Source of the DNA: an uncultured Bacilli bacterium
GTDB lineage: Bacteria; Bacillota_I; Bacilli_A; RF39; UBA660
NCBI GenBank assembly: GCA_947626515.1
Contig: CANQSL010000001.1
Coordinates: 35,527 to 99,526 of the forward strand
Direction: 5' to 3'
Length of the DNA stretch: 64,000 bases
The notes under the pieces were generated by a model that had not been told where the DNA came from, made no database searches, and worked only from the letters and a program-made list of their open reading frames with translations. The stretch's first letter is position 1. Each line of letters starts with the position of its first letter. Of this stretch, positions 1 through 64,000 are shown piece by piece. A program made the position numbers and the translations under genes.

Positions 1-72
1 AAACATCGTATTGTCTTCACATAAAGACACCATTAAATTAACTAAAAAAAGATAGTTCTTTTTTTTAATTTA

Positions 73-101
73 TGGACTTAAGGACTAGTATTTTGTATAA
101 T
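73..101 (+). promoter_or_regulatory. Putative sigma-A promoter for addB (-35 TGGACT, 17 nt spacer, extended -10 TGtTATAAT)
   Basis: tgtataat at 94-101, -35-like hexamer 73-78, RBS ttggtggt before the ATG at 117. Confidence 0.35.
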
Positions 102-116
102 TAAATTGGTGGTATT

Positions 117-2459
117 ATGCTAAATTTAATAGAAGATAATTCAATTCTTATCATACCAAATAATATAAAAGAAGAAGTAATAAAAAATATAAGAAATCAA
201 AATAAAAATTTAAATATAAAAATATTCTCTTTAGAAGAATTTATTAATAATTTAACATTTACTTACAATGAAGAAACTATTTTTAGATTAATGCAACAAG
301 AAAACGTTAATTATAATATTGCTTCTATATATTTAAATAATATAAAATATGTAGATAAACATTTTAATATCCCTAAATTAGATAAACTTTATAACATAAA
401 AAAAGGCATAGATGATTATTTAATAAAAGACACCTTATTTAAAAAGCTTATTAAAAACAAAAAAATAATTATATATGGATATGATTATATAACAAAATAT
501 CAAGAATACGTTTTAAATGACCTAGAAAATGTAAAAATAATAAAAAAAGTATATAATAATAATAAACATAAAGTATATAGAATAGATACTTTAGAAAATG
601 AAGTTATTTTTGTTGCAGAAAAAATATCACAACTAATAGATGAAGGGGTAAATATCAATAATATTTTTTTAACTAACATAAATGACTCTTATTATACAAC
701 TATAAAACGAATTTTTGATATGTACAATATTCCAGTAAACTTAAATGAAAAGAAGAGTATATATAAAACACACATTGGAACATACTTTATTAATAACCTA
801 TCAAATGATATAGATAAATTATTAAATGATATAAAAAATAAATTTGATTTGAATAATATAAAAAATTATGAGATATATAGTAAAATAATAAATGTATTAA
901 ATAATTTTTACTTTACTAATAATTATATAGAAATAAAAGAAAATATTATTAACGTAATGAAAAAAACTTATATAACCAACAATATATATAAGAATGCAGT
1001 AAATGAAATAGATATAAAAGATAATATGATAGATGATAGTTCTTATGTATTTTTATTAGGATTTAATTTAAATAAATTCCCAATAATTATAAAAGATGAA
1101 GATTATATAGAGGATAATATTAAACCAAGTATATTAGAAACTTCAACCTATATGAATAAATTAAATAATGAATTATATTATAAAATAATATCTAATATAA
1201 AAAATTTAACTATAACTTATAAAGAAAAACATTTAAATGAAGTTTTTTACCCAAGTTTATTAATAGATGAATATAATATGGAAGTCTTAGAAACTAATAT
1301 GGATTACAGTAACTATTCTAATGTTATAAATAAAATTAAATTAACAAAAATGTTAGACAATTTAATTAAATTTAATATAAAGGATGATAAACTTAATTTA
1401 TTATATTCTAATTATAATATAGATTATATGATTTATGATAATAAAGTAACTCCGTTAGATTCAAATTTATTAAATAAATATTTAAATAACAACTTAGTTT
1501 TAAGCTACTCAAGTATGGATAATTTTTATCATTGCTCTTTTAAATTTTTTATATCTAATATATTAAAATTAGATATATTTAATACAACTATACAAACATT
1601 TATAGGAAATCTCTATCACTTTGTCCTTAGCAAATGTTTTAACGAAGATTTTGAATTTTATGAAACAGTAAAATTCTTTTTAGAAAATAACGATCACCCT
1701 AATGATGCTAAATCCTTATATTTTTTAAATAAAGTAATAGAGGAATTAGAATTTGTTATAAAAGATATAAAATACCAACACTCTTTAGGTAATATAGATG
1801 AAATTTTATTTGAAAAAAAAGTTTGTGTGGAAATACCAGGAGTTATTAACACAACATTTAAAGGATTTATTGATAAAATAATAAGACACAATAATAATAT
1901 TATGATAATTGACTATAAAACTTATGACATAGATATTAAATTGAACTTAATAAATTACGGATTATCACTACAGTTACCAATATACTTATATCTTGCTAAA
2001 AATTTAAATAAAAATTATAAAGTAATAGGTTTTTATTTACAACAAATATTATTCAATAATTTTAATAAAGATAAAAATAAAACGGTTGATGAGCAAAAAA
2101 AAGATAAATTAAAATTAAAAGGATATAGTTTAGGTAATGAAATATTATTAAGTGAATTTGATAAAACTTTAAATAGTAGTGAACTAATACACGGAATGAA
2201 AATCACTAATAAAGGATTTGGAGCTTATTCCAATGTATTAACTGAAAAAGAAATTAACAAAATAATATCTATCACAGAAAATAAAATAAAAAGTTGTATA
2301 GAAGATATTAGCGCTGGCATAATAGAAATTAATCCTAAAATAATAGATGGAAAAGAAATAGGCTGTACATATTGTAAGTTTAAAGATATATGCTATAAAA
2401 CTAACAAAGATAATGTTTATTTAGATAAAATAGATAATTTAGATTTTTTAGAGGAATAG
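117..2459 (+). CDS. addB: AddB/RexB-type helicase-nuclease subunit B (short form)
   Basis: C-terminal PD-(D/E)XK-like motif (IDYKTYDID) plus four Cys (FYHC...GCTYCKFKDIC) typical of the AddB iron-sulfur nuclease domain. Immediately upstream of addA. Only 780 aa and no Walker A seen. Confidence 0.7.
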   Translation: MLNLIEDNSILIIPNNIKEEVIKNIRNQNKNLNIKIFSLEEFINNLTFTYNEETIFRLMQQENVNYNIASIYLNNIKYVDKHFNIPKLDKLYNIKKGIDDYLIKDTLFKKLIKNKKIIIYGYDYITKYQEYVLNDLENVKIIKKVYNNNKHKVYRIDTLENEVIFVAEKISQLIDEGVNINNIFLTNINDSYYTTIKRIFDMYNIPVNLNEKKSIYKTHIGTYFINNLSNDIDKLLNDIKNKFDLNNIKNYEIYSKIINVLNNFYFTNNYIEIKENIINVMKKTYITNNIYKNAVNEIDIKDNMIDDSSYVFLLGFNLNKFPIIIKDEDYIEDNIKPSILETSTYMNKLNNELYYKIISNIKNLTITYKEKHLNEVFYPSLLIDEYNMEVLETNMDYSNYSNVINKIKLTKMLDNLIKFNIKDDKLNLLYSNYNIDYMIYDNKVTPLDSNLLNKYLNNNLVLSYSSMDNFYHCSFKFFISNILKLDIFNTTIQTFIGNLYHFVLSKCFNEDFEFYETVKFFLENNDHPNDAKSLYFLNKVIEELEFVIKDIKYQHSLGNIDEILFEKKVCVEIPGVINTTFKGFIDKIIRHNNNIMIIDYKTYDIDIKLNLINYGLSLQLPIYLYLAKNLNKNYKVIGFYLQQILFNNFNKDKNKTVDEQKKDKLKLKGYSLGNEILLSEFDKTLNSSELIHGMKITNKGFGAYSNVLTEKEINKIISITENKIKSCIEDISAGIIEINPKIIDGKEIGCTYCKFKDICYKTNKDNVYLDKIDNLDFLEE

Positions 2460-2462
2460 TTT

Positions 2463-2819
2463 ATGAATAGACTTTTAAATATAGTTAGAATTATTGTTTC
2501 AATAATTCTATGTATAATACTAATAGTATTATTTCTTAATTTAGCAAATGTTACCACTCAATTATTTTTAACGCCATTTTTATTAGCAGCACTTGCAACA
2601 TTAGGATTATCAATATCAATATACAAAGAAAATGATTTGTTAATAGTCTTCTTTCAAAAATGTTATATAATCTCATTTCTTTTATATTGGTTTGGATTGT
2701 TAATCCTAGGGTGTTATACTGCTTTGAAAGACAAACAAATGGGAATGTTATTATTTTCAATACCATTTTGGATAGCAGGAATATTTATAATAAAGAAATA
2801 TTTTTTTGATAAAAAATAA
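2463..2819 (+). CDS. Small polytopic membrane protein (about 4 TM) inserted between addB and addA
   Basis: 118-aa hydrophobic ORF, same strand, tightly packed between the two nuclease-helicase genes. Confidence 0.4.
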   Translation: MNRLLNIVRIIVSIILCIILIVLFLNLANVTTQLFLTPFLLAALATLGLSISIYKENDLLIVFFQKCYIISFLLYWFGLLILGCYTALKDKQMGMLLFSIPFWIAGIFIIKKYFFDKK

Positions 2820-2834
2820 AAGGAGGTTATCAAT

Positions 2835-5800
2835 ATGCCTAAATGGACTGATGAACAAGAGTTAGCAATAAAAGAAAGTGGAAAAAATATATTAGTATCC
2901 GCTGGTGCTGGAAGCGGTAAAACTGCTGTATTAACAGAAAGAGTTATTAGAAAGTTAAAAAATGGCACAAGCATTAAAAATTTATTAATATTAACATTTA
3001 CTAACAATGCTGCATATGAGATGAAATCCAGGATTAAAGATGCTATAAAAAAAGCAATACCTACTAACCCAAAGATAAGACAAGAATTGGATTATATTGA
3101 CAATGCATACATAACAACATTTGATGCCTTTTCATTAAGTATAGTAAAAAAATACCACTATGTACTAAATATAGGTAAGGATATAGGCATAATAGATTCT
3201 AGTATAATTGACTTAAAAAAAGATGAAATATTAGAAAATATATTTTTAGAATTATATAAAACAAAAGATAGTAAATTTTTAAAATTAGTAGATTTAATAT
3301 GTACTAAAGATGATAAAGTTTTAAAAGAATATATATTAAAAATAAATAATAAATTAGATTTATTAATTGATAAAGAACGATATTTAAACAATTATATTAA
3401 TAATTATTATAATATAAACAATATAAATAATATTATTGATGATTATGTTAAATTATTAAAAGAAAAAATAAATATAATTAAAGAATATTTAGATAACTTA
3501 TCTAGTGAAGTAGATACTAAATATATAAATGAGTATACAGATACACTAACTCCATTATTTATATCGGATACATATGAGGACATAAAAACTAATTCAAATA
3601 TAACTTTAAAACAATTAAGAGGAGCAACTGAATTAGGAAAAACTTTAAAAAAAGAAATGAATGAGTTGATTAAAGAAGTAAATAACATGTGTTATTATTC
3701 TAAAGATTTGCTTACAAAAAAAATATTAAGTACTAAAGAATACGTAGAACCTATCATTACTATTATAGACAAATTAAATAAAAATATACAAAACTATAAA
3801 CATAGCATAAATAAATATGAATTTAATGATATAAGTATTATGGCAATAAATATTGTAGAAAATAATCCCTATATAAAAGAAGAATTAACTAATAGTTTTG
3901 AAGAAATCTGTGTTGATGAATATCAAGATACTTCTGATATTCAAGAATACTTTATTAATCTAATAAGTAACCACAATGTATATATGGTTGGAGATATAAA
4001 ACAGAGCATATATAGATTTAGAAATGCCAATCCAGTAATATTTAAAGAAAAATATGAAATATTTTCTAAAGAAATAGAAGGAATTAAAATAGATTTAAAT
4101 AAAAATTTTAGATCAAGAAGTGAAGTATTAGATAATATAAATTTAATATTTAATTTAATAATGGATAAATTTATTGGCGGAGCTGACTATAAACTAAGTC
4201 ATAATATGATATTTGGAAATGAAGCATATATAACTGATGGAAAAACTAATCAAAATTATAATTTAGAAATATTAAATTATGAATACGATAAATTATATAC
4301 AAAAGATGAAATAGAAGCTTTTATTATTGCAAAAGATATAAAAGACAAAATTGAAAATAACTATCAAATTTATGATAAAGACTCGAAAAGTTTAAGAAAT
4401 TTAGAATATAAAGATATAGTTATATTAATGGATAGAGGAACATCTTTTGATTTATATAAAAAAATATTAGAGTATTTTAATATACCTACTACATTACAAA
4501 AAGATGAAAATATAGTCAAAAATACGGTATTAGTGATTATTAAAAATTTAATTAGTCTAATAATAAAAATTAAAGAAAGCATATTTGATCAAGAATTTAA
4601 ATATTTATTTACATCTATAAGTAGAAGTTATATAGAAAGAATAAATGATAATGAACTATTAAATATATTTTATGAGAATAAATTTAAAGATACAGAACTA
4701 TACAAAAAATGTTTACTAATAAGTATTAATATAGATAATATGACTAATAAAGATTTACTAGATAGTATTGTAGAAAACTTTGATATATTTAACAAATTTA
4801 TAACTAATGGTGACATAGAAAATAAAAGAATTATATTAGATTATCTATATAGTATATTTAATGACTTAAACGAAATTGGTTATGATATATATGACTTAGA
4901 AAATTATTTTAATAACATTATAGAAAATGATAAACAATTAAAAATAAATATTACAGATAATACTAATAATACCGTTACAATAACAAATATTCACAAATCC
5001 AAAGGACTAGAATACAATATATGTTACTTTAGTGGATATGATAGAGAATTTAACAAAATGGAATTAAAAGATAAAATAATATATGATAATAAATATGGAA
5101 TTATTTTGCCTGTATATGATGATGGTTTAGAAGATTTAATAACAAAAGATATAATTAAAAATAACTATATTAAAGAAGATATATCTGAAAAAATACGTTT
5201 ATTTTATGTTGCATTAACAAGAGCTAGAGAAAAAATGATAATAGTTACTGATTTAAATAAAGAAACGTTTTCTAAAAAGGATTATAACGACGTTATAATA
5301 AATAGAATAAGACTAAAATATAAAAGTTTTAAAGATATATTATTATCTATAAAAAAAGAATTAACTCCATTCATAAAAAATATAGATATTAATTCTTTAA
5401 ACATAACGAATGAATATAAAAATATTAAATCCATTAATTTGGAGAATTTTATTGATAAAACTGATAAAGTAATTAATATTAAAAAAATTAATGTTGATAA
5501 AAGTCAAGTTATTAACAAACATTTTAGCAAAGTAACCAATAATATTATAAATAAAGAAACTAGAAATAATATGGACTTAGGATTATATATACATGAATTA
5601 TTTGAAACAATAGATTTTAATAATATAGATTTATCAGATATTGATAATAAATATAAAATATATGTTGAAAATTTTATAAATAGTTCATTATTAAAAAATA
5701 TCAGTAGTGCTAAAATTTATAAAGAATATGAATTTATATATGAAGAAGATAATTTAAAATATCATGGTATTATAGATTTAATGCTAGAATATAAAGATTA

Positions 5801-5960
5801 TATTAATATAATAGATTATAAATTAATGTATACAGAAAGCGAAGAATATATAAAACAATTAACAGGCTATAAAAATTATATTGAAAACTCATTTAATAAA
5901 AAAGTTAATTTATATTTATATAGTATAATGAATAACGAATTTAAAGAAATACAAGAATAA
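2835..5960 (+). CDS. addA: AddA/RexA ATP-dependent helicase-nuclease subunit A (UvrD family)
   Basis: Walker A SAGAGSGKTAVL, UvrD-like motifs (DEYQDTS, FRSR), C-terminal nuclease motif IIDLMLEYKDYINIIDYK. Strong RBS aaaggagg 7 nt before the ATG. Confidence 0.85.
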   Translation: MPKWTDEQELAIKESGKNILVSAGAGSGKTAVLTERVIRKLKNGTSIKNLLILTFTNNAAYEMKSRIKDAIKKAIPTNPKIRQELDYIDNAYITTFDAFSLSIVKKYHYVLNIGKDIGIIDSSIIDLKKDEILENIFLELYKTKDSKFLKLVDLICTKDDKVLKEYILKINNKLDLLIDKERYLNNYINNYYNINNINNIIDDYVKLLKEKINIIKEYLDNLSSEVDTKYINEYTDTLTPLFISDTYEDIKTNSNITLKQLRGATELGKTLKKEMNELIKEVNNMCYYSKDLLTKKILSTKEYVEPIITIIDKLNKNIQNYKHSINKYEFNDISIMAINIVENNPYIKEELTNSFEEICVDEYQDTSDIQEYFINLISNHNVYMVGDIKQSIYRFRNANPVIFKEKYEIFSKEIEGIKIDLNKNFRSRSEVLDNINLIFNLIMDKFIGGADYKLSHNMIFGNEAYITDGKTNQNYNLEILNYEYDKLYTKDEIEAFIIAKDIKDKIENNYQIYDKDSKSLRNLEYKDIVILMDRGTSFDLYKKILEYFNIPTTLQKDENIVKNTVLVIIKNLISLIIKIKESIFDQEFKYLFTSISRSYIERINDNELLNIFYENKFKDTELYKKCLLISINIDNMTNKDLLDSIVENFDIFNKFITNGDIENKRIILDYLYSIFNDLNEIGYDIYDLENYFNNIIENDKQLKINITDNTNNTVTITNIHKSKGLEYNICYFSGYDREFNKMELKDKIIYDNKYGIILPVYDDGLEDLITKDIIKNNYIKEDISEKIRLFYVALTRAREKMIIVTDLNKETFSKKDYNDVIINRIRLKYKSFKDILLSIKKELTPFIKNIDINSLNITNEYKNIKSINLENFIDKTDKVINIKKINVDKSQVINKHFSKVTNNIINKETRNNMDLGLYIHELFETIDFNNIDLSDIDNKYKIYVENFINSSLLKNISSAKIYKEYEFIYEEDNLKYHGIIDLMLEYKDYINIIDYKLMYTESEEYIKQLTGYKNYIENSFNKKVNLYLYSIMNNEFKEIQE

Positions 5961-6023
5961 GCACTCTTGTATTTTTATTTTTAAAAAATAAGGAAATGCA
6001 AAAAATAATATAATATAATTTAT

Positions 6024-7445
6024 ATGAATGATTTATTTTATATTGATGGATATTATTTAGATGAATATCAAATTAATTGTATTAAAAATATGAATAATTT
6101 ATTAATTATAGCTGGTGCTGGAAGCGGTAAAACTAGTACCATTTTAGGAAAAGTAAAATATTTAATAAGTATAGGATATAAAGAAAGTGATATATTATGT
6201 ATTAGTTTAACTAACGAAGCAACTAATGGTCTAAAAAATAAACTTTTAAAAATTAATTTGAATGTTACTTGTATGACATTTCATAAGTTAGGTTTATCTA
6301 TATTAAAAAAAATATATCCTAAAGTTAATATATGTAAAGAAGATTATTTAAAATATATAGTAGATGAATACTTTTTAAGTATAGTTAAATATTCTTACAG
6401 AAAATATTTATTATATATGGAATTTAAAACTTTTAAATACAATGATATTATTAATTCTAAAAAATTTTTGTTATATAAAAGAAATATTATGACATTTATT
6501 AATTTATTAAAAAATAAAGACCAAAGCTATGAAAAAATATTTGATTTATATAAAAGCAGCTATAATAAAATAATATATTTATTTATATTAGAAATATATA
6601 GAATATATGATATAGAGTGTTTTAGTACAAATTCCTTTGATTTCAATGATATGATAAACATCTCTGCAAAATTAGTGAAAGAAAAGAAAATTATATTAAA
6701 TTTTAAATACATCATTATTGATGAATTTCAAGATTCAAGTATTATTAAATTTAATTTAATAAATAACATTATTGAAAACAATCACGCAAAATTAATGTGC
6801 GTTGGTGATGATTATCAAAGTATATATAGATTTGCTGGAAGTGATATAAATTTATTTCTTAACTTTACTAAACACTTTAAAAATAGTGAAATAATGTACT
6901 TAAAAAACACTTATAGAAATTCTAAGGAGATTTTATATATAAGTACTAAATTTATATGTAAAAATAAATATCAAATCCCTAAAGATTTATTTAGCGAAAA
7001 AAGTAATAGTAAACCAATAAAACTATATTTTTCTAAAAATAAAACAAAAGCATTAAAATATATTTTAAAATTAATTGGTAATGACTATATGATTATAGGA
7101 AGAAATAATATAGATATAAAATATTATGTTGATAAATATACAGATATTAACAAAATAAAATATTTTACTGCACATAAATCAAAGGGCTTAGAAAGTGAAA
7201 ACATTGTACTTATTAATATAAGCGACGATATAATGGGCTTTCCTTCTAAAATTAAAAATACAAAAATAATAAATAAATTATTTGATAAAGAACTTTATAA
7301 ATATGATGAAGAAAGAAGATTATTTTACGTTGCTATTACTAGAACAAAAAATAATGTTTATATTATTTTAGATAAAAATAACATGTCTATATTTATAAAA
7401 GAGTTAATAAAAGACTTCAAAAAATATATTGAAGTCATTAATTAG
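6024..7445 (+). CDS. Short UvrD/PcrA-family DNA helicase
   Basis: Walker A IIAGAGSGKTSTI, DEFQDSS motif and C-terminal RRLFYVAITRTKNNVYI motif. Only 473 aa. Confidence 0.6.
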   Translation: MNDLFYIDGYYLDEYQINCIKNMNNLLIIAGAGSGKTSTILGKVKYLISIGYKESDILCISLTNEATNGLKNKLLKINLNVTCMTFHKLGLSILKKIYPKVNICKEDYLKYIVDEYFLSIVKYSYRKYLLYMEFKTFKYNDIINSKKFLLYKRNIMTFINLLKNKDQSYEKIFDLYKSSYNKIIYLFILEIYRIYDIECFSTNSFDFNDMINISAKLVKEKKIILNFKYIIIDEFQDSSIIKFNLINNIIENNHAKLMCVGDDYQSIYRFAGSDINLFLNFTKHFKNSEIMYLKNTYRNSKEILYISTKFICKNKYQIPKDLFSEKSNSKPIKLYFSKNKTKALKYILKLIGNDYMIIGRNNIDIKYYVDKYTDINKIKYFTAHKSKGLESENIVLINISDDIMGFPSKIKNTKIINKLFDKELYKYDEERRLFYVAITRTKNNVYIILDKNNMSIFIKELIKDFKKYIEVIN

Positions 7446-8520
7446 TACCTAATAATTTAGCATGAATGACCATTTTAATCTCATGCGTATAACAAGTTGA
7501 AAGTGTCAAAATTTTACTATTTTCGTCTACATCTGTATCAAATTGATACTCACTTCTAGATTTTATCATCTCTAAAAAATCTTTATAATCTTCATCTGAC
7601 TCAAAGTTTGTTGTTAAATAATCTGTAGTTGTTGGAATTTTATAAATACTAAATATTTCCCAATTGCTATTTTGATTCTCTGTTGATATTTTTATAATAA
7701 AGTCTTTTTGATTATACCAACTTTGTTGAAAAACACTTTTTAAAGATCCAAACATTGTTCCATTATATAAACCATGAGCATATATTATAGTATTTTGTGA
7801 TAAGTTATTTATATCGTTTCTATAGTCCATAAAAACCCATCCACCACCATTATATGACTTATCGAACGAATGACTTAAATAGTAATCATTATCATTTGCT
7901 TTTACAAATGGATAATTAACTTTTGTATTAGGCACCTGTAGCCATCCTACTGTTTCATTGTTAATTTCCTTTAATTTATCAAAATTTACATCTATATATG
8001 AATATTCTCTATATTTATAATAATCGCTACTTTCGTCAACCTGAGTAGACATAACTTTTTCATACTCTTCTGAAGATGCAACCACATTTACAACATCAGC
8101 TATATCATATATATTATCAATATTTTTATTAGTCTTTTTATAATTAACTAAATCAACTCCAATTTCATATGATAAAAAAATTATAAAAATTGTTGTTATA
8201 ACAGATAAGGCTCTTAAAAAATTTTTTTCTAATTGTATAAAAATTTTGTTTTTATTTTTCTTAAGTCTAGGTAGCTCAATTAAAATTGTATTTTCAAGAT
8301 TAGGAATTTCCATTTCATTTGATACTTGAGATTTTAACATTGGCATTTCTATTACTTGAGTTTCATCATTTTCAACAGTAAAAGATAATTTCTTTAATTT
8401 AGGGAGTTCTAATATAATTGTATGATCTAAATCTTGAATCTTTTCTTTATATGATTCAATTAAAATTTGTTCTTTTAACTTAGGAATTTCTATTGTTTTT
8501 TCTAAAGATTCTTTATTCAT
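7438..8520 (-). CDS. srtB: Class B sortase with N-terminal cytoplasmic repeat extension
   Basis: Catalytic TLSTCY motif, IIYAHG His motif and SrtB-like VGWLQVPNTKVNYPFV...YYLSHSF region. One TM segment precedes the catalytic domain. The ORF track starts at a TTG (8538); the ATG at 8520 has a GAAAGGAAA RBS. Overlaps the 3' end of the convergent helicase ORF. Confidence 0.7.
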   Translation of the reverse strand: MNKESLEKTIEIPKLKEQILIESYKEKIQDLDHTIILELPKLKKLSFTVENDETQVIEMPMLKSQVSNEMEIPNLENTILIELPRLKKNKNKIFIQLEKNFLRALSVITTIFIIFLSYEIGVDLVNYKKTNKNIDNIYDIADVVNVVASSEEYEKVMSTQVDESSDYYKYREYSYIDVNFDKLKEINNETVGWLQVPNTKVNYPFVKANDNDYYLSHSFDKSYNGGGWVFMDYRNDINNLSQNTIIYAHGLYNGTMFGSLKSVFQQSWYNQKDFIIKISTENQNSNWEIFSIYKIPTTTDYLTTNFESDEDYKDFLEMIKSRSEYQFDTDVDENSKILTLSTCYTHEIKMVIHAKLLGTN

Positions 8521-8572
8521 ACATATATTTCCTTTCAATTTTATTATACATTATTCTTTATTACTAAATTTT

Positions 8573-8606
8573 AAAAAAAGTAAATTTTTAGTAAAATTTA
8601 CTTTTT
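8573..8606 (-). terminator. 12-bp inverted repeat (AAAGTAAATTTT / AAAATTTACTTT) between the surface-protein gene and srtB; likely attenuator or partial terminator
   Basis: Perfect 12-bp stem with 4-nt loop, flanked by T/A runs. Confidence 0.45.
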
Positions 8607-8608
8607 AT

Positions 8609-10273
8609 TTACATATTATTAAGTTTGTTTTTTATTTTTTTAATTTTATTTATAACTACTAATAAAGTTATGCAAAGTGTTAATAATAAACCTATATTTA
8701 AATAAAGATTATCAAATGTTTGAGGATTTTTATCAATTGTATTATCTTTACCCTTGTTTGAATTATTATTTGTTGAACTAACTTTTTTTGTTGTAGGTTT
8801 TTTTGTTGTAGTTGCTGATGAATTTTTATTGGATAAATAAATTAGTTTGTTGCCATATTTTTTTGATGTATTTTCTATTATACCAAATTCACCTAATTTA
8901 TTTGTTGAAACAACAACATTTTTAGATCCATCATATTTAGTAGGATACACTGCTATATCATTATCTATAATTACAATAGCAGCACCCTTTAAATTTGTAT
9001 AATTACTTAAAGAAGTGTTCATATAACTTGTATCAAAATATACTTCATACGTATTATTATTAATATTTACTGGGCTTTCGTACTCATTTAATAATTGTAT
9101 TTTATAAATTCCATAATCATATACGTTTTCTTTTGATAATGCTTCTATTTTATTTTTGTCACTAGTATTTTTTATTTGATGATCAACATTTAAATAATAA
9201 TTTGACCTCAAAGCATTATTACTTTTTACAACTATTTCATTTCCTAAAAGAATATTTCCATATCTAAGTAAATATTTTTCACTAAAATTATAATTATAAT
9301 CAACATCAGATAATACCAAATCTCCATCTTCATTAAATCCCTTATATAATTTAGAGGTAAATGTATTATAGTAATCTTTTTTTGTAAAAGAATTGTATTC
9401 TACTTTTTGTTGCATTTTTGGAGATTTGCTAGATAAATCAATAATTTGTTTCAATGAAGACGCTATTTCAGTTTTATTTAAAGTATCTTTATTAAATAAA
9501 TTTGTAAATGATTCAAATATATTATCATTATTCCATACATCTTCCGTTACAGTACCATCTTTAAAATATTTATTTGGATAACTGGATTTTAAAACTTTAT
9601 ACCTCTCTGCTCCAGATGAAACATACTCATTTGCATATTGATCTGCTAAAGCTTTTGAGTCTCCATATGTCACTTCTCTTATTGTATTAGTATCACTATC
9701 TCTTGTTACAAGTATTCCACTTATATTTTTGCCATTTTTATTTTTATAAGATAATCTCATGTTATTATATACTAAACTATAATTATGAGAACCTAAGGTT
9801 GAATCCATATCGATAAATTTATAACCATAATTTGAATTTATTATATTTTTAACAATTAAAGCACCATTTTTATTAGCAGTAACATTTATCTTACTTTCAT
9901 CTAATTCTTTATACAAGTAATTTACGATTACATCTTTAGTAACCGTTATGTTTATATCTTTTTTCCCTATTTGAGCAATTAAATCATATGTTCCTTCCTC
10001 TATTTCTAGTCTATTTTCTTCTTCAACTAATAAAACGTCATTATTATGAGATTCTCCTGCCCCTTCAAATCCTGCATTAGAATACACAAAACAATATTTA
10101 GAAACATTTTCTTCTATTTCTTCATCTGTTTCTAATTTTCTTACAGTTTCTATAAATGGAGATTTACAAACTAAAAATTTAAATTCTTCTTTAGTTGCTG
10201 CTTTAACAGTAACACTAGAAAACAGTATTGAAATAGCACTCAATCCTATACAAAACTTATCTATTTTTCTCAT
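8609..10273 (-). CDS. Secreted cell-wall-anchored surface protein (sortase B substrate candidate)
   Basis: N-terminal signal peptide (MRKIDKFCIGLSAISILFSSVTVKA). C-terminal NPQTF motif followed by a hydrophobic segment and a KKIKNK tail, i.e. an SrtB-type (NPQTN-like) sorting signal. Thr/Lys-rich stalk before the motif. Directly upstream of srtB. Confidence 0.65.
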   Translation of the reverse strand: MRKIDKFCIGLSAISILFSSVTVKAATKEEFKFLVCKSPFIETVRKLETDEEIEENVSKYCFVYSNAGFEGAGESHNNDVLLVEEENRLEIEEGTYDLIAQIGKKDINITVTKDVIVNYLYKELDESKINVTANKNGALIVKNIINSNYGYKFIDMDSTLGSHNYSLVYNNMRLSYKNKNGKNISGILVTRDSDTNTIREVTYGDSKALADQYANEYVSSGAERYKVLKSSYPNKYFKDGTVTEDVWNNDNIFESFTNLFNKDTLNKTEIASSLKQIIDLSSKSPKMQQKVEYNSFTKKDYYNTFTSKLYKGFNEDGDLVLSDVDYNYNFSEKYLLRYGNILLGNEIVVKSNNALRSNYYLNVDHQIKNTSDKNKIEALSKENVYDYGIYKIQLLNEYESPVNINNNTYEVYFDTSYMNTSLSNYTNLKGAAIVIIDNDIAVYPTKYDGSKNVVVSTNKLGEFGIIENTSKKYGNKLIYLSNKNSSATTTKKPTTKKVSSTNNNSNKGKDNTIDKNPQTFDNLYLNIGLLLTLCITLLVVINKIKKIKNKLNNM

Positions 10274-10404
10274 ACTACAATTACCTACCTTAATTATAGT
10301 TAATCATACTAAAAAAAAAATTACAATAAATTTGTAATTTCAAAGAAAAAAATATGTAAACTTTTTAACAATTTAAAAAGACATAAAAATAGAATCAAAT
10401 ATTG

Positions 10405-11577
10405 TTAATTTAGTCTTAAATATTTTATATCATCCATTTTAAGCGTTTGCCTTTTATCTATTATTTCTAAACATTTATTAATCCTTTCAATTAAACTTGG
10501 TAGTGGCAATTCTCCCTTTATACATTTAAGCATTTCAAATATTCTTCTCTCAGCTAAATTTACTGATTCCATATTAAAGTCAGAATTATCAAAACTAATG
10601 ATTTTTTCACTTAAATTTTTTGTTATTTTTGCTTGTGCAGAATTAGCAAAATCAGAAACAATCATTTCTCCACTATTATTCATTTGTGAAGTCAACAACA
10701 AAGTATTTGCAGTTTCCAATAATATTGGATTACTAGTCAAATCAACTTTAACTCCTTTTCTTGAATAAAAGTTAGCACGAATACCTTTTTTTCTACTAAC
10801 ATCAAGTCGATATGTACCATTAACTTTACCATTTTTCTTATGAGTTTCTATTAAAATTGAACCAACTTCTAAATTATCGTTTGAATTCAAAGATGCTTCA
10901 AAAGATACTGAAGCATTGTTTTGACTATCACTTTTGTCATACTCCTTTACGATTTTTACTAAACGCATTCCTGTATTTAAATCTCGAATTATCTCAATAT
11001 CATTAAACTTTTCTATTAATATATTATTTTTAAATGATACTTTAAAATAATCGTTTTTATATCTTTGCTTTAAATCACTAGTCAATCGACTATTTATAAT
11101 TGATATATCAAAATCATTCGATAATATATCAAATGTTATATCATAAGTAATTCTTGTTGGATGTTGCATAGTTTGTTTTTGACCAATTTTGTCAGATTTA
11201 GAAAACTTAATAATACCATTATTATTAAAAGAAAAAGCTCTTGCAGATTTACGTGAATTCATATCAATCCAGTCAATTCGTCCAAACTCACATTCATATT
11301 TCTTACCACAATCATCTTCTAATATTACTCTTCTAAGTGGCAAGCCGTTTCTCTTTTCTGGATAATATACATTTTCCAACTTATATTGATCATAATATTT
11401 TTTTTCAATATCTTGAACAACATATCTTTCTGTATTATATAAAGGTATACTATATGCATCTAAGCATTGTTCCCACCAAGAAGCATTCCAAGCACCAACA
11501 AATTCTTCTACTTTTTGCATTTCATCTAATACTTTTTCAACAGCAATTAATTGAGTTTCTTCATCTAAATTTTCCAT
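10405..11577 (-). CDS. Hypothetical protein (about 390 aa), no recognisable domain
   Basis: Long ORF. The ATG (MENLDEE) is preceded by a GGGGGA RBS. The track start at 11595 is an upstream TTG. Confidence 0.4.
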   Translation of the reverse strand: MENLDEETQLIAVEKVLDEMQKVEEFVGAWNASWWEQCLDAYSIPLYNTERYVVQDIEKKYYDQYKLENVYYPEKRNGLPLRRVILEDDCGKKYECEFGRIDWIDMNSRKSARAFSFNNNGIIKFSKSDKIGQKQTMQHPTRITYDITFDILSNDFDISIINSRLTSDLKQRYKNDYFKVSFKNNILIEKFNDIEIIRDLNTGMRLVKIVKEYDKSDSQNNASVSFEASLNSNDNLEVGSILIETHKKNGKVNGTYRLDVSRKKGIRANFYSRKGVKVDLTSNPILLETANTLLLTSQMNNSGEMIVSDFANSAQAKITKNLSEKIISFDNSDFNMESVNLAERRIFEMLKCIKGELPLPSLIERINKCLEIIDKRQTLKMDDIKYLRLN

Positions 11578-11895
11578 ATATATTCCCCCTATCAAAAAAA
11601 TTTTTATATGCTTAAAATTATAATTTTTTTGTTGTTTTTTTCTCCTCTTCTATTAGAATTTCCTCTACTTTAGTTCCAACCAATATTTGAACTTTATTAC
11701 ATTTAGTACAAACTCTTTTAGCATACATTTGAGGACCAACAATTTTTACATCATCTGTAAATATAGTTTCTTCATATTCTGAAGGAATACCATAACTTCT
11801 AATCCAAAGACTATATTCATGATCGCATTTATTTATCCGACTTTTATTTCACGTCTAAAGTAATTATAAAGAAAGAAAAAAATAATGTCAATTTT

Positions 11896-12147
11896 TTACA
11901 TTTTTTTATTCTTTTTAACTAAATTTATAATTGTTAATACTGGATATATAAAAAAAGCTTCAGATAAAATTAAATAAGGTACAGCTATAAGTAGAAATAA
12001 TCCCCATTGATCCCTATGCACAATAGCATCTATAAATAAAATTAAAAATATTATTCCTAAAATTAAACTAACAGTAAATGCTGTTATTTTTATAATTTTC
12101 TTCATTAATATCCTCCTATAAAATAATCTTATCGTCTTCACAATCAT
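11896..12147 (-). CDS. Small 2-TM membrane protein
   Basis: 83-aa hydrophobic ORF on the same strand as its neighbours. Confidence 0.3.
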   Translation of the reverse strand: MIVKTIRLFYRRILMKKIIKITAFTVSLILGIIFLILFIDAIVHRDQWGLFLLIAVPYLILSEAFFIYPVLTIINLVKKNKKM

Positions 12148-12249
12148 AAATAGTAAAAATATGTAAGAAAAACAAATAAATCTAAAACTTTTTTATTAAT
12201 TAAAATATAGAAAATATTTCACTTTTATCTATTGTTGAAAAGTAAAATA

Positions 12250-12780
12250 TTATTTAATATAGTCTTTATTTTCTTTTGCAAGTTTAATTATATCTTCTAT
12301 AAAATCATTTTTTGAACTTGTATACATTTTTCTATTATCTGAATAAATAGATGCTAATTTTATTTTTAAATTTTTATAATCTTCACACGCTTTTTTATAT
12401 TTATTTAAGTAATCCCTAAATAATATAGTGTTTTTATATCTTTTACTATCTATTTCCATTACATGAATAAAGTGAGTTCTATTATCTATAGAACCCTTTC
12501 TAATTAAAATCTCATCATCTACAGAATCTTCTTTAATAGAATACGGTTCTTTTTCAAAGTTTTGTTTTACTTTATTAAAATCATTTAAACTGTTAACTGC
12601 AACTGCAATATCTATAATAGGTTTTGCACATAATCCAACTATACTAGTAGAACCAATATGTTCTATTTTTATTGCTACATTACCAAATAAATTTTCTAAA
12701 TTAATTTTTTCTTCTTCAAACATATTTTTCCAATTTGCATTATATTCTTCTAATTTAACAGTTCCAACTTTTAGTCCCAT
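12250..12780 (-). CDS. GrpB-family (nucleotidyltransferase-fold, UPF0157) protein
   Basis: HIGSTSI...KPIIDI motif characteristic of GrpB/DUF-type nucleotidyltransferase-like proteins. Confidence 0.6.
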   Translation of the reverse strand: MGLKVGTVKLEEYNANWKNMFEEEKINLENLFGNVAIKIEHIGSTSIVGLCAKPIIDIAVAVNSLNDFNKVKQNFEKEPYSIKEDSVDDEILIRKGSIDNRTHFIHVMEIDSKRYKNTILFRDYLNKYKKACEDYKNLKIKLASIYSDNRKMYTSSKNDFIEDIIKLAKENKDYIK

Positions 12781-12873
12781 ACAACCTCCTTTTTCAACCT
12801 TATTTATAAATTAATTTCTTAATTTATAACTTTCTTAAAAATATGTAGTATTATATCAAAATTATATCTATAT

Positions 12874-13713
12874 TTAAATATATTTAATATTATCTATAAT
12901 TGTTAAATTAGGCATTCTTTTAATAAGTGTTTTCTTTAACTCTGTTTTTTCTTTACCAAAATGAGCAAAAGGGTGATTACTTTCATCTACAAAACTTTCA
13001 CTAGTTAAGCCAAAATCTTCTAATAATAAATCATGAATTCGTCTTGTTATTTCTATTTCTCTTTTATCTTCATCACTTAATTCTTTTTTACTATCCAATT
13101 GTTTAAATCGTTCTTCGTATTCTTGTATTTTTCTTGCATGATCGAATTCCCAAGTTGTACCAGGCCCACCTACAATACCAGGACGAGATGGATACGGATT
13201 TCGTTGATCATATAATCTCTCTAATATTCTCATTACTCTATCTAATTCGGCTTCTCTCAATTCTTTACTTTCAAATGTTTGAAATAATGAAACATCCCCA
13301 ATATTCAATGTCTTAAAACCACTTGGAACTTTAGGAGTATTCCAACCACTAGAATGAATTTCTTTGTAATCAAAATCAAATAATTCTACGCTTCTATCAC
13401 TTAATTCAGTTGATACACTCAACCTTTCCAATACATCATTATTTCCAGATAAAATGAATTTATCATTTTGTTGATTAAATAAGTTTTGAACTCTATTGTA
13501 GATGTTATAAATTGCTATTTTTTTATATACTTCTAATTCAGCAAGTGCCTTTCTATCAGAATCACTAATATACTCTCTTATAACAGAAAATTCTAATTCT
13601 ATTAAAGAATTCAAATAATTTAGCATAGGTTCTGTAAGTATTCCTCTATATTCTTTTAAAGATTCTAATAATTCTTCTTTTGTTTTTATTCTATTTGTAG
13701 TTATAAATTCCAT
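12874..13713 (-). CDS. Hypothetical protein (about 279 aa) with locally elevated GC
   Basis: ORF with GGGAGGA RBS before the ATG (MEFITT). Segments such as ccaggcccacctacaataccaggacgagatgg are far more GC-rich than the window average. Confidence 0.4.
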   Translation of the reverse strand: MEFITTNRIKTKEELLESLKEYRGILTEPMLNYLNSLIELEFSVIREYISDSDRKALAELEVYKKIAIYNIYNRVQNLFNQQNDKFILSGNNDVLERLSVSTELSDRSVELFDFDYKEIHSSGWNTPKVPSGFKTLNIGDVSLFQTFESKELREAELDRVMRILERLYDQRNPYPSRPGIVGGPGTTWEFDHARKIQEYEERFKQLDSKKELSDEDKREIEITRRIHDLLLEDFGLTSESFVDESNHPFAHFGKEKTELKKTLIKRMPNLTIIDNIKYI

Positions 13714-13901
13714 CAATTATCCTCCCGATTACTATATATTATAGCATTCATATTTTTTGATGTAAATTAAAAAAGTTTTAATAATATTGCAAAAATAAAA
13801 AGAAAAAAGGAAGAGCATTAATCTCTCCCAAAATATAGATAATCAAACTAAAAGTTTGTTTAATACCACTATGGTGCCCTAAAGGAAGAAGTACAACAAC
13901 T

Positions 13902-14585
13902 TTAATGATTACAAACATCTATAAAATATTTAAATATATTATTCATATTTTCATCAATTTTATATAAACTTTCTGGATGAAATCTTACACCCATATAGAA
14001 TTTTTTGCATTTGGATTCCACTACTTCAGCATAGCCGTCTTCACAAGTTGCTACTTTTTCTAATAAGGGATAACTATGAACTGCTTTTTTATGCCTCGAA
14101 TTTACTTTTATTTCTTTATGCTTAATAATATTATAAAATTTTGAAGATGGATTTATATATATATTATGGACATATTTTTCTGTTATTTGATTATGTTTTT
14201 TAGGATTAGAAATTTTATATGTCGTACCACCCAATGCTCTAACTATGACGTTTTGCCCACAACAAATACCTAAAGTTGGAATATCATGATCATAACAATA
14301 TTTTGCTACTATCATCTCGTAGTTATCACATGCTCCTCCACCTTGAAATATAATTCCATCACATAGATTAATTTGTGTGATTAATGAATCATATTCTTCT
14401 TGTGATAGATTATTAACCCAATTATCTTCTACATCTAACTTTTCATCTCTTGGTAACAAGATGCCAATCGCTATTGCTCCATTATCGAATACAGATTGCT
14501 TGATTTCATCCCTTATGTACATGTCAGGCCTTATAGAATCTTTATTATAGTGTTTTGAAACTATACCTATTATAACTTTTTTCAT
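13902..14585 (-). CDS. Class I glutamine amidotransferase-like / peptidase C26 (gamma-glutamyl hydrolase-like) protein
   Basis: Catalytic Cys context GICCGQNV and His context GVRFHPE typical of C26/GATase1. Confidence 0.6.
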   Translation of the reverse strand: MKKVIIGIVSKHYNKDSIRPDMYIRDEIKQSVFDNGAIAIGILLPRDEKLDVEDNWVNNLSQEEYDSLITQINLCDGIIFQGGGACDNYEMIVAKYCYDHDIPTLGICCGQNVIVRALGGTTYKISNPKKHNQITEKYVHNIYINPSSKFYNIIKHKEIKVNSRHKKAVHSYPLLEKVATCEDGYAEVVESKCKKFYMGVRFHPESLYKIDENMNNIFKYFIDVCNH

Positions 14586-14685
14586 TTATTGTACCCACTT
14601 TCTTTGTATTATTAAATATTATCGCATATTGTTTTTGTCAATATACAAGTGTGTTTCCTAGTGTGTTTCAAATTTAAAGAGTATT

Positions 14686-14708
14686 AAAAAAGTCCTATTT
14701 TAAGGACG
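14686..14708 (-). terminator. Putative rho-independent terminator downstream of ssrA
   Basis: On the - strand GTCCT-taaaat-AGGAC followed by TTTTTT, 13 nt after the tmRNA CCA end. Confidence 0.4.
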
Positions 14709-14720
14709 TTAATTTTTAAA

Positions 14721-15076
14721 TGGTGGAGCCGAGCAGAATTGAACTGCTGTCCAAAATACTTTCTTACTTAGCGTCTACAAGTTTAGTTAGAGCTATATAT
14801 TCATTAATAAAAAAGAGTCTAACATCTATTTATTAATATAGTTTAATAAAATTCAATAATTATTCTAAACAAAATAATTATTATATCTTATATATATGAA
14901 CCTTAATTTAATCTATAAGCAAAAAAAATTAAAGTGCGCCATTGCCAAATTAGGCAAATGCTAAAGCGCTATTTGTATTATAATTTTTGTCAGTTAATTT
15001 TAAACTGTTGCCACTTAGGATTGGCCACCACTTGCAACTAAATAGAAATATATTCTGTCGAAACCATTACGACCCC
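14721..15076 (-). ncRNA. ssrA: tmRNA (SsrA), about 356 nt
   Basis: On the - strand the 5' end GGGGUCGUAAUGGUUUCGACAG closely matches the Bacillus-type tmRNA start GGGGACGUUACGGAUUCGACAG. 5' GGGGUCG pairs with the 3' acceptor CGGCUCCACCA. The 3' end GGACAGCAGUUCAAUUCUGCUCGGCUCCACCA has a T-arm (AGCAG/UUCAAUU/CUGCU) and ends in CCA. An internal reading frame ends ...NSALAFA-UAA (tag-peptide-like). Confidence 0.8.
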
Positions 15077-15103
15077 GTGTCAACAAATATAACACAAAAT
15101 TAA

Positions 15104-15406
15104 TTAATCATCAACTATTTTTATTATTAATTCACCATTCTTAGTATATAAATATTTTTCTCTTGCATACTTTGCAGCATAATTTGGATCTTGCAATTTA
15201 ACAACATCTGATTCTAATATTTCCTTCTCAGATAATAAATTATTATATTTTTCTTCTAACTCTTTTTTAATTTTCTTATTAGCTAAAATTTGATTCCAAT
15301 AATTAAAGGTAATATAACCCATATATCCTATCAAACAAACAAATACTAAAAATAAAACAAACATTCTTCTCTTAGCAAACTTATTTTTTTTCATATTTGT
15401 CACCAT
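15104..15406 (-). CDS. divIC: Septum-formation initiator DivIC/FtsB-family protein
   Basis: N-terminal TM plus coiled-coil (LEEKYNNLLSEKEILESDVVKLQD). Lies in the conserved yabP-yabQ-divIC arrangement. Confidence 0.65.
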   Translation of the reverse strand: MVTNMKKNKFAKRRMFVLFLVFVCLIGYMGYITFNYWNQILANKKIKKELEEKYNNLLSEKEILESDVVKLQDPNYAAKYAREKYLYTKNGELIIKIVDD

Positions 15407-15441
15407 AATAAATATAGCATAAAATTTTTAATAATCAATAT

Positions 15442-15663
15442 TTATTTATATATAAATATGTAAATAAATGTAAATATGATAATTAAATAATTATAATAAT
15501 TAAATACGCCTAAAAAGAAAATATAATATAAATAAAAATATATAATAAATAAAATTAATAATATAAAAGATTTATATATATTTTTTATTTTTAATCTTTT
15601 TAAAATATAAAAAAATATTATCCAATAAAATAAGGTTAAACATATATTAATAAGATTTTTCAT
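15442..15663 (-). CDS. yabQ: YabQ-like spore-cortex membrane protein (short)
   Basis: Small polytopic ORF overlapping the yabP stop, conserved position. Confidence 0.4.
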   Translation of the reverse strand: MKNLINICLTLFYWIIFFYILKRLKIKNIYKSFILLILFIIYFYLYYIFFLGVFNYYNYLIIIFTFIYIFIYK

Positions 15664-15947
15664 TTAAATAATTTGCTAAAGAATCCTTGTTCTTTGTCTC
15701 CATCAATACCTTCCAAATATTGAACATTATTTATTTTGCCTTTTATGCAAATATTTCCTTCATTAGTATCCAATTTAATAAGTTCCAATCCACTACCTTT
15801 TATCAAAATATTGCCCATAACAGATTGAATTGAAAATTCATTTTCGTTAAAACTATTTACCTTTTTTGTGCCAGTAATAAATATATTACTTCTCTCTAAG
15901 ATTTTAACACTATGACTTATTACATTACTATCAAAATTTGATTCCAT
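15660..15947 (-). CDS. yabP: Sporulation protein YabP
   Basis: YabP-family sequence (FITGTKKVNSFNENEFSIQSVMGNILIKGSGL) in conserved position upstream of yabQ. Confidence 0.7.
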   Translation of the reverse strand: MESNFDSNVISHSVKILERSNIFITGTKKVNSFNENEFSIQSVMGNILIKGSGLELIKLDTNEGNICIKGKINNVQYLEGIDGDKEQGFFSKLFK

Positions 15948-15989
15948 ATAATCACCTACATAATTATATGCAATTAAAAAAATTATATT

Positions 15990-16009
15990 AAAAAAACCAC
16001 AATGTGGTT
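15990..16009 (-). terminator. Weak hairpin plus T-run after spoVG
   Basis: CCAC-aat-GTGG followed by a 6-7 T run on the - strand. Confidence 0.3.
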
Positions 16010-16286
16010 ATTCTTCAACAGTTTCTTCTGCTTTATTATATTCTTCGATTATAGCATCTTCAAACATTTTTCTTGCATCAGAATTAATTGGATGAGCTAT
16101 ATCTCTATAATCTCCAGTTGCTGTTTTTCTACTTGGCATTGCTATAAACAATCCATTATCACCTTCGATAATTCTTATATCATGAACTGCAAAAGAATCA
16201 TCGATTAAAACAGATGCTTTTCCTTTCATTCTAGAGCCTTCTTTTTCAACTTTTTTTACATTTACTGATGTTATTTTCATTAACAT
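16008..16286 (-). CDS. spoVG: Septation protein SpoVG
   Basis: High similarity to SpoVG (VHDIRIIEGDNGLFIAMPSRKT...DIAHPINSDAR). GAAAGGAG RBS before MLMKITS, whereas the track start at 16352 is upstream. Confidence 0.85.
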   Translation of the reverse strand: MLMKITSVNVKKVEKEGSRMKGKASVLIDDSFAVHDIRIIEGDNGLFIAMPSRKTATGDYRDIAHPINSDARKMFEDAIIEEYNKAEETVEE

Positions 16287-16357
16287 GCACACTCCTTTCA
16301 AGTTACTTTTGAACTCTATAACCATTGTAAACCAATTTATCAATAAAATCAATACTT

Positions 16358-17131
16358 TTATCTTGGATATCCCACATACATCATTCCATTTGATTTAAGC
16401 CCACCTATTCCATCTTTACCATACTTTGTTTTATTTAACAAATTTAATAAATTTATCTCTTTATTTTTTTCCGTTAAAGCTATATTTACCGCTATTATGG
16501 CAGGATCTAAAGCGTGTATATTTATTCTTTTAGGGCTTGATGCAAAATTTGCACCTGATTTAATTAAAGCCTCATAATCGCTTTGGCAAGCTCCTGCAAT
16601 TATAACCAACTTTTCATGGCTTTTTTCATATTCTCTTGCTGCATAAACTGCATTAACAAAATTTTTAGAATTTTTATAATTATTTATATTTGATTTATCA
16701 CTATTTTTATATATTGAATCATGCCCTGTAATTATTAAAATATCTGGATTATATTTTTTCAATAATTTGACAATATTAGTAGGAATTTCACTTTCTTTTA
16801 TGTGTTCTCCTATAGCAAAAACGTTTGCTTTGTTATAGAAACTCAAACATCTTGATAGATAATCTTTATCTCCATCTATATGTAGTATTTTGGCTGGTAA
16901 ATAAAAATATTCATTTCTATCTAAATTATCTCTTTCTACTATCTTTTCTAAAAGAGTATCGTCTTCATTTTTATATTTACATAATAATAAATCATCTTTT
17001 AAAGAATCAGCATATAATCTTATATCAACTCCCTTTAATATATATAGGGTTTCATTTATATCAATAATTTTAAATATTGTATCGTTATTATAACTTTTTC
17101 TTGTAACATAATCACCTATTTTAAAATTCAT
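16358..17131 (-). CDS. yabG: Sporulation-specific protease YabG
   Basis: YabG-family N-terminus (MNFKIGDYVTRKSYNNDTIFKI) and conserved neighbourhood (ksgA...yabG...spoVG). Confidence 0.7.
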   Translation of the reverse strand: MNFKIGDYVTRKSYNNDTIFKIIDINETLYILKGVDIRLYADSLKDDLLLCKYKNEDDTLLEKIVERDNLDRNEYFYLPAKILHIDGDKDYLSRCLSFYNKANVFAIGEHIKESEIPTNIVKLLKKYNPDILIITGHDSIYKNSDKSNINNYKNSKNFVNAVYAAREYEKSHEKLVIIAGACQSDYEALIKSGANFASSPKRINIHALDPAIIAVNIALTEKNKEINLLNLLNKTKYGKDGIGGLKSNGMMYVGYPR

Positions 17132-17175
17132 TATATCACCATTTAATTATATTATTTAACTTGAAAATAATACTA

Positions 17176-18672
17176 TTAAACGCAGAATTTGTTAACTCTA
17201 TTCATATTAACTTTAAAAATAATATATGTTTCTTTTGGAGAATATTCACTCTGATATACAAAAGACAAATATCCATTATTTATTATTTCCCAATAAGAGT
17301 TACATCCACCGCCACTACAAAGTAAATAAATATTTTTATCCTTTATAAATTTAGTGGAAACTAAATTTTTTATTTTATTTCCATAAAATGTCTTATATTC
17401 ATAATTCCAACTAACATATGAAAATTCATCATCTATATCAAGTCCATAAAAATATAAATTTTTAGAATCATCAATATATGGTAAAATTGCAGCAGTATTC
17501 GGCATATTTTGTGCTAATATAATGCTATTATCCTCTAAATAGTAATTAATAAAATCTGCTGTTTCATGTGAACTTGAAAATAATGAATTATAATCTGATT
17601 TCATCATTTCATATATCCCATTTGAATACATAATTACTAAACATAAAGCTACAATTCCCATAATTCCCCCATATATTCTTTTAAACCAACTTCTCTTATT
17701 TTTTTCTCTTTGTATCCAAAAAATAAACATAAATATAAATATTAAAGAATCAGTTCTTTGTTGGGAAATTGCATATATATAATGATAAACATATATTTGG
17801 AACAAAATACTTAAGTATAATATTGGCATATTCTTTCTATAAAATATAGTCTCATATAATATAAAAAGTGTAAGCAATACTAATAGTGCAATATTATAGC
17901 CCAAATCACCATGACCAAAAACATAATAAGCTATATTACTTGTCCAATAAAATACATCTACTTTTCTATCTAAATGTACTAAATTGTTTTTGGCACCGCC
18001 AAGACCAATTGGAATAACAAATAATAGTAACCCCACAATAGCAAGAATTAAACAAAATAATATTTTCTTTTTTTCTGATTTTGTATTTGTTTTTCTTCTA
18101 GTTATAACTTCATTCCAAAAGAATTGTAAGTATAGAATTCCAACCATACCAAGCATTATTATATGAGTCCATGCTAACATTAAAATTGATAACACATATG
18201 GTAAAGGTTTTTCATGCCTATTTTTATAATTTATCGCAATTAATGTAATGGCTAAAGGTATTAAACAATAATTTCTTGCTATAGCAGAATATGTGTACAT
18301 AAATGGAGAAGAAAAAATTATTACCAATTTTGTAAACATATTAAATGGAGCCTTTTTTAAAATTAAAAGTGCTGTAAACCACATAATTAAATAACTTATT
18401 AAATTCATTGTAAAATATGGAAATCCTAATTTTGCAAACGGTGATAAAATTAAACTCCATAAACAAGGATGCGCCTCATAATACATTTGTTTTATCATTC
18501 CAAAAATGCTTAAATCCCTGCCTATTAACCAAGCTTGTGCCTCGTCTCGCCAAGGTTCATGAGTATTTAAATATTTCATACTAATCATAGTATAAATAGA
18601 AAGAATTAATATATTAAATTTATTTTTCCAAATTATATTCCATATTTTTTTTAGATAATTCATAAATACCAC
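17176..18672 (-). CDS. Polytopic membrane protein, putative GT-C-fold glycosyltransferase (ArnT/PMT-like)
   Basis: About 12 predicted TM helices. Early loop motif HEPWRDEAQAW resembles the DE-containing first loop of GT-C transferases. Last gene of a three-gene operon. Confidence 0.4.
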   Translation of the reverse strand: MVFMNYLKKIWNIIWKNKFNILILSIYTMISMKYLNTHEPWRDEAQAWLIGRDLSIFGMIKQMYYEAHPCLWSLILSPFAKLGFPYFTMNLISYLIMWFTALLILKKAPFNMFTKLVIIFSSPFMYTYSAIARNYCLIPLAITLIAINYKNRHEKPLPYVLSILMLAWTHIIMLGMVGILYLQFFWNEVITRRKTNTKSEKKKILFCLILAIVGLLLFVIPIGLGGAKNNLVHLDRKVDVFYWTSNIAYYVFGHGDLGYNIALLVLLTLFILYETIFYRKNMPILYLSILFQIYVYHYIYAISQQRTDSLIFIFMFIFWIQREKNKRSWFKRIYGGIMGIVALCLVIMYSNGIYEMMKSDYNSLFSSSHETADFINYYLEDNSIILAQNMPNTAAILPYIDDSKNLYFYGLDIDDEFSYVSWNYEYKTFYGNKIKNLVSTKFIKDKNIYLLCSGGGCNSYWEIINNGYLSFVYQSEYSPKETYIIFKVNMNRVNKFCV

Positions 18673-18703
18673 CTATAATGCATAAAAAAAGATTATTTTT
18701 ATA

Positions 18704-20284
18704 TTATTTGCTTTTTTCTTCGTGATAATCTTTTTCTGTATTTACATTCCATATTTCTTTTTTATCAGATGACTTATTATTAATAATATTCTTAGCTGTC
18801 TCTATACCAGTTAGCATAGAATGATCCATGTTATTATATCTATGTTGTCCGTTTCTTCCAACGCAATATAAATTATTAAATTTATTTAAATAATCAATAA
18901 CTTTATCTATTTTTGAATACGTTCCAAAATATGCTGGATAAGCTTTTGGAATTTTAATTCTAATTGATTTTTCTACAACATCTTTGCTACTAATTATTTT
19001 TAACTTTAAGGCTTCTTCAATAGAAAAGTTTATGAATTCTTCGTCTGACATATTCCAATATTCATCTTTTTCGCTACAAAAATATTCTAATGTAAATAAG
19101 ACTTTATTTTTAATTTCTTCTTTACTTTTAAATAAGTATGGAGACCAATTATTAAAAATCTGAATTCTTCCCATTTTAACATCAGGTTCTTGAACATATA
19201 TCCATGAGTCTGGAATAATATTATTTAGTGTTTTTACATTTGTAGTATTTTCTAAATATAGTTTATCTACTAATAATCCTACTGACATAAATTCTCTATA
19301 AGGAAGTTTTGTTGCTATATTATAAATATTCTTAGGAATATCTATTCCTTTTGCATTTTCAAATAAATATTTTATTGGCATTGACGAAACACAGATATCG
19401 GTCTTAATACGAATTTTCTCATTATCTTTAAGGTATGTAACATTAGATATTTTATTTCCTTTAAATTTAATTTCCTTTACATCAGCATTAAGAATTATTT
19501 CTCCACCCATTTCTTTTATTTTATTTGCCATTTCTTCATATACTTGTCCAGAACCCAATTTAGGATATATAAATTGTTCTATTAAAGAAGTTTCTGTATT
19601 TTTATTGTCTTTCTTTTTAAATAATCGTTTAAACATATCTTTAATAACGGCTGTTATTGATAACCCTTTAACTCTTTGTGAGCCCCAATCTGCTGAGATT
19701 TTACTTGGATGAATTCCCCAAACTTTTTCTGTATAACTTTCAAAAAACATACTATATAATACTTTCCCAAATCTATTAATATAAAAGTTTTCCAAACTTG
19801 TTTCAGGCAATTTATGAATACAAGACTTTAAATAACTAAATCCTGCCTTCATCAAAGTAAAAAAACCCATATTTTTTATTGTAGTCATATTTAAACTAAC
19901 TGGATAATCATAAAACTTTCTTCCATAAAAAATTCTTGTAATTCTATTTTTTATAAGCATTGTTTTATCTTCTTTTTCTGGATCTGGACCACCTTCAACG
20001 TATGGTTTATCAACATTTAATAACTTATCGTCGTAAGCGGGTTTCCCCTGCAATGGCAAACAATCAAGCCATATCTTTTCTACCTCATCATTTTTTGTAA
20101 AAAATCTATGTATACCTGTATCTATTTTATATCCATCAAATTCAACTGTTTTAGAAATTCCTCCAATAATACTGTCTTTTTCTAAAATTGTTACATTATA
20201 TTTATCACTATTTTTTAATAAATAATATGCCGTTGTCAATCCTGCCGGACCGGCACCAACTATTATTACATTTTTTTTATTCAT
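18704..20284 (-). CDS. FAD-dependent oxidoreductase, UDP-galactopyranose-mutase-like
   Basis: N-terminal Rossmann motif VIIVGAGPAGLTTAY. Segments GGISKT...DTGIHRFF and FFESYTEKVWGIHPSKIS parallel Glf (GGNSYD...GPHIFH, FFKGYTIKQWGMQPSELP). Confidence 0.55.
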   Translation of the reverse strand: MNKKNVIIVGAGPAGLTTAYYLLKNSDKYNVTILEKDSIIGGISKTVEFDGYKIDTGIHRFFTKNDEVEKIWLDCLPLQGKPAYDDKLLNVDKPYVEGGPDPEKEDKTMLIKNRITRIFYGRKFYDYPVSLNMTTIKNMGFFTLMKAGFSYLKSCIHKLPETSLENFYINRFGKVLYSMFFESYTEKVWGIHPSKISADWGSQRVKGLSITAVIKDMFKRLFKKKDNKNTETSLIEQFIYPKLGSGQVYEEMANKIKEMGGEIILNADVKEIKFKGNKISNVTYLKDNEKIRIKTDICVSSMPIKYLFENAKGIDIPKNIYNIATKLPYREFMSVGLLVDKLYLENTTNVKTLNNIIPDSWIYVQEPDVKMGRIQIFNNWSPYLFKSKEEIKNKVLFTLEYFCSEKDEYWNMSDEEFINFSIEEALKLKIISSKDVVEKSIRIKIPKAYPAYFGTYSKIDKVIDYLNKFNNLYCVGRNGQHRYNNMDHSMLTGIETAKNIINNKSSDKKEIWNVNTEKDYHEEKSK

Positions 20285-21342
20285 AACTTCATTCCTTTAC
20301 TACTTTTATTTATACAAAAACTTATCGAATCCATTCCATATACTTCTTTAATATAACTTTCTAATGTATTTTGAGTTTTTGCATTTTCACATACTAATAA
20401 CAAACTTCCATCCCCTCCTGAACCTATACTTTTTCCTCCATATGTTAGACATTGAACGAATCCATCACTTAATAATAAGTGCAAAGCAGGAGCTTTAAAT
20501 TCTTTACAAGCTACTTTTGCTTTATCCAAAAGAAGCTGCGCTTCACTTAAACATTTGCCAAATATCTTTAAATCACCTAACTCCAAACAAGAAATAGCTT
20601 TTTCAACCAATTCAACATTTTTATTTCCAATTATATCTAATAATAATTTATCTTTTTCTTTTTTTGCAATAGGCAATGCCCTATTAAAAGAACTCATGAT
20701 TATTCTAGTATCTTTATTGCTGTTTAAATCTACAATTAAGACATATAAATCTTTTTCTAATAATACTGGTGTAGAAACAACATTTTCTTCATAAAATGTT
20801 AAACTTGAACAGTTATTATTCATTATGCTATTTTGATCTAATTTTCCACATTTTGAACCAGCTAAATGTTCTCCATAGTAAGCTATATTTTTTAAATCAT
20901 CATCTGATAAATTTAACTCATACAAACTGTTGTATGCCTTGGCAACTGTTAAACATATTGCCGCAGATGATGAAAGCCCTTTTTTAATAGGTAAATCCAT
21001 CTTTGTAATAAAAATATGTATTCCACCAATCTTATATCCACTATTTTTAAGATATAATACTGTTCCACAAATGTATGCTACAAAACTGCCTTTTTCTATT
21101 TCACTTTTTAATTTTTCCTCTATTAAATCAACCTCAAAATATATATCTTTAAACTCATATATTAATTTATTACTTTTTTTTGATTTTGAATAAATACCTT
21201 TATCAATTGTGCAGGCAATTGCTCTTCCAGGAGGTAATTCAGGATTTTGACTTAAATAAGGACTAACAAGGTCGCTTAATTCTCCTATTAAGCCGATTCT
21301 TCCTGGAACAAATAATTCTATTTCTTCTATATCAACCACCAC
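20281..21342 (-). CDS. GHMP-family sugar kinase (not IspE)
   Basis: N-terminal VPGRIGLIGE (galactokinase/GHMP motif 1) and PIKKGLSSSAAICLT (GHMP ATP-binding motif). 4-nt ATGA overlap with the downstream flavoprotein gene. Confidence 0.6.
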   Translation of the reverse strand: MVVDIEEIELFVPGRIGLIGELSDLVSPYLSQNPELPPGRAIACTIDKGIYSKSKKSNKLIYEFKDIYFEVDLIEEKLKSEIEKGSFVAYICGTVLYLKNSGYKIGGIHIFITKMDLPIKKGLSSSAAICLTVAKAYNSLYELNLSDDDLKNIAYYGEHLAGSKCGKLDQNSIMNNNCSSLTFYEENVVSTPVLLEKDLYVLIVDLNSNKDTRIIMSSFNRALPIAKKEKDKLLLDIIGNKNVELVEKAISCLELGDLKIFGKCLSEAQLLLDKAKVACKEFKAPALHLLLSDGFVQCLTYGGKSIGSGGDGSLLLVCENAKTQNTLESYIKEVYGMDSISFCINKSSKGMKL

Positions 21343-21396
21343 CTAACTACTACCATAAATAAATTATAACAAAAAAAAAGAAAAAATTATATAAAA

Positions 21397-22188
21397 TTAT
21401 GACAATTTATTAGCTATTTCTACAAAAATCTCATATTTTATATCTTCAGCTCTATCATTAAGTGATAAAGAATACTTTTTTAATATTCCATCTATAATAT
21501 TCAAATCATAATTTTTTAAATTATTTCTTAAATTTTTTCTTTTAAATTTAAATGAATCAGTTATTAATTTTCTAAAAACAAAAAAATCCTTTACATATAA
21601 TAAATTTTGTTTTTTTCTAAATTTTATTAAAGCACTATCAACCTTTGGAATAGGATAAAAACATTTCTTATCTACAAAAGATAAATATTCTATATCAAAA
21701 TAATAATTCAAATAAACTGTAATAGCACCATATTCTTTTGTAGAAGGTTTAGAGCATAGTCTTTTACCTAATTCATTTTGTACCATAATTATTGAAATAT
21801 CTGGAATTGTTTCACTTTCTATAAATTTTTGCAATATTGGAGTTGAAATATAATAAGGTATATTAGCTATAAAATAAATGTGATTATATCCTTTTAAATA
21901 TTCTTTTAAATTTACACTTAAAAAATCTTCATACACTATTTCTAACTTTGGATTATTAATTTTTTCAAGAATTGGAGCCAAAGTCTTATCAATCTCAAAA
22001 GACAAAACTTTTATATTTTTCTCTAATAATCTTTTAGTTAAAATACCAGATCCTGCTCCCACTTCCACTATTATTCCATCATTTGCTACTTCAAAATTAT
22101 TTATTATAGTATTTAAAACCTCAGTATCTTGCAAAAAATTTTGTCCAAAACGCTTTTTATAATTTATTTTTTCCACTATTACCTCCAT
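21397..22188 (-). CDS. rsmA: 16S rRNA (adenine1518/1519-N6)-dimethyltransferase
   Basis: FGQNFLQD and VEVGAGSGILT motifs. Confidence 0.85.
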   Translation of the reverse strand: MEVIVEKINYKKRFGQNFLQDTEVLNTIINNFEVANDGIIVEVGAGSGILTKRLLEKNIKVLSFEIDKTLAPILEKINNPKLEIVYEDFLSVNLKEYLKGYNHIYFIANIPYYISTPILQKFIESETIPDISIIMVQNELGKRLCSKPSTKEYGAITVYLNYYFDIEYLSFVDKKCFYPIPKVDSALIKFRKKQNLLYVKDFFVFRKLITDSFKFKRKNLRNNLKNYDLNIIDGILKKYSLSLNDRAEDIKYEIFVEIANKLS

Positions 22189-22206
22189 TAAAAAATCAAG
22201 ATGTTT

Positions 22207-22728
22207 CTATCTTGACCATCCAAATCGTAAGATATCATAACTAATATATTTCCTGCCTATATTCTTAAATGCATACTCTTCATCACTGACTAATAAATCT
22301 AAATTAGTTCCTGTAACACCTCTATCTAAAACTATTGCTGTAACTGTATTATCATTTAGTTTATATCTAACTATACTGCCACAAGCTAAATTAGTTGATG
22401 ATGCAACAATTCCTACTGTACCATAATCGTTATCAAAATAAGTCGTTGTTCCGTCAAGCACATTTTGACCAGTACATCCCAATGTTCCTCCACATAAAGG
22501 ACAATCAGCAGCATAACCAGTTAAATATCCAACATATGTATCTAAAGGATAATTTAAATCTTGTAATTTAATCTGCTCTATCTTATAAGCCATTGCAGTT
22601 AAATCTAATACTTTATTTGTATTGTCATTCAATACTATCCCATTATCTTTTTCAATATTTACTTTAGTGATACAAACCATTGCAACAATAATAATCATAA
22701 ATTTTACTATTTTTCCAACTATTTTCAA
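22207..22728 (-). CDS. 3D-domain (MltA-like) cell-wall protein, YabE-like
   Basis: N-terminal TM/signal sequence. C-terminal 3D-domain-like segment (AADCPLCGG...IVLDRGV) in the conserved position between tatD and ksgA. Confidence 0.5.
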   Translation of the reverse strand: MKIVGKIVKFMIIIVAMVCITKVNIEKDNGIVLNDNTNKVLDLTAMAYKIEQIKLQDLNYPLDTYVGYLTGYAADCPLCGGTLGCTGQNVLDGTTTYFDNDYGTVGIVASSTNLACGSIVRYKLNDNTVTAIVLDRGVTGTNLDLLVSDEEYAFKNIGRKYISYDILRFGWSR

Positions 22729-22804
22729 TTTATCACCTTCATAGTTATAAATATAACATTATATTGTAGTTTTGTCAAAAATATACCAACAATTGGTATT
22801 TTTA

Positions 22805-23557
22805 CTAATTAAATATAGTTTTTAGATTTTCAATGCTTTTATTTATAATTATATTTCTATCAATATCCAAATAATTAGATACATAATCAATAATTTCATT
22901 TATATGTAAAGGACTATTTTTTTCTCCTCTATAAGGAACAGGAGTAAGATAAGGACTATCTGTTTCAAATACTACATTATCTACTCCAATTTGTTTATAA
23001 ACTTCTATTAATTTACAATTCTTAAAAGTGATAACACCATTAATTCCCAATTTAAAACCCATTTTAATATATTCTTTTGCAGTTTCTACACTACCATTAA
23101 AACAGTGTATTATCCCTTTAACTTTATATAATTTTAATATATCTATAACATCTTTTGTTGATTCTCTTGAATGAATTATTACTGGCAAATTATATTTTTC
23201 AGCCAATTTTAGTTGAGCTTTAAATAGTTCTTTTTGTTGTTCTTTATTGAAATCTTCATAATGATAATCTAATCCAATTTCTCCTATACCTAAAAATTTA
23301 TTATTATTTAAATTTTGTTCTATTAATTTTGTGACATCACTTAGTTCTTTATAATCTGATTCAGGATGAACTCCCAACACAAAATACATATTTTCATATA
23401 ATTTAGATAATTTTATAATCTCTAATGAACTTTTATACCCTACTGCATTATTTATCACAAAAATATTTGACTTTTTTAAACTATTCATCAATTCAGAAAT
23501 ATTATCATAATATTCACTATAAATATGACAATGACTATCTATGATCATATATATCAC
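22805..23557 (-). CDS. tatD: TatD-family metal-dependent DNase (YabD)
   Basis: IIDSHCHIY and GEIGLDYHY motifs. Confidence 0.85.
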   Translation of the reverse strand: MIYMIIDSHCHIYSEYYDNISELMNSLKKSNIFVINNAVGYKSSLEIIKLSKLYENMYFVLGVHPESDYKELSDVTKLIEQNLNNNKFLGIGEIGLDYHYEDFNKEQQKELFKAQLKLAEKYNLPVIIHSRESTKDVIDILKLYKVKGIIHCFNGSVETAKEYIKMGFKLGINGVITFKNCKLIEVYKQIGVDNVVFETDSPYLTPVPYRGEKNSPLHINEIIDYVSNYLDIDRNIIINKSIENLKTIFN

Positions 23558-23602
23558 TCCAAAATTATTATAACTTAAAAAACAGCATATTTCTATGCTA
23601 TT

Positions 23603-24088
23603 TCATTCCATTAAACTAATTATAATATTTTTAATTAAAGATACTATTTCATTATCGACTAAATTATTATTACTAATAATAAACATAAATCCTACTGTAT
23701 TACTATCAACAATTAATGGTATATTAGATAAATAACAAGATATATACTTTTCTTCAAATAAAATTCCTTCAAACTTTCCATTATTAATATTTTCTATTTT
23801 AGGTTTTACTAAATCTTTATAACAATAATTTTCACTTGTTGAACTTATTATTTTCATTTTATCTAATATAACAATATCAAAATCTATAATTTTTTTTGCT
23901 AATTTTAATATATTATCTATATTAGTTTTATAAGATTCTATACCTATACTTTTTTTTATAATTATTGATTCATTATCCATATATAATTCTAATTCATCAA
24001 AATTCTTTACTTTAAAACTATCTCTTATTTCTTTTGGTATAACAATTCTTCCAAGTTCATCAATTCTTTTTTTAAACACATAACTCAA
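23603..24088 (-). CDS. spoVT: SpoVT/AbrB-family transcriptional regulator (SpoVT-like)
   Basis: AbrB swapped-hairpin N-terminus (RIDELGRIVIPKEIR) plus a C-terminal domain of about 110 aa. Directly downstream of mfd, as in Bacillus. Confidence 0.6.
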   Translation of the reverse strand: MSYVFKKRIDELGRIVIPKEIRDSFKVKNFDELELYMDNESIIIKKSIGIESYKTNIDNILKLAKKIIDFDIVILDKMKIISSTSENYCYKDLVKPKIENINNGKFEGILFEEKYISCYLSNIPLIVDSNTVGFMFIISNNNLVDNEIVSLIKNIIISLME

Positions 24089-24122
24089 AGGATATCACCA
24101 ATAATAGTATGTTTACATTTCA

Positions 24123-27100
24123 CTATTTTATGCAATCTTTTATTAATAAAATTAGGTCCAATAAATCTTTTACATAATCACCTTTTCTATTAATTATATT
24201 TAATGATATAATTAGTCTTTTTCTTACGTATTTTAATTTAAATTTCGGATTTATATTATATATTTGTAAAAATAATTTTTCGCCATCTAATTTACTTGAT
24301 ATTTCTTCAGAAAATTCTATTTCAACAAAATTATTTAGATACCTTATATTTTCAATTTTTAAACTATTAGATTCATATTGGAACCACTCTTCATACATAT
24401 AATTTATAATATCACTGCTAATTTTCCCAAATCTATCCTCTATTTCGTTTTTTATTCTATTAAAACTTTCTTCAGAATTAATTTCATTTATAAGTTTATG
24501 AATTTCTATTCTAAGTGATTCATCATCTACATATTCCTTTGATATCGAAGTACTTACTTCTAATAAAGGCTTTTCACTATCGTTTTTTTCTTCTACTTGA
24601 TTACCTTTCAATTTATTTATTTCATCGTTAATCATATCCATATATAAATCAATTCCAACAGCTTCTATAAAACCTGATTGACTACTACCCAATAGTTCTC
24701 CTGCTCCCCTTATTGATAAATCTCTCATTGCAACTTTGTAGCCACTTCCAAGTTCAGTAAATTCTTTTATTGTTTTCAATCTCTTAATTGCAATGTCATT
24801 TAAGAATTTTGTTTTATCATACATCATATATGCATAAGCTATTCTATCGCTTCTTCCAACTCTACCTCTTATTTGATATAGTTGGCTAAGGCCAAATATA
24901 TCCGCATTTTTTATTATCAATGTGTTTACATTTGGAATATCTATACCAGTTTCTATTATAGTCGTACAAATTAATACATTATATTTTCCATCTACAAAAT
25001 CTTCTATAATTCCATTTAAAGTGTCTTTTTCCATTTTTCCATATGCTATACAAGGTTTAGACTCTGGAACTAACCTACAAATCAAATCATACTCATTTTG
25101 TAGTTGTTCTATATTATTATTAAGTAAATAGACTTGTCCATCTCTAGAAAGTTCTTTATATATAGCTTCTTTTAATAAATAATTATTATCCTCTATTACG
25201 TAAGTTTGAACTGGATATCTATTTACTGGAGGAGTATCTATTATTGATAGATCTTTCACTCCACTCATAGACATCTTTAAAGTTCTAGGAATCGGAGTAG
25301 CTGATAATGTAAGTATATTTACATTTTTCTTTAAACTTTTTAATTTTTCTTTTTGCGCTACACCAAATCGTTGTTCTTCGTCTATAATCAAAAGTCCTAA
25401 ATGTTTATATTTAATTGTCTCATTAAATAATTTGTGAGTCCCAATTACTATATCAACTGTTCCTTTTTCCAATTTATCCTTTATTTGATTAAATTCTTTA
25501 ATTGATGTAAATCTATTTAAAAGTTCTATATTTACTCCAAAATGTCTAAATCTTTTTTTACAAGCTTCATATTGTTGCTTAGATAAAATTGTCGTTGGAC
25601 ACAAATATACAACTTGTCTATTATTTAACACTGTTCTAAACATAGCTCTCATAGCTACTTCAGTCTTTCCAAATCCAACATCCCCACAAAGAAGTCTATC
25701 CATAGGTTTCTTTTGTGATAAATCATCAAGTATTTCTTTTATACATTTTGATTGATCTTTTGTCTCTGTATATTCAAATTCATTAGCAAAAATCTCTTCT
25801 TCTGGAAATGATAAATATCTTTCTCCTTCTTCAAGCTCTCTTTCAGCATATAATTTTATTAAATCTTCTGAAATATCTTTTATCTTGTTTCTTACTTTAT
25901 ATTTTGTTTTCTCCCAACTTGTTCCTCCCAAAACAGATAGTTTAGGTACATTTATGTCTTCATCACTGTATTTATAAATTGTCTCTATTTTTTGAGCAGG
26001 TATATAAAGCTTATCTTTTCCTGCATATTTAATTAATAAATAATCTTTTTTAATACCTTTATTTTCTAATGTAACTAAACCTTGATATTGCCCAATTCCA
26101 TGGGAAATATGAACTACGTAATCTCCTTGTTTAAGATCCTCAAAACCTTTTATTTTTCTTCCTATATTATAATGATTTAAAAAAGATACACTTCTTTTTG
26201 CATTTTCAATATCATATTCTGATATAACTATATAATTTTCAAATATAAATCCTTTTGATATACCTTTTTTAAATAAATTTACTCTATTTGGCAAATAAGT
26301 ATTAAAAGAAATTAAATTTCCAAATAATGATAATATTTTTTTTATTAGTATTTCATTTTCAATCATAAAAATAATAATATTTCTATTTATTTGATCATTT
26401 ATATAAATCTTTAAGTTATTAAAATTATTATTAAAATTAACTATATCTCTAGATTGATATTTTTTTACTTTTTTATCTATAGCATTATCAACCAAAGTAT
26501 TTATATATATTTTATTTTTGATTTTATCTATATTAAAAATATCAAAATAATTATTATCAATTAATTTAAATTCTTCTTTAGAATTCTTAAATTCATTATA
26601 TGAAGATAATATTTTATCATAATCAATTAAAAAAACTTGAGGATTATTCAATCTATTATATATAATCTCTTTAGTATTATTTTTATTTGTATCATTAAAA
26701 CTATATATAACGACTTCATCTAAGCTTTCTTTCGAAATTTGAGTTTCCAAATCAAAGATTCTTATAGATTCTAAATCAGACCCAAAAAATTCCAATCTAA
26801 TTGGATTGTCATAATTAATAGAAAATAGATCTATAATAAAGCTTCTAACTGCATATTCTCCCGTAGATGTAACTAAATTCGTCTTGTTATAAGAATTATC
26901 CTCTAGAAATTGAATTATATCTTCTCTTTTTATATTTTTATTAATAGTTAATGTATTTGGCTTACTATCAATATATTTTAAATATCCAGTTAAATTAGTA
27001 ACTATTATTTTTTTTGCACTATCTATTTTATTTAATGTATCTATCCTTGCAATTTTTAAATCCGGTGAAGATGATATTGCAAGCACGGTTGCAAATTCAT

Positions 27101-27314
27101 CCATTGGAAATAACAATACATTGGGATTCATTTGAGATAAGTCCTTAAATATCAAATTGGCATTATATAAAGACTCTGTTACCACCAAAACATTTTTTTC
27201 ATTATTTAAAAAATAATTCAAAATATATTCATTAATAAGAGATGAAGTTAGGCCACTAATAGTTATATTATCTTCATATATAAAGTAATCTTTAAACATA
27301 ATATCACATTCCAT
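24123..27314 (-). CDS. mfd: Transcription-repair coupling factor
   Basis: Walker A GDVGFGKTEVAMRA and the DEEQRFGV motif. Conserved pth-mfd order. Confidence 0.9.
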   Translation of the reverse strand: MECDIMFKDYFIYEDNITISGLTSSLINEYILNYFLNNEKNVLVVTESLYNANLIFKDLSQMNPNVLLFPMDEFATVLAISSSPDLKIARIDTLNKIDSAKKIIVTNLTGYLKYIDSKPNTLTINKNIKREDIIQFLEDNSYNKTNLVTSTGEYAVRSFIIDLFSINYDNPIRLEFFGSDLESIRIFDLETQISKESLDEVVIYSFNDTNKNNTKEIIYNRLNNPQVFLIDYDKILSSYNEFKNSKEEFKLIDNNYFDIFNIDKIKNKIYINTLVDNAIDKKVKKYQSRDIVNFNNNFNNLKIYINDQINRNIIIFMIENEILIKKILSLFGNLISFNTYLPNRVNLFKKGISKGFIFENYIVISEYDIENAKRSVSFLNHYNIGRKIKGFEDLKQGDYVVHISHGIGQYQGLVTLENKGIKKDYLLIKYAGKDKLYIPAQKIETIYKYSDEDINVPKLSVLGGTSWEKTKYKVRNKIKDISEDLIKLYAERELEEGERYLSFPEEEIFANEFEYTETKDQSKCIKEILDDLSQKKPMDRLLCGDVGFGKTEVAMRAMFRTVLNNRQVVYLCPTTILSKQQYEACKKRFRHFGVNIELLNRFTSIKEFNQIKDKLEKGTVDIVIGTHKLFNETIKYKHLGLLIIDEEQRFGVAQKEKLKSLKKNVNILTLSATPIPRTLKMSMSGVKDLSIIDTPPVNRYPVQTYVIEDNNYLLKEAIYKELSRDGQVYLLNNNIEQLQNEYDLICRLVPESKPCIAYGKMEKDTLNGIIEDFVDGKYNVLICTTIIETGIDIPNVNTLIIKNADIFGLSQLYQIRGRVGRSDRIAYAYMMYDKTKFLNDIAIKRLKTIKEFTELGSGYKVAMRDLSIRGAGELLGSSQSGFIEAVGIDLYMDMINDEINKLKGNQVEEKNDSEKPLLEVSTSISKEYVDDESLRIEIHKLINEINSEESFNRIKNEIEDRFGKISSDIINYMYEEWFQYESNSLKIENIRYLNNFVEIEFSEEISSKLDGEKLFLQIYNINPKFKLKYVRKRLIISLNIINRKGDYVKDLLDLILLIKDCIK

Positions 27315-27846
27315 TGTATTTGTTCATAACATATTTATAATCATATTTTATAAAATCATCTATTGCTGATAAAAGTAATTCATAATTAATACTTTCTAAT
27401 TCTTTATTAGAAAATTTACCTAATACAAAGTCAATAGTATCATTTATATTATTAGTTCTAATCCCAATTTTCATTCTAAAAAATTCTTTTGAATTTAAAT
27501 TATTAATAATTGACTTAATACCATTATGTCCACCTGAGCTACTATTGAATTTAAATTTAAATTTACCAATATCTATATCTAGATCATCTTGAATAACCAT
27601 AATGTCTTCTAATTTAAATTTATAAAAATCCACAAATTTTTTCACTGAAATACCTGAATTATTCATATATGTTTGTGGCTTTAAAAAAATTACTTTTTCT
27701 TTATCATTATATTCATAATATAATCCATCAAATTTTGATTTATATTTAATATTACCTAAATATGTATCAATAATTTTGAAACCAATATTATGCCTAGTGT
27801 TTTCATATTCCTTCCCAGGATTGCCTAATCCTATTATTAATTTCAT
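27304..27846 (-). CDS. pth: Peptidyl-tRNA hydrolase
   Basis: MKLIIGLGNPGKEY...TRHNIGF signature. Confidence 0.9.
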   Translation of the reverse strand: MKLIIGLGNPGKEYENTRHNIGFKIIDTYLGNIKYKSKFDGLYYEYNDKEKVIFLKPQTYMNNSGISVKKFVDFYKFKLEDIMVIQDDLDIDIGKFKFKFNSSSGGHNGIKSIINNLNSKEFFRMKIGIRTNNINDTIDFVLGKFSNKELESINYELLLSAIDDFIKYDYKYVMNKYNGM

Positions 27847-28523
27847 ATTTCCTCCAAATATTTATCTATATATAAAGGCTTTAATACTCTTAAATCATCT
27901 TTGCAATTTAACTTTCCTTCAATTAAAAGAAAACAAGATTCACTATTTAGACTATTATAAACAAACTGAAGTCTTCTTAATCCAAAATTATATTTTTTAA
28001 ATAATTCTAATATTTCGGTAAACCTTTCACATCTATGTACTAAACATAAAGATCCACTATATTTTAAAATATTAGAAGCTACTCTAATAACATCTTCTAA
28101 TTTTACAGCTATTTCATGCCTTGCTATAGCTTTAGACATGTTTTCATTTATTAAAGATTGATTGTTGATTTTAAAATAAGGCGGATTGCATGTAACTATA
28201 TCCATTTTTTCATTTAACTCTAAATTTAATATATTTTCATTTATTAAAGTAATATTTTTAATATTGTTATAGTCAATCGTTTTTTTTGCTAAATCAAATA
28301 TTTCTTTTTGCAATTCTACACCATAAATATTTTTTTTAAATTTAGTTGATAAAATTAATGGTATTGGAGCATTTCCTGTACATAAGTCCATTATATTTCT
28401 ACATTTATCAGTAATATTTACAAACTCTGCTAATAAAACTGAATCTATTGAAAATTTAAAAGAATCTTCGTTTTGAAAAATTTTAAGATCATAATGTAAT
28501 AAATCATTTAACATCAAAATCAA
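27843..28523 (-). CDS. Class I SAM-dependent N6-adenine methyltransferase (YabB/TrmN6-like)
   Basis: NPPYF catalytic motif and SAM-binding DLCTGNAPIPL. Confidence 0.6.
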   Translation of the reverse strand: MILMLNDLLHYDLKIFQNEDSFKFSIDSVLLAEFVNITDKCRNIMDLCTGNAPIPLILSTKFKKNIYGVELQKEIFDLAKKTIDYNNIKNITLINENILNLELNEKMDIVTCNPPYFKINNQSLINENMSKAIARHEIAVKLEDVIRVASNILKYSGSLCLVHRCERFTEILELFKKYNFGLRRLQFVYNSLNSESCFLLIEGKLNCKDDLRVLKPLYIDKYLEEI

Positions 28524-29295
28524 CTTCTTTTATTTCATCGTTAATATTAACGTATACTTTTTTTCTTAAAATATCTAAATTTGCTACTTTGCCTTTTTTC
28601 CCATCAACTTTAATATCATCATTTATTTTTGGAAGTTTCTCTCTTAATTCCGTGTATCCTTCATCTTCATATGCCAAGCAACATAATAATCTGCCACAAC
28701 AACCATTAATTTTGGTTGGGTTTAATGCAATATTTTGATTTTTAGCCATATTAATAGTAATTCCCTGTATATCGTTTTTAAAGGTTTTACAACAAAGAGG
28801 TAATCCACAAACTCCAATTCCACCTATTTCTTTTGCTTTATCGCGCACACCAATTTGATGCAAATCAATATGAGTTTTATATTTAGCTGCTAAATATTTT
28901 ACTAAATTTCTAAAATCAATTCTTTCATCAGCTACAAAATTAATAGTTAATTGTTTTTTATCAAAAGTATAATTAGCATCTACTATAGTCATCGGTATCT
29001 TATCTTTTTCTATCTTTTTTTTTGTTTCTTCAACTACTATTTTTGAATCTTTCAGATTATTCAAATATGTATTATAATCCTTATCATCCGCTTTTTTTAA
29101 AACTGTTTTTAACTCACTTTTTATATTAACTTTACTCTCGTCAATATTATTATCAACAACTATCCCTAATTGTAATCCTTGTTCTGTGTTTACAATAACT
29201 TTATCATTGATATTAATATCGAACTCTTCATTCAAAAAATAATACTGTTTGCCATTTTTTTTAAAACAAATGCTTATAATACTCATTTTATTCAC
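28504..29295 (-). CDS. ricT: PSP1-domain protein YaaT/RicT
   Basis: Cys-rich PSP1 C-terminus (GVCGLPLCCKTF, GCCGRLLCCLAYE). Confidence 0.7.
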   Translation of the reverse strand: MNKMSIISICFKKNGKQYYFLNEEFDININDKVIVNTEQGLQLGIVVDNNIDESKVNIKSELKTVLKKADDKDYNTYLNNLKDSKIVVEETKKKIEKDKIPMTIVDANYTFDKKQLTINFVADERIDFRNLVKYLAAKYKTHIDLHQIGVRDKAKEIGGIGVCGLPLCCKTFKNDIQGITINMAKNQNIALNPTKINGCCGRLLCCLAYEDEGYTELREKLPKINDDIKVDGKKGKVANLDILRKKVYVNINDEIKEVDFDVK

Positions 29296-30004
29296 TTCCT
29301 AAAAGTATGTAATCTATAACATAATCTACATTTACGTTTTTATTTAACAAAGAAATCGCATAATTCAATTTTTTTATTATTATAACATCATTTTCCAATA
29401 TATTTCTATATAAATATTCTAAATATGTTTCAAATATAGTTATTATTTCATTTCTATCATAATTTTGAAAAATTTTTTTAACTTTAAATAAATCTTTTTG
29501 GGTATAGTCGTTTAAAAATTTCTCCATAAAATCAATATATTCTGAATTTATTATTGAAGTATCATCATAATATAAATTAATGATTTGTGATCTACTTTTA
29601 ATTGTAGAAAGAACCGAATCTAGATTTGTAGTAATAAAAAAAGCAATTACTCCTTCTAAAGGTTCTTCTAAAAACTTCAAAATTATATTTGCAGAAATAG
29701 ACGTCAATTTATGAGCTTCTTCTATTAAATAAACTCTGTTTTTATTCAAATATGACTTTGTTTTAAAAAATGTTTTTAAACTTTCTATCCTCTCTTTAGA
29801 AATTTTACTTTCATTATTTTTTTCAATGGTAATAAAGTCCATTTTAATTAAGTCTAAATTTTGAGTATTAAATATTCCTTTTATCAATGTAACTACATCT
29901 TCTCTACATTTTTCAAAGTTATTTGTATAAAAAATAAAAGAATGAGAATTAGTCTTATTTTTAAACTCATCTAAAATATTTTCTAATCTTTTATTTTCAA
30001 ACAT
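29288..30004 (-). CDS. holB: DNA polymerase III delta-prime-like subunit (short, degenerate)
   Basis: Position between yaaT and upstream genes. AAA+-like fold hints (HSFIFY, LIEEAHKLT). Only 238 aa. Confidence 0.45.
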   Translation of the reverse strand: MFENKRLENILDEFKNKTNSHSFIFYTNNFEKCREDVVTLIKGIFNTQNLDLIKMDFITIEKNNESKISKERIESLKTFFKTKSYLNKNRVYLIEEAHKLTSISANIILKFLEEPLEGVIAFFITTNLDSVLSTIKSRSQIINLYYDDTSIINSEYIDFMEKFLNDYTQKDLFKVKKIFQNYDRNEIITIFETYLEYLYRNILENDVIIIKKLNYAISLLNKNVNVDYVIDYILLGSE

Positions 30005-30218
30005 CTTACCACCTACTTAAAAAAAGCAATAACATTATTCCTGGTAATTTAAAAATATAAACAATAACTAAAGTAAATATATTTATTGGAATATTGTAAC
30101 CCAATTTAGATAAAAATATATTTACAGTAAATAAATATATTGTTGTAAATATTAATTTTTTTATAATATGTTTTAATTTCAAATATAATCACCTAGTAAA
30201 ATATTATGCAGAATCTTT

Positions 30219-30815
30219 CTAAATATCTTTTCTATCTTTTAATGCCCTATCCAAAGTAATAGAATCTAAATAATCTATTTCTACTCCCATTGGAATACCA
30301 TAAGAAAGTCTCGAAACTTTTGTATTATGTCCTTCTAATATTTTTTTTAAATAAAGCGTAGTTGTTTCTCCTTCTATAGATGGTTTTAATGCAATTATTA
30401 CTTCTTTATCTCCATTTATTGAATCAATTCTTTTAATTAAACTATCAATATTCAGATCATCAGGAGTTATACCATCAATTGGAGAAATAACCCCGTTTAG
30501 CACATGATATTTTCCATCATAATTACCAGTTTTTTCAAAAGTAACAACACTTTTATATTCTTCTACAACACAAATAAGATTATCGTTTCTATTTTTATTA
30601 GAGCAAATTGAACATTCTTCTGTTTCACTAATATATCCACAATTTTTACATCGTGTTATTTTCTGTTTTAATTCTAAAATCGAATTGGATAATTGCTCGA
30701 CTTCTTCCAAAGGTTTTTCAATCAGTTGCAATGCCATTCTTTCAGCTGACTTCTCCCCCATACCGTCAAACTTTTTTAGATGATCTATAACATTTAATAA
30801 TGCATTAGGATACAT
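30219..30815 (-). CDS. recR: Recombination protein RecR
   Basis: HhH (GMGEKSAERMA), C4 zinc finger (CKNCGY...CSIC) and Toprim. Confidence 0.9.
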   Translation of the reverse strand: MYPNALLNVIDHLKKFDGMGEKSAERMALQLIEKPLEEVEQLSNSILELKQKITRCKNCGYISETEECSICSNKNRNDNLICVVEEYKSVVTFEKTGNYDGKYHVLNGVISPIDGITPDDLNIDSLIKRIDSINGDKEVIIALKPSIEGETTTLYLKKILEGHNTKVSRLSYGIPMGVEIDYLDSITLDRALKDRKDI

Positions 30816-31108
30816 TAAAGTAAACCACCTAAAGATTTTCCATACATTCCTAATTTTTTCTCAACATCTTTTTCTATTTGTTTATGTGCATCAGAAATTG
30901 CAATCTTTAACATATCTTCTAAACATTCTAAATCCTCTGAATCCATTGTTGTTTTATTTTTTAATGTAACTTTTTTTATTTCTTTATTTCCAAAAACTTC
31001 TACATCTACCCATTCACTTTCTCCAGTATAAATTGTTTTATAAATTTCTTCTTGCTTTTTTTGAATGTCCTTTTGCATTCTTTGAACTTGTGCCATTAAA
31101 TTATTCAT
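30815..31108 (-). CDS. ybaB: Nucleoid-associated protein YbaB/EbfC
   Basis: MNNLMAQVQRMQKDIQ N-terminus, conserved dnaX-ybaB-recR order. Confidence 0.85.
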   Translation of the reverse strand: MNNLMAQVQRMQKDIQKKQEEIYKTIYTGESEWVDVEVFGNKEIKKVTLKNKTTMDSEDLECLEDMLKIAISDAHKQIEKDVEKKLGMYGKSLGGLL

Positions 31109-31119
31109 ATTTTTTTCTC

Positions 31120-32724
31120 CTATCTAATTTCTATTATATCACTGCCAAAAATTTCTGTAGCCAAATTTTGACCAGCATTATTAACACTTTTATTTTCTTC
31201 TGTTTTTTCTTCTATATATTCAAAATTTCTAACTTTATTTTTTATAAATCTATCTTTTTCTTCTAACCACTCTTTTTTGGTTAAAGCAATAAATTTGTAA
31301 TTAGAATTATATAAAGTATTATACTCTCTTTCTATCTCTTCTTTTTTTGAATTAAATAATAAAGCTTCATTTTCATTCTCTGTTGAAAATAAAATATTTG
31401 TCTCCGATACTACTTCTATATTCATATTTTCAACATTTCCTAAAATACTAAAATTTTTATTTATTGTAAGATTTTCAATAAATTTTTTCCAATTTTCCAT
31501 AATTTCATTTTTTAATTGTTTCGATGCTTTATAAAAACTATTATTAATTCTTATCTTTTTTATTTCTATTAAATCACTTTGATCTTCCATTTCTGGAATT
31601 TCATTTAAGATATCTTCGTCTTTAGCCTCAATATTATCAGTTTTTTTGATATCCATTATTATTTCTTGTTTTTTATGTTCATTGGAAAATATTTCCCGGG
31701 AAATATTTTCTTCTTTATTATTACTATTAAAAGCAATTAATTCTACTTTGATTATTGTGTATGGATTAACTATAGAATTTGTTTGCAATAAAACTCCATT
31801 CAAAGAATTTATTAGTTTTTTTAAAATTTGAGAATTGGTGCTTTTTTCTACTAGCATTTTATCTAATAAAAATTCTATAAAGTAATTTATAAAATTTAAT
31901 GGTGTAACTCCACTTTTATTTATTTCATCTATTATTTTATTTATTTCGTATTTGTCGTTAGCTATTACTTTATCATATAGCAATGCCATTGTATTATTAG
32001 ATAAAATGCCAAAACACTTTTCGACTAAATCAACACTTACTTTTGTATTAAATTTAGACACTTGATCCAAATAACTTAGAGCATCTCTTAAACATCCATC
32101 AGAATATTTTATTAATTCATTTAAAGCCTCATCTTCAATTTTTATTTTTTCTAATGATGCTATTTTTTTTAGATGTTCAAACATAATTTCAGATGGTATT
32201 TTTGAAAAATCAAATCTTTGACATCTTGACATTACTGTTTCTGGAACTTTATTTATATCAGTTGTTGCCATAATAAAAACAACATGGCTTGGAGGTTCTT
32301 CTAAGGTTTTTAAAAAAGCATTCCATGCACTGTTTGATAACATGTGTACTTCATCTATAATATATATTTTATATTTTGAGTTATATGGAGCAACTTTAAC
32401 ACTATCTCTCAAAGCTCTAATTTCTTCAACGCCATTATTGCTAGCAGCATCTATTTCTATTATATCTGCAGATTCATTATACTCTAAACATCTTTCACAT
32501 TTATCACACGAAATTCCATTTGAATTGTCCAAGCAATTTAAAGTCTTTGCAAAAATTTTAGCAGTACTTGTTTTTCCTGTTCCTCTTGGACCAGTAAATA
32601 TATATGCATGGGCTATTTTATTCAATTTAATTGAATTAGTTAATATTTCTTTAATATTATCTTGGCCAATTAATTCATTAAAATTTTTTGGTCTATATTT
32701 TCTATAAAATACTTTATAATCCAT
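31120..32724 (-). CDS. dnaX: DNA polymerase III subunit tau/gamma
   Basis: Walker A GPRGTGKTS, zinc module CDKCERC and the YRPKNF start region. GGAGGG RBS before MDYKVF, whereas the track start is further upstream. Confidence 0.9.
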   Translation of the reverse strand: MDYKVFYRKYRPKNFNELIGQDNIKEILTNSIKLNKIAHAYIFTGPRGTGKTSTAKIFAKTLNCLDNSNGISCDKCERCLEYNESADIIEIDAASNNGVEEIRALRDSVKVAPYNSKYKIYIIDEVHMLSNSAWNAFLKTLEEPPSHVVFIMATTDINKVPETVMSRCQRFDFSKIPSEIMFEHLKKIASLEKIKIEDEALNELIKYSDGCLRDALSYLDQVSKFNTKVSVDLVEKCFGILSNNTMALLYDKVIANDKYEINKIIDEINKSGVTPLNFINYFIEFLLDKMLVEKSTNSQILKKLINSLNGVLLQTNSIVNPYTIIKVELIAFNSNNKEENISREIFSNEHKKQEIIMDIKKTDNIEAKDEDILNEIPEMEDQSDLIEIKKIRINNSFYKASKQLKNEIMENWKKFIENLTINKNFSILGNVENMNIEVVSETNILFSTENENEALLFNSKKEEIEREYNTLYNSNYKFIALTKKEWLEEKDRFIKNKVRNFEYIEEKTEENKSVNNAGQNLATEIFGSDIIEIR

Positions 32725-32776
32725 ATAATAACCCTCCGTATTAATTGTATCAAATGGATTTAAAGTAGTCCACATT

Positions 32777-33190
32777 TTATCTTATTTTATTAAATATTTT
32801 TGACATATTTTTTTGAAATTTTTCTTTATTTATATCATACATTTGTTCGTATATTGTTTTATTGTATTTATTTGTTATATTGCCTTTCTTTAAAATATAA
32901 TATACTTTTTTTATTCTAGCTTCTGAGATAGCTTCTTTGCACATATCGCACGGTTCCAACGTAACGTACATTTCACAGTCTGATAAATTCCATCTTTTTA
33001 ATTTTTTAAAGCTTTTTAGTAAACACAATATTTCTGCATGATATAATGAATTTCTTTTTATATTTTTTTGATTATATGCTTTTGCAATAATTTTGTTACT
33101 TTTTAAAATTAAAGCACTCACTGGTATTTCATTTTTTTTATAAGCTTTATTTGATAATTTGAATAATTCTTTTGATATTTTTGTATTCAT
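32777..33190 (-). CDS. tadA: tRNA-specific adenosine deaminase
   Basis: HAEILC and LEPCDMC deaminase zinc motifs. Real start probably MNTKISKELF. Confidence 0.8.
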   Translation of the reverse strand: MNTKISKELFKLSNKAYKKNEIPVSALILKSNKIIAKAYNQKNIKRNSLYHAEILCLLKSFKKLKRWNLSDCEMYVTLEPCDMCKEAISEARIKKVYYILKKGNITNKYNKTIYEQMYDINKEKFQKNMSKIFNKIR

Positions 33191-33318
33191 AATTTCTCCA
33201 TAAAAAAAGTGCACATTAATATTATTTAATATGGCTGCTACGTTCCCGTCCTGACCAGGTAATAAAAATATTAATTGCACGATATAATATTATCATTTTT
33301 TTTAAACTATATCAAGTT

Positions 33319-33426
33319 AATGTTTCACGTGAAACATTCTGAATACTAATTATTAAAAAACAATGTTTCACGTGAAACATTGTTCTAATCGTTTTATGCT
33401 TTTTATATGTTTCACGTGAAACATAT
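33319..33426. promoter_or_regulatory. Three perfect 20-22 bp palindromes (AATGTTTCACGTGAAACATT; CAATGTTTCACGTGAAACATTG; ATATGTTTCACGTGAAACATAT) phased about 43-44 bp apart
   Basis: Read directly from sequence at 33319-33338, 33361-33382 and 33405-33426. They lie in the intergenic region between the gyrA stop and the tadA-dnaX operon start. Confidence 0.6.
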
Positions 33427-33428
33427 AA

Positions 33429-35891
33429 TTAGCTATCTTTGCTTTCAGAATCTTCTTCATTTGCAATTAAATCATTTTTAGTTACAAGACTTATAGTTGA
33501 TACTTCTTGTTTTTCTTTTAAATTAATTAATTTGATTCCTTGAGTAACTCTGCCTAATTGACTAATTTGATCAATTGGAAGCCTAATTACCATTCCTGAA
33601 TTAGTGATTATCATAAGATCACTATCTGGAATAGTAATTTTAAATGATGCAATAGAACCATTTTTATCTGTAATATTTAAAGCTTTAACACCTTTTCCAC
33701 CTCTTTTAGTAGTTCTATACTCGCTTATCAAAGTTTTCTTACCATAACCTTTTTTAGTTACTATAAGGATATTATCATTTAAAGTACCAATCTCAATTCC
33801 TGTACACGTAGCTCCTTCACTTAAATTAATACCTCTAACTCCAGATGCAGTTCTTCCCATTACTCTTATTTCATTTTCATTAAACACTACCATTCTTCCA
33901 TCAGAAGAGCCCATTAAAATATAATCTTCTCCTAAAGACTTTTTAACACCTATTAATTCATCATTATCTCTCAACGTTATACAAATTTTACCTGTTGCTC
34001 TAATATTATTAAAATCTTCAATTAAAGTACGTTTACTAAATCCTTTTTTCGTTCCAAAGATTAAATATTTAGCTTTATCATCCTTACTTATCTTTATAAC
34101 AGAATTTATAAATTCATCTTTTTCGATAGGCAATAAATTAATTATTGGCAATCCTTTTGCTTGTTTGCTAAATTCAGGGATTTCGTATCCTTTTATACGA
34201 TAAACTTTACCTTTATTACTAAAGAATAAAACATAATCATGTGTTGAAATATCAATCATTTGTTCTACAAAATCCTCTTCGTTAGTTGACATTCCCTTTA
34301 CACCTACCCCACCTCTATTTTGAGACTTATAAGTATCAAGTGCTAATCTTTTTATATAACCTTTATTAGTTAAAGTAACTATTACTTCTTCTTCAGGTAT
34401 TAAAGATTCATCTTCTATATATTCTATTGCGGTCATATCGATTTTAGTTCTACGATCATCAGCATATTTATCCTTTATTTCTAACAATTCATCTTTTATT
34501 ATTGCTAATATTTTATCTCTAGATGCTAAAATAGATTTATACTCTTCTATTTTTTGCAATAACTCTTTTAATTCTTCTTCTATTTTTGCTCTCTCTAAAC
34601 CTGTTAATCTACGAAGTTTTAATTCTAATATCGCATCAGCTTGAATATCCGTTAATCCGTATTTAGATATCAATTTTTGTTTTGCAATAATATCAGTTTC
34701 AGATTCTCTAATTATTTTTATAAAATCATCTAAATTATCTAAAGCGATTTTGTACCCTTCTAAAATATGTACTCTTTTTTCTGCTTTATCTAATTCAAAT
34801 CTCGTTCTTCTAATAATAATTTCTTCTTGATAATTAATATATTTTACAATAATATCTTTTAAACCTAATGTTTTAGGAACTTTATTATCAATCATTAAGA
34901 ATATTATTCCATATGTTGTTTGAAATTGAGTGTGTTTATACAAATTGTTTAAAACAACTTGTGGATTAGCATCTTTTTTTAAAGTTATTGTAATCTTTAC
35001 TCCATTTTTTAAATCTGTATGATAATCTGAAATACCATCTATTATTTTGTTATGAACTAACTCAGCAACTTTAGTTTTCAAGTCAGATACATTTACTCCA
35101 TATGGTACTTCATCAACAATAATATAATTTCTTCCATTTTTTTCTTCAATAGTTGCCTTACTTCTTATAGTTATTGTTCCTCTACCAGTTTCATATGCTT
35201 TTTTTATACCATTATTTCCTAAAATTATACCTCCTGTTGGAAAATCTGGTCCTTTTATATACTGCATAAGTCCTAACGTATCTATTTCAGGATTATCTAT
35301 ATAAGCAACACAACCATCAATTACTTCTCCTAAATTATGAGGGGGAATGTTTGTAGCCATTCCTACAGCTATTCCCATAGTACCATTTACTAAAATATTA
35401 GGAAATCTTGAAGGTAAAATCTCTGGTTCCCTTTCAGATTCATCAAAATTTGGTTTAAAATCTACAGTATCTTTATTAATGTCTCTTAATAACTCTAAAG
35501 ATATTTTTGATAATCTAGACTCAGTATAACGCATAGCTGCTGCGCCAGATCCTGCTATATTTCCAAAATTTCCATGACCATCTACTAAACAGTTTCTATA
35601 GCTAAAGTCTTGGGCCATTCTAACCATTGCCTCATATATACTAGAATCACCATGAGGATGATATTTACCCATAACATCTCCGACTATACGAGCAGATTTT
35701 TTATGAGGTTTATCTGGAGTGTAGCCTGATTCATTCATTGACCATAAAATTCTTCTATGAACAGGTTTTAAACCGTCTCTCAAATCTGGTAATGCTCTTG
35801 AAACAATTACACTCATGGAATATTCAATAAACGAAGAATTAATTTCATCTACTATATTGTTTTCTTCTAATCTATCTCTACTATTATTCAT
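33429..35891 (-). CDS. gyrA: DNA gyrase subunit A
   Basis: AMRYTE active-site Tyr region, GyrA box and beta-pinwheel C-terminal domain. Confidence 0.95.
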
Positions 35892-35899
35892 AATACCTC

Positions 35900-38903
<3,004 letters not shown>

Positions 38904-39009
38904 TTAAACCCCTCTTTTTTCTAATATAATAAATAAATAGGTATTCAAATACTCCCATACCTATTTACATTATATCACAAAAAAATGTGATTTAAAATGA
39001 TTTTTAACA

Positions 39010-39471
39010 TTATTTAGCTTTTCTTTTTTGAAAAATTGATTCTAATCTATGAGATTTTAAAATTTGATTATTTAATACACAAAACGATGTATTAATTTCC
39101 AATTTTTCACCATTATCAAATAGTATTATTGAAGAATTTTTATTAAAGTCATAATAATAATCTTCAATATTATTTAAAGAAATCCACATACAATTTTTTA
39201 ATCTTGGACTTGTAGTTGGAAAAAATATTATATTATTATCTTCTTGAACAACTATTGGGGCTTTATAACTAATACCAGTTAATGACATTGTTCCTTTTTG
39301 CCTTCCTTCTATAGAACTTCCATAATACCTACAACTTTCATCCATAATATTCTTGGGTGAATTATTAATAATTATTGAACAATCTTTTTCTATAACTTTG
39401 GACTTTTTTTCACCTATAGGTATTATTGCTAATGTTTCTTTAGATATTTCATAATCTTTCAACCTATTCAC
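39010..39471 (-). CDS. ComK-family protein (competence transcription factor-like)
   Basis: Aligns by eye with B. subtilis ComK: IIPIGEKKSKVIEKDCSII / CRYYGSSIEGRQKGT / YKAPIVVQEDNNIIFFPTTSPRLKNCMWIS versus VLPEEIDGKICSKIIEKDCVFYV / CRFFGSSYAGRKAGT / HKPPIMVDPSNQIFLFPTLSSTRPQCGWIS. Confidence 0.6.
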   Translation of the reverse strand: MNRLKDYEISKETLAIIPIGEKKSKVIEKDCSIIINNSPKNIMDESCRYYGSSIEGRQKGTMSLTGISYKAPIVVQEDNNIIFFPTTSPRLKNCMWISLNNIEDYYYDFNKNSSIILFDNGEKLEINTSFCVLNNQILKSHRLESIFQKRKAK

Positions 39472-39596
39472 CTCCCTCGAGAAACCCTTATATCATTTAT
39501 TAATTGCAAAAAATGTAGAATTAAGGTAGAATTTAACAATTTTTTTATTTTTTATAGAAAATTAATAAATAATACAAAAAAAGAACAAAATGTTCC

Positions 39597-40715
39597 TTAA
39601 TAAGTTTTTATTGGCAAGATCAATTGAATCAAGCTTTCGTCCTTTATTGATTTTAAAATTATTGGAGATGAATCATTATTTAATAAAATCAATAATTCTT
39701 CTTCCTCAAAAGTTTTTAAAGCATCCATCATATATTTTGAACTAAATGAAATTGCTATATTTTTTTCTGAATTTTTTGTAATCGTAATTCTATCTTCTAC
39801 TTTTCCTATTTCAGAGGCATAACTAGAAATATTTAAATCATTGTCATTTGTTTCCATTCTTACTATGTTTTTATCTTTACTTTGTGTAAGAAGAGCTGCT
39901 CTATCAATACTTGAATAGAATTCATTTAAATTTGTATTAATTATAATATCAAAATCATTAGGAATCAAATTAGAAGTATTTGGATATGTTCCATTTAATA
40001 AACTAGATTGAAATAAAATATTTCTATATTTAAATAATATTTTGTTACTAAATATATGGATTTCAACATCTTCATTTTCTGTTAATATTTTATCTAGTTC
40101 ATTAATGTTTTTTCCTGGAATGACAATGTTAATATCTTCATCATATTCTTGTTCTAATTTTATTGTTTTTTTTGCTAATCTATAAGAATCAGTTGCCACA
40201 ACTTCAATTTCATCCTTGTTTACCTTCATATTTATTCCAGTAAGTAATGGTCTAGATTCTTGAAGTGATACAGCAAATATAGTTTGTCTTACCATATTTT
40301 TTATAATATCACTTTTTATAATTATAGGATTATTTGTTTCTTCTAAATTTATTTGTGGATAATCTTCAGTATTTAAACAATTTAAATTATATTGACTACT
40401 ATCAGTATATATTCTTATTTTTAATCCATCTATTACTTCAATATTAATTTCTGATGATGGCATTTTTCTAACTATATCTAATATATATTTGCTTTGTATA
40501 ATTATCGTCCCTGTTTCTTCTATATTAATAATGTCTTTACTTGAAATATATGATTTAATAGTTAAATCACTATCACTTGCAGTTAAATATAATCCCTCTT
40601 CTGTTAATTCAAATTTTATACCATTTAATATTGGAATAATATTACGTGGGTTAATAGCTTTTACAACGTTTACTAAACTTTCTAATAAAATATTTTTATC
40701 AATTTTAAATTTCAT
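39597..40715 (-). CDS. dnaN: DNA polymerase III beta sliding clamp
   Basis: Three-domain clamp sequence (MKFKIDKNILLESL...), position downstream of dnaA. Confidence 0.9.
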   Translation of the reverse strand: MKFKIDKNILLESLVNVVKAINPRNIIPILNGIKFELTEEGLYLTASDSDLTIKSYISSKDIINIEETGTIIIQSKYILDIVRKMPSSEINIEVIDGLKIRIYTDSSQYNLNCLNTEDYPQINLEETNNPIIIKSDIIKNMVRQTIFAVSLQESRPLLTGINMKVNKDEIEVVATDSYRLAKKTIKLEQEYDEDINIVIPGKNINELDKILTENEDVEIHIFSNKILFKYRNILFQSSLLNGTYPNTSNLIPNDFDIIINTNLNEFYSSIDRAALLTQSKDKNIVRMETNDNDLNISSYASEIGKVEDRITITKNSEKNIAISFSSKYMMDALKTFEEEELLILLNNDSSPIILKSIKDESLIQLILPIKTY

Positions 40716-40834
40716 ATAAATCCTTCTTTCTTTTTTATTATTATTTTTATTATATATGTTTATTATGTTTATAACTTCATTTTCTCTTTTAAATCCTAGA
40801 AATTGTTATGTTTAAATCTTATAATTTATTAACA

Positions 40835-42178
40835 TTAAGTAATCTTTGCTTTAATTTCTTTTATTTGATTTTGTAATTCTTCATTATTTATCAAATCTTT
40901 AGTAACTTTTTCGATAGCATGTAATATAGTGGAATGATCTCTATTTCCAAATTCTAAACCAATTCTAGTTGTTGTTTCTTCTGTAGTATTCCTACAAATA
41001 TATATCGCTATTTGTCTAGCATTATTAATGTTTGCAGTTCTTTTCTTACTCTTTAAGCTTTCAACGGTTATATCGAAATAATCTGCGACGGCTTTTTGAA
41101 TTTTCCCAATATTATTTGTTGAATAAACTGAATTTCCTAAGTAATCTTTTAAGGCTTCAGTAGCAAATTCTAGGTTTATTTCTTTTGGATTATACATAGC
41201 TACATAAGCATAAAGTCTATTTATTGCGCCCTCTAAATGTCTTACATCACTTTCGCAATTATTGGCAATATATTCTATTACTTCATTTTTTACTAACTTT
41301 GCAACTTCATGTCCAGACATTTTATCTTTAAGAATCTTACATCTTAATTCAAAGTCTGGAGGAAAAATATTTGCGGTTAATCCCCATCTAAATCGAGTTA
41401 CGAGTCTATCTTCTAATAATTTTAAATCATCTGGAGATCTATCTGAACTGATGACTATTTGTTTATGAGAATCATATAGTGTATTAAACGTGTGGAAAAA
41501 TTCTTGTTGTGTTTTTTCAGCACCACCCAAAAATTGTATATCATCGATTATTAATACGTCTATATTTCTATATTTATCTTTAAAATGTTGAACAACATCA
41601 AAATTATCTGTCTCTTTTTTATTTATACCTATAAAATCGGAAATAAAAGTTTCGCTGGTTGTATATAATACATTTTTATCTGAATGTTCCACAATATAAT
41701 TACCTATAGCGTGCATTAAATGTGTTTTTCCGAGTCCACTTTTTCCATGTAAGAATAAAGGATTATATACTTTGCCTGGCTGTTCTGCTACAGCAACCGC
41801 TGCCGTTTGAGCAAGTCTATTAGTATCACCTATAACATAATTTTCAAACGTATATTGAGGTTTTAAATTAGTTTGAAAAGTTTCTTTTTTTTCTACTTTA
41901 TTGACAGTTATGTTTTGAGTATCACTTATAATATCTTCTTCTACTACAAATGAAATATCATAGGTTTTTCCTGTCAATGTTTTCAATATGCTTTCTATTT
42001 CATCATAATAATTGTTATTTAGAAAGTCTTTATGAAAGGTCATTGGGACAATAATTGTTATAGAATTATCTGTCATTGAGGCTATTTTAGTATCTTTAAA
42101 CCAAGTATCAAATGAAACACTAGAAATTTTTGATTTAATAACTTCTAAAAAAGTATTCCAAGAGAACTCTTCATTCAT
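40835..42178 (-). CDS. dnaA: Chromosomal replication initiator DnaA
   Basis: AAA+ motifs GKSGLGKTHLMHAIGN and LIIDDIQFL, plus the C-terminal DNA-binding domain. GGGGTGG RBS before MNEEFSW. Confidence 0.9.
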   Translation of the reverse strand: MNEEFSWNTFLEVIKSKISSVSFDTWFKDTKIASMTDNSITIIVPMTFHKDFLNNNYYDEIESILKTLTGKTYDISFVVEEDIISDTQNITVNKVEKKETFQTNLKPQYTFENYVIGDTNRLAQTAAVAVAEQPGKVYNPLFLHGKSGLGKTHLMHAIGNYIVEHSDKNVLYTTSETFISDFIGINKKETDNFDVVQHFKDKYRNIDVLIIDDIQFLGGAEKTQQEFFHTFNTLYDSHKQIVISSDRSPDDLKLLEDRLVTRFRWGLTANIFPPDFELRCKILKDKMSGHEVAKLVKNEVIEYIANNCESDVRHLEGAINRLYAYVAMYNPKEINLEFATEALKDYLGNSVYSTNNIGKIQKAVADYFDITVESLKSKKRTANINNARQIAIYICRNTTEETTTRIGLEFGNRDHSTILHAIEKVTKDLINNEELQNQIKEIKAKIT

Positions 42179-42196
42179 AAAACCACCCCGCTCCAT

Positions 42197-42499
42197 AGAA
42201 TTTTAATTACTAAGAATATTTTAAACCACTTTTGTTAAAAAAGAAAGTATCAAATTTATAAAAACTTGATTTCAACAAGATATTAACATAGTTTTAAACA
42301 AGAAAAGTCCCTAACATACAGACAAAAACATAGTTATTAACAATTTCCACAATTTATTATTAACAGTAAAAAAAATTATTAACAAATACACGTTAATAAC
42401 TTTTTTTTAGAATAATAATTAAATTTTTGATTTTTAATTGACTTAGTTAAAAAAATATAATACAATAAAAAAGCTTAAAGAAGAGGTGGAGGTGCAATT
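42197..42499. promoter_or_regulatory. Putative oriC / dnaA-rpmH intergenic region with clustered DnaA-box-like 9-mers
   Basis: Four copies of TTATTAAC(A) (42334, 42357, 42376, inverted at 42392) plus ATTTCCACA at 42343 (8/9 match to TTATCCACA). Lies in the canonical rpmH/dnaA divergent position. Another TTATTAACA sits 3' of dnaA at 40826. Confidence 0.5.
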
Positions 42500-42622
42500 A
42501 TGAAGAGAACATATCAGCCAAATAATCGTAAGAAAAAGAAAAAACATGGTTTTTTTGCTCGTAAAAAAACTAATATATTAAATTCTAGAAGAAAAAAAGG
42601 TCGTAAAAAATTATGTAAATAA
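42500..42622 (+). CDS. rpmH: 50S ribosomal protein L34
   Basis: [24 protein letters not shown]...GRKKL with RBS aagaggtggagg. 40 aa. Confidence 0.85.
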
Positions 42623-42623
42623 G

Positions 42624-42642
42624 CCACAATATGTGGTTTTTT
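42624..42642 (+). terminator. Hairpin plus U-tract between rpmH and rnpA
   Basis: CCACA-ata-TGTGG followed by TTTTTT. Confidence 0.45.
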
Positions 42643-42646
42643 ATCT

Positions 42647-42991
42647 ATGAGGAAATTTATGAAAAAAAAAGATACAATAAAATCTCAACGAGAATTTTCA
42701 AATATAATAAAAAATTCAGAGTTTTTTAAAACAAATGAATTTACTATATATTATAAGGAAAATAATTTGAATAAAAAGAGATTTGGAATAGCTGTTAGTT
42801 CTAAATTAGGAAATGCTGTTGTAAGAAATAGATTAAAAAGACAAACAAGAGAAATTATTAACAAATTAAATTATTTATTTAAAAATAATCAAGATTATAT
42901 TATAATGATAAGGAAAGGAAGTTTATCTACTTCATTTAGTATCAGATTAAAAAATTTAGAAGATAAACTAAATAATTATTATGAAAATTAA
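42647..42991 (+). CDS. rnpA: RNase P protein component
   Basis: Basic 114-aa protein with an RNR-like motif (VRNRLKRQTREI) in the conserved position after rpmH. Confidence 0.8.
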   Translation: MRKFMKKKDTIKSQREFSNIIKNSEFFKTNEFTIYYKENNLNKKRFGIAVSSKLGNAVVRNRLKRQTREIINKLNYLFKNNQDYIIMIRKGSLSTSFSIRLKNLEDKLNNYYEN

Positions 42992-43913
42992 AAAAATATT
43001 AGTTTTATTAGTTTTATTTTTAACACTAACGACTGGGTGTACAAAATATTTAACTGATGATGATAACAAAAGAATAATAAATGAAAGTACGGGACAAAAT
43101 CTTACTTCTAATATAATATGTAAGCCAACTGAAAAAGAATTGCTTAAAATTTATGAAAAGTATAGCGATAATATGGAAGTTAAATTGAAAGATTTACCGT
43201 ATTGTAAAGATTTAAAAGTATTTAGTACAAAAAATTATAGCGGATTATGGGTATATTTCTTTGTAACTCCAATAGCATGGTTAATAGTCAAATTAGGATT
43301 ACTTGTAAAAAATTATGGTATTTCTGTAATGTTAATAGGATTAGCATTGAGAATAGTGTTAATGCCATTTACTTTAAAAACAATAAAGCAATCTGAAAAT
43401 ATGAAAAAAGCTCAACCAGAATTGGATAGACTAGAAAGAAAATATAGAGATAAAACAGATTCAAATTCAATGATGCAAAAAAGTCAAGAAACTATGTTGA
43501 TATACAAAAAGTACAATATAAATCCAGTTGGAGGCTGTTTAGTTTCATTTATTCAATTACCACTTTTCTTTGCATTCTTAGAAGCAATAAATAGAGTTCC
43601 AGCAATTTTTGAAGAAAATTTATTTACATTACAGTTAGGTACAACACCTTTAATAGGAATTAAATCTGGAAATTATTGGTATATATTATTAATTATTATA
43701 ATTATTATTACAACTTATTTTTCATTTAAATTTAGTATGGCAAATACAGGAAATTCAGAACAGCAGCAGCAAATGCAATTTATGACAAAGTTCATGTTAG
43801 TCTTCATATCTATTGCATCTTTGAGTTTGCCAACTGCAATTGCATTGTATTGGGTTGTTACAAATGGATTTAGTGTAATTCAAACATTGATTGTAAAAAA
43901 AAGGAGTAAGTAA
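42981..43913 (+). CDS. yidC: Membrane protein insertase YidC/SpoIIIJ (lipoprotein type)
   Basis: Lipobox LTTGC, five TM segments and a conserved C-terminal basic tail (KKRSK). Confidence 0.85.
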   Translation: MKIKKILVLLVLFLTLTTGCTKYLTDDDNKRIINESTGQNLTSNIICKPTEKELLKIYEKYSDNMEVKLKDLPYCKDLKVFSTKNYSGLWVYFFVTPIAWLIVKLGLLVKNYGISVMLIGLALRIVLMPFTLKTIKQSENMKKAQPELDRLERKYRDKTDSNSMMQKSQETMLIYKKYNINPVGGCLVSFIQLPLFFAFLEAINRVPAIFEENLFTLQLGTTPLIGIKSGNYWYILLIIIIIITTYFSFKFSMANTGNSEQQQQMQFMTKFMLVFISIASLSLPTAIALYWVVTNGFSVIQTLIVKKRSK

Positions 43914-43916
43914 ATT

Positions 43917-44549
43917 ATGGAAGTAAGTGTATTTGAAGGAAAAAATTTAGAAGAATTAATTGAGAATAGTTTAAATGAATTAAACTTAACTGAAAAAGAT
44001 GTAATAATTAATTCAGAGGAAGTAAAAGCAGGACTTCTAAAAAAGAGTTCTTATAAAGTTAATATATATAAGTTAACTGATATAGCTAATTATGTTAAAG
44101 ATTATTTAAAAAATATAATTTCTTTAATGGGAATAGAAATTACATTAGAATCAAAAATAAGAGATGAGCAGATATATATTAAAATGTATAGTGAAAACAA
44201 TTCATTATTAATTGGAAAAGAAGGAAAAAATCTATCTTCCTTAACATTAATAGTTAAACAAATGTTAAATACTAAATATAATATAGCTCCACATTTAGTA
44301 TTAGATGTAGAAAATTATAAGGAACATAAAGAAAAAAGAATAGAAAGACTTGCTAAACAAATTGCAAGAGATGTTGCAAAAACAAAATTAGATGTTAAAT
44401 TAGACAATATGAATTCTTATGAAAGAAGAATTGTACATAATATTTTATCTAATAATAAATATGTTTATACAATTAGTGAAGGTGAAGAACCAAATAGACA
44501 TGTTATAGTAAAATATAAAAATGATGAAAAAATAGAAAATGCTGAATAA
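43917..44549 (+). CDS. khpB: Jag/KhpB (KH plus R3H RNA-binding) protein
   Basis: R3H region (MNSYERRIVHNILSNNKYVYTISEGEEPNRHVIV) after yidC. Confidence 0.8.
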   Translation: MEVSVFEGKNLEELIENSLNELNLTEKDVIINSEEVKAGLLKKSSYKVNIYKLTDIANYVKDYLKNIISLMGIEITLESKIRDEQIYIKMYSENNSLLIGKEGKNLSSLTLIVKQMLNTKYNIAPHLVLDVENYKEHKEKRIERLAKQIARDVAKTKLDVKLDNMNSYERRIVHNILSNNKYVYTISEGEEPNRHVIVKYKNDEKIENAE

Positions 44550-44662
44550 GCATTTTTTTAATAAAATTATTTCCCGGGAAATAATTTTATATAACATAGA
44601 ATAAATTAATTTACTTTTAAACTTAAATCTACTATAATACATTTTGTGAAGTGGTGATATAA

Positions 44663-46018
44663 ATGGATGATACAATTTGTGCAATATCAACTACATTAGG
44701 TGTTGGAGCAATATCTATAGTAAGAATTAGTGGCAAAGAATCAATAAATATTGTAGATAAAATATTTGAAGGAAAAAATCTACATAATGTTGAAAGTCAT
44801 ACAATTCATTATGGTTATATAGTGGATAATAAAAATAAAATAGATGAAGTATTAGTAACTGTTATGAAAGCTCCAAAAACATATACAAAAGAAGATATTA
44901 TAGAAATAAATTGTCATGGTGGAATAGCGACAACAAATAAAATATTAGAACTCTTATTATTAAATGGATGCAGATTAGCAGAACCAGGTGAGTTTACAAA
45001 AAGAGCGTTCTTGAATGGAAGAATAGATTTAATTGAGGCTGAATCTGTAGGAGATTTAATAAATTCTGAGACTGATAAAAAAAGAAAATTATCTTTAAAT
45101 GGAGTAACTGGAAGTATTAGCAATTTAATAAATAAAATTAGAAAAGCTTTGCTTAATATAAATGCAAATATAGAAGTTAATATCGATTATCCAGAATATG
45201 AGGATATAGAAGTTTTAACTAATAAAGAAATTAAACCAAAGATATTAAAAGTAATGGAAGACTTAGATAAATTATTAAAAGAATCTGAGAATGGAAAGAT
45301 TATCAAAAATGGAATTAATGTTGCATTGGTAGGAAAGCCAAATGTAGGGAAAAGTAGTTTATTAAATACATTATTAGAAGAAGAAAAAGCGATAGTAACT
45401 GACATAGCTGGTACAACGAGAGATATAGTAGAAGGAAAAATTGTATTAAATGGTATTGTATTAAACTTAATTGATACAGCTGGGATAAGAGATACTGAAG
45501 ATATAATAGAAAAAATAGGTGTAAATAAGAGTCAAAAAATAATAGAAAAATCCGATTTGGTTATATTAGTATTAAATTATAACGAAAAAATAACACAGAA
45601 AGAATTAGATTTAATAAATCAATTAAGAAATAAAAATTTAATAGTTTATATAAATAAAACAGATTTACAAAAAGAAATTGATATAAATGAAATAAAATGT
45701 GAAAATATTGTATTAGGTAATACATTGGATATAAAAAATTTAGAAGAATTAAAAAATAAAATAATAGAGTTATTTAATTTAGAACAAATAGAAACAAGTG
45801 ATTTTACTTATTTATCAAATTCAAGACAAATTTCTTTAGTTCGTAATGCAAAAAAATCACTTGAAAATGTACTAATTGGAATAGACAATGGAATTGAAGT
45901 AGATATGTTATTGATTGACATAAAAGAATGTATAGATTATTTAGGAGAAATAATAGGTGCGACATATAAAGAAGAATTATTAGATGAAATATTTAAAAAT
46001 TTTTGTTTAGGAAAGTAG
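44663..46018 (+). CDS. mnmE: tRNA modification GTPase MnmE
   Basis: G-domain motifs GKPNVGKSSL, DTAGIR and NKTD, plus the C-terminal CLGK. Confidence 0.9.
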   Translation: MDDTICAISTTLGVGAISIVRISGKESINIVDKIFEGKNLHNVESHTIHYGYIVDNKNKIDEVLVTVMKAPKTYTKEDIIEINCHGGIATTNKILELLLLNGCRLAEPGEFTKRAFLNGRIDLIEAESVGDLINSETDKKRKLSLNGVTGSISNLINKIRKALLNINANIEVNIDYPEYEDIEVLTNKEIKPKILKVMEDLDKLLKESENGKIIKNGINVALVGKPNVGKSSLLNTLLEEEKAIVTDIAGTTRDIVEGKIVLNGIVLNLIDTAGIRDTEDIIEKIGVNKSQKIIEKSDLVILVLNYNEKITQKELDLINQLRNKNLIVYINKTDLQKEIDINEIKCENIVLGNTLDIKNLEELKNKIIELFNLEQIETSDFTYLSNSRQISLVRNAKKSLENVLIGIDNGIEVDMLLIDIKECIDYLGEIIGATYKEELLDEIFKNFCLGK

Positions 46019-46026
46019 GTGATACA

Positions 46027-47904
46027 GTGTTTTTTGATATTATTGTAGTTGGTGGTGGACATGCTGGATGTGAAGCTAGTCATGCGACCAGTAAAATGGG
46101 ATTTAAGACAGCATTAATTACTTCAAATATAAAAAATATAGCAGATATGCCATGCAATCCTTCAATAGGTGGAACTGCTAAGGGAATAATTGTAAGGGAT
46201 ATAGATGCATTAGGCGGTCTAATGGGAATAATAGCAGATAAAAGTCATATCCAAATAAAGATGTTAAATAATGGTAAAGGTCCTGCTGTTAGATCTTTAA
46301 GAGCGCAAGCAGATAAAGTTACTTATCCTAAAAATATGCTAAAAGCATTAAAAAGTACTGAAAATTTAAAAATAATTGAAGGAATGGTTGAAGATATCAT
46401 TATTGAAAATAATAAGGTAAAAGGAATTAAATTAGAAAATGAAAAAATCATAAATTGTAATGCACTAATACTTACTACAGGCACTTATTTAAAAAGTAAA
46501 ATATTAATAGGGGATTCAAGTAAATTTGAGGGGCCACACGGAGAACGAAGATCAAATTTTTTAAGTGATAAATTAAAACAATTAGGATTTGATATTATTA
46601 GATTAAAAACAGGAACACCACAAAGATTAGATAGAAAAACAATAGATTTTTCTAAATTAAAAGAGGAAACTGGTGACGATACATATTGGGCATTTAATTG
46701 TGAAAATGAATTTTTTTATGACAAAAATAAACAAGAAAAATGCTATTTAGTCTATACAAATGAAACAACACATAAAATAATAAATGAAAATTTGGCTAAA
46801 AGTGCTATGTATGGCGGATATGCAGAAGGAATAGGTCCAAGATATTGTCCGTCTATTGAAGATAAAATAGTAAGATTTAAAGACAAAGAGAGGCATCAAT
46901 TATTTTTAGAACCGGAGAGTGTATATTATGATGATATTTATTTGCAAGGTTTTTCTACAAGCATGCCTAAAGATGTACAAGAAAAAATGGTACATAGTTT
47001 AAAAGGATTAGAAAACGCAAAAATATTAAAATATGCTTATGCGATAGAGTATGATGCGATTAATCCGTTACAATTAAAACCGTCTTTAGAAACTAAAATA
47101 ATAGAAAATTTATTTACTGCAGGACAAATTAATGGTACAAGTGGATATGAAGAGGCAGCGGGTCAAGGTATAATAGCGGGAATAAATGCTGGAAGAAAAT
47201 TACAAAATAAAGAACCTCTAATTTTAAAAAGAAATGAATCGTATATTGGAGTATTAATAGATGATTTAGTAACTAAGGGTACTAAAGAACCATATAGAAT
47301 GCTTACAAGCCGTGCTGAATTTAGGTTGCTTTTAAGGCATGATAATGCTGATTTGCGATTAAGAAAATATGGTTACGAAGTTGGCCTTATTAATGAAGAA
47401 AAATATCACAAATTAAAAGAAAAAGAAAAGAATATAGATAAACTATTAAATGAACTAAAAGAAGAAAAAATAACAAAAAAGAATATTACACAAAATATAT
47501 TAAATAAAATAAATAAAGATGATAATTTTAATACTAGTATCAGTTTATATGATTTTTTAAAGAGACCAGAAATAAATATGGAATTATTATTGAATGAAAA
47601 TATAATAGAAAAAAAATATACTAATGAAATATACCAACAAGTAGAAATATTAATTAAATATGAAGGATACATAAAAAAAGAATTAAAAGAAGTAGAAAAA
47701 TTGTTAAAATTAGAATCTAAGAAAATACCTAAAGATATAGATTATGATAAGATTTCAAATCTTGCAAGTGAAGCAAAACAAAAATTAAAAGAAATAAGAC
47801 CATTGACACTTGCACAAGCCGCTAGAATTAGTGGAGTAAATCCTTCGGATTTATCTATACTTGCAATATATTTAAAAAAGGAATATGGTAAAGATGAACT
47901 TTGA
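46027..47904 (+). CDS. mnmG: tRNA uridine 5-carboxymethylaminomethyl modification enzyme MnmG
   Basis: FAD motif DIIVVGGGHAGCEA. Probable GTG start at 46027 with an aGGTGa RBS, whereas the track start at 46003 is a TTG overlapping mnmE. Confidence 0.9.
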   Translation: MFFDIIVVGGGHAGCEASHATSKMGFKTALITSNIKNIADMPCNPSIGGTAKGIIVRDIDALGGLMGIIADKSHIQIKMLNNGKGPAVRSLRAQADKVTYPKNMLKALKSTENLKIIEGMVEDIIIENNKVKGIKLENEKIINCNALILTTGTYLKSKILIGDSSKFEGPHGERRSNFLSDKLKQLGFDIIRLKTGTPQRLDRKTIDFSKLKEETGDDTYWAFNCENEFFYDKNKQEKCYLVYTNETTHKIINENLAKSAMYGGYAEGIGPRYCPSIEDKIVRFKDKERHQLFLEPESVYYDDIYLQGFSTSMPKDVQEKMVHSLKGLENAKILKYAYAIEYDAINPLQLKPSLETKIIENLFTAGQINGTSGYEEAAGQGIIAGINAGRKLQNKEPLILKRNESYIGVLIDDLVTKGTKEPYRMLTSRAEFRLLLRHDNADLRLRKYGYEVGLINEEKYHKLKEKEKNIDKLLNELKEEKITKKNITQNILNKINKDDNFNTSISLYDFLKRPEINMELLLNENIIEKKYTNEIYQQVEILIKYEGYIKKELKEVEKLLKLESKKIPKDIDYDKISNLASEAKQKLKEIRPLTLAQAARISGVNPSDLSILAIYLKKEYGKDEL

Positions 47905-48598
47905 TGAATTTTATGAAGATTTAAGTAAAATAAATATTATTTTATCCAATGAACAAAAAGAACTATTAAAGATTTATTATGAATTTTTAATAGAATATAA
48001 TGCCCATACAAATTTAACTAGTATTACAAATGCAGAAGAAGTATATTATAAACATTTTTATGATTCTATATTATTATCTCAAGTATATGATTTAAAAAAG
48101 TGTAATTATTTACTAGATATAGGCACAGGTGCAGGATTTCCAGGGGTAGTATTAAAAATTTTATATCCAAATATAAAGTTAACATTATTAGATTCTAATA
48201 ACAAAAAAACAACTTTTTTAGCAGAATTAAATAAAAAATTACAATTAGATAATATAGAAATAACAAATGAAAGAGCAGAAGACTTTATTAAAAATAGAAG
48301 AGAATATTATGATATAGTAACAGCACGTGCTGTTAAAAATTTGCCAGTATTAATAGAATTATCTATTCCTTATGTTAAAGTTGATGGATATTTTATTGCA
48401 ATGAAATCAAATTTTGAGGATGAACTAAATAATAGTTTAAAAGGAATAAATATACTTGGTGGGAAATATGAAAAAACATATGAATTTTCTTTGCCAAAGA
48501 ATTACGGGCTAAGAAATTTAATAAAAATAAAAAAGGTAGAAAAAACGAATATAAAATATCCAAGAAATTACAATAAAATAATAAAAATGCCACTATAA
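47885..48598 (+). CDS. rsmG: 16S rRNA m7G527 methyltransferase RsmG
   Basis: SAM motif LLDIGTGAGFPG, conserved mnmG-rsmG order. Confidence 0.85.
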   Translation: MVKMNFDEFYEDLSKINIILSNEQKELLKIYYEFLIEYNAHTNLTSITNAEEVYYKHFYDSILLSQVYDLKKCNYLLDIGTGAGFPGVVLKILYPNIKLTLLDSNNKKTTFLAELNKKLQLDNIEITNERAEDFIKNRREYYDIVTARAVKNLPVLIELSIPYVKVDGYFIAMKSNFEDELNNSLKGINILGGKYEKTYEFSLPKNYGLRNLIKIKKVEKTNIKYPRNYNKIIKMPL

Positions 48599-48715
48599 AA
48601 GACTTTATTATATTAAAAATAATAAGTTTTTTTAATTTATATAATTTGGGAAATATTTTTCTTGAAAAAATAATGAAAATAAAGTATTATTAAATAAAGA
48701 ATAGGAGTAGGGGAA

Positions 48716-49765
48716 ATGAATGTAGAATCACAAGTACAATATATAAATGTTGAGAACATTATACCTAATAGATTTCAACCAAGACTTACATTTGATGAAA
48801 ATGCTTTAAGAGACTTAGCAAGTTCAATAAAAGAACATGGAATAATTCAACCTTTGGTGTTGAGAAAATTATCTGAAGACAAATTTGAGATTATAGCAGG
48901 AGAGAGAAGATATAAAGCAGCTCAAATTGCAGGATTAGAAAATGTTCCCGCTATTATTGCAAATTTAGATGACAATGCTTCTGCAGAAGTTGCATTAGTT
49001 GAAAATTTGCAAAGGAAAGATTTATCTCCAATAGAAAAAGCTAAATCTTATGAAAAGCTTTTAAATAGAGGAAATACTCAAGAAGAACTTGCAAAAAAAA
49101 TGGGTGTTTCTCAATCTTCAATTGCAAATACTATAAGATTATTAAACTTAGAACCAGAAACTCAAGATGCTTTGATGAAAGAAAAAATATCTGAAAGACA
49201 TGCTAGAAGCTTATTGCAAATAAAAGATCATGATAAACAGATTGAAATGTTAAATAAAATTATAAATGAAAGATTAACTGTTAGGCAGTTAGATGAACAA
49301 ATAAAAAAAATGAATGATGCACCAGAAATGGAAAGTTTTTCACTAACAGAAGCAATTGATAATCTTCCAGAAATGGAAACTTTTAGTATTGAAGATAAAC
49401 CAGTTTTAGAATCAGAGAATATAGAAGATTCAAAAGAAGTTGTAGCAATTGATGAAACTGAAGATTTACAAGATGCTATTAATGATTTAGATATTTCTAA
49501 ATTAATTGAGAATGCTCAAAAAGATTTAAAAAATAAATATGAAATATACGATATTCCAACTGCTGAAGAAGCTTCTAATGATGACGAAAAGAAAGAAGAT
49601 ATAAATATAGATAATTCTCTAAAAATTGAGAATGGAAATTTAGATTCAGTTATAAATGCAATAAAAGAATTAGAAGAAAAAATATCTCAAGCGGGCTTTA
49701 AAATTGATACAGAAGACTACGATTTTGAAGATTTATATCAAATAATAATAAAAATTGAAAAATAA
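48716..49765 (+). CDS. parB: ParB/Spo0J (or Noc)-family partition protein with acidic C-terminal extension
   Basis: ParB box IIAGERRYKAAQIAGLENVPAII and an HTH (ELAKKMGVSQSSIANTI). No adjacent parA. Confidence 0.75.
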   Translation: MNVESQVQYINVENIIPNRFQPRLTFDENALRDLASSIKEHGIIQPLVLRKLSEDKFEIIAGERRYKAAQIAGLENVPAIIANLDDNASAEVALVENLQRKDLSPIEKAKSYEKLLNRGNTQEELAKKMGVSQSSIANTIRLLNLEPETQDALMKEKISERHARSLLQIKDHDKQIEMLNKIINERLTVRQLDEQIKKMNDAPEMESFSLTEAIDNLPEMETFSIEDKPVLESENIEDSKEVVAIDETEDLQDAINDLDISKLIENAQKDLKNKYEIYDIPTAEEASNDDEKKEDINIDNSLKIENGNLDSVINAIKELEEKISQAGFKIDTEDYDFEDLYQIIIKIEK

Positions 49766-49796
49766 CTTTCAATTTTTTGTTGGAAAAAAATATTTT

Positions 49797-51716
49797 TTAT
49801 TCACTAGGTTCTGTACCTTTTAAAAAGTAAAATAATGCACCTTTTCCATTATCAACATACTCTCCAGTTACGGGGTCTAAATATACAGCTTCAACATTTT
49901 GTGGTTTTTTATACCAAGATGAGTCTTTATCTTTAAGATATCCTTCTACAGAATCTACCCATATACTTTTAGTTATTTTTGAATAAGTTGATTCAACATT
50001 TAAATTATTATCATTACCTGTCCAAACTAAACATAGAATATCTGGATTATATCCAACTAGCCAATAATCATTATCTGTTGTACCACTTTTTAATGCATAT
50101 TTTCTAGTTAATTTATCAGCAATAGAAAGGACAGTTGGAGAATTATAACTTATAAATTTAGAATTGTATGTATTAGACATCATCTCATTTAAAATATATA
50201 AATAATTTGTATTTAAAACTAAATCTTTTGTTTGTTTGTGTTGATAGAGTATATTACCATTTAAATCTTCAATTTTTTCTATAAAATATATATCATTTTT
50301 ATAACCTCCGCTTGCTAAAGTATTATAAGCGTTAGCGTAATCTAATAAATTTATTTCTGTAGCGCCTAAAGCTAAAGAAGGTAAAGCTTCTAATTTTTCT
50401 TTTAAACCTACTAATTTCATAGTATCAACTAATTTATCTTCACCCAAAAATAAATGTGTTTTTACAGCAAAAATATTATCTGAATAAGCAAGTGCAGCGG
50501 ACATTGTTATTTCCTTATTTGCATATCTTTTTGCATAATTAGTTGGAGAATAGGTTTTATTGTTAGAAAAAACAAAGGTAGTTTCTTCACTTAGAAATTT
50601 GGATGCACTAGTTAAGTTATTTTCTAAAGCAGTGTAATATAGAAAGGGCTTTATAGTTGAACCCACTTGTCTTTTTGCCATAATAGCTCTATTATATTGA
50701 CTGGTTTTATAGTCTTTTCCTCCAGCTAAAGCTATTATTTTTCCTGAAGTTGGTTCAATCATTATACTAGCTACTTGCGTATCGTCATCTTTCATATTGT
50801 TTATAATGGATTCTTCTAATTTAGTTTGAGCAGAAATATCTAAATTAGTATATATTTTTAATCCTCCGGAATCAATTAGACTTTCAGGAATACCATTTAG
50901 AGTTTCTAGTTCGTCTATTACGGCGTCTTGATAATACATTAAAGTCTGTAGATTATTAGTTGTGCTTTTCCCATAAATTTCTAATTTGTTCTTAAATAAA
51001 TTGTTATATGTTTCACGGTCTATTTTTTTGTTATTTAGCATGCTTAATGCAACAATTTTTGCTCTTTCTATAGATTCGTCATAATTTGATATAGGGTTAT
51101 AATTATTTGGAGATTTCGGAATACCTGCTAAAATAATAGCCTCTTCTAAAGATAAATCGCTAGCTTTTTTATTAAAATAATATTGACTAGCTTCACTAAT
51201 TCCAAAACAACCTTGTCCAAAGTTTATAGTATTTATATATCCTTCTAATATTTCATTTTTATCATAATGTGTTTCGAGCTTTATTGTAAGAAATGCTTCT
51301 TGGATTTTTCTTGACCAAGTTTGATCAAATGTTAAATACATATTTTTAATATATTGTTGACTTATTGTACTTCCACCTTGTGTTATATGTCCATTTTTAA
51401 TATTTAAATACATAGATTTCGCTATTCGAGGTATATCAAATCCTAAATGATTGAAAAAATGTTTATCTTCTGTACTTATAACTGCATCTAAATAGTATTG
51501 ACTAACATCATTTAAATTTACCCATTCACTATTTCCAGAACCTTGATATACTAATTTATTATTATTGTCATAAATGTATAATGAGTTAGACGATTTTAAA
51601 TCTATACCAGGAGATAAATATGCATAAACATATAAGCCTCCAATGCATACAATAAAAGTGATTATAATAAAAATAAGTGATTTAAACAAAAATATAATCT
51701 TTTTCAAAATACTCAC
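49797..51716 (-). CDS. Class A penicillin-binding protein (transglycosylase/transpeptidase)
   Basis: GT51 motif QGGSTISQQY and transpeptidase motifs STIKP, SDN and KSGTT. N-terminal TM anchor. Confidence 0.8.
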   Translation of the reverse strand: MSILKKIIFLFKSLIFIIITFIVCIGGLYVYAYLSPGIDLKSSNSLYIYDNNNKLVYQGSGNSEWVNLNDVSQYYLDAVISTEDKHFFNHLGFDIPRIAKSMYLNIKNGHITQGGSTISQQYIKNMYLTFDQTWSRKIQEAFLTIKLETHYDKNEILEGYINTINFGQGCFGISEASQYYFNKKASDLSLEEAIILAGIPKSPNNYNPISNYDESIERAKIVALSMLNNKKIDRETYNNLFKNKLEIYGKSTTNNLQTLMYYQDAVIDELETLNGIPESLIDSGGLKIYTNLDISAQTKLEESIINNMKDDDTQVASIMIEPTSGKIIALAGGKDYKTSQYNRAIMAKRQVGSTIKPFLYYTALENNLTSASKFLSEETTFVFSNNKTYSPTNYAKRYANKEITMSAALAYSDNIFAVKTHLFLGEDKLVDTMKLVGLKEKLEALPSLALGATEINLLDYANAYNTLASGGYKNDIYFIEKIEDLNGNILYQHKQTKDLVLNTNYLYILNEMMSNTYNSKFISYNSPTVLSIADKLTRKYALKSGTTDNDYWLVGYNPDILCLVWTGNDNNLNVESTYSKITKSIWVDSVEGYLKDKDSSWYKKPQNVEAVYLDPVTGEYVDNGKGALFYFLKGTEPSE

Positions 51717-51791
51717 CTAAAAATATTATGTAAAAAAAAACTATAATTATAAGTGCAAATATGATAGAATGTTACATAAAAGGAAGTCATT

Positions 51792-52127
51792 ATGGTTAAT
51801 ATTAAATTTTTATTAGAGAAAAATAAAGATACAATTATTTATGAAGAAATTTTAGGGATATATCAAAATAATAAATTAATGTTTAATTTAAACAATGATA
51901 AATATACTATAACTAAAGAAAAATTTATTAAAGAAACAAAAGATAATAAAATTGTATTTGACTTTTTAAAACGGGAAGCAATGATAGTATTAAAAGAAAA
52001 TAATATGAATTTATATGTAAGCATAGAAATTAAGAAGTTTGTATTTGAAAATAGTTATATAGAAATAATATATAGAATAGAAACAGAAGATGATACTTAT
52101 AATTGCATAAAAATAGAATATAAATAA
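51792..52127 (+). CDS. Small hypothetical protein, possibly DUF1934/YwiB-like (precedes rpoE as in Bacillus)
   Basis: Position upstream of rpoE; no motif assignable. Confidence 0.3.
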   Translation: MVNIKFLLEKNKDTIIYEEILGIYQNNKLMFNLNNDKYTITKEKFIKETKDNKIVFDFLKREAMIVLKENNMNLYVSIEIKKFVFENSYIEIIYRIETEDDTYNCIKIEYK

Positions 52128-52206
52128 AGTAGTTGACAATAATATATGTTGTGATAAAATTATATTTGTTTTAAATACCTATTTAGTATTTAATGTGGAG
52201 GTTATT

Positions 52207-52635
52207 ATGAAATCAATAAAATTAACAGATGAAGAGTTAGCAACTATGTCATATGATGATGTTGCGTATATGATACTTGAAAATAACAAGAAAAAAATGA
52301 AGATACAAGATTTATTTAAAGAAGTTATTAAAACAATGCATTTGGACGATAGTGCATTTGAAAATCATTTAGCAGACTTCTTCGAACTTTTATCAACGGA
52401 CAAAAAATTTATAATGCTTGAAAATGGATATTGGGATTTAAAAATCAATCATTCTACTAAAATAGTAATAGATGATGACGATGAAGATGAAATAATAGAA
52501 GAAGAAACAGAAGATGAAGAAACAGAAGATGAAGATATAAATTATGATGAAGAAGTAATAGATGATGATGATACTGAAGATGAATTAAAAGATTTAGTAA
52601 TTATGGACGAATCAGAAGAAAGTGAACCTGCATAA
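52207..52635 (+). CDS. rpoE: DNA-directed RNA polymerase subunit delta
   Basis: N-terminal HARE-HTH-like domain ([19 protein letters not shown]) followed by a long Asp/Glu-rich tail. GTGGAGG RBS. Confidence 0.75.
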
Positions 52636-52646
52636 GAGGAGAACTT

Positions 52647-53717
52647 ATGATAGAAAGATTAAATATTATAAAAAAAAGGTATGATGAAATATCGCAAGAA
52701 CTGACAAATCCGGATATAATCAACGACTATGCAAAAATGAAACAGTTATCTATAGAAAAAAGCAATATAGAACCTACCGTAAATGCATATGAAGAATTAA
52801 TAGGTATTAATGACGAATTAGATGGATTAAATGAAATGCTAAATGATGAAGAGATGGCATCAATAGCAAGAGAAGAAATAGCTGCATTAGAAAAAAGAAA
52901 AGAAGATTTACTTAAGGAAATAGAGATTTTATTGATTCCAAAAGATGAAAATGATGGCAAAGATATAATAATGGAAATAAGAGGAGCAGCTGGTGGAGAT
53001 GAGGCAAATATTTTTGCTGGAGATTTATTTAGGATGTATTCAAAATATGCAGAGAAAAATAATTGGAAAATTGAAGTAAGCAATGCAGAAGAAGGAACTT
53101 CTGGAGGATATTCACAAATTGAGTTTTCTATAAAGGGAGAAAATGTATATAGTAAATTAAAATTTGAAAGTGGTTCACATAGAGTTCAAAGAGTACCAGC
53201 AACTGAAACACAAGGAAGAGTTCATACATCTACTGCAACGGTATTAGTAATGCCAGAAGCCGATGAATTTGATTTTGAATTAGATATGAATGAAGTAAGG
53301 ATTGATATAACGCGTTCTAGTGGATGTGGTGGTCAAGGAGTAAATACTACTGATTCAGCTGTAAGATTAACTCATATTCCTACAGGTATTATAGTTTATT
53401 CTCAAACTGAAAGAAGTCAAATAAAAAACAAAGAAAAAGCAATTAAAATATTAAAAACTCGTCTTTATGATAAAAAATTAAAAGAATTAGAAGAAGCAGA
53501 GGGAGCAGAAAGAAGACAGAAAATAGGAACAGGAGATCGTTCAGAAAAAATAAGGACATATAATTATCCTCAAAATAGAGTAACTGATCACCGAATTAAT
53601 TTTAGTGTAATGAATTTGGATAAAGTTATGGAAGGTAATATTGATGACATAATTGAAGCTTTAATAACTGAAGATCAAAGGTTGAAATTAGAAGGAAATA
53701 ATGAACAAACCAAATAA
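52647..53717 (+). CDS. prfA: Peptide chain release factor 1
   Basis: GGQ motif ([19 protein letters not shown]) and a PxT-region equivalent. Confidence 0.9.
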
Positions 53718-54435
53718 TATTACTCAAAATGATTGGAATTTACTTACAGAAAAATATAAAGTTATACATAAGATAGAAAAAAAATTAAATAAGAACTATC
53801 CAGTACAATATTTAATTGGAAATGTTGATTTTTATGGCTATTCCATTTTAGTAAATAAGAATGTATTAATCCCAAGATTTGAAACTGAAACTTTAATAGA
53901 AAAAACAATAAGTTATATAAAAAAATATAAATTAGAAAAATCTAATGTTTTGGAATTAGGAACTGGAAGTGGATGTATATCAATAGTATTAAAAAAAGAA
54001 ATTCCTTCTTTAAATATTGAAGCGTTAGAGATAAGTTCAAAAGCCTTAAAAGTAGCTAAAAAAAATGCTGTAATTAATAAAGTAACAATAAATTTTATAA
54101 AAAAAGATTTATTTAAATTTAAACCAAAAAATAAATATGATATTTTGATATCAAATCCTCCATATGTTAAATATGATGATATAGTTAGTGAAAATATTAA
54201 ATATGAACCAAAAAAAGCTATATATGCAAGTGATAATGGTTTAAAATATTATAAATTTATTTTGCCTTACTATAAAAAATTTATGAATAAAAAAAGTATT
54301 TTAGCTTTTGAAATTGGATATAAGGATGGAGAAATATTAAAAAAATTAGCTGTTAAAGAATTTATAAAATCTAAAGTAATTATAGAAAAAGATTTATCTG
54401 GTAAAGATAGATATCTATTTATTATTAATGAATAA
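53701..54435 (+). CDS. prmC: Release-factor glutamine N5-methyltransferase PrmC/HemK
   Basis: NPPYV catalytic motif and SAM motif [12 protein letters not shown]. Overlaps the prfA end. Confidence 0.85.
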
Positions 54436-54444
54436 AACAAAATA

Positions 54445-54482
54445 ACACAACCCATATATATTATGAAAGGTTGTGTTTTTTA
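54445..54482 (+). terminator. Rho-independent terminator after prmC
   Basis: ACACAACC...GGTTGTGT stem followed by TTTTTT. The annotated spoIIR GTG start lies within the 3' stem. Confidence 0.45.
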
Positions 54483-54991
54483 TAAAAAAAATATTGATAA
54501 TACTAAGTATAATAATTTTAATTTGTATAAGTAATAAAGAATCTGAGAATATAATTATACCAGATGAAGCTATAAGAGTTAGAATAATAGCTAATAGCAA
54601 TAGTTTAGAAGATCAATTAGAAAAACTTAACGTAAAAAATAGCATAGAAAAAGAGTTATATTCTAGCGTGAATAAAGTTAATAATATTAGTGAAGCAAGG
54701 GCTAATGTGAATGATGTTATAGGAAATTTAAAAAAACAAATTAATAAAATTTATAGTAAAGATTATGATATCAACTATGGATTAAATTACTTTCCTCAAA
54801 AAGAACTTTATGGAATAAAATATAAGGAGGGAATGTATGAATCTTTAGTTATAACTTTAGGTGAAGGAAAAGGGGAAAATTGGTGGTGCGTTTTATTTCC
54901 TCCATTATGTACTATCAATGTAATAGATAATAATAATGCTAATATAGAGTATAAATCAAAAGTTTTAGAAATATTAAATGAATATAAATAA
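54473..54991 (+). CDS. spoIIR: Stage II sporulation protein R
   Basis: Signal peptide plus the IRVRIIANSNSLEDQ motif (SpoIIR signature IRLHVVANSDS-like). Confidence 0.65.
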   Translation: MFFIKKILIILSIIILICISNKESENIIIPDEAIRVRIIANSNSLEDQLEKLNVKNSIEKELYSSVNKVNNISEARANVNDVIGNLKKQINKIYSKDYDINYGLNYFPQKELYGIKYKEGMYESLVITLGEGKGENWWCVLFPPLCTINVIDNNNANIEYKSKVLEILNEYK

Positions 54992-55012
54992 TAATATTAT
55001 GTAGGTGATCAA

Positions 55013-55558
55013 ATGAGCGAACTACTAATATTATTTTTTATTGGATTAAGCTTAAGTATAGATACATTTTCTGTTTCAACTTGCATTGGAATATATAATT
55101 TATCTTTAAAAAAGATTTTTAATACAAGTTTAACTGTTGCAATATTTCATTTTATAATGCCTTTAATAGGAGTAATAATATCGTCTTATTTAGAAAAAAT
55201 TTTAAATATAGATTTAGATTTTATATTAGGTATTATATTAATTTTAATAGCATTGCAAATGTTTATAGAATATATAAATCCTTCTAATAAAGATATTAAG
55301 TTAAATATTTGGGGAACTATAATTTTTGCAATAGGCGTTTCTTTAGATAGTTTCTCAGTGGGATTAGGGTTAAAAGCTATAACATATAATTACTTTTTAT
55401 CTTCTACAATTTTTTCTATTTGTAGTTTTACATTGACATTCATTGGATTGTCAATAGGCAAATATCTAAATAAAGTATTTAAAAAATATTCATATTTAAT
55501 TGGAGCTTTATTTTTGTTAATACTGGGTATAATATTCATTATAAAATTTATAGTCTAA
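55013..55558 (+). CDS. MntP/YtaF-family (DUF204) membrane protein
   Basis: Twin motifs SLSIDTFSVS and SLDSFSVGLGL mirror MntP SMDAFAAS / SLDAMAVGVGL. Six TM segments. Confidence 0.55.
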   Translation: MSELLILFFIGLSLSIDTFSVSTCIGIYNLSLKKIFNTSLTVAIFHFIMPLIGVIISSYLEKILNIDLDFILGIILILIALQMFIEYINPSNKDIKLNIWGTIIFAIGVSLDSFSVGLGLKAITYNYFLSSTIFSICSFTLTFIGLSIGKYLNKVFKKYSYLIGALFLLILGIIFIIKFIV

Positions 55559-55619
55559 TCTCGTTTAAGTTGATTAAAATTAATATATAATTTATAATTT
55601 AAATAAAGAGGTGAGTATT

Positions 55620-56873
55620 TTGAAGAAGCTTATTATTGAAGGCAAGAAAGAACTTACTGGAACTATTAAAATTGGGGGCGCAAAAAATAGTGTTGTTGCT
55701 CTTCTTCCAGCAGCAATATTATCTAATGGGAAATCAGTTATTTACAATGTGCCAAATATTAGTGATGTAGATAAACTTAATGAAATGTTAAAATCATTAG
55801 GAGCAGATATAAAATATGAAAATGATGTTATAGAAATTGATACAAAAAATCTTAAAAATCAGGCAATATCTAAAGAACATTCCTCTAGTATAAGAGCATC
55901 ATATTATTTTATGGGGGCATTATTAAGTAAGTATCATAGAGCTGTCATTTCTTATCCTGGAGGATGTACTATTGGGAGTAGGCCAATTGATTTCCATATA
56001 AATGGATTTAAAAAAATGGGAGCAACAGTTAAAATTAGAGATAATACATATACGATAACTGCAAAAAAATTGCATGGTGCTGACATATATTTAGATTTTG
56101 CAAGTGTAGGTGCAACGATAAATATAATGTTGGCTGCAGTATTAGCTGATGGCAAAACTCATATATGGAATGCTGCAAGAGAGCCAGAAATAGTTAATGT
56201 AGCCTCATTTCTAAATTCAATGGGAGCAAAGATTAAAGGAGCGGGAACTAATTCTATAACTATTGAGGGAGTAAAAGAATTAAATAACGGAATAGTAGAA
56301 GTTATTCCTGATAGGATAGAAGCTGGCACATATTTGATGATTGGAATTTTACTAGGCAAAGATTTAATTATTGATGGTGTTATAAAAGAACATTTAGAAT
56401 CTGTAATAACTAAATTAAAAGAAACTGGAGCTGAATTTACAATAAAGGGTTCTAAAATTTATGTTTCAAAAGCTAAGCATTTAACCGCAGTTAATTTAAA
56501 AACATTAGTATATCCAGGATTTCCTACCGATTTAGGACAGCCAATGAGTACTTTACTAACTCAATGTGAAGGAGAATCTCTTTTTGAAGAAACTATTTAT
56601 GAAAACAGAATGAGACACGTAAAACATTTAAATGATATGGGAGCGAAAATTCATTTATTTGACAATTCAGCAATTATTACTGGAAAAACAGAGTTATATG
56701 GCGAAGAGGTTATAGCAACAGATTTACGAGCAGGCGCTGCAATGTTAGTTGCAGGAATGATTGCAGAAGGAACAACGACGATTTCAAATATAGAACATAT
56801 ATTAAGAGGATATGAAAATGTTGTAGATAAATTGACAAAAGTTGGAGCAAAAATAGAATTAGTCGACGATTAA
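55620..56873 (+). CDS. murA: UDP-N-acetylglucosamine 1-carboxyvinyltransferase
   Basis: KIGGAKNSVVALLPAAIL and the Cys-loop region. TTG start at 55620 with an AAAGAGGTG RBS, whereas the track start is GTG at 55611. Confidence 0.9.
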   Translation: MKKLIIEGKKELTGTIKIGGAKNSVVALLPAAILSNGKSVIYNVPNISDVDKLNEMLKSLGADIKYENDVIEIDTKNLKNQAISKEHSSSIRASYYFMGALLSKYHRAVISYPGGCTIGSRPIDFHINGFKKMGATVKIRDNTYTITAKKLHGADIYLDFASVGATINIMLAAVLADGKTHIWNAAREPEIVNVASFLNSMGAKIKGAGTNSITIEGVKELNNGIVEVIPDRIEAGTYLMIGILLGKDLIIDGVIKEHLESVITKLKETGAEFTIKGSKIYVSKAKHLTAVNLKTLVYPGFPTDLGQPMSTLLTQCEGESLFEETIYENRMRHVKHLNDMGAKIHLFDNSAIITGKTELYGEEVIATDLRAGAAMLVAGMIAEGTTTISNIEHILRGYENVVDKLTKVGAKIELVDD

Positions 56874-56881
56874 ACTTTTTC

Positions 56882-56909
56882 TTGCATAAAAAATACTATA
56901 TGTTATAAT
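56882..56909 (+). promoter_or_regulatory. Putative sigma-A promoter for rpmE (TTGCAT, 16 nt spacer, TGtTATAAT)
   Basis: -35 at 56882-56887, extended -10 at 56901-56909. Confidence 0.45.
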
Positions 56910-56965
56910 ATTGAAGTACGAATTTCTATAGTTAATTATTTAACTATGGCGGAAGGAGAAAAAAT

Positions 56966-57172
56966 ATGAAAAAAGGAATTCATCCAGAAACTGTAGATTG
57001 TACATTTAAATGTGCATGTGGTGCAACATTTACAGCAAAGTCAAATAAGGAAGTTCACAATGTTGAAATATGTAGTGAATGTCATCCATTTTATACAGGA
57101 AAACAAGGAAAAGCTAAAAGAAGCACTAATATAGAAAAATTTAATAAAAAATTTAATTTACAAAGTAAATAG
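56966..57172 (+). CDS. rpmE: 50S ribosomal protein L31 (zinc-binding type A)
   Basis: MKKGIHPE start and the CxxC...CxxC zinc ribbon. Confidence 0.9.
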   Translation: MKKGIHPETVDCTFKCACGATFTAKSNKEVHNVEICSECHPFYTGKQGKAKRSTNIEKFNKKFNLQSK

Positions 57173-57181
57173 TTATTATGA

Positions 57182-57218
57182 AAAGATGAAAAAATTTATA
57201 AAATTTCATCTTTTTATA
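57182..57218 (+). terminator. Rho-independent terminator after rpmE
   Basis: AAAGATGAAA / TTTCATCTTT 10-bp stem followed by a T-run. Confidence 0.5.
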
Positions 57219-57312
57219 TTGTAAATAACTTATAGCTGTCAAGTTTAAATAATTAATTGTAGATTTCTTGACAATAAAAAAGATATTTAATATCCTAATA
57301 TAGGAGGATATT

Positions 57313-57522
57313 ATGAATTTAAATGTTAATATAAAGGATGAAAATTTATTGCCTCAAAGTTTAATTTTATTATTAGAAGAAAAAGGAATTATAACTGTTG
57401 GAAAATTAATAGTTGCAGACATAAATAATTTATTTCATGATGATAAAATAAAAAAGAGAATTAATGCAGAAAACCTAGATTATGATAAAATAGACTGGAT
57501 ATATGGTACAAAAAAGATGTAA
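57313..57522 (+). CDS. Small protein resembling an RNA polymerase alpha C-terminal (HhH) domain
   Basis: LPQSLILLLEEKGIITVGKLIVADINNLF parallels the alpha-CTD segment [31 protein letters not shown]. Good RBS ataggagg. Confidence 0.3.
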   Translation: MNLNVNIKDENLLPQSLILLLEEKGIITVGKLIVADINNLFHDDKIKKRINAENLDYDKIDWIYGTKKM

Positions 57523-57544
57523 TTAATTTAACATAGCGTTTTAT

Positions 57545-57568
57545 GTAGTTTAAATAACTACTTTTTTT
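57545..57568 (+). terminator. Rho-independent terminator
   Basis: GTAGTT-taaat-AACTAC followed by TTTTTTT. Confidence 0.55.
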
Positions 57569-57610
57569 ATATAATATATGATATACTCTAATTAGAATTG
57601 AGGTTAAAAT

Positions 57611-58054
57611 ATGAATATAGCTATAGCGACAGATCATACTGGAGTTGAGATTAAAAAAAGATTAATAAAAGTTTTAGAAAAAGAATATAATATTATAGAC
57701 ATGAGTGAAGAGAATTATCCAACTGATGATTATCCTACGTTTGCTTTCAAAGTAGCAGAATACGTAAGGGATAATGATGGAACTTTTGGAATTTTGTTAT
57801 GTGGAACCGGCATAGGAATGAGTATTGCAGCTAATAAAGTAAAAGGCATTAGATGTGCATTAGTATCAAATGAAAATGAAGCTATTTTATCGAGAGAACA
57901 TAATAATGCAAATATAATTGCTATTAGTTTTAAAGAAAATTTTGAAGATATAGTAAAATATATCAAAAGTTTTTTAACCACTAAATTTTCAAATGAAGAA
58001 AGACACATAAGAAGAATTAATTTAATAAGAGAATATGAAGGTGAGAATAATTGA
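57611..58054 (+). CDS. rpiB: Ribose-5-phosphate isomerase B
   Basis: RpiB/LacAB signature (IAIATDHTG, LLCGTGIGMSIAANKVKGIRCA). Confidence 0.85.
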   Translation: MNIAIATDHTGVEIKKRLIKVLEKEYNIIDMSEENYPTDDYPTFAFKVAEYVRDNDGTFGILLCGTGIGMSIAANKVKGIRCALVSNENEAILSREHNNANIIAISFKENFEDIVKYIKSFLTTKFSNEERHIRRINLIREYEGENN

Positions 58055-58248
58055 ATGCAAAAGTATACATATATATAATTACTACTTTACTTTCAGCTTA
58101 TACACTTACTGGGATTAATTTTAATCAGTTTTTTAAAAAAAATAAATATGTTGAGGCTAGAATATTTATTATACTATTAAGTCTTATTATGGGATATTTG
58201 CTTACTAGTTTTATAGTAGATTTTCTAGCAATAAGTAAAATATTATAA
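58051..58248 (+). CDS. Small 2-TM membrane protein (uncertain)
   Basis: 65-aa hydrophobic ORF overlapping the rpiB stop. Confidence 0.2.
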   Translation: MNAKVYIYIITTLLSAYTLTGINFNQFFKKNKYVEARIFIILLSLIMGYLLTSFIVDFLAISKIL

Positions 58249-58280
58249 AAAAACAGATATGTTTATATGTAGTAACCTTA

Positions 58281-59162
58281 TTGTTAATCCCAATATTTGT
58301 TATAAGTATAATATATAATGAAAATATTTTAAATAAGATATCAGATGAGTTAAAAGAAGAAAATAAAGAGCAAGAGATATTTGTATCTGTAGATAAAAAT
58401 GGAAGTATCCAGAATATTAAATTAGAAGATTATATAATAGGTGTAGTAGCTGGAGAAATGCCAGCAAGTTTTGAAGAGGAAGCTTTAAAAGCTCAAGCAG
58501 TAGCATCAAGAACATATGTTATTTATAAAATGAGTAATAGTCAAAATAAACCAATTTCTTCAACAACAGATGATCAGGTATATTTAACTACTGAAGAGAT
58601 GCAAGAAAAGTGGAAAGATGATTATAATTATTACTTTAATAAAATAAAGGATATAGTTAATAGTACTAAAAACTTAATAATGACAAAAGATAAAAAAGTG
58701 TTTAAAGCATACTATTTTTCTATGAGTAACGGTTATACAGAAGATTCAAAGGCAGTATTTGGAGAAAATACGATAAATAGTGTAGTTTCTCCATGGGATA
58801 ATGACTCTTTAAAAAACTTTGTTGTAACAAAATCTATTAAAGAAACTGAATTACTACAGCTTATAAATGAAAATCAAATAAAAAGTATAAAAATACTTTC
58901 TAAAGATAGTTCTGGAAGAGTAGATAAGCTAGAAATAAATGATAAGATTTATTCAGGAATTGAATTTAGAAAACTTTTAAATTTAAGATCAACAGATTTT
59001 GAAATAGAAAAAGATAAAGATACATATTTAATAACTACTAAGGGGTATGGGCATGGGGTAGGAATGAGTCAATATGGTGCAAATGGTATGGCTAAAGAAA
59101 ATTATTCTTATAAAGAAATATTAGAGTATTATTATCAAAATATAGAAATAACATCAATTTAG
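58281..59162 (+). CDS. spoIID: Stage II sporulation protein D (SpoIID/LytB domain)
   Basis: Signature motifs (YIIGVVAGEMPASF, ALKAQAVASRTY, GYGHGVGMSQYGANGMA). Non-ATG (TTG) start, so the exact start is uncertain. Confidence 0.75.
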   Translation: MLIPIFVISIIYNENILNKISDELKEENKEQEIFVSVDKNGSIQNIKLEDYIIGVVAGEMPASFEEEALKAQAVASRTYVIYKMSNSQNKPISSTTDDQVYLTTEEMQEKWKDDYNYYFNKIKDIVNSTKNLIMTKDKKVFKAYYFSMSNGYTEDSKAVFGENTINSVVSPWDNDSLKNFVVTKSIKETELLQLINENQIKSIKILSKDSSGRVDKLEINDKIYSGIEFRKLLNLRSTDFEIEKDKDTYLITTKGYGHGVGMSQYGANGMAKENYSYKEILEYYYQNIEITSI

Positions 59163-59208
59163 TATAATTTCTTTTTTTTTGTCCATAATTTTATTAGGAA
59201 GGTGAAAT

Positions 59209-59853
59209 ATGAAGGCAAAAAAATTGAGATTAAAAGGATGGGTATCAACACTTATTTATTTATCAGTAATTACAGCAGTATTTATTAGTATGATATTTGT
59301 AAGCAATGTGCTAGAAAGCAAATATGGTGAATCATCTAATTTATCATATATATTTAAAGAATTTATAGATACAGATGTTCCAGTAATTAATTATTCAAAT
59401 GATTCTGTAATAAAACCATTTGATAAAGATAATATATCTATAGACATTGACTTTTATGATAAAGATTCATCAGAACAAGAGCAAGAAAAATCTTTAATTT
59501 TATATGAAAATACATATATGCCTAATTCAGGAATACTTTATACATCAAGTGAACAATTTGATATATTGTGTACATTAGATGGCAAAGTAACAAATATAAA
59601 AAAAGATGATCTATTGGGAAATGTAATAGAAATTACTCATTCAAATAGTTTAGTTACAACATATTATAGTGTTGATAATATGAAAGTTACTGTTGGCCAA
59701 ACTTTAAATCAAGGAGATATAATTGCTACTAGCGGTAAAAATAATATTAGTTCTACTAGCAATAATATGTTATTATTTGAAGTTAGCTTAAATGGAGTTA
59801 ATATAAATCCAGAGAACTATTATAAAACTAGCATAGAAGACTTAAATAAATAA
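59209..59853 (+). CDS. SpoIIQ-like M23/LytM-domain protein with a degenerate active site
   Basis: N-terminal TM. C-terminal LytM fold (GNVIEITHSNSLVTTYYSV...GQTLNQGDIIATSG) in which the HxH motif position reads LLFEV instead of HLHFE. Confidence 0.5.
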   Translation: MKAKKLRLKGWVSTLIYLSVITAVFISMIFVSNVLESKYGESSNLSYIFKEFIDTDVPVINYSNDSVIKPFDKDNISIDIDFYDKDSSEQEQEKSLILYENTYMPNSGILYTSSEQFDILCTLDGKVTNIKKDDLLGNVIEITHSNSLVTTYYSVDNMKVTVGQTLNQGDIIATSGKNNISSTSNNMLLFEVSLNGVNINPENYYKTSIEDLNK

Positions 59854-59967
59854 GTCTTTTTAATTTAAGGAGGAATATTTATAAAAAATATATTTATTAA
59901 AATTTTAAATGATGAAATTTGGGTATATAAAGATAAAAAAATATATAAAGAAGAATTATGTGGTTTA

Positions 59968-60432
59968 ATGAAAAATAATTTTATAATAGACAATGGCAAA
60001 TTAAGTGATTGTTTAAAAAATATTATAAAAAAATTAAAATTGAATAATAGTATTATTCAAAATAAAATACATATAATAATAAATAAATTATATTGTGAAA
60101 GTAATAAATATATAATTAAAAATATATTATATAATTTTGGATTAAATAATTATGTATATACATATGAAGAAGACTTGTATAAAGATTTAAATGGTTCAAT
60201 ACTATCAATATGGAAAAATAATGGTATTTTGTATAATGCAACTAAAGAAGAATTTGTAGAATTATGTGATATAGAAAAAATAAAAGAAGCAAATATCTTA
60301 ATTACAGAAACAAAAGATATAATTGATTATATCAAATCTATTAATAAGAATATCATAATATATGAAGATATTAAACATCCCATTTTTTCTTTATTGGAAA
60401 ATACTAATTATGTAAATAAATCGTCTAAATAA
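59968..60432 (+). CDS. Hypothetical protein
   Basis: 154-aa ORF with no recognisable motif. Confidence 0.25.
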   Translation: MKNNFIIDNGKLSDCLKNIIKKLKLNNSIIQNKIHIIINKLYCESNKYIIKNILYNFGLNNYVYTYEEDLYKDLNGSILSIWKNNGILYNATKEEFVELCDIEKIKEANILITETKDIIDYIKSINKNIIIYEDIKHPIFSLLENTNYVNKSSK

Positions 60433-60484
60433 TTGACTTTAAATGATAATAGGACATAAAATGAATGTATATAAGGATGGTTTT

Positions 60485-60619
60485 ATGAAGAAAATTATAT
60501 TTAAAGGTTGCGGAACAGCTATTGCAACTCCTTTTAATAAAGAAGGTATAAATTTTTCAGAATTTTTTAAATTATTAGAAAATCAAATAAATAAATTTAA
60601 GAAAAAGTATACAAACTAA
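60485..60619 (+). pseudogene. dapA: 5' remnant of a 4-hydroxy-tetrahydrodipicolinate synthase (dapA) gene
   Basis: The 44-aa ORF MKKIIFKGCGTAIATPFNKEGINFSEFFKLLENQI matches the DapA N-terminus (IFKGSGVAIITPF...D...L..LIE.QI) and then stops. Confidence 0.45.
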
Positions 60620-60707
60620 AAAAGATAATGTAAAACATTGTCTTTTTTAAATGAATTGTTTTTTTTATACTAAAATATTATAATAAAATAAGAAAGAAAG
60701 TGATTGT

Positions 60708-63700
60708 ATGTATACGATAAAAGATGGCAATACTGCATGTGCAGATATTGCTTATATGTTCAGCGAATTAAATGTAATTTATCCTATTACTCCATCTAGT
60801 CCTATGGCTTCTAGATGTGATGAATTAAAAAATCAAAAAAAGAAAAATTTTTATGGTGAAATAACAGACGTTATTGAAATGCAAAGTGAAGCTGGTGTAG
60901 CCGGTGCACTCCATGGTGCATTAATTACAGGAACACTTGCAAGTACTTTTACTTCAAGTCAAGGTCTTTTATTAATGATTCCTAATATGTATAAAATTGC
61001 AGGAGAAATGTTGCCATGCGTCATACATGTTGCATCTCGCTCACTAGCAACTCATGCATTAAGTATACAAGGAGATCATCAAGATATTTATGCTGCTAGA
61101 CAAACTGGTTTTTGTATGTTGGCATCATCTAGTGTTCAAGAAGCACAAGATATGGCTTGCGTTGCTCACTTATCTAGTATAAAATCTTCTGCTCCTTTTT
61201 TACATTTTTTTGATGGTTTTAGAACAAGCCATGAATTAAATAAAATTTTAGATATAGATAAAGAAAAATTAAAATCTTTGATACCTTATGACAAAATATT
61301 TGAATTTAAAAAATCTGCTTTAAATCCAAATAATATAATAACAATGGGAACTGCTCAAAACGAAGATATATATTTTCAGTGTACAGAGGCAAGGAATAAA
61401 ATGTATGACAATATTCCTGACATTGTTGAAAATTATATGGATGAAATAAACGAAATAATGAATACTAATTATAAACCATTTAACTATTATGGCTCACATA
61501 GTGCAAAAAACATTATTGTTGCAATGGGATCGGTTACAAAAACAATAAAAAGTGTTGTAGAAAAATTAGAAAATGTTGGCTTAATAGAAGTCCATTTATA
61601 TAGACCTTTTAGTGTTAAACATTTAATCAAAGTATTACCTAATACAGTAAAAAATATAGCAGTATTAGATAGAACTAATGAATCAGGTAGTATTGGAGAA
61701 CCCTTATATTTAGACATATTATCAGCACTTAAAGATTATAATATAAATATTGTTGGAGGAAGATACGGCTTATCTGGTAAAAATACTACGCCAAATGATA
61801 TTTATGACGTATATAAAATGTTAGAATTAAACTTAAAAAATAATTTTACTATAGGAATAAATGATAATTTAAATAATACAAATTTGGAACATTATGAATA
61901 TAAAAATGAAATAGATTGTGATGAAATAAAGATTATTGGCTATGGATCAGATGGCTCAGTAGGAGCATCAAAAAGTTTAATAAAGATATTGGGCAAAAAT
62001 AACTTCGCACAAGGATATTTTGAATACGATTCTAAAAAAAGTGGAGGTTTAACTGTTTCTCATTTGAGATTTAGTTCTAATAAAATAGAAGCTCCTTATT
62101 ACTTAGAAAAGCCAAAATTAGTAGTTATTACAAAAGATACATATTTGAATAAATACGAGTTAATAAATAATATTGAAGAAAATGGCGAGATTATTATTAA
62201 TACGGATAAAGATGACAATATTTTAAACAGATTAATGCTTAATAAAACAAAAGAAATAATTAATACTAGAAAGATAAAAGTATATAAAATAGATGCGAAT
62301 AAAATTGCAAATGAATATGGCATAAATGGCAAAATTGGTATAATAATAGAAGCAATTATATTAGAAAAATTAAATATAGAAAATTTTAAAGAAATATTAA
62401 TTGAAGATATAAAATCAAAATTTGAAACTAAAGGACAAAGTATAGTAGATGCAAATATTAATACAATAAATAAAATTTTATTAAAAACAGTTATAATAAA
62501 CAATGAAATAAATATTGAAATTGACAAAAAAGATATATTAGCTAAAATAAATTGTGGAAAAGGTAACATGTTATCAACAAAAGATATTGTAGGATATAGA
62601 ACGGGTAGAATAACAGGAGGAAATACGTTTTTGGAAAAAAGAGGAGTGTCATTGCTCACTGCACATTGGATTAAAGAAAATTGTATTGAATGTGGTATGT
62701 GTTCCATTGTATGTCCTCATGCAGTAATAAGACCGATATTAAGTTCTAACAATAATATAGAGTCAATTAAAGATATGTCTAGCAGTAATAATTTTTCTAT
62801 ATTAATAAGTCAAAAAGATTGTACAGGGTGTGGATTATGTACAAAAATATGTCCAGGTAAAATGGGTAAGAAAGCATTAGAATTAAACAAGGTTAGTGAG
62901 CAATCAAAAGAAGAAATAGAAATATTTAATAATCATGATAATAATCATACTTTACCGATAAATACAATAAAAGGAAGTCAATATGAAAAATCATTATTTT
63001 CATTTTCAGGAGCTTGTGCTGGATGCGGAGAAACTCCATATATAAAATTATTAACACAACTATTTGGACATAAATTAGTTATTGCAAATGCTACAGGGTG
63101 TTCAAGTATTTATGGAGCATCATTTCCAAGCACTCCTTATAGCATTCCTTGGGCAAATAGTTTATTTGAAGATAATGCTGAATTTGCTTATGGCATGTTT
63201 AAATCGTACAAACAAAAAAGAATGCAAATAGAAAAAATACTAGAGAGAGACTACAAAGATTTATATAATAAATGGATTAGCAATCCAAATGATTTTAAAA
63301 TAACGTCTGTTATCAAAAATGATTTGGAAACTAAAAATTTTAATCCAAATTTAATAGATTATGTTGAAGCAAGAAGTGTATGGGCAATAGGTGGGGATGG
63401 TTGGGCATATGATATCGGATTTGGTGGAATAGATCATATTTTGTCATCTAATGAAAATATAAATATATTAGTACTTGATACTGAAGTTTATTCAAATACG
63501 GGTGGTCAATCTTCTAAATCAACAAAAGAGGGTGCAATAGCAAAATTTGCAATGGAGGGTAAATCAACACAAAAAAAAGATTTATTTAAACTTGCAATAA
63601 CATACGATAATGTCTATGTCGCATCTGTATGTTTAAAGGCAAATCCTATGCAAACAATTAAAGCGTTTATGGAAGCGGAGCAACATGATGGACCTTCAAT

Positions 63701-63989
63701 AATAATTGCTTATGCACCATGCATTGAACATGGAATTGCAGGAGGATTAACTAATTCTATAGAGACAGAAAAATTATCTGTAGAATGTGGATACAATATT
63801 TTAATGAGATATAATAACAACAAATTATATATAGATTCAAGTGAGCCAAATTTCAATAAATATGAAGAGTTTTTATCAAAAGAAATAAGGTATAATTCAA
63901 TAAAATCTAAAGAAAAAAGAAATACATTATTAGAAAATCAAAAACAAAATGCAATTGATAGATATAACTATTTTAAAAAATTAATATAA
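60708..63989 (+). CDS. nifJ: Pyruvate:ferredoxin (flavodoxin) oxidoreductase
   Basis: PFOR N-terminus (CADIAYMFSELNVIYPITPSSPMA), two 4Fe-4S ferredoxin motifs (CIECGMCSIVCP, CTGCGLCTKICP) and a TPP-binding region (GGDGWAYDIG). Confidence 0.9.
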   Translation: MYTIKDGNTACADIAYMFSELNVIYPITPSSPMASRCDELKNQKKKNFYGEITDVIEMQSEAGVAGALHGALITGTLASTFTSSQGLLLMIPNMYKIAGEMLPCVIHVASRSLATHALSIQGDHQDIYAARQTGFCMLASSSVQEAQDMACVAHLSSIKSSAPFLHFFDGFRTSHELNKILDIDKEKLKSLIPYDKIFEFKKSALNPNNIITMGTAQNEDIYFQCTEARNKMYDNIPDIVENYMDEINEIMNTNYKPFNYYGSHSAKNIIVAMGSVTKTIKSVVEKLENVGLIEVHLYRPFSVKHLIKVLPNTVKNIAVLDRTNESGSIGEPLYLDILSALKDYNINIVGGRYGLSGKNTTPNDIYDVYKMLELNLKNNFTIGINDNLNNTNLEHYEYKNEIDCDEIKIIGYGSDGSVGASKSLIKILGKNNFAQGYFEYDSKKSGGLTVSHLRFSSNKIEAPYYLEKPKLVVITKDTYLNKYELINNIEENGEIIINTDKDDNILNRLMLNKTKEIINTRKIKVYKIDANKIANEYGINGKIGIIIEAIILEKLNIENFKEILIEDIKSKFETKGQSIVDANINTINKILLKTVIINNEINIEIDKKDILAKINCGKGNMLSTKDIVGYRTGRITGGNTFLEKRGVSLLTAHWIKENCIECGMCSIVCPHAVIRPILSSNNNIESIKDMSSSNNFSILISQKDCTGCGLCTKICPGKMGKKALELNKVSEQSKEEIEIFNNHDNNHTLPINTIKGSQYEKSLFSFSGACAGCGETPYIKLLTQLFGHKLVIANATGCSSIYGASFPSTPYSIPWANSLFEDNAEFAYGMFKSYKQKRMQIEKILERDYKDLYNKWISNPNDFKITSVIKNDLETKNFNPNLIDYVEARSVWAIGGDGWAYDIGFGGIDHILSSNENINILVLDTEVYSNTGGQSSKSTKEGAIAKFAMEGKSTQKKDLFKLAITYDNVYVASVCLKANPMQTIKAFMEAEQHDGPSIIIAYAPCIEHGIAGGLTNSIETEKLSVECGYNILMRYNNNKLYIDSSEPNFNKYEEFLSKEIRYNSIKSKEKRNTLLENQKQNAIDRYNYFKKLI

Positions 63990-64000
63990 AAAAAGAAGTT

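What the first reader, a model, noticed from the sequence alone, without database searches (positions are those of the whole stretch)
7438..10273. Sortase B locus: NPQTF-anchored surface protein followed by an SrtB carrying a repetitive cytoplasmic N-terminal extension
The 554-aa protein has a signal peptide and ends ...KNPQTFDNLYLNIGLLLTLCITLLVVINKIKKIKNK, i.e. an NPQTN-class sorting signal with a non-canonical fifth residue (F). The downstream sortase has class B hallmarks but is 361-366 aa instead of about 240. Its first roughly 100 residues, before the TM segment, contain five tandem copies of a short motif [IL]E[IL]P.LK (IEIPKLKEQ, LELPKLKKL, IEMPMLKSQ, MEIPNLENT, IELPRLKKN), roughly 8238-8495. 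A repeat-bearing cytoplasmic domain on a sortase is unusual and could be a localisation or interaction module. A strong inverted repeat (8573-8606) between the two genes could set their stoichiometry.
Basis: seen in the sequence. Interest (0 to 1): 0.55.

Follow-up and report, generated by a model that had tools for sequence, protein, structure and literature searches.

The report
Sortase B with repeat-bearing cytoplasmic tail
A gut bacterium's two-gene cassette encodes a surface protein and the enzyme that probably staples it to the cell wall; that enzyme carries a rare, conserved, disordered tail inside the cell with five copies of a short docking-type motif whose partner is unknown.

Summary
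On the minus strand lie a 554-aa secreted protein (10273..8609) ending in NPQTF + hydrophobic segment + basic tail, a hairpin with a T-run (8606..8569), and a class B sortase (8520..7438; 360 aa from the ATG, which has the better ribosome-binding site). The sortase passes the NCBIfam SrtB model and its 19 best structural matches are all class B sortases.

Residues 1-100, before the membrane anchor, hold five copies of [ILM]E[ILM]PxL[KE]. That count never arose in 200,000 shuffles. The tail is translated: the ribosome-binding site and open frame are kept in orthologues of 60% and 50% identity, which carry 4-5 and 3 copies in different codons. A profile search of 1.84 billion proteins found the tail only in four sortase clusters (3 to about 12 copies). 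AlphaFold predicts it disordered. I read it as a multivalent cytoplasmic docking tail; its partner and purpose are inferred, not shown.

- F or Y at position 5 is common in this gut Bacilli lineage, where the conserved feature is an Asp after the pentapeptide.
- Long cytoplasmic tails of other kinds are frequent there.
- The catalytic Arg is replaced by Lys here and in most lineage members.

Verdict: a new variant of a known kind, of moderate interest.

The parts
8609..10273 (-). Sortase substrate gene: 554-aa secreted surface protein. No Pfam or NCBIfam family; fast-evolving.
   Evidence: ORF. No family hits. The only word-based database relative is P0124 at 97% identity. Positional orthologues in L001 and L002 are 26-28% identical.
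10196..10273 (-). Signal-peptide-like N-terminus (MRKIDK + hydrophobic core + VKA|A).
   Evidence: Read from the translation. The cleavage site is inferred.
8729..8836 (-). Low-complexity S/T/K/N-rich linker before the sorting signal; likely the wall-spanning region.
   Evidence: Translation. The role is inferred.
8714..8728 (-). Sorting pentapeptide NPQTF.
   Evidence: Orthologues have APQTF and APQTY.
8612..8713 (-). Conserved DN, then the hydrophobic segment and basic tail (KIKKIKNKLNNM) of the sorting signal.
8569..8606 (-). Intergenic hairpin (14-bp perfect A/T-rich stem, 4-nt loop) followed by a T-run. Probably a weak intrinsic terminator or attenuator after the substrate gene.
   Evidence: Fold: -9.7 kcal/mol, z = -1.0. 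Hairpin plus T-run of different sequence at the same place in L001 and L002.
8543..8548 (-). TATAAT hexamer 22 nt upstream of the sortase ATG; possible own promoter. No convincing -35 element.
   Evidence: Sequence. A TATAAT lies 20-21 nt upstream of the ATG in L001 and L002. The promoter scan did not score it.
8528..8535 (-). Ribosome-binding site AAAGGAAA, 9 nt upstream of the ATG at 8520.
   Evidence: AAGGA/AGGA lies 9-11 nt upstream of the orthologous ATGs.
7438..8520 (-). Class B sortase gene, 360 aa from the ATG (366 aa if the TTG at 8538 is used).
   Evidence: TIGR03064 181.7 bits vs cut-off 153.75; PF04203. PDB sequence and fold matches are SrtB.
8221..8520 (-). Cytoplasmic N-terminal extension (aa 1-100), predicted disordered, carrying the five-motif array and ending in the basic stretch KKNKNK.
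   Evidence: pLDDT below 50 for residues 1-87. Conserved in P0001-P0003 and, more distantly, in P0121-P0123.
8473..8493 (-). Motif copy 1: IEIPKLK (context LEKT-IEIPKLK).
8392..8412 (-). Motif copy 2: LELPKLK (context LDHTII-LELPKLK).
8332..8352 (-). Motif copy 3: IEMPMLK (context DETQV-IEMPMLK).
8293..8313 (-). Motif copy 4, degenerate: MEIPNLE.
8260..8280 (-). Motif copy 5, membrane-proximal and the best conserved: IELPRLK (context LENTIL-IELPRLKK).
8155..8211 (-). Membrane anchor (ALSVITTIFIIFLSYEIGV), preceded by basic residues, so the N-terminus is inside the cell.
   Evidence: Translation. Lies within a long helix, 88-141, in the model. Topology is inferred from the positive-inside rule and the need for an extracellular catalytic domain.
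7774..7776 (-). Catalytic His249 (YAHG).
   Evidence: Invariant in alignments A2 and A4.
7492..7494 (-). Catalytic Cys343 in the TLSTC signature.
7474..7476 (-). Lys349 at the position of the catalytic Arg (aligned with the Arg of ...EAGRLVVHAKL in B. anthracis SrtB).
   Evidence: HMMER alignment to 2oqw and 1rz2. K in 57 and R in 21 of 78 related sortases.
7413..7436 (-). Terminator-like hairpin (3 G-C pairs) plus T-run just after the sortase stop codon, inside the 3' end of the convergent helicase gene.

Best explanation
This is a dedicated substrate-sortase cassette from the chromosome of an uncultured, very AT-rich gut Bacilli bacterium. Related MAGs carry labels such as 'uncultured Bacilli', 'Tenericutes' and 'Mycoplasma sp. 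CAG:776'.

The upstream gene encodes a secreted protein held in the membrane by its C-terminal hydrophobic segment and basic tail. The downstream class B sortase is anchored by one N-terminal transmembrane helix with its catalytic domain outside. It most likely cleaves after the Thr of NPQT|F-D and joins the protein to the cell wall (inferred from homology; not shown).

A weak hairpin with a U-run between the genes probably ends most substrate transcripts. The sortase would then be made at a lower level, either by read-through or from its own weak promoter (inferred).

The sortase's first ~100 residues are a translated, cytoplasmic, intrinsically disordered tail. It carries five copies of a short linear motif, consensus [DE]-x-T-(phi)-phi-E-[LI]-P-[KR]-[LF]-K. 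I read this as a multivalent docking array that tethers or concentrates the enzyme on a cytoplasmic or membrane-proximal partner. That would place anchoring where secretion and new wall synthesis occur. The partner is unknown; the cell-division or wall-synthesis machinery is the leading candidate.
For: Shown:
- SrtB identity by curated HMM, by PDB sequence matches and by fold: the top 19 PDB hits are all class B, E about 1e-18 to 1e-13, against 1e-8 or weaker for other classes.
- Substrate-then-sortase order is kept in L001 and L002-L005, with signals APQTF-DN and APQTY-DN. The distant repeat-bearing sortases P0121-P0123 also follow a substrate: GPQTN, GPQTA-D, NPKTA-D.
- The tail is translated. 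A ribosome-binding site lies 9-11 nt before the ATG in all three orthologous loci. A 100-codon open frame in 24% GC DNA has a chance of about 8e-5. No Met lies near the membrane anchor. The motif is kept in orthologues of 60% and 50% identity, with copy numbers 5, 4-5 and 3. The DNA of the five units is only 44-69% identical, so they are not recent duplicates.
- The motif is non-random (0 of 200,000 shuffles) and confined to sortases. A profile search of 1.84e9 representative proteins returned 4 hits, all sortases, one of them with about 12 copies. A strict regex hits only sortase tails in about 320,000 aa of related ORFs.
- The tail is predicted disordered, pLDDT below 50 for residues 1-87, while the catalytic domain is confident.
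- Hairpin plus T-run sits at the same intergenic position with a different sequence in L001 and L002.

Suggestive for a wall-synthesis or division partner:
- An ftsW/rodA-type gene lies directly downstream, on the same strand, of the repeat-bearing sortases in L085 and L089/L090, and is adjacent in five other lineage loci.
- ftsZ lies within about 5 kb in four loci.
Against: - No binding partner, localisation or enzymatic activity was tested, or could be tested here.
- The alignment behind the AlphaFold model holds only 7 tail-bearing sequences, so 'disordered' may partly reflect shallow data.
- In the window itself no division or wall-synthesis gene adjoins the cassette. Its neighbours are UvrD-like helicases, GrpB and unknowns.
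- ftsW/ftsZ proximity also occurs for lineage sortases that lack the motif, so it is not specific to the tail.
- The catalytic Arg is Lys. As I recall, replacing this Arg in S. aureus SrtA severely impairs the enzyme (Marraffini et al. 2004, listed as a reference in PMC13257024; not re-read). Transpeptidase activity therefore cannot be taken for granted.
- The hairpin is thermodynamically unremarkable for this composition (z = -1.0).
- The distant relatives have only 7-23 nt between substrate and sortase and no hairpin.
Confidence: 0.6

Rival explanations
1. The motif array imitates the FtsZ C-terminal peptide. Each copy would bind a protein that normally grips the FtsZ tail (FtsA, SepF, EzrA or similar), recruiting the sortase to the division ring so that the substrate is anchored into septal wall.
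For: FtsZ from four related loci ends in EYEIPPFLRSDNY or DYDFPPFLRDKNF. The sortase motif (IEIPKLK, IELPRLK; in P0122 VEIPILK, IEIPVLR, IELPIFK) shares the acidic residue, I/L, Pro, hydrophobic and basic pattern. Both lie in disordered regions. ftsZ and ftsW lie near srtB in several loci.
Against: The match is out of register. FtsZ has P-x-F-L-R, with two hydrophobic residues before the basic one. The sortase motif has P-x-L-K, with one. The conserved Thr and upstream hydrophobic residues of the sortase unit have no counterpart in the FtsZ tail. The FtsZ of the window's own genome was not available. No complex prediction was possible with these tools.
Confidence: 0.15
2. The repeats are multi-site Thr phosphorylation and/or FHA-domain docking sites. 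A Hanks-type (PASTA) Ser/Thr kinase would phosphorylate the conserved Thr of each unit, switching sortase activity, stability or partner binding in step with wall growth.
For: Four of the five window units, and most of the 30 units compiled from six proteins, have Thr 4 or 6 residues before the Pro. That Thr is preceded by an acidic residue and has I/L at +3: T-I-E-I, T-I-I-L, T-Q-V-I, T-I-L-I. Acidic residues upstream and a hydrophobic residue at +3 are enriched around Thr sites dependent on M. tuberculosis PknA (PMC7164672). The pT-x-x-[IL] preference of many FHA domains is from my own knowledge.
Against: The kinase motif comes from Actinobacteria and is loose. The same residues fit a simple beta-strand-like binding peptide. 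The best-conserved positions are E-[LI]-P-x-[LF]-K, not the Thr: Thr occupies only 11/30 and 10/30 at the two alternative positions. No kinase, phosphatase or FHA gene was looked for or seen near the cassette.
Confidence: 0.1
3. The tail has no function of its own. It would be drifting low-complexity sequence of the kind common in the cytoplasmic tails of this lineage's sortases, or an annotation artefact with the true start further downstream.
For: Cytoplasmic tails of related SrtB vary from 7 to about 364 aa and are often N-rich or K/S/T-rich low complexity. Most relatives, including catalytic domains equally close to this one, manage with 10-20 residues.
Against: The motif is kept across orthologues of 36-60% identity with different codons and different copy numbers, including Pro codons in a 24% GC genome. 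Identity in the tail (55%) is similar to that of the whole protein (50-60%). The order of tail elements is conserved even in P0121-P0123: the block YKxKIxxLENT...SF, then the membrane-proximal LExT[IV]LIxLP unit, then YxQxEK. The ribosome-binding site and open frame are conserved and there is no internal Met near the anchor.
Confidence: 0.1
4. The Lys-for-Arg enzyme is not an active transpeptidase. It would be a pseudo-sortase that retains or chaperones the substrate in the membrane.
For: Lys349 aligns with the catalytic Arg of solved SrtB structures. The literature describes the His-Cys-Arg triad as conserved in all sortases (PMC13257024).
Against: His and Cys, the TLSTC signature and the whole fold are conserved. 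Lys occupies this position in 57 of 78 related sortases, and in the loci where a substrate was detected these lie next to proteins with conserved sorting signals. That argues for a working enzyme under selection. Lys retains a positive charge and hydrogen-bond donors.
Confidence: 0.05

Closest known systems
Staphylococcus aureus SrtB / IsdC (NPQTN) and Bacillus anthracis SrtB / IsdC (NPKTG)
   Same: Same enzyme family and fold: 33-41% identity over the catalytic domain, with PDB 2oqw, 1rz2, 1ng5 and 4lfd among the best sequence and fold matches. A single N-terminal membrane anchor. The sortase is encoded next to a substrate whose signal starts NPQT/NPKT, followed by a hydrophobic segment and a basic tail.
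   Different: No haem-uptake (Isd) genes were identified among the neighbours checked. The substrate is an orphan protein with no NEAT or other known domain. Position 5 is Phe and is followed by a conserved Asp. The catalytic Arg is Lys. A 100-aa cytoplasmic tail carries a motif array, whereas the short tails of the characterised enzymes are known to me only from memory.
Clostridium difficile and C. perfringens SrtB ([SP]PxTG-type signals)
   Same: Class B sortases of anaerobic gut Firmicutes acting on a few adhesin-like proteins, not on iron-uptake proteins. PDB 4ux7, 5gyj, 5b23 and 5yfk are among the top matches. Class B signals are summarised as (N/S/P)PXTG in PMC13257024. As I recall, C. 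difficile substrates also often have Asp after the Gly.
   Different: Those enzymes keep the catalytic Arg (6kyd is an R217A mutant structure). No cytoplasmic repeat array was found for them in the literature searched. Position 5 here is aromatic, not Gly.
SrtB of related gut Bacilli MAGs (e.g. 'Mycoplasma sp. CAG:776' protein P0107, 283 aa)
   Same: 42-55% identity in the catalytic domain; Lys at the Arg position; adjacent substrates with xPxTx-D signals, including VPQTF-DA.
   Different: Cytoplasmic tails of only about 10-20 residues with no motif. On a neighbour-joining tree of catalytic domains the window clusters apart with L001 and L002, with L079 as sister.
Septal enrichment of sortase A in Enterococcus faecalis
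   Same: Precedent that a membrane-anchored sortase is positioned at specific sites, here the septum, rather than spread evenly (10.1101/2021.07.23.451969). This is the kind of behaviour proposed for the tail.
   Different: A different sortase class, and no repeat array is involved. No cytoplasmic repeat array on any sortase turned up in the literature searches.

Membership tests
Class B sortase (NCBIfam TIGR03064; Pfam PF04203) | Scores above the curated cut-off of the SrtB equivalog model | tested here: met
   181.7 bits against a cut-off of 153.75, residues 106-352 of the 366-aa form. PF04203 scores 42.2 against 26.6.
Class B sortase (NCBIfam TIGR03064; Pfam PF04203) | SrtB-type fold | tested here: met
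   The catalytic domain of the AlphaFold model is confident. The 19 best Foldseek PDB hits are all class B sortases, TM-score normalised to the target 0.69-0.89. Other classes score E >= 4e-8.
Class B sortase (NCBIfam TIGR03064; Pfam PF04203) | TLxTC signature with catalytic Cys, and the catalytic His | tested here: met
   TLSTC with C343 and YAHG with H249. Both are invariant in alignments A2 and A4.
Class B sortase (NCBIfam TIGR03064; Pfam PF04203) | Catalytic Arg of the His-Cys-Arg triad | tested here: not met
   Lys349 aligns with the Arg of B. anthracis SrtB (...EAGRLVVHAKL). K in 57 and R in 21 of 78 lineage sortases. I therefore file it as a SrtB homologue with a variant His-Cys-Lys site; its activity is untested.
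Class B sortase (NCBIfam TIGR03064; Pfam PF04203) | Single N-terminal membrane anchor with the catalytic domain outside | tested here: met
   One hydrophobic helix at aa 104-122, after the basic stretch KKNKNK. Topology is inferred.
Class B sortase (NCBIfam TIGR03064; Pfam PF04203) | Cleaves its sorting motif and links the substrate to peptidoglycan | not testable with these tools
   Needs a peptide cleavage assay and cell-wall fractionation.
NPQTN-class (SrtB) cell-wall sorting signal | Tripartite C-terminus: pentapeptide, hydrophobic segment, basic tail | tested here: met
   NPQTF, then DNLYLNIGLLLTLCITLLVVIN, then KIKKIKNKLNNM. The tripartite definition is given in 10.1101/2021.07.23.451969.
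NPQTN-class (SrtB) cell-wall sorting signal | Pentapeptide NP[QK]T[NG] | tested here: not met
   The first four residues fit; the fifth is Phe. Orthologues have APQTF and APQTY.
NPQTN-class (SrtB) cell-wall sorting signal | Recognised by a curated sorting-signal model | tested here: not met
   No NCBIfam sorting-signal model hit the C-terminal 58 aa or the whole protein at E <= 10. The only sortase-related hit was EF0750_LPXTG at 11.9 bits against a cut-off of 47.
Intrinsic (rho-independent) terminator | Stable G+C-rich hairpin followed by a U-run | tested here: inconclusive
   The hairpin plus U-run is present and conserved in position in two orthologous loci. But the stem has a single G-C pair, dG is -9.7 kcal/mol and z = -1.0, and the consensus scan did not call it.
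FtsZ C-terminal peptide-like motif ([DE]-[IVF]-P-x-[FY]-[LMI]-[RK]) | Match to the consensus, as seen in the lineage's own FtsZ (EIPPFLR, DFPPFLR) | tested here: not met
   It shares E-[IL]-P and a hydrophobic-then-basic ending, but has one hydrophobic residue where FtsZ has two. This is a resemblance only.
Known protein domain or repeat families (Pfam-A, NCBIfam) | Any model matching the N-terminal extension | tested here: not met
   Only chance-level hits: YgbB E = 0.009, Pox_polyA_pol_N E = 0.026, ispF E = 0.035, all far below their cut-offs.

The most novel reading that the evidence does not exclude
A small clade of gut Bacilli sortases would have evolved a disordered cytoplasmic array of 3 to about 12 copies of a short linear motif that plugs the enzyme into the division or wall-synthesis machinery, for example by imitating the FtsZ tail or through phospho-Thr docking. 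That would be the first sequence-encoded localisation module described for a sortase. The same enzymes work with a His-Cys-Lys site and accept an aromatic residue after the scissile Thr, which would widen the accepted catalytic and specificity rules of the family.
Probability: 0.2. Interest if true: 0.7.

Novelty: new variant of a known kind. Interest (0 to 1): 0.45.

Why it matters
How sortases are placed in the membrane relative to secretion and new wall synthesis is still poorly understood, and no sequence motif responsible for it turned up in my literature searches. A conserved, multivalent cytoplasmic motif found only on sortases gives a direct experimental handle: pull-downs with the tail, motif mutants and localisation studies.

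Three side results matter for people who annotate or engineer sortases:
- Lys replaces the 'invariant' catalytic Arg in most SrtB of a widespread gut lineage.
- Position 5 of the sorting signal is nearly free there and is often aromatic.
- An Asp directly after the pentapeptide is the conserved feature.

Curated models miss these signals, so the surface proteins of these uncultured gut bacteria are probably under-annotated. Enzymes with new P1' tolerance are also of interest for protein ligation.

Tried and rejected
- Word-based homologue search with the tail alone returned nothing, not even the 98%-identical P0001. I treat this as a tool limitation, not as evidence.
- Word-based search with the substrate found only a 97% twin. 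The 26-28% positional orthologues were found only through gene neighbourhoods.
- AlphaFold on the substrate with a 2-sequence alignment gave pLDDT 34.6, which is unusable, so no fold search was run.
- A scan of JGI metagenome contigs with the tail alignment gave 419 pattern matches and no true relatives.
- Pfam and NCBIfam at E <= 10 on the tail and on the sorting signal gave only chance-level hits.
- Literature searches for sortase cytoplasmic repeats, for RF39 sortases and for the literal motif strings found nothing relevant.
- Downstream start codon: rejected (ribosome-binding site, open frame, conservation).
- Recent tandem duplication at the DNA level: rejected. Units are 44-69% identical in DNA and irregularly spaced, so the copies are dispersed along the tail rather than strictly tandem.
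- A promoter for the sortase: the TATAAT is conserved in position, but there is no credible -35 element and the scan did not call it. Left open.
- Link between Lys-type sortases and aromatic P1': 13 of 32 signals against 0 of 6, about p = 0.06 by my hand calculation from the counts, uncorrected for relatedness. Not claimed.

Full report
**Setting**

The window is 18-30% G+C in 2-kb windows. It contains the chromosomal origin region: dnaA-dnaN-recF-gyrB-gyrA on the minus strand and yidC-jag-mnmE-mnmG on the plus strand, with a GC-skew switch near 42 kb. So the locus is chromosomal, about 32 kb from the origin.

The closest sortase relatives come from uncultured gut MAGs. Their labels include 'uncultured Bacilli' (rabbit 'Lapin' and Hadza samples), 'Tenericutes', 'Mollicutes', 'Mycoplasma sp. 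CAG:776' and Candidatus Onthousia. A published survey implies that the RF39 order, unlike RFN20 and ML615J-28, keeps both peptidoglycan genes and srtA/B sortases (PMC10868615). That the window belongs to this RF39-like group is my inference from these labels.

Two minus-strand ORFs sit exactly where stated.

The 554-aa protein (10273..8609) has:
- a signal-peptide-like N-terminus;
- an S/T/K/N-rich linker;
- NPQTF (8728..8714);
- DN, a hydrophobic stretch and a basic tail ending KIKKIKNKLNNM.

It is the only protein in the 64 kb with such a C-terminus.

The sortase ORF is 366 aa from the TTG at 8538, or 360 aa from the ATG at 8520. The ATG has AAAGGAAA 9 nt upstream. The 98%-identical database protein P0001 is 360 aa and starts at the same ATG-encoded MNKESLE.

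The five motif cores lie at 8493..8260. In 200,000 shuffles of the tail the motif appeared at most twice. It occurs nowhere else in the window.

The inverted repeat is a perfect 14-bp stem with a 4-nt loop (8606..8575), running into a T-run.

**The enzyme**

- It scores 181.7 bits on the SrtB equivalog TIGR03064, whose cut-off is 153.75.
- Its best PDB sequence matches are B. anthracis, S. aureus, L. monocytogenes, C. difficile and C. perfringens SrtB.
- An AlphaFold model built on an 18-sequence alignment is confident over the catalytic domain.
- The 19 best Foldseek matches of that model are all class B sortases.
- His249 and Cys343 (TLSTC) are invariant.

Unexpectedly, the residue aligned with the catalytic Arg is Lys349. 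Among 78 non-redundant sortases in the related loci, 57 have Lys and 21 have Arg at this position. The distant repeat-bearing proteins P0121-P0123 keep Arg. A recent paper still states that all sortases contain the His-Cys-Arg triad (PMC13257024).

Where a substrate could be detected, these Lys-type genes lie next to proteins with conserved sorting signals. I therefore think they are active, but this is untested.

**The substrate and its signal**

The substrate has no Pfam or NCBIfam family and only a 97% twin in the word-based search. Positional orthologues upstream of the sortase in L001 (GCA_947629425.1) and L002 (GCA_947632375.1) are 26-28% identical and end in APQTF-DN and APQTY-DN.

Across 80 related genome loci, proteins next to SrtB end in [NVSTAP]-P-x-T-x followed almost always by Asp. 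Examples are VPQTF-DA, VPKTF-DG, NPDTF-DG, NPETF-DG, VPNTF-DG, VPDTY-DG, NPQTS-DN, NPQTI-DN, SPQTG-DN and VPSTG-DN.

So aromatic position 5 is a lineage habit, not a peculiarity of this protein. The conserved extra determinant is the following Asp. No curated sorting-signal model recognises the sequence, even at E <= 10.

**The tail is translated and conserved**

- In all three orthologous loci an AGGA-type ribosome-binding site lies 9-11 nt before an ATG that opens MNKESLE, MKKDFLN or MKNNSLE.
- A 100-codon open frame has a chance of about 8e-5 at this base composition.
- No Met lies close to the membrane anchor.
- P0002 (60% identity) has four strict copies plus a degenerate fifth, and P0003 (50% identity) has three. 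Identity in the tail (55%) is similar to that of the whole protein.
- Within the window the units share only 44-69% of their DNA, so they are maintained at the protein level.

A profile built from the three tails was searched against 1.84 billion representative proteins. It found four hits, all sortases: P0003, P0121 (380 aa), P0122 (540 aa, about 12 units) and P0123 (382 aa).

Thirty units compiled from six proteins give the consensus [DE]-x-T-(phi)-phi-E-[LI]-P-[KR]-[LF]-K.

The order of elements is also conserved:
- N-terminal short units;
- a block YKxKIxxLENT..L..K..SF;
- a membrane-proximal unit LExT[IV]LIxLPxLxKK;
- then YxQxEK and the anchor.

Single motif copies occur in a few other lineage sortases: L034 has LKLPRLK, L079 has IDMPKLD and P0095 has IILPMLK.

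On a neighbour-joining tree of catalytic domains the window, L001 and L002 form a clade with L079 as sister. That clade lies apart from the main radiation, and L085 (P0122) branches separately near the midpoint root, so the array is lineage-specific. A strict form of the motif hits only sortase tails in about 320,000 aa of ORFs from all the loci. No Pfam or NCBIfam model covers the tail. AlphaFold gives pLDDT below 50 for residues 1-87.

**How it most likely works**

The chemistry of surface anchoring is inferred from homology. The substrate is secreted and retained by its C-terminal anchor. It is cleaved after the Thr of NPQT|F and transferred to the wall precursor.

The tail lies before a basic stretch and a single helix, so it is cytoplasmic. 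Being disordered, conserved only at short motifs, variable in copy number and confined to one enzyme family, it looks like a multivalent short-linear-motif array that binds a partner. I cannot name the partner.

Hints toward the wall-synthesis or division machinery:
- An ftsW/rodA-type gene lies directly downstream of the repeat-bearing sortases in L085 and L089/L090, and is adjacent in five further loci.
- ftsZ lies within about 5 kb in four loci.
- There is a loose resemblance to the lineage's FtsZ tail, EIPPFLR against EIPKLK. The spacing differs by one residue, so this is not a membership.
- Sortase A is septally enriched in E. faecalis (10.1101/2021.07.23.451969).

A second reading is that each unit is a phospho-Thr or FHA site, with an acidic residue before the Thr and I/L at +3. 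This rests on a loose parallel with PknA-dependent sites in M. tuberculosis (PMC7164672).

**The hairpin**

The stem is almost entirely A-T and no more stable than 14% of shuffles. However, L001 and L002 have a different hairpin plus T-run at the same place, which supports a weak terminator or attenuator after the substrate gene.

A TATAAT lies 20-22 nt upstream of the sortase ATG in all three loci and might be a separate promoter. It has no good -35 element and was not called by the scan.

The distant relatives have only 7-23 nt between the two genes and no hairpin. This arrangement is therefore specific to the window's clade.

**Verdict**

This is a genuine SrtB-substrate cassette. Its genuinely new element is a rare, conserved cytoplasmic motif array on the sortase. 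The Lys-for-Arg active site and the xPxT[x]-D signals add lineage-wide points of interest. It is a new variant of a known kind, of moderate interest. The function of the tail is the open question, and it is directly testable.

Noticed in passing
window 7474-7476 (Lys349 of the sortase); also sortases in L001-L090: The catalytic Arg of the sortase His-Cys-Arg triad is Lys here. The same holds in 57 of 78 non-redundant SrtB from related gut Bacilli loci; 21 keep Arg. Aromatic residues at position 5 of adjacent sorting signals were seen only next to Lys-type enzymes (13 of 32 against 0 of 6; not significant and not corrected for relatedness).
   Followed up: partly
Loci L001-L090, C-termini of proteins adjacent to srtB (e.g. 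L014 4283-5773, L032 3892-5619, L027 6863-7759): The lineage-wide sorting signal is [NVSTAP]-P-x-T-x followed by a near-invariant Asp (D[NGS]). Position 5 is almost free (F, Y, G, S, I, N, V, L, A). Curated NCBIfam sorting-signal models did not match the window's example.
   Followed up: partly
L085 3254-4336; L089 1739-2032; L026, L052, L053, L054, L061 (about 6.6-10.8 kb); ftsZ in L034, L041, L069, L078: srtB repeatedly lies next to an ftsW/rodA-type SEDS gene. The SEDS gene is on the same strand directly downstream of two repeat-bearing sortases and on the opposite strand (convergent where adjacent) in five other loci. srtB is within about 5 kb of ftsZ in four loci. The FtsZ C-termini read EYEIPPFLRSDNY and DYDFPPFLRDKNF.
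   Followed up: partly
L040 3184-5082; L007 3098-4453; L060 4604-5782; L081, L082: The cytoplasmic tails of related SrtB are hypervariable, from 7 to about 364 aa before the anchor. Many are low complexity: Asn-rich, K/S/T-rich, or K/E-rich and coiled-coil-like. None has the motif array.
   Followed up: no
L005 and L079 (both on contig CANRPF010000022.1, MAG Lapin-019__bin41): One MAG contig carries two substrate-sortase pairs. One pairs APQTY-DN with the three-repeat sortase. The other pairs VPKTF-DK with a sortase bearing a single IDMPKLD motif. This hints at dedicated enzyme-substrate pairs.
   Followed up: no
L006 6821-12705: Four tandem surface-protein genes next to one srtB share almost identical C-terminal sorting regions ([VN]PSTG-DNVLTYAVMGTVALISVLGTAVYFKKVNE). 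This looks like a recently expanded substrate family.
   Followed up: no
window 7413-7445: The sortase gene and the convergent UvrD-like helicase gene (6024..7445) overlap by 8 nt at their 3' ends. A G-C-containing terminator-like hairpin (7436..7413) sits inside the end of the helicase gene.
   Followed up: no
window 10405-11595 (-) and 12874-13716 (-): The 396-aa ORF directly upstream of the substrate gene and a 280-aa ORF further upstream have no Pfam family; the 396-aa ORF also has no NCBIfam family. The 396-aa ORF and a small 83-aa membrane ORF are absent from the otherwise syntenic L001 locus (GrpB ... substrate-sortase-helicase).
   Followed up: no
window 33429-47904: Chromosomal origin region: dnaA (42196..40835), dnaN, recF, gyrB and gyrA on the minus strand; yidC, jag, mnmE and mnmG on the plus strand. 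The GC-skew sign change is near 42 kb.
   Followed up: yes
window 117-7445: A PD-(D/E)XK nuclease (780 aa), a 1041-aa UvrD/AddA-like helicase and a second 473-aa UvrD-like helicase lie next to the cassette. The 473-aa helicase is convergent with srtB in L001 as well.
   Followed up: partly

Follow-up and report, generated by a model that had tools for sequence, protein, structure and literature searches.

The 3′ end of the tmRNA gene (ssrA) in the 64,000-nucleotide stretch analysed here (the window), from an uncultured Bacilli bacterium, is probably the landing site of a family of small integrative elements of uncultured low-GC gut Bacilli, with a recombinase supplied in trans and older accretion behind it; we put the probability of this reading at roughly 70%. 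The original prediction described a same-strand run after the tmRNA gene (a hydrolase, a 279-aa protein, GrpB, a small TM ORF and a 390-aa protein), and its content and coordinates were confirmed, as was its character as a block of accessory genes. Judged against a near-identical relative assembly (L006) and another MAG (L079), the demonstrably mobile part of the block is only its first gene, which lies in an 849-bp cassette. Read away from the tmRNA gene, the features are:

14721-15076, (-) strand: tmRNA gene (ssrA), the single tmRNA predicted by ARAGORN, with tag DKNYNTNSALAFA; its 3′ end, ...GGCTCCACCA, is the putative attachment point (attL side), and homology to L006 covers ssrA up to 2 nt beyond the CCA
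13872-14720, (-) strand: single-gene cassette of 849 bp, swapped in L006 and present as the same cassette in L079
13902-14585, (-) strand: C26/GATase1-type hydrolase of 227 aa, the cassette cargo (Pfam, motifs)
13872-13903, (-) strand: class A cassette end of 32 nt, AAAGTTGTTGTACTTCTTCCTTTAGGGCACCA, ending GCACCA (putative attR side)
13809-13829, (-) strand: terminator-like hairpin GGGAGAGATTAATGCTCTTCC plus T-run (terminator scan), in L006-shared sequence just beyond GCACCA
12874-13713, (-) strand: 279-aa protein of no family, with its own predicted promoter at 13738-13766
12250-12780, (-) strand: GrpB-family protein of 176 aa (PF04229, E 1.8e-43), conserved in L006
11917-12243, (-) strand: 327-bp segment absent from L006 by comparison, holding the small 2-TM ORF
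11896-12147, (-) strand: small 2-TM ORF of 83 aa, with its stop at 11896 and an alternative start at 12105
11618-11848, (-) strand: gene relic of 76 open codons lacking a start codon (translation)
10405-11577, (-) strand: 390-aa protein of no family, with its own strong predicted promoter
7438-10273, (-) strand: class B sortase (TIGR03064, E 1.3e-53) and 554-aa secreted substrate, conserved in L006

The cassette is bounded on the left by the CCA end of ssrA and on the right by the tRNA-3′-end-like class A site, and contains in order an intrinsic terminator (14692-14707), a promoter-like region, the C26/GATase1 gene and the 32-nt end. The C26/GATase1 protein is its sole product, and genes for recombination and transfer are absent. 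The hydrolase matches PF07722 (E 2.6e-23, 83.4 bits against a cut-off of 20.5) and PF00117 (E 3e-15, 56.8 bits), and its translation includes a nucleophile-elbow GICCGQN and an RFHPE motif, as in Peptidase C26/class I glutamine amidotransferase-like proteins; the NCBIfam search reached no equivalog. The class A end looks like a degenerate 3′ half of tRNA-Leu, terminated by the discriminator and CCA, and is the only G.ACCA site on the (-) strand within 7000-15100. The original prediction had reported no duplicated ssrA 3′ segment. With up to 3 mismatches allowed, the last 24-mer of ssrA has no further match, and a repeat search was likewise negative, but the 32-nt site ends in GCACCA, so that a CACCAT core recurs there and brackets the cassette of the first gene. 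The hairpin at 13809-13829 probably represents the original terminator of ssrA, which the cassette has displaced.

The window and L006 share 98-99% nucleotide identity over ~17 kb, with the exception of two replaced segments. The first of these extends from 2 nt past the ssrA CCA to just before GCACCA, such that at exactly the same junctions a 1003-bp Asp/Glu racemase cassette, which carries a 130-nt oriT-like repeat, takes the place of window positions 13878-14718. The second lies around the TM ORF and has no att-like features. The GATase cassette itself recurs in L079 at 170 bp after tRNA-Lys(ctt), with 87% nucleotide identity between window 13872-14660 and L079 7926-8714, and the homology ends exactly at G[C/A]ACCA. 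The proposal that the tmRNA 3′ end serves as an integration site is borne out by the swap at exact junctions in L006, and these alignments mark that end as a site of active insertion. The presence/absence comparison suggested for relatives distinguishes the first unit, which is exchanged, from the genes behind it, which apart from the TM ORF segment are shared with L006/L007; across L006 and the other MAGs the bounded, exchangeable part of the block appears to be the 849-bp first unit only.

We consider it quite unlikely that these are ordinary lineage-specific genes in which L006 differs through chance homologous recombination or illegitimate indels and no dedicated mechanism is involved. Such an account fits the ordinary composition of the block, its 97-99% conservation in L006 and the indel at the TM ORF, yet the breakpoints fall on the CCA end and on a 32-nt motif common to 13 unrelated cargo families, the same cassette follows a different tRNA, and the 279-aa family lies one-sidedly at tRNA 3′ flanks (homologs occur ≤5 kb downstream of a same-strand tRNA or tmRNA gene at 22 of 64 loci, as against 1 on the opposite side).

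The shared end extends well beyond this locus. Among the compared loci, many of which are MAG contigs and some of which are phylogenetically related pairs, with ORFs called by a simple script, the class A end was found at 19 places adjoining 13 unrelated cargo families. An exact 22-mer of it is present in 13 metagenome contigs and 0 viral contigs, and the same 32-nt end is carried by many unrelated single genes, set head to tail after tRNA-Leu, tRNA-Thr, tRNA-Lys and tmRNA. Arrays whose units mostly measure 0.7-1.2 kb follow tRNA-Leu (L026, L003, L082, L093), tRNA-Thr (L022, L028) and tmRNA (L060, L086, L092, L094). Further breakpoints at GCACCA or tRNA ends are seen in the pairs L003/L014, L022/L027, L048/L051 and L020/L021. 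The first gene of the block is, by this comparison, a small swappable cassette at a hot spot common to tRNA and tmRNA genes of uncultured gut bacteria.

Head-to-tail runs of ~1-kb single-gene units, whose conserved ends could in some cases form a hairpin followed by GCACCA, are also what integrons or CALIN-type arrays would present, in which an IntI-type tyrosine recombinase uses folded attC sites. This explanation is hardly credible here, as neither IntI nor any other tyrosine recombinase is encoded in the window, the attC R″/R′ consensus (a GTTRRRY/RYYYAAC pair) is absent, class A ends fold no better than shuffles (z = 0.71), the cassettes bear promoter-like and terminator sequences of their own, and the autonomous relatives encode serine recombinases.

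Two such autonomous relatives were found (L008 and L089), each with a large serine recombinase and a Mob_Pre relaxase. L008 is organized as tRNA-Thr GCACCA, serine recombinase, Mob_Pre, a 390-family gene, a SLATT/CBASS cyclase, Abi_2 and a second GCACCA; its recombinase has Resolvase and Recombinase domains and scores best to XisF/CcrB models. L089 encodes a Recombinase-domain protein, the N-terminus of which is cut by the contig end, and Mob_Pre, beside cassettes. The right end of L008 is common to a 279+Abi_2 unit of L022/L027 and its left arm to a unit of L094; the cassettes with which L008 shares ends and arms belong to a class other than class A. The window cassette is flanked by CCA and a class A end, and no autonomous element bearing that end was found. 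The tRNA-Leu at the head of the L003 array has a tyrosine integrase beside it, so that the assignment to a serine recombinase is tentative. A candidate oriT is provided by the 3′ half of the 130-nt repeat, which lies just upstream of the Mob_Pre genes in L008, L081 and plasmid pTPELB2.

We suppose that the units move as circles through site-specific recombination, with strand exchange within CACCA, each arriving unit pushing older ones away from the tRNA. The most likely recombinase would be the XisF/CcrB-like large serine recombinase of the autonomous members, alongside their Mob_Pre (MobV) relaxase and oriT-like repeat. The original prediction of no integrase holds: a tyrosine integrase, a large serine recombinase and a Mob_Pre relaxase, used as tblastn queries, gave no match in the window, integrase genes are absent from the Pfam and NCBIfam results for all block proteins, and neither the 130-nt oriT-like repeat nor a Mob_Pre homolog has a copy within the 64 kb. 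Since recombinase, relaxase and repeat are all absent, the recombinase is assumed to act in trans, and the cassette would be a non-autonomous, CIME-like derivative. The core common to both junctions is only 5-6 nt, and the empty site is predicted to read ssrA-CCA followed directly by TAGTGGTATT. Neither a circular form nor an empty site was observed, and the evidence for exchange is comparative.

A site scan of 7000-15100 revealed no att-like site bounding the 279-aa, GrpB or 390-aa genes; an apparent decayed end after the 279-aa gene failed alignment and was dropped. The distal genes (279-aa, GrpB, TM ORF, relic and 390-aa) are best read, by analogy, as an older section of the accretion zone with its boundaries lost, because the 279-aa and 390-aa families recur as cargo of such elements elsewhere. 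The serine-recombinase/Mob_Pre element that L008 has at tRNA-Thr and the tmRNA-linked array of L094 both carry 390-aa homologs as cargo, and some 279-aa homologs in other genomes adjoin tRNAs and integrases. An old, decayed insertion had been one suggestion for the block; by this analogy it is plausible for the distal genes, but not as one island with decayed ends. We think it unlikely that the whole of 10405-14720 is a single old island or prophage remnant, inserted at ssrA by a tyrosine integrase and since deprived of its integrase and distal repeat. The position of the block directly 3′ of ssrA, its accessory and unassigned genes, the relic, the strain-specific indel and the tRNA- and integrase-linked 279-aa homologs are all consistent with such an origin; the bounds and the polymorphism are nevertheless confined to the first 849 bp, no ssrA repeat of useful length is present (only CACCAT recurs), at none of 64 other loci are the genes found together, and the proteins of no family lack PHROG or viral-contig links. 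Composition also speaks against it, as the codon-usage check that had been proposed gave GC3 and synonymous-codon likelihoods within |z|<2 of the window for every gene of the block.

The GC-rich stretch that had been taken as a hint of foreign origin or strong constraint is real (13140-13220, 44% GC versus 23.9% for the window), but does not indicate foreign DNA. It encodes residues 165-192 of the 279-aa protein, a Pro/Gly/Arg loop (NPYPSRPG..GGPG..W..H) conserved across the family, and the extra GC falls on the first two codon positions, with GC3 low (GC1/2/3 of.61/.54/.18); it is driven by amino-acid content. The 279-aa family comprises 393 clusters, all single-domain. That the 279-aa and 390-aa proteins are unassignable was upheld by profile searches, structure prediction and Foldseek against PDB, with no match for either in Pfam, NCBIfam, PHROGs, PADLOC or a PDB sequence profile. 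The 279-aa AlphaFold model (pLDDT 83.8) has no PDB neighbour, and nor does the model of the 390-aa protein (pLDDT 78.6), which is predicted to consist of a helix at the N terminus, a large antiparallel beta-sheet and a helical bundle at the C terminus.

Between these two genes, the GrpB match is full-length (148.9 bits, positions 2-158 of the 159 in the profile). For the small TM ORF, a 69-aa version that begins at 12105 after an AGGAGG site is the more likely reading and the one called in the source record; the ORF is a singleton protein cluster, and L006 has 26 bp and a terminator hairpin in place of the 327-bp segment. The relic follows a perfect sigma-70 consensus promoter at 11863-11891 (promoter scan), and its identity to L006 falls to 79% in 11700-11799 versus 97-100% in the flanks, with stop codons there in L006. 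The sortase region, whose 554-aa substrate carries NPQTF as its sorting signal (residue 516), closes the same-strand run and lies outside the mobile unit.

The block had also been suggested as a possible novel small operon, with an arrangement recalling that of defence systems. Scans predict a terminator between the GATase and 279-aa genes and strong promoters for the 279-aa gene (11/12 match, extended -10) and the 390-aa gene, and the block partners never co-occur at 64 other loci, the L006/L007 relative excepted; neither GrpB nor the 390-aa family is ever adjacent to 279-aa homologs at those loci, nor GrpB or the 279-aa family to 390-aa homologs in L008, L011, L094 and L096. These results contradict the operon. 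It is highly improbable that the 279-aa, GrpB (nucleotidyltransferase fold), small TM and 390-aa proteins form a new multi-gene defence system or operon: they are on the same strand in a layout like that of some defence systems, and 279-aa and 390-aa homologs elsewhere neighbour Abi_2 and SLATT/CBASS-cyclase genes, but PADLOC 2.0 matches none of the five block proteins, the TM ORF is missing from near-identical L006, the 279-aa and 390-aa genes have their own predicted promoters, and the lack of co-occurrence largely refutes the idea. The genes behind the cassette appear, from the predicted signals, to be fixed, separately transcribed and of cargo type, and not a system.

Among known systems, the ssrA-specific islands of Dehalococcoides (McMurdie et al. 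2011, PMC3146451) are likewise tandem units directly downstream of a single tmRNA gene, with a CcrB-type large serine recombinase, some units without an integration module (read as cis-mobilizable) and a fixed, syntenic cargo-like region beyond the last repeat. The tandem arrangement at ssrA, the missing integration module, the fixed region beyond and the CcrB-like recombinase of L008 are all paralleled here. Those islands span several to tens of kb, are flanked by 20-bp ssrA repeats and insert in the T-loop region, whereas the units here are mostly single genes of 0.7-1.2 kb with a CACCA core at the very 3′ end, the same ends occur at tRNA-Leu, Thr, Lys and tmRNA, and the mobilisation gene is a Mob_Pre relaxase. 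In the latter respect L008 and L089 resemble the Tn4451/Tn4453 clostridial IMEs (PMC5704250), with a large serine recombinase, MobV/Mob_Pre and an upstream oriT-like site. In Tn4451, recombination takes place between att sequences identical over 2 bp, and integration is of low specificity (PMC5704250); the elements here end in a tRNA-3′-end mimic, sit at tRNA/tmRNA CCA ends and are mostly stripped to one cargo gene.

Streptococcal CIMEs lack recombination and transfer genes, keep their att sites and lie in tandem with incoming elements at tRNA 3′ ends (PMC5704250, PMC5357655), as does a cassette without such genes stacked at tRNA/tmRNA 3′ ends. CIMEs are described as decayed multi-gene elements (PMC5704250, PMC5357655), whereas here one 32-nt end is found on at least 13 unrelated single genes, and looks like the mark of a standing cassette pool rather than of independent decay events. 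Prochlorococcus tycheposons are cargo elements at several tRNA genes and the tmRNA gene, in which new arrivals displace the older elements into the island and partial tRNAs are left behind (bioRxiv 10.1101/2020.12.28.424599); targets and accretion are similar, but tycheposons have tyrosine recombinases and replication modules, are larger, and belong to marine cyanobacteria. Integron gene cassettes are also small and mostly hold a single gene and a conserved recombination end, and they too accumulate at one attachment point, but the units here have no IntI, attC consensus or required fold, carry their own promoters and attach at a tRNA/tmRNA 3′ end. We conclude that the locus probably represents tRNA/tmRNA-targeted accretion of mobilizable elements, in variant form.

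The window is 23.9% GC and from a Firmicute source, and the genes around its tmRNA gene (ssrA) are arranged as follows.

14721–15076, minus strand: tmRNA gene ssrA (ARAGORN, single gene)
13902–14585, minus strand: Peptidase_C26/GATase protein, 227 aa
12874–13713, minus strand: 279-aa protein
12250–12780, minus strand: GrpB protein, 176 aa
stop at 11896, minus strand: small two-TM ORF, 83 aa from 12147 or 69 aa from 12105
10405–11577, minus strand: 390-aa protein
7438–10273, minus strand: class B sortase and an adjoining 554-aa secreted protein (C-terminus with NPQTF, TM helix and basic tail)
117–7445, plus strand: AddB, AddA and a third UvrD-type helicase (473 aa; top NCBIfam score helicase IV), convergent with the sortase gene

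The original prediction placed a block of accessory genes directly past ssrA, and its coordinates and content are correct because the tmRNA call and the downstream gene list agree (ARAGORN, ORF and domain calls). For the small two-TM ORF the start at 12105, which has AGGAGG ahead, is more likely than that at 12147. Upstream of ssrA are SpoVG, YabP, YabQ, DivIC and a YabG-type peptidase, with dnaA-dnaN-recF-gyrBA on the same strand farther along; past ssrA the same-strand run is bounded by a UvrD-like helicase converging on it, on the far side of which are AddA and AddB. PADLOC matches of the AddB, AddA and UvrD-type proteins to GajB and DRT helicases were rejected as generic UvrD-helicase similarity.

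A near-identical relative assembly from another sample (L006; L-numbers denote fetched comparison loci) has 98–99% nucleotide identity to the window across ~17 kb and differs in two places only. At the first, window positions 13878–14718, with the GATase gene, are replaced in L006 by 1003 bp carrying an Asp/Glu racemase gene; the left breakpoint is 2 nt past the CCA end of the tmRNA and the right is directly ahead of GCACCATAGTGG, and therefore CACCAT is present at both junctions in the window and L006 alike. At the second, positions 11917–12243, with the small TM ORF, correspond to 26 bp inside a terminator hairpin in L006. Between this ORF and the 390-aa gene is a run of 76 open codons with no start codon (11618–11848, minus strand; …IRSYGIPSEYEETIFTDDVKIVGPQMYAKRVCTKCNKV…), apparently a gene relic, where identity to L006 is 79% in 11700–11799 and 97–100% in the flanks. 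The sortase and the 554-aa NPQTF protein (7438–10273), an ordinary sortase–substrate pair, are kept in L006. The suggestion of an inserted block thus holds in part: the first gene is exchangeable among relatives, and a single island is not borne out, the distal genes being common to L006 and L007.

The GATase gene is found in a second setting, with window positions 13872–14660 sharing 87% nucleotide identity with 7926–8714 of L079, a locus of another MAG and unrelated in its flanks, in which the unit begins 170 bp after tRNA-Lys(ctt) and terminates at GAACCA. In the window the unit ends with AAAGTTGTTGTACTTCTTCCTTTAGGGCACCA (13872–13903), a 32-nt site referred to here as a class A end, and this is the one G.ACCA site on the cassette strand within 7000–15100. 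The fetched loci contain 19 class A ends, beside 13 unrelated cargo families, and an exact search with the class A 22-mer retrieved 13 metagenome contigs; the motif was not found in viral contigs. The class A end resembles the 3′ half of tRNA-Leu(gag) minus most of the T-arm. It folds no better than shuffled sequences, so that a minihelix was rejected and the idea of a tRNA-like hairpin is confined to some of the other end classes, every one of which terminates in GCACCA or CCACCA:

Class B: AAAGTTGTAGATAAC…GCACCA
Class C: hairpin, then CGCACCA
Class D: TTTGYTGTGATGGTTTCGGACTAT…GCACCA

From these sequence comparisons we infer recombination, the GATase unit being a discrete, non-autonomous cassette and the ssrA end a live insertion point. 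Excision and integration of the GATase cassette would occur at CACCA, such that the empty site would read …GGCTCCACCA joined to TAGTGGTATTAAAC and the junction of the circular form …CTTTAGGGCACCA joined to TTTAAAAATTAACG. The sequence TAGTGGTATT… with its terminator, just past GCACCA, is probably the original ssrA flank.

Units with ends of the class A–D types form head-to-tail stacks directly after several RNA genes:

After tRNA-Leu(caa): L026, L003, L082, L093
After tRNA-Leu(gag): L017
After tRNA-Thr(cgt): L022, L028, L008
After tRNA-Lys: L079
After tmRNA: window, L006, L060, L086, L092, L094

The units are mostly 0.7–1.2 kb with one gene each, and the cargo includes a histidine phosphatase, a nitroreductase, a GNAT acetyltransferase, an HD-domain protein, a radical-SAM protein, an R2K ATP-grasp protein, a HAD hydrolase, Abi_2 and many proteins without assignment. 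In pairwise comparisons of related loci, many of them MAG contigs with ORFs called by a simple script, the breakpoints coincide with GCACCA or with the end of the tRNA. For example, L003 and L014 have just the 279-gene unit in common, the shared sequence reaching to GCACCA; a unit joined to tRNA-Thr in L022 comes after another unit's end in L027; and comparisons of L048 with L051 and of L020 with L021 reveal extra material inserted directly after the tRNA. Within the L003 array there is also a partial tRNA 3′ half (11170–11201; T-arm, acceptor and CCA) followed by the usual terminator-like flank. In a related pair of MAGs from ruminant ileum, a variable slot lies directly past the 279-aa homolog (L039 10856–13655 and L040 10862–11738), with a 768-aa and a 294-aa gene respectively; similar CGAACTA…TAGTTCG terminator hairpins close it in both, and it lacks a GCACCA site.

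Candidates for the mobility functions are present in autonomous relatives. L008 contains an 8.4-kb integrative mobilizable element (5878–14262) extending from the GCACCA of tRNA-Thr(cgt) to a class D GCACCA, and coding for a large serine recombinase, a Mob_Pre relaxase, a 390-family protein, SLATT_4, a SMODS/CBASS-type cyclase and Abi_2. The recombinase (617 aa) has Resolvase and Recombinase domains, with top NCBIfam scores to XisF and CcrB. The right end of the element is that closing the 279+Abi_2 unit of L022 and L027, and its left arm (TAGGGAAATCCGCTCGAAC…) is the opening of the unit with a 390-family gene in the L094 tmRNA array. In L089 a Recombinase-domain protein, its N-terminus lost at the contig end, and Mob_Pre adjoin cassettes. 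Assignment of the array recombinase to the serine type rests on these two elements, L008 and L089, and is a candidate one; alternatively, the arrays could be the work of a tyrosine integrase, one of which adjoins the array head in L003.

Many GCACCA sites, among them the ssrA end of L006, are followed by a 130-nt repeat, which begins directly past the GCACCA or CCA end. Copies are located as follows:

L006: 8827–8957
L003: 9781–9911 and 19528–19658
L013: 97–229
L026: 3598–3730 and 5339–5471
L081: 2473–2629

Its 3′ half consists of a hairpin, then CCTAGGGGGTTA, then ATTTTGTCA, and is present just upstream of the Mob_Pre genes in L008, L081 and the Terrisporobacter plasmid pTPELB2 (L098 170–222), the position usual for a MobV oriT. 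We consider the repeat a candidate MobV-type oriT; it matches no Rfam family, and an identity of that kind was discarded. The 64 kb of the window contain no serine recombinase, Mob_Pre relaxase or 130-nt repeat.

The original prediction noted, without asserting a defence role, that a nucleotidyltransferase-fold protein with a small TM protein and unassigned proteins is an arrangement seen in defence systems. Intrinsic terminators are located after ssrA (14692–14707) and at 13809–13829, the latter separating the GATase gene from the 279-aa gene, which has a predicted promoter of its own (11/12 match and an extended −10). A promoter with a perfect 12/12 match to the sigma-70 consensus (TTGACA-17-TATAAT) is predicted at 11863–11891 (minus strand), ~285 nt ahead of the 390-aa gene, and would yield a long leader enclosing the gene relic. 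PADLOC gave no match among the five block proteins. By tblastn of 64 loci with a 279-aa homolog, GrpB, the TM ORF, the 390-aa family, the 554-aa protein and the sortase are never nearby, with the sole exception of the pair L006/L007, both derived from one near-identical relative; 390-aa homologs in four other contexts likewise lack GrpB, TM ORF, 554-aa and sortase partners. The block is neither an operon nor a known defence system.

A GC-rich stretch had hinted at foreign origin. Positions 13140–13220 are 44% GC and code for residues 165–192 of the 279-aa protein, ERLYDQRNPYPSRPGIVGGPGTTWEFDH, part of an NPY…GGP…W…H loop conserved throughout the family. GC at the three codon positions is 0.61, 0.54 and 0.18 there and 0.39, 0.30 and 0.12 in the entire ORF; Pro, Gly and Arg codons of a conserved loop with low GC3 therefore impose the excess, with no trace of foreign DNA. 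By GC3 and synonymous-codon likelihood all block genes are within two standard deviations of the window's 51 ORFs, the largest deviation being that of the GATase gene (GC3 z = +1.7, not significant).

The 279-aa and 390-aa families are widespread and have neither annotation nor structural neighbour. Neither protein had a match in Pfam, NCBIfam, PHROGs or PADLOC, and searching PDB sequences by profile turned up nothing of use. AlphaFold gave fairly confident models of both (pLDDT 83.8 and 78.6 respectively), for which Foldseek against PDB found no match at E≤0.001 (TM<0.22). A full-library profile search recovered 393 clusters (50% identity) of the 279-aa family, all single-domain and ~250–300 aa, with no fusion to a known domain; among the named assemblies that carry it, nearly all are MAGs from gut or rumen with the label Bacilli, Tenericutes or Clostridium sp. 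CAG. Conservation is high in the 390-aa family (mean column identity 66%), which is cargo in L008 and L094. Neither family has relatives in viral contigs. One long 390-family member (P0226, 658 aa) has an extra 268-residue N-terminal region with no Pfam match, and 29 stretches of a 4799-aa protein (P0323) match 279-family profile positions 141–194, probably reflecting repetitive coiled coil and not homology. The only functional hint for the two families is their presence as cargo on mobilizable elements, where abortive-infection genes are often their neighbours.

In several species the 279 gene forms its own unit of repeat, gene and class B end. Of 64 loci, 22 have a tRNA or tmRNA gene on the same strand within 5 kb upstream of the 279 homolog and one has it downstream, and within 500 bp there are nine upstream and none downstream, counts that include some related pairs. 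No tRNA 3′-end repeats of ≥12 nt that made sense were found downstream of 279 homologs. The possibility that the 279 gene of the window is followed by a decayed cassette end (AAAGTTATAAATTAAG...) was rejected, multiple alignment of 3′ flanks giving it no support. The 279-GrpB-relic-390 stretch is common to the window and L006/L007 and has no recognisable boundaries in the window; with the decayed end unsupported, the description that fits it best is one of fixed cargo-type genes.

We speculate, with a probability of roughly one in four, that these gut Bacilli have a Gram-positive counterpart of the integron. A standing pool of ~1-kb single-gene cassettes, with a recombination end mimicking the tRNA acceptor/CCA end, would be moved in trans by a large serine recombinase into the CCA end of the tmRNA gene or of any of several tRNA genes, and a MobV-type oriT on some cassettes would serve cell-to-cell transfer. 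The 279-aa family is often first after the tRNA or the oriT-like repeat, and so could be a dedicated accessory factor and not passive cargo. If the recombination mechanism holds, the 32-nt motif offers a simple handle to catalogue the flexible gene pool of these organisms, and would aid in finding the recombinase and in accounting for strain-level differences beside ssrA. Labelling the 279-aa (393 clusters) and 390-aa families as mobile cargo narrows the search for their function.

That mobilizable elements accrete in tandem at tRNA and tmRNA genes is already known. The literature searched does not describe single-gene stacks sharing one 32-nt tRNA-end-like site with at least 13 unrelated cargo genes, one such site serving several distinct tRNA/tmRNA targets, or such stacks in an uncultured, very low-GC gut lineage. 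The closest systems are the serine-recombinase ssrA islands of Dehalococcoides, Tn4451-type IMEs, CIME accretion in streptococci, and tycheposons. The fixed region past the last ssrA repeat in Dehalococcoides (PMC3146451) is comparable to the 279-GrpB-relic-390 layout of the window. The present case differs from these systems in its unit size, very short CCA-end core, multiple targets and shared 32-nt end.

Follow-up and report, generated by a model that had tools for sequence, protein, structure and literature searches.

The window, that is, the whole stretch of 64,000 nucleotides that was analysed, contains a cassette of 3 co-directional genes with ksgA (21397-22188) on one side and yabG (16358-17131) on the other. 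The following features were identified:

20281-21342, minus strand: GHMP kinase gene (353 amino acids as listed), a GHMP-family anomeric sugar kinase, galactokinase-like
18704-20284, minus strand: UGM-like FAD flavoprotein gene (526 amino acids), a predicted UDP-sugar pyranose/furanose mutase, NCBIfam PRK07208
17176-18663, minus strand: GT-C membrane protein gene (495 amino acids from ATG 18663), encoding a polytopic protein with a C-terminal alpha/beta domain
20281-20284, minus strand: ATGA stop/start overlap of the kinase and flavoprotein genes, read from the sequence
18664-18703, minus strand: spacer of 40 nt between the flavoprotein and GT-C genes, with a Shine-Dalgarno sequence, AGGTGG, at 18669-18674
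21343-21396, minus strand: spacer of 54 nt between ksgA and the kinase gene, with a TGnTATAAT-like extended -10 sequence at 21363-21371

The 3 ORFs described in the sequence-only reading were recovered on the minus strand (20281-21342, 18704-20284, and 17176-18672), and all of the motifs quoted there were located in the 3 proteins. Homologues number in the hundreds to thousands for each protein, and the ORFs are therefore considered to be real genes rather than chance ORFs. The GC content of the cassette (0.23 to 0.28) was the same as that of the flanks. The host is a low-GC, spore-forming gut bacterium.

The ORF finder placed the start of the GT-C gene at GTG 18672, giving 498 amino acids. 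The most likely start, judged from the position of the AGGTGG sequence at 18669-18674, is ATG 18663, and the resulting 495 amino acids correspond to the length of a GT-C homologue of 99% identity (P0001). The GT-C gene does not overlap the flavoprotein gene and, with this start, is separated from its stop codon by 40 nt. The 3 genes had been described as translationally coupled, which holds for the ATGA overlap of the kinase and flavoprotein genes but not for the membrane protein gene. The sequence AAAGGAA precedes the ATG of the flavoprotein gene by about 10 nt, and a terminator scan found none in the 18664-18703 spacer. The kinase gene may start at GTG 21342 or 21339; alternatively, it may start at ATA 21330, which is fitted by an AGGTGG sequence at 21339-21344 and would give the N-terminus MEEIELFVPGR, as in the homologue P0145. 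A promoter scan returned 48 promoters compared to 56.7 expected from shuffling, and since it performed no better than on shuffled sequence, the extended -10 sequence upstream of the kinase gene is regarded as a possible promoter element. It had also been suggested that the cassette replaces the genes that follow ksgA in Bacillus-type genomes. None of veg, sspF, ispE, purR, and yabJ was found between yabG and spoVG, which are 5 nt apart in the window, but yabG itself is still there and was not replaced.

The first protein matched PF00288 in Pfam (E 1.5e-13), its best NCBIfam matches were galactokinase models (82 bits against an equivalog cut-off of 443), and the closest solved structure was the Pyrococcus galactokinase 1s4e (E 4.6e-14). 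No match to IspE was obtained in the Pfam and NCBIfam profile searches, in line with the earlier assignment as a galactokinase-like GHMP kinase distinct from IspE. The motifs PGRIGLIGELSDL and PIKKGLSSSAAICLT correspond to residues 13-25 and 118-132, the phosphate-binding loop GLSSSAA to residues 122-128, and CGKLDQ, with the catalytic Asp of CGxxDQ, to residues 165-170. Compared to the galactose-binding signature GRxNLIGEHxDY, the Arg, Glu, and Asp residues are kept in PGRIGLIGELSDL whereas His and Tyr are both replaced by Leu, such that the kinase reads GELSDL where galactokinase has GEHxDY. The subfamily of kinases linked to the flavoprotein has GE(L/I/V)SDL at this position. Galactose is the most likely substrate, although the loss of the His and Tyr residues means that this is not assured, and L-arabinose, D-fucose, or GalNAc may be used instead.

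The second protein matched NF005546 in NCBIfam with 707 bits (cut-off 418), a family for which the annotation library gives only the name "hypothetical protein" (PRK07208). Pfam identified only the Amino_oxidase and NAD_binding_8 domains, with no match to GLF at E <= 0.01, and TIGR00031 (UDP-GALP_mutase) scored 35.3 bits against a cut-off of 303.75, over an N-terminal segment only. The top matches in PDB were UDP-galactopyranose mutases (UGMs) in searches with the sequence (E 1.8e-13) as well as with a profile (E 3e-20 over residues 112-506), at an identity of about 18%, and the sequence beyond the N-terminal Rossmann segment (residues 1-75) matched UGMs only. A Foldseek search of PDB with the AF2 model (pLDDT 85.8) returned UGMs as the top 34 matches (TcUGM/AfUGM, TM 0.7-0.8, E 5e-29), after which protoporphyrinogen oxidases were ranked (E about 1e-24, TM 0.65).

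The motifs GGISKT, GIHRFF, and YTEKVWGIHPSKIS are all present in the flavoprotein, as is the FAD-binding GxGxxG motif (GAGPAG, residues 10-15). A table of 20 active-site positions in eukaryotic and prokaryotic UGMs, Trp167 among them, is available for the residues that bind UDP and position the sugar (PMC3322874), and the flavoprotein has the eukaryotic or the prokaryotic residue at 18 of these, namely H59, F62, R114, F180, F181, Y184, T185, W189, and R204 in the first half and W361, Y363, R373, E400, Y449, R477, Y483, N485, and M486 in the second. The 2 essential arginines and the residues surrounding the uridine are among these positions, all of which show little or no variation across the flavoprotein family. 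The 2 mismatches, L234/I235 at the equivalents of Pro206/Asn207, are located in a loop modelled with low confidence. Based on the sequence comparisons and the model, the flavoprotein is a relative of UGM and a predicted UDP-pyranose/furanose mutase, as the sequence-only reading had proposed; UGMs, rather than generic amine oxidases or phytoene desaturases, were the best matches by sequence, profile, and fold.

Searches with the third protein in Pfam (PMT_2, YfhO, DUF2142, and others) and against PDB sequences gave no match, and NCBIfam gave only a match of 15.9 bits to LA_3751/3752. Pfam matches among 40 relatives were weak and scattered (DUF6541 in 6, DUF6056 in 4, and EpsG in 4), and the family comprises 6,147 clusters at 50% identity. 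The AF2 model (pLDDT 92, pTM 0.91) had GT-C proteins as its top 13 Foldseek matches in PDB (probability 1.0, TM 0.40-0.51), including DPY19, STT3, ALG12, AftA, PglB, and ALG3. The motif HEPWRDEAQAW, with the family form HExWRDEAQ, begins at residue 38 in the first outer loop after TM1; among the 40 homologues, H38 and E44 are invariant and E39, W41, R42, and D43 nearly so, with E39 and D43 conserved in at least 90%. The loop charges, read against the AF2 helices, fit an orientation with the N-terminus inside and the HExWRDE loop and C-terminal domain outside, marked by a Lys-rich N-terminus and by alternate loops rich in Lys or Arg. We confidently model this protein as a GT-C-fold glycosyltransferase of a family without a Pfam model. 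The structure prediction, with its GT-C fold and acidic first outer loop, thereby bears out the earlier suggestion of a GT-C-like transferase over a non-glycosyltransferase membrane family. Our literature search found no paper on, and no measured activity for any member of, either this family or the flavoprotein family.

We consider it fairly probable that the cassette provides a salvage-fed supply of a UDP-furanose, probably Galf, for extracytoplasmic glycosylation; the identity of the sugar, the lipid donor, and the acceptor are those that we infer. By homology, the GHMP kinase would phosphorylate a free sugar at C1, and a uridylyltransferase would convert the product to a UDP-sugar, the pyranose ring of which would be contracted by the flavoprotein, given its conserved active site, to yield the UDP-furanose. 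Undecaprenyl phosphate would then receive the furanose from a GtrB-like GT2 protein, and the lipid-linked furanose would be flipped by a GtrA-type protein. Finally, the GT-C protein would, as its fold and motif suggest, employ the acidic D43/E44 outer loop in passing the furanose on to an acceptor outside the membrane. This acceptor may be a teichoic acid, a wall polysaccharide, or a surface protein. Together, the steps would represent Gtr-type multi-component transmembrane glycosylation that is dedicated to a hexofuranose and has a sugar-supply branch of its own. If UDP-Galf is loaded onto undecaprenyl phosphate, this would imply that the galactofuranose donor is lipid-linked and that galactofuranosylation takes place outside the cytoplasm; descriptions of an undecaprenyl-phosphate-linked galactofuranose donor or of extracytoplasmic galactofuranosylation were not found in the literature searched. 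No nucleotidyltransferase gene, which had already been noted as missing locally, and no GT2 or GtrA homologue was found anywhere in the 64-kb window, and 3 of the 5 proposed steps thus rest on genes unseen there.

To place the cassette in a broader context, we used 80 species-level loci centred on the GT-C gene and 64 metagenome loci centred on the flavoprotein gene. The complete trio was also identified in L001, L009, and L010. The flavoprotein gene was located within 10 kb of the GT-C gene in 24 of the 80 loci, mostly directly adjacent and on the same strand, and overlapped or abutted it in many; the pair was also present in Cloacimonadota and Omnitrophota MAGs. In one MAG (L022), the 2 proteins were fused in an uninterrupted, in-frame product of 1018 amino acids. 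Fusions of the kinase to the flavoprotein were found on other contigs (P0145 and P0255), and in L091 such a fusion was followed by an overlapping NTP_transferase gene. Two GT-C paralogues, the flavoprotein, the kinase, and an NTP_transferase were encoded in a row in L172, and an NTP_transferase, a membrane protein, the flavoprotein, and the kinase in L173. The trio is thus not confined to the window, and relatives carry the nucleotidyltransferase gene in their cassettes.

It is unlikely that these genes serve no single pathway, such that the kinase and mutase feed an unlinked cytoplasmic Leloir glycosyltransferase while the membrane protein, as an unrelated GT-C protein or a Wzy/EpsG-like polymerase, uses another donor and the genes are together merely by operon packing. 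Such an arrangement would agree with the absence of the flavoprotein gene within 10 kb in 56 of the 80 GT-C loci, with arrays of the same GT-C family behind GT2-GtrA but without the flavoprotein in Gastranaerophilales, and with the weak matches of a few family members to EpsG or DUF6056; to our knowledge, every characterised bacterial galactofuranosyltransferase uses cytoplasmic UDP-Galf. Against this stand the adjacency in 24 of the 80 species loci over several phyla, the in-frame fusion, and the repeated pairing of the flavoprotein with GtrA and various GT-C-like families. The recurrence of the pairing, the fusion, and the variety of partners argue for a functional tie to the GT-C class and make chance packing unlikely.

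GT2 genes were present in 22 and GtrA genes in 9 of the 80 GT-C loci, which indirectly supports the use of a polyprenyl-phosphate-linked sugar donor by the GT-C family. Of the 64 flavoprotein loci, 15 encoded GtrA immediately upstream of the flavoprotein and 30 a large polytopic protein next to it, the partners including PMT_2, GtrII, DUF6044, DUF6020, and the cassette's own GT-C family. GT2 genes were located inside the cassette in only 6 of the 64, which speaks against the route proposed above, and the flavoprotein fills the usual GtrB slot in gtrA-X-gtr(type)-like cassettes. These 2 observations, together with the many overlaps and the direct fusion to the cytoplasmic N-terminus of the GT-C protein in L022, could be taken to mean that the flavoprotein acts on a lipid-linked sugar rather than on a UDP-sugar. 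A housekeeping GT2 would make undecaprenyl-phosphate-galactopyranose, and the flavoprotein, docked on the GT-C protein at the inner side of the membrane, would turn this lipid-linked sugar into a furanose, by analogy with the remodelling of decaprenyl-phosphate-ribose by DprE1/DprE2 for GT-C arabinosyltransferases. We consider this quite improbable, and equally doubtful the extension by which the PRK07208 flavoproteins form an undescribed hexofuranose branch, with a mutase in complex with the GT-C protein that isomerises undecaprenyl-phosphate-Galp to -Galf and replaces GtrB. The uridine and diphosphate contacts are kept (F180/F181, Y184, T185, W189, R204, R373, Y449, and Y483), no precedent enzyme was found, and the kinase and UDP-sugar-type nucleotidyltransferase genes fused to or located beside the flavoprotein gene fit a soluble UDP-sugar substrate. 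Very improbable is a redox enzyme of the protoporphyrinogen oxidase, amine oxidase, or phytoene desaturase type that acts on another substrate without mutase activity, as might be read from the Pfam domains, the second rank of protoporphyrinogen oxidases in the fold search, and the label of one homologue as protoporphyrinogen oxidase in one source, given that only UGMs match past residue 75 and as the top 34 folds, that the His loop, pair of arginines, and tyrosines specific to UGMs do not vary, and that the gene context is one of sugar activation and glycosyl transfer.

We therefore retain the UDP-furanose supply as the preferred reading, without the spore-envelope target that had been suggested from the yabG and spoVG neighbours. 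The cassette has unrelated surroundings in both L001 and L009, and the flavoprotein/GT-C pair extends to the Cloacimonadota and Omnitrophota MAGs; a spore-specific role is unsupported.

Like galactokinases and sugar-1-kinase salvage enzymes, the kinase has the GHMP fold, the PGRxxLIGE motif, the GLSSSAA loop, and the Asp of CGxLDQ, and its paralogues (35% to 43% identity) are fused to PF00483, as in salvage enzymes that combine kinase and nucleotidyltransferase. The window kinase, in contrast, has no nucleotidyltransferase domain and scores far below the equivalog cut-offs. The flavoprotein shares with the UGMs of Aspergillus fumigatus and Trypanosoma cruzi the three-domain fold, a length of about 500 amino acids, the His loop, the Arg182/Arg327 pair, Tyr419/Tyr453, Trp315/Tyr317, and the YxxKxW uridine region. 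It differs in that it mixes eukaryote-like (F62, R114, W361, and Y363) with prokaryote-like residues (F181, T185, and M486), fails the Glf models (TIGR00031 and Pfam GLF), and has GtrA and GT-C proteins as genomic partners instead of cytoplasmic GlfT-type transferases.

The GtrA/GtrB/Gtr(type) systems of enterobacterial phages and the CsbB/GtcA/YfhO-type systems of Gram-positives also have a GT-C protein whose acidic loop lies on the outer face. Relatives encode members of the cassette's GT-C family behind GT2 and GtrA genes, and flavoprotein cassettes elsewhere hold GtrA and GtrII-, PMT_2-, or YfhO-like partners. Unlike these systems, the window lacks GtrA and GtrB, its GT-C protein belongs to no Pfam family, and the cassette adds a mutase and a sugar-1-kinase, implying a furanose donor. 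Three-component systems for pentofuranoses and the mycobacterial decaprenyl-phosphate-arabinose route (GtrA-like Rv3789, DprE1/DprE2, and AftA) have been described in a paper with no mention of hexofuranoses or mutases (PMC11127046). In these routes, as is proposed for the cassette, cytoplasmic chemistry that includes a flavoenzyme makes a furanose donor for a GT-C protein acting outside, with a GtrA-like gene in the locus, and AftA is among the fold matches of the cassette GT-C protein. DprE1 has a flavoprotein fold unrelated to that of the cassette flavoprotein. Furthermore, those routes begin with PRPP and form the furanose while it is attached to the lipid, whereas the furanose of the cassette would arise from ring contraction of a UDP-sugar.

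The genes for the GHMP kinase, the flavoprotein related to UDP-galactopyranose mutase (UGM) and the GT-C membrane protein, here referred to as the cassette, were found in the following gene order:

24123-27314, minus strand, mfd
23603-24088, minus strand, AbrB/SpoVT-like gene
22805-23557, minus strand, tatD
22207-22728, minus strand, gene for a 173-aa protein without Pfam match, between tatD and ksgA
21397-22188, minus strand, ksgA/rsmA, directly before the three cassette genes
20281-21342, minus strand, GHMP kinase
18704-20284, minus strand, flavoprotein of 526 aa
17176-18663, minus strand, GT-C membrane protein
16358-17131, minus strand, yabG, directly after the three cassette genes
16008-16352, minus strand, spoVG, after yabG
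after spoVG, minus strand, yabP, yabQ and divIC

This order therefore places the cassette between ksgA and yabG. The Bacillus-like block at 15104-27314 was compacted and rearranged, with mfd and the spoVT-like gene located ahead of tatD and ksgA, and with yabP, yabQ and divIC after spoVG instead of glmU and prs. The 173-aa protein, which had no match in Pfam or NCBIfam, contained a hydrophobic N-terminal segment and shared 66% identity with a protein encoded in L010, the syntenic locus. The sequence-only reading held that the cassette stands in for the veg-sspF-ispE-purR-yabJ genes of Bacillus, but these are merely absent between yabG and spoVG, which are separated by 5 nt in the window sequence, rather than replaced, and yabG itself is present.

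The motifs quoted in that reading were all recovered in the three proteins, as was the ATGA overlap at 20281-20284. However, the proposed coupling of all three genes did not extend to the third, which has no overlap and a likely start at ATG 18663, 40 nt past the flavoprotein stop codon and preceded by AGGTGG at 18669-18674, yielding a protein of 495 aa; its 99% identical homolog P0001 is also 495 aa long. The spacers flanking the cassette are short (54 nt on the ksgA side and 44 nt on the yabG side), and a terminator scan identified no convincing terminator from ksgA to the end of spoVG, so that read-through transcription is possible. Inside the cassette, the sole terminator-like site was weak and intragenic. 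The promoter scan was uninformative in the AT-rich DNA of the window (48 sites versus 56.7 expected), and the GC content of the cassette equalled that of its flanks.

Pfam scans of 30 other ORFs in the window (10 plus 20) identified no sugar-metabolism families; the matches were to housekeeping and sporulation families of the near-dnaA region, and 4 ORFs were without match. No tblastn match to nucleotidyltransferases of three kinds, to a GtrB-like GT2 or to the GtrA flippase was obtained anywhere in the window, in agreement with the claim that the nucleotidyltransferase is not encoded locally. Gene order and ORF sizes indicate that the window covers the dnaA/dnaN/recF/gyrB/gyrA region. By these features alone, gyrA, gyrB, recF, dnaN and dnaA were placed on the minus strand at 33429-42196, where the dnaA group meets the Pfam-confirmed yidC, jag and mnmE genes on the plus strand from 42981 (region about 33400-46000), and the replication origin is probably located within the window, about 20 kb from the cassette. 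It was also noted that the minus-strand stretch 7438-11595 encodes a 366-aa sortase-domain protein beside two further ORFs (554 and 396 aa) for which Pfam had no match. The products of these two may be substrates of the sortase or surface proteins of a pilus-like kind, and surface glycosylation could conceivably use them as acceptors. Another ORF of 280 aa without Pfam match, with a TTG start, was located at 12874-13716 on the minus strand, between the genes for GrpB and a class-I glutamine amidotransferase.

The kinase contained the PF00288 domain, and its top matches among the curated family models were galactokinases, far under the equivalog thresholds, with no match to IspE; the earlier assignment to the GHMP kinases but not to IspE was thus upheld. 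The closest solved structure was the Pyrococcus galactokinase. The protein retained the hallmarks of anomeric kinases, namely PGRxxLIGE, the GLSSSAA loop and the Asp of CGKLDQ, and in the galactokinase signature GEHxDY both His and Tyr were replaced (GELSDL). This replacement was typical of the whole close kinase subfamily (at least 44% identity); the distant subfamily (at most 43% identity) retained GEHSDW and held all of the fusions to PF00483 nucleotidyltransferases. Judged from these motifs, the protein is a sugar-1-kinase, with a sequence that does not name a particular sugar. A fusion of a GHMP kinase and an NTP_transferase domain (P0319, at 7144-9794 in both L007 and L008), 39% identical to the kinase in the window, was encoded on a phage-like contig with genes for DNA polymerase A, RecA, RecU and clamp-loader proteins, directly 3' of a gene for a TET-associated glycosyltransferase (PF20691). 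The arrangement looks as though the phage encodes its own supply of sugar nucleotides for glycosylating DNA bases.

Pfam assigned the flavoprotein only to the generic Amino_oxidase and NAD_binding_8 families, and it scored above the NCBIfam cut-off for NF005546 (PRK07208), which is named "hypothetical protein". We do not recover it as a generic amine oxidase or phytoene desaturase, the outcome against which the sequence-only reading had been set, as UGMs were the best solved-structure matches by single sequence (E 1.8e-13), by family profile (E 3e-20 over residues 112-506) and by fold. In the profile search, flavoproteins other than UGMs matched only the Rossmann segment at residues 1-75. The AF2 model (pLDDT 85.8) had UGMs from T. 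cruzi and A. fumigatus as its top 34 fold matches, with TM values of 0.7-0.8; protoporphyrinogen oxidases came next in the ranking, with E-values five orders of magnitude worse. A published comparison tabulates 20 active-site positions across five UGMs (PMC3322874), and these were transferred to the flavoprotein by HMMER alignments.

UGM active-site residues kept in the flavoprotein (tabulated position, followed by the position in the window protein)
Universal UGM residue: F158, F180; Y162, Y184; W167, W189; R182, R204; R327, R373; E373, E400; Y419, Y449; R447, R477; Y453, Y483; N457, N485
Eukaryotic UGM residue: H63, H59; F66, F62; R91, R114; W315, W361; Y317, Y363
Prokaryotic UGM residue: M159, F181; N163, T185; Q458, M486

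The flavoprotein agreed with the UGM residue at 18 of the 20 positions, all of which were invariant or nearly so among 39 family members, and differed only at the equivalents of P206 and N207, located in a poorly modelled loop. Because the contacts on both the uridine side and the diphosphate side are conserved, the enzyme most likely acts on a UDP-sugar.

The membrane protein had no match in Pfam or among PDB sequences, and its sole NCBIfam match, at 15.9 bits, was to a putative leptospiral glycosyltransferase family. An AF2 model built with 40 homologs (pLDDT 92, pTM 0.91) bore out the GT-C fold suggested previously, as the 13 best PDB fold matches were all GT-C enzymes (DPY19, STT3, ALG12, AftA, PglB and ALG3). 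The residues H38 and E44 were invariant among the homologs, and E39, W41, R42 and D43 were nearly so; these HExWRDE residues sit directly after the first transmembrane helix. About 11 transmembrane helices are predicted from the AF2 helices and the loop charges, several of which were missed by a crude hydropathy scan. A Lys-rich N-terminus and Lys/Arg-rich alternate loops put the N-terminus inside, and the model places the HExWRDE loop and a C-terminal alpha/beta domain (about residues 365-498) outside, as is usual for GT-C enzymes. When 1.84 billion representatives were searched with a family profile, 6,147 clusters at 50% identity were retrieved, 5,113 of them at E<=1e-10, and none of 40 members reached a convincing Pfam family; the protein therefore belongs to a large, unnamed GT-C family. 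The closest match among species representatives was 47% identical.

The three genes also co-occur in other genomes. The order tatD-173aa-ksgA-kinase-flavoprotein-GT-C-yabG-spoVG was identical in L010, with identities of 79% for YabG and 93% for SpoVG, and the trio was found in other gene contexts in L001 and L009. L010 (CAYQJD010000002.1) was deposited as an "uncultured Muribaculaceae bacterium", a Bacteroidota family, despite its yabG/spoVG synteny with the window, and seems to have been mislabelled through an error of binning or taxonomy. Among 80 GT-C-centred loci from species representatives, 24 had a family flavoprotein within 10 kb, mostly directly upstream, in taxa that include Bacilli, Clostridia, Lachnospiraceae, Oscillospiraceae, and Cloacimonadota and Omnitrophota MAGs. 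An uninterrupted ORF of 1018 aa (L022, 984-4040) joined the full flavoprotein, a Lys/Glu-rich linker and the GT-C protein from its first helix, in one MAG only, where it may be an assembly artefact. Fusions of the kinase and the flavoprotein were identified in P0145 (866 aa) and P0255. The complete cassettes of relatives contained a kinase-flavoprotein fusion followed by an overlapping nucleotidyltransferase gene (L091), two GT-C paralogs, flavoprotein, kinase, nucleotidyltransferase and integrase (L172), integrase, nucleotidyltransferase, a 671-aa polytopic protein, flavoprotein and kinase (L173), or kinase, flavoprotein, a 761-aa polytopic protein and YfhO (L174). Among the 48 kinase homologs closest to the window protein, at least 16 were tied to a flavoprotein (in 14 the longest contig equals in length that of a listed flavoprotein match, one is adjacent in L174 and one is the P0255 fusion). 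The recurrence of the trio, the linkage, the fusions and the complete cassettes support the order kinase, nucleotidyltransferase, mutase and a functional tie between the mutase and the GT-C enzymes, and we consider it unlikely that the GT-C protein is functionally unrelated to its two neighbors. Phage-type integrases flanked the cassettes in L172 (10001-10966) and L173 (2502-3533), which hints that the cassette moves as a unit.

A spore-specific role was rejected as unsupported, since the cassette is also found amid unrelated genes and beyond Bacillota, in Cloacimonadota and Omnitrophota, and nothing but the neighborhood in the window lineage supports the suggested spore-envelope target. Overall, the earlier finding was real and its interpretation largely right, save for this hint, the triple coupling and the gene replacement.

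The wider pattern was studied in 64 flavoprotein-centred metagenome loci, leaving out 16 high-GC loci in which the ORF filter kept an antisense ORF. A polytopic protein of at least 400 aa was adjacent in 30 of the 64, a GtrA-family gene was located immediately upstream in 15, and 12 had genes for GtrA, the flavoprotein and a large membrane protein in this order. The membrane partner was not always of one family: PMT_2, Glucos_trans_II (GtrII), DUF6044, DUF6020, an unnamed family of about 680 aa and the present GT-C family all occurred. The flavoprotein is a recurrent accessory of multi-component transmembrane glycosylation systems. Proteins of a second unnamed family, 670-760 aa in length, adjoined the flavoprotein repeatedly (L089 5939-7981, L173 4394-6409, L174 10651-12936); they had 13-14 hydrophobic segments, a conserved NPYD...YxWDxSYYxGxYYxYFG stretch and no Pfam match, and may constitute another GT-C-like family. 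In the 80 GT-C-centred loci, a GtrB-like GT2 was found near the present GT-C family in 22 and GtrA in 9. The Gastranaerophilales contained a GT2-GtrA pair followed by 4-9 tandem GT-C paralogs interleaved with DUF2142 proteins; such arrays were identified in Gastranaerophilales and Limenecus MAGs (L034, L046, L051, L056, L059, L061, L062, L073 and L081, the last with GT2 alone detected, without GtrA), and the flavoprotein was absent from these loci. The arrays suggest a large repertoire of outer-face glycosyltransferases with one common lipid-linked donor. The present GT-C family thus behaves as a Gtr(type) protein does, the serotype-specific part of multi-component transmembrane glycosylation systems.

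The best-supported reading of the cassette, which we hold to be rather probable, is a five-step furanose glycosylation. What the analysis demonstrates is the families to which the genes belong, the folds, the residues that are conserved, and the linkage and fusion of the genes; the chemistry of every step and the identity of sugar, lipid donor and acceptor are inferred. A free sugar would be phosphorylated at C1, the sugar-1-phosphate would be uridylylated by an enzyme not encoded in the window, and the product would be converted to the furanose by the UGM-like enzyme. A GT2 would then put the furanose onto undecaprenyl phosphate, followed by flipping, with neither gene in the window, and the GT-C protein would transfer it, via D43/E44, to an acceptor on the outer face. 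The chief weakness is that three steps need genes absent from the 64 kb. Alternatively, the flavoprotein might isomerise a lipid-linked sugar instead of a UDP-sugar, as it takes the GtrB-like position in cassettes, is fused to a GT-C protein and rarely has a local GT2 (6 of 64 flavoprotein loci); the conservation of the residues that bind uridine and the links to kinase and nucleotidyltransferase genes argue against this, and we regard it as quite improbable. That the flavoprotein is a redox enzyme is very improbable indeed.

Mammals lack furanose sugars, so that these serve as antigens and their pathways as drug targets. To our knowledge, the donor in all characterised galactofuranosyl transfer is UDP-Galf, used at the cytoplasmic or the Golgi face. 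In the literature searched, which was incomplete and may have missed work in subscription journals, no paper dealt with PRK07208 proteins, a lipid-phosphate galactofuranose donor or UGM-GtrA-GT-C cassettes. Together with its numerous relatives from gut Bacillota, the cassette points to a third, currently unannotated clade of UGM-type mutases, labelled "hypothetical protein", to a GT-C family that lacks a Pfam model and comprises some 6,000 clusters at 50% identity, and to a route for hexofuranose addition outside the membrane, which would complement the pentofuranose three-component systems reported in 2024. This is a clear annotation gap with directly testable predictions; it touches thousands of gut-microbiome proteins, and the gene fusions offer concrete, testable enzyme pairings.

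As a module, the cassette would work like the Gtr-type or CsbB/GtcA/YfhO-type systems, and in the logic of its furanose donor it resembles both the DPA pathway of mycobacteria and the three-component systems for pentofuranoses, in the account of which both hexofuranoses and mutases are unmentioned (PMC11127046). Unlike all of these, it would obtain the furanose through a UGM-type mutase acting on a UDP-sugar, carries its own salvage kinase and employs a GT-C family without a Pfam model.

Follow-up and report, generated by a model that had tools for sequence, protein, structure and literature searches.

Three palindromes between gyrA and ffs as probable parS sites near the replication origin of an uncultured Bacilli bacterium

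The locus described here is best read against the parS site of Bacillus subtilis (TGTTNCACGTGAAACA), the site for Spo0J/ParB: the 16-bp palindrome is identical and likewise origin-proximal, and B. subtilis, a sporulating Firmicute, shares with our sequence the gene orders dnaA-dnaN-recF-gyrB-gyrA and rsmG-noc. The parS sites of B. subtilis lie singly, spread across the origin-proximal region, whereas our locus packs three candidate sites into 108 bp of one spacer and belongs to a clade without soj-spo0J beside noc. Dense chromosomal clusters are already known: Myxococcus xanthus has 22 parS sites that span about 3 kb and lie some 4 kb upstream of parA (PMC3899335), and this dense array near the origin has a mean spacing of about 140 bp that resembles the spacing in many of the relatives examined below. 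M. xanthus, however, belongs to another phylum, its array lies beside parAB and its consensus is TGTTCCACGTGGAACG, while our locus has only three copies; it would be another case of the same arrangement, in an unstudied lineage.

Two further systems bear on the comparison. The sopC locus of the F plasmid consists of a 43-bp unit repeated 12 times in tandem, and each unit contains an inverted repeat of 16 bp (PMC3597684). These are close-packed palindromes of the ParB family at a pitch that equals the 43/44 bp of our array, but SopB reads another sequence and our array is not a tandem repeat. The shared pitch is probably a coincidence, since 43 bp is not conserved in relatives and the array is not tandem; a true tandem-repeat centromere of the sopC kind is found in relatives such as L063 (loci of relatives are given by L numbers) and not in our sequence. 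The second is the Noc-binding site, NBS (TATTTCCCGGGAAATA), a related 16-bp palindrome read by a paralogue of ParB; both kinds of site occur in our sequence and are interleaved in relatives. Jalal et al. reported that parS and NBS differ at half-site positions 1 and 6, which are G and A in parS and A and C in NBS (PMC7383237).

Three palindromes beside gyrA

The window (the whole 64-kb stretch of DNA that was analyzed, 24 % GC) holds three perfect palindromes, seen in the sequence and recovered by a repeat finder: AATGTTTCACGTGAAACATT at 33319-33338, AACAATGTTTCACGTGAAACATTGTT at 33359-33384 and ATATGTTTCACGTGAAACATAT at 33405-33426. Their center-to-center pitch is 43 and 44 bp. A preliminary description of this DNA had given the same three palindromes and the same spacing; its middle copy, 33361-33382, is enclosed by the longer palindrome reported here, and its distance of 3 nt between the third copy and the gyrA stop codon (33429-33431) is right in that the two adjoin, the gap being 2 nt. 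The genes around the palindromes all lie on the minus strand and are, by Pfam, dnaA, dnaN, a ComK-family gene, recF, gyrB, gyrA, a tadA-like deaminase, dnaX, ybaB and recR. The features that concern us first are these:

40835-42196, minus strand: dnaA (Pfam), 8.8 kb from the array
33429-35891, minus strand: gyrA, upstream flank of the array (Pfam DNA_topoisoIV and DNA_gyraseA_C)
33405-33426, unstranded: putative parS copy nearest gyrA, 16-mer 33408-33423 in a 22-bp perfect palindrome
33359-33384, unstranded: putative middle parS copy, 16-mer 33364-33379 in a 26-bp perfect palindrome
33319-33338, unstranded: putative parS copy nearest ffs, 16-mer 33321-33336 in a 20-bp perfect palindrome
33287-33315, minus strand: predicted ffs promoter (TTGATA, 17 nt, TAATAT, extended -10 TG), from a consensus scan, with a presumed function
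33200-33286, minus strand: ffs, small SRP RNA (4.5S/scRNA-type), which borders the array downstream (Rfam RF00169, 55.7 bits; gathering score 40)
32777-33190, minus strand: tadA-like deaminase with corrected start, ATG at 33190 and RBS GGAG at 33196-33199 (Pfam and sequence reading)

All three palindromes share the 16-mer TGTTTCACGTGAAACA. A search of the window that tolerated up to three mismatches gave exactly three matches to it (0.21 expected by chance), and none of 100 shuffles reached that number. The feature is real and non-random. TRF found no tandem repeat over 33319-33426; the spacers are unrelated, and the palindromes alone recur.

This 16-mer represents the parS consensus of ParB/Spo0J in fully symmetric form, and each palindrome matches that consensus (TGTTNCACGTGAAACA) at 16 of 16 positions; the earlier view that the motif matches no known operator does not hold. 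Exactly this 16-mer has been used, with a citation of Livny 2007, to locate parS in genomes (PMC10197239), and it has served together with TGTTCCACGTGGAACA as a parS probe (PMC3597684). Among the full-text literature matches listed for it, all concern ParB/parS, Noc, or the organization of origin and chromosome. The three palindromes carry G at position 1 and A at position 6, the parS bases that separate parS from NBS. We rejected an identity as NBS: the sites read TGTTTCAC (G1/A6), and an NBS needs A1/C6 (TATTTCCC).

The position relative to the replication origin agrees with this identity. Cumulative GC skew has its minimum near 42 kb, where dnaA diverges from rpmH, rnpA, yidC, jag, mnmE, mnmG and rsmG; since the skew minimum and the dnaA/rpmH-rnpA divergence mark oriC, we place it at about 42.2-42.5 kb, 8.8 kb from the palindromes, on the basis of GC skew, gene order and four TTATTAACA-like boxes. 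No cluster of the canonical DnaA box TTATCCACA was found between dnaA and rpmH, and a scan at one mismatch or fewer did not pinpoint oriC. In its place, at 42330-42410, stand about four TTATTAACA-like repeats that may be a DnaA-box variant specific to the lineage. The ComK-family gene (Pfam 8e-43) lies at 39010-39471 between dnaN and recF, a place held in Bacillus by the small S4-like gene yaaA.

Both GC and AT skew also flip sign near 8 kb (window 1-8000), at the point where the genes change orientation; those on the plus strand at 117-7445 are AddB/AddA-like and UvrD-like nuclease/helicase genes. This second flip suggests a local inversion or insertion and not the terminus, because it is far too near oriC. 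At 8609-18672 are several large ORFs (554, 396, 280 and 498 aa) without a Pfam match at E <= 1e-5, which adjoin a sortase-domain protein and a tmRNA gene (14721-15076, tag DKNYNTNSALAFA).

Sequence, origin-proximal position and conservation (below) all agree with chromosomal parS, and we consider it very probable that the three palindromes are such centromere-like nucleation sites for ParB/Spo0J, with the cognate ParB encoded outside the window. Of the earlier proposal that they bind a cooperative dimeric regulator or a nucleoid- or replication-associated protein, the dimeric binder associated with nucleoid and origin survives, and the helical phasing offered with it does not. What had been an "unknown operator" would thereby become an ordinary annotation, the parS centromere of the chromosome, and such an annotation helps in locating oriC, and with it the origin domain, in MAGs from this uncultured gut lineage.

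The immediate surroundings were also revised. The preliminary description had the scRNA/4.5S gene as absent and the palindromes as filling the only non-coding DNA up to tadA; both statements are wrong, for Rfam finds ffs between the palindromes and tadA. The mechanical 167-aa tadA ORF (32777-33280) runs through ffs, and translation probably begins at the ATG at 33190, which GGAG precedes. As drawn by Rfam, the 5' boundary of ffs runs into the predicted -10 box, and the true 5' end of the RNA is probably a few nucleotides further in. The 16-mer of the copy at 33319-33338 stops 5 nt short of the -35 box of ffs, on its upstream side.

The spacer in related genomes

A DnaN-based scan, with one genome kept per species, gave 80 loci from uncultured low-GC gut "Bacilli"/"Tenericutes" MAGs (best DnaN identity 81 %), in which dnaX and ffs served as the downstream anchors. 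The gyrA-ffs spacer of about 55 related genomes contains 1-11 parS-type sites, and at least two wherever the gap is fully covered. Every locus that reaches past gyrA with spacer to inspect has parS-type sites in its gyrA-dnaX gap, except L080, where 417 bp of spacer are covered and hold none. Outside this gap the 1.37 Mb of relatives' origin-region loci yielded four stray matches, weak or extra, and the 64-kb window has no further 16-mer. These site counts exclude a dispersed repeat: the motif is not scattered as a generic repeat would be, and it is strongly conserved in close relatives, so that neither of the outcomes named beforehand as arguing against a functional element was observed.

Among the closest relatives the A+T-rich spacer is unalignable, yet the 16-mers in it are perfect. 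That they are conserved while the DNA around them evolves fast indicates selection at the 16-mers for a presumed sequence-specific binder. The conserved unit in fact extends to 18 bp, A-TGTT[T/C]CACGTG[A/G]AACA-T: across 247 distinct sites the flanking A is present in 98 % and the flanking T in 97 %, against a background of about 40 %, and the extended consensus holds in both sub-clades (A 95-100 %, T 91-100 %).

In the closest relatives the gyrA stop is followed by a G+C-containing terminator hairpin, then by the parS sites from first to last, and then, 5-17 nt past the last site, by the ffs promoter; in all six of the more distant relatives tested with Rfam, ffs directly follows the array. 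Promoter-like boxes equivalent to those of the window precede ffs in relatives too. The arrays in relatives are up to 2.3 kb long. Sites also occur at the edge of, or within, gyrA: L020 (16730) and L026 (16718) each carry one further perfect parS within gyrA itself, some 650 bp ahead of the end of the coding sequence, and in L003 (17216) the first site of the array overlaps the last gyrA codons.

We propose that the lineage has kept the gyrA-ffs spacer, bounded by the terminator of gyrA and the promoter of ffs, as what would be its centromere. It gathers all parS sites of the origin region in one spacer, where the copy number ranges from 1 to 11 and the sites are often homogenized tandem repeats that frequently alternate with NBS.

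ParB-family proteins and NBS sites

If the palindromes are parS, a ParB should read them, and the window offers one candidate together with two sites of the other kind:

48716-49765, plus strand: sole ParB-family gene in the window, Noc-type (ParB_N and HTH_ParB), directly after rsmG
44568-44583, unstranded: NBS, perfect 16/16, in the jag-mnmE spacer, conserved in L001-L009
31690-31705, unstranded: NBS TATTTCCCGGGAAATA, perfect 16/16, inside dnaX, conserved in L001-L018

The 349-aa product of this gene scores 204 bits against solved Noc structures and 166-171 bits against Spo0J; on the NCBIfam Noc model it reaches 273.5 bits, below the 315-bit cut-off. Residue-level alignment to the positions of Jalal et al. 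gives Q173, T179, N184 and R201 at the specificity positions, and the Noc orthologues in relatives all read Q-K-x-R at these four. Because it combines Q173 and R201 with separate perfect NBS sites in the same window, the protein is best predicted to be a Noc with sites of its own, and not the parS reader. With ffs present, the tadA start moved and the ParB-family gene read as a putative Noc, the local gene map is corrected.

The protein has T179/N184 and no permissive lysine, against K179 in relatives, and V replaces the conserved K171. It is without the N-terminal extension of roughly 25 aa, an extension that in B. subtilis Noc carries the membrane-targeting helix, and it has a long acidic low-complexity linker followed by the conserved C-terminal domain (...YQIIIKIEK); the versions in relatives are 434-464 aa long. 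The NBS inside dnaX is kept across different reading frames, which encode ISREI in the window, L011 and L016 and YFPGN in L001, L003, L004, L006 and L009. Its persistence despite differing frames and peptides suggests selection on this putative site at the level of DNA.

Neither a second ParB paralogue, an R173-type ParB nor a ParA-type Walker motif is encoded in the 64-kb window. The wider lineage has a canonical Soj and an R173/G201 Spo0J. In L072, soj-spo0J lie near the origin and noc is not alongside; the top 120 homologues of its Spo0J are 73-100 % identical to it, and R173...G201 is present in all 119 of these in which the motif was found. Four more proteins sampled among the 120 all had the context of the clade with noc-soj-spo0J. 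In five contigs other than that of L072, rsmG, noc, soj and spo0J follow one another much as they do in B. subtilis. A comparison with L081, L084, L085 and L087 places soj-spo0J after noc in one clade of relatives. In the clade of the window a convergent penicillin-binding-protein gene follows noc in place of soj-spo0J, which indicates a probable rearrangement breakpoint directly after noc. In the window itself this is a class A PBP gene at 49797-51716, convergent with noc and followed by rpoE, prfA, prmC, spoIIR, mntP and murA. No Spo0J of this clade was recovered; exact look-ups with proteins of the window gave nothing or contigs of ~2 kb or less.

There are thus two ways to account for the reader of the sites. 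In the first, the window's own Noc-like protein would bind both parS and NBS, Spo0J having been lost in the clade. In its favor, the window has no other gene of the ParB family, noc in this clade lacks the soj-spo0J pair that normally follows it, and ParB variants of dual specificity can be selected experimentally (PMC7383237). The protein nevertheless carries Q173 and R201, the two residues that specify NBS; in the deep mutational scan R173 was invariant in parS-specific variants, and those of dual specificity mostly had T or S at 201, not R (PMC7383237). Perfect NBS sites are, moreover, conserved alongside the parS sites, whose flanking consensus is the same as in clades with Spo0J. We regard a dual reader as unlikely, and the Noc-like protein as the main parS binder was rejected for its NBS-type residues and its own NBS sites. 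In the second account, which we prefer, the clade has a cognate ParB of the R173/G201 type encoded elsewhere in the genome; we infer this because the sites are perfectly conserved and share their extended consensus with clades that carry Spo0J.

Spacing, proposed loading and composite arrays

Neighboring sites in relatives are 24 to 644 bp apart. A Rayleigh test at a period of 10.5 bp gave p = 0.69 on 130 distinct spacings; the full set of 222 spacings gave p = 0.003, a value driven by repeated identical spacings in tandem arrays. Helical phasing was rejected on the ground that the signal is gone once this redundancy is removed, and with it goes the earlier suggestion that the sites are held on the same face of the DNA, a phasing that relatives do not conserve. 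We propose that the 43/44-bp spacing is not itself functional.

Variable spacing also weighs on an explanation in which the palindromes are operators of a dimeric transcription factor for ffs and tadA-dnaX-ybaB-recR. As might be expected of an operator, a copy is always present 5-17 nt ahead of the -35 box of ffs. Against this, the sequence is exactly parS, copy number runs from 1 to 11 in arrays of up to 2.3 kb, neither spacing nor phase is conserved, and the motif stands at no other promoter in the window; an operator function is very improbable. The tadA-dnaX regulon of the preliminary description found no support, copy number and position relative to the ffs promoter both being variable.

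It is just as improbable that the palindromes are only RNA or DNA hairpins (gyrA terminators or mRNA-stabilizing stem-loops): gyrA in the window lacks a separate terminator, the T-run TTTTTTAATAATT comes after the middle palindrome on the minus (coding) strand and the RNA folds strongly (z = -8), but a terminator scan finds none, close relatives have a distinct G+C-rich terminator hairpin ahead of the first parS, a structural role would keep the pairing and not the exact 16-mer across genera, compensatory variation is not seen in relatives, and a strong fold is the trivial outcome of three identical palindromes. As an intrinsic terminator the middle palindrome has its T-run, but its stem is A+T-rich and the terminator scan is negative; it may double as the terminator hairpin of gyrA.

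If the palindromes are parS, established ParB biology gives an outline of what they would do. A ParB dimer would recognize each 16-bp palindrome (here effectively 18 bp), bind CTP, close into a clamp and slide onto the flanking DNA. A partition complex would in this way be built over the origin region 8.8 kb away, where it would recruit the SMC condensin and, where ParA/Soj exists, segregate sister origins; three sites within 108 bp would give a higher loading rate at a single locus. Clamp loading with CTP, spreading and SMC recruitment at these particular sites are expected by analogy with known ParB systems.

In at least 22 relatives the gyrA-ffs spacer contains two or more NBS mixed with parS, and in several of them the spacer consists of regular tandem repeats, each unit carrying a single parS and a single NBS; those with mixed arrays include L063, L061, L062, L068, L073, L054, L077, L055, L059, L067, L024 and L019. 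In the limited literature searched we found no report of mixed parS/NBS arrays, which does not prove novelty. A tentative reading, which we hold to be possible though doubtful, is that the gyrA-ffs spacer is a dedicated and expandable centromere, in many members a composite parS+NBS repeat that would load ParB and Noc clamps side by side. The clade of the window would then represent a minimal form, with three parS sites, the NBS moved 1.7 kb away into dnaX, and soj-spo0J unlinked from noc. If this is true, the composite arrays offer a natural system for the question of how two related CTP-dependent clamps share or compete for DNA, and although they lie in relatives, outside the window, they are the most interesting lead of this analysis.

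L063 (17363-18702) may serve as the example. Its array is a tandem repeat of 125 bp in 10.7 copies (91 % identity), in which 11 parS and 11 NBS alternate at a period of 125-126 bp, each NBS 58 bp after its parS. Periods of about 125-127 bp recur in L061, L062 and L068, and periods of about 76 bp in L054 and L077.
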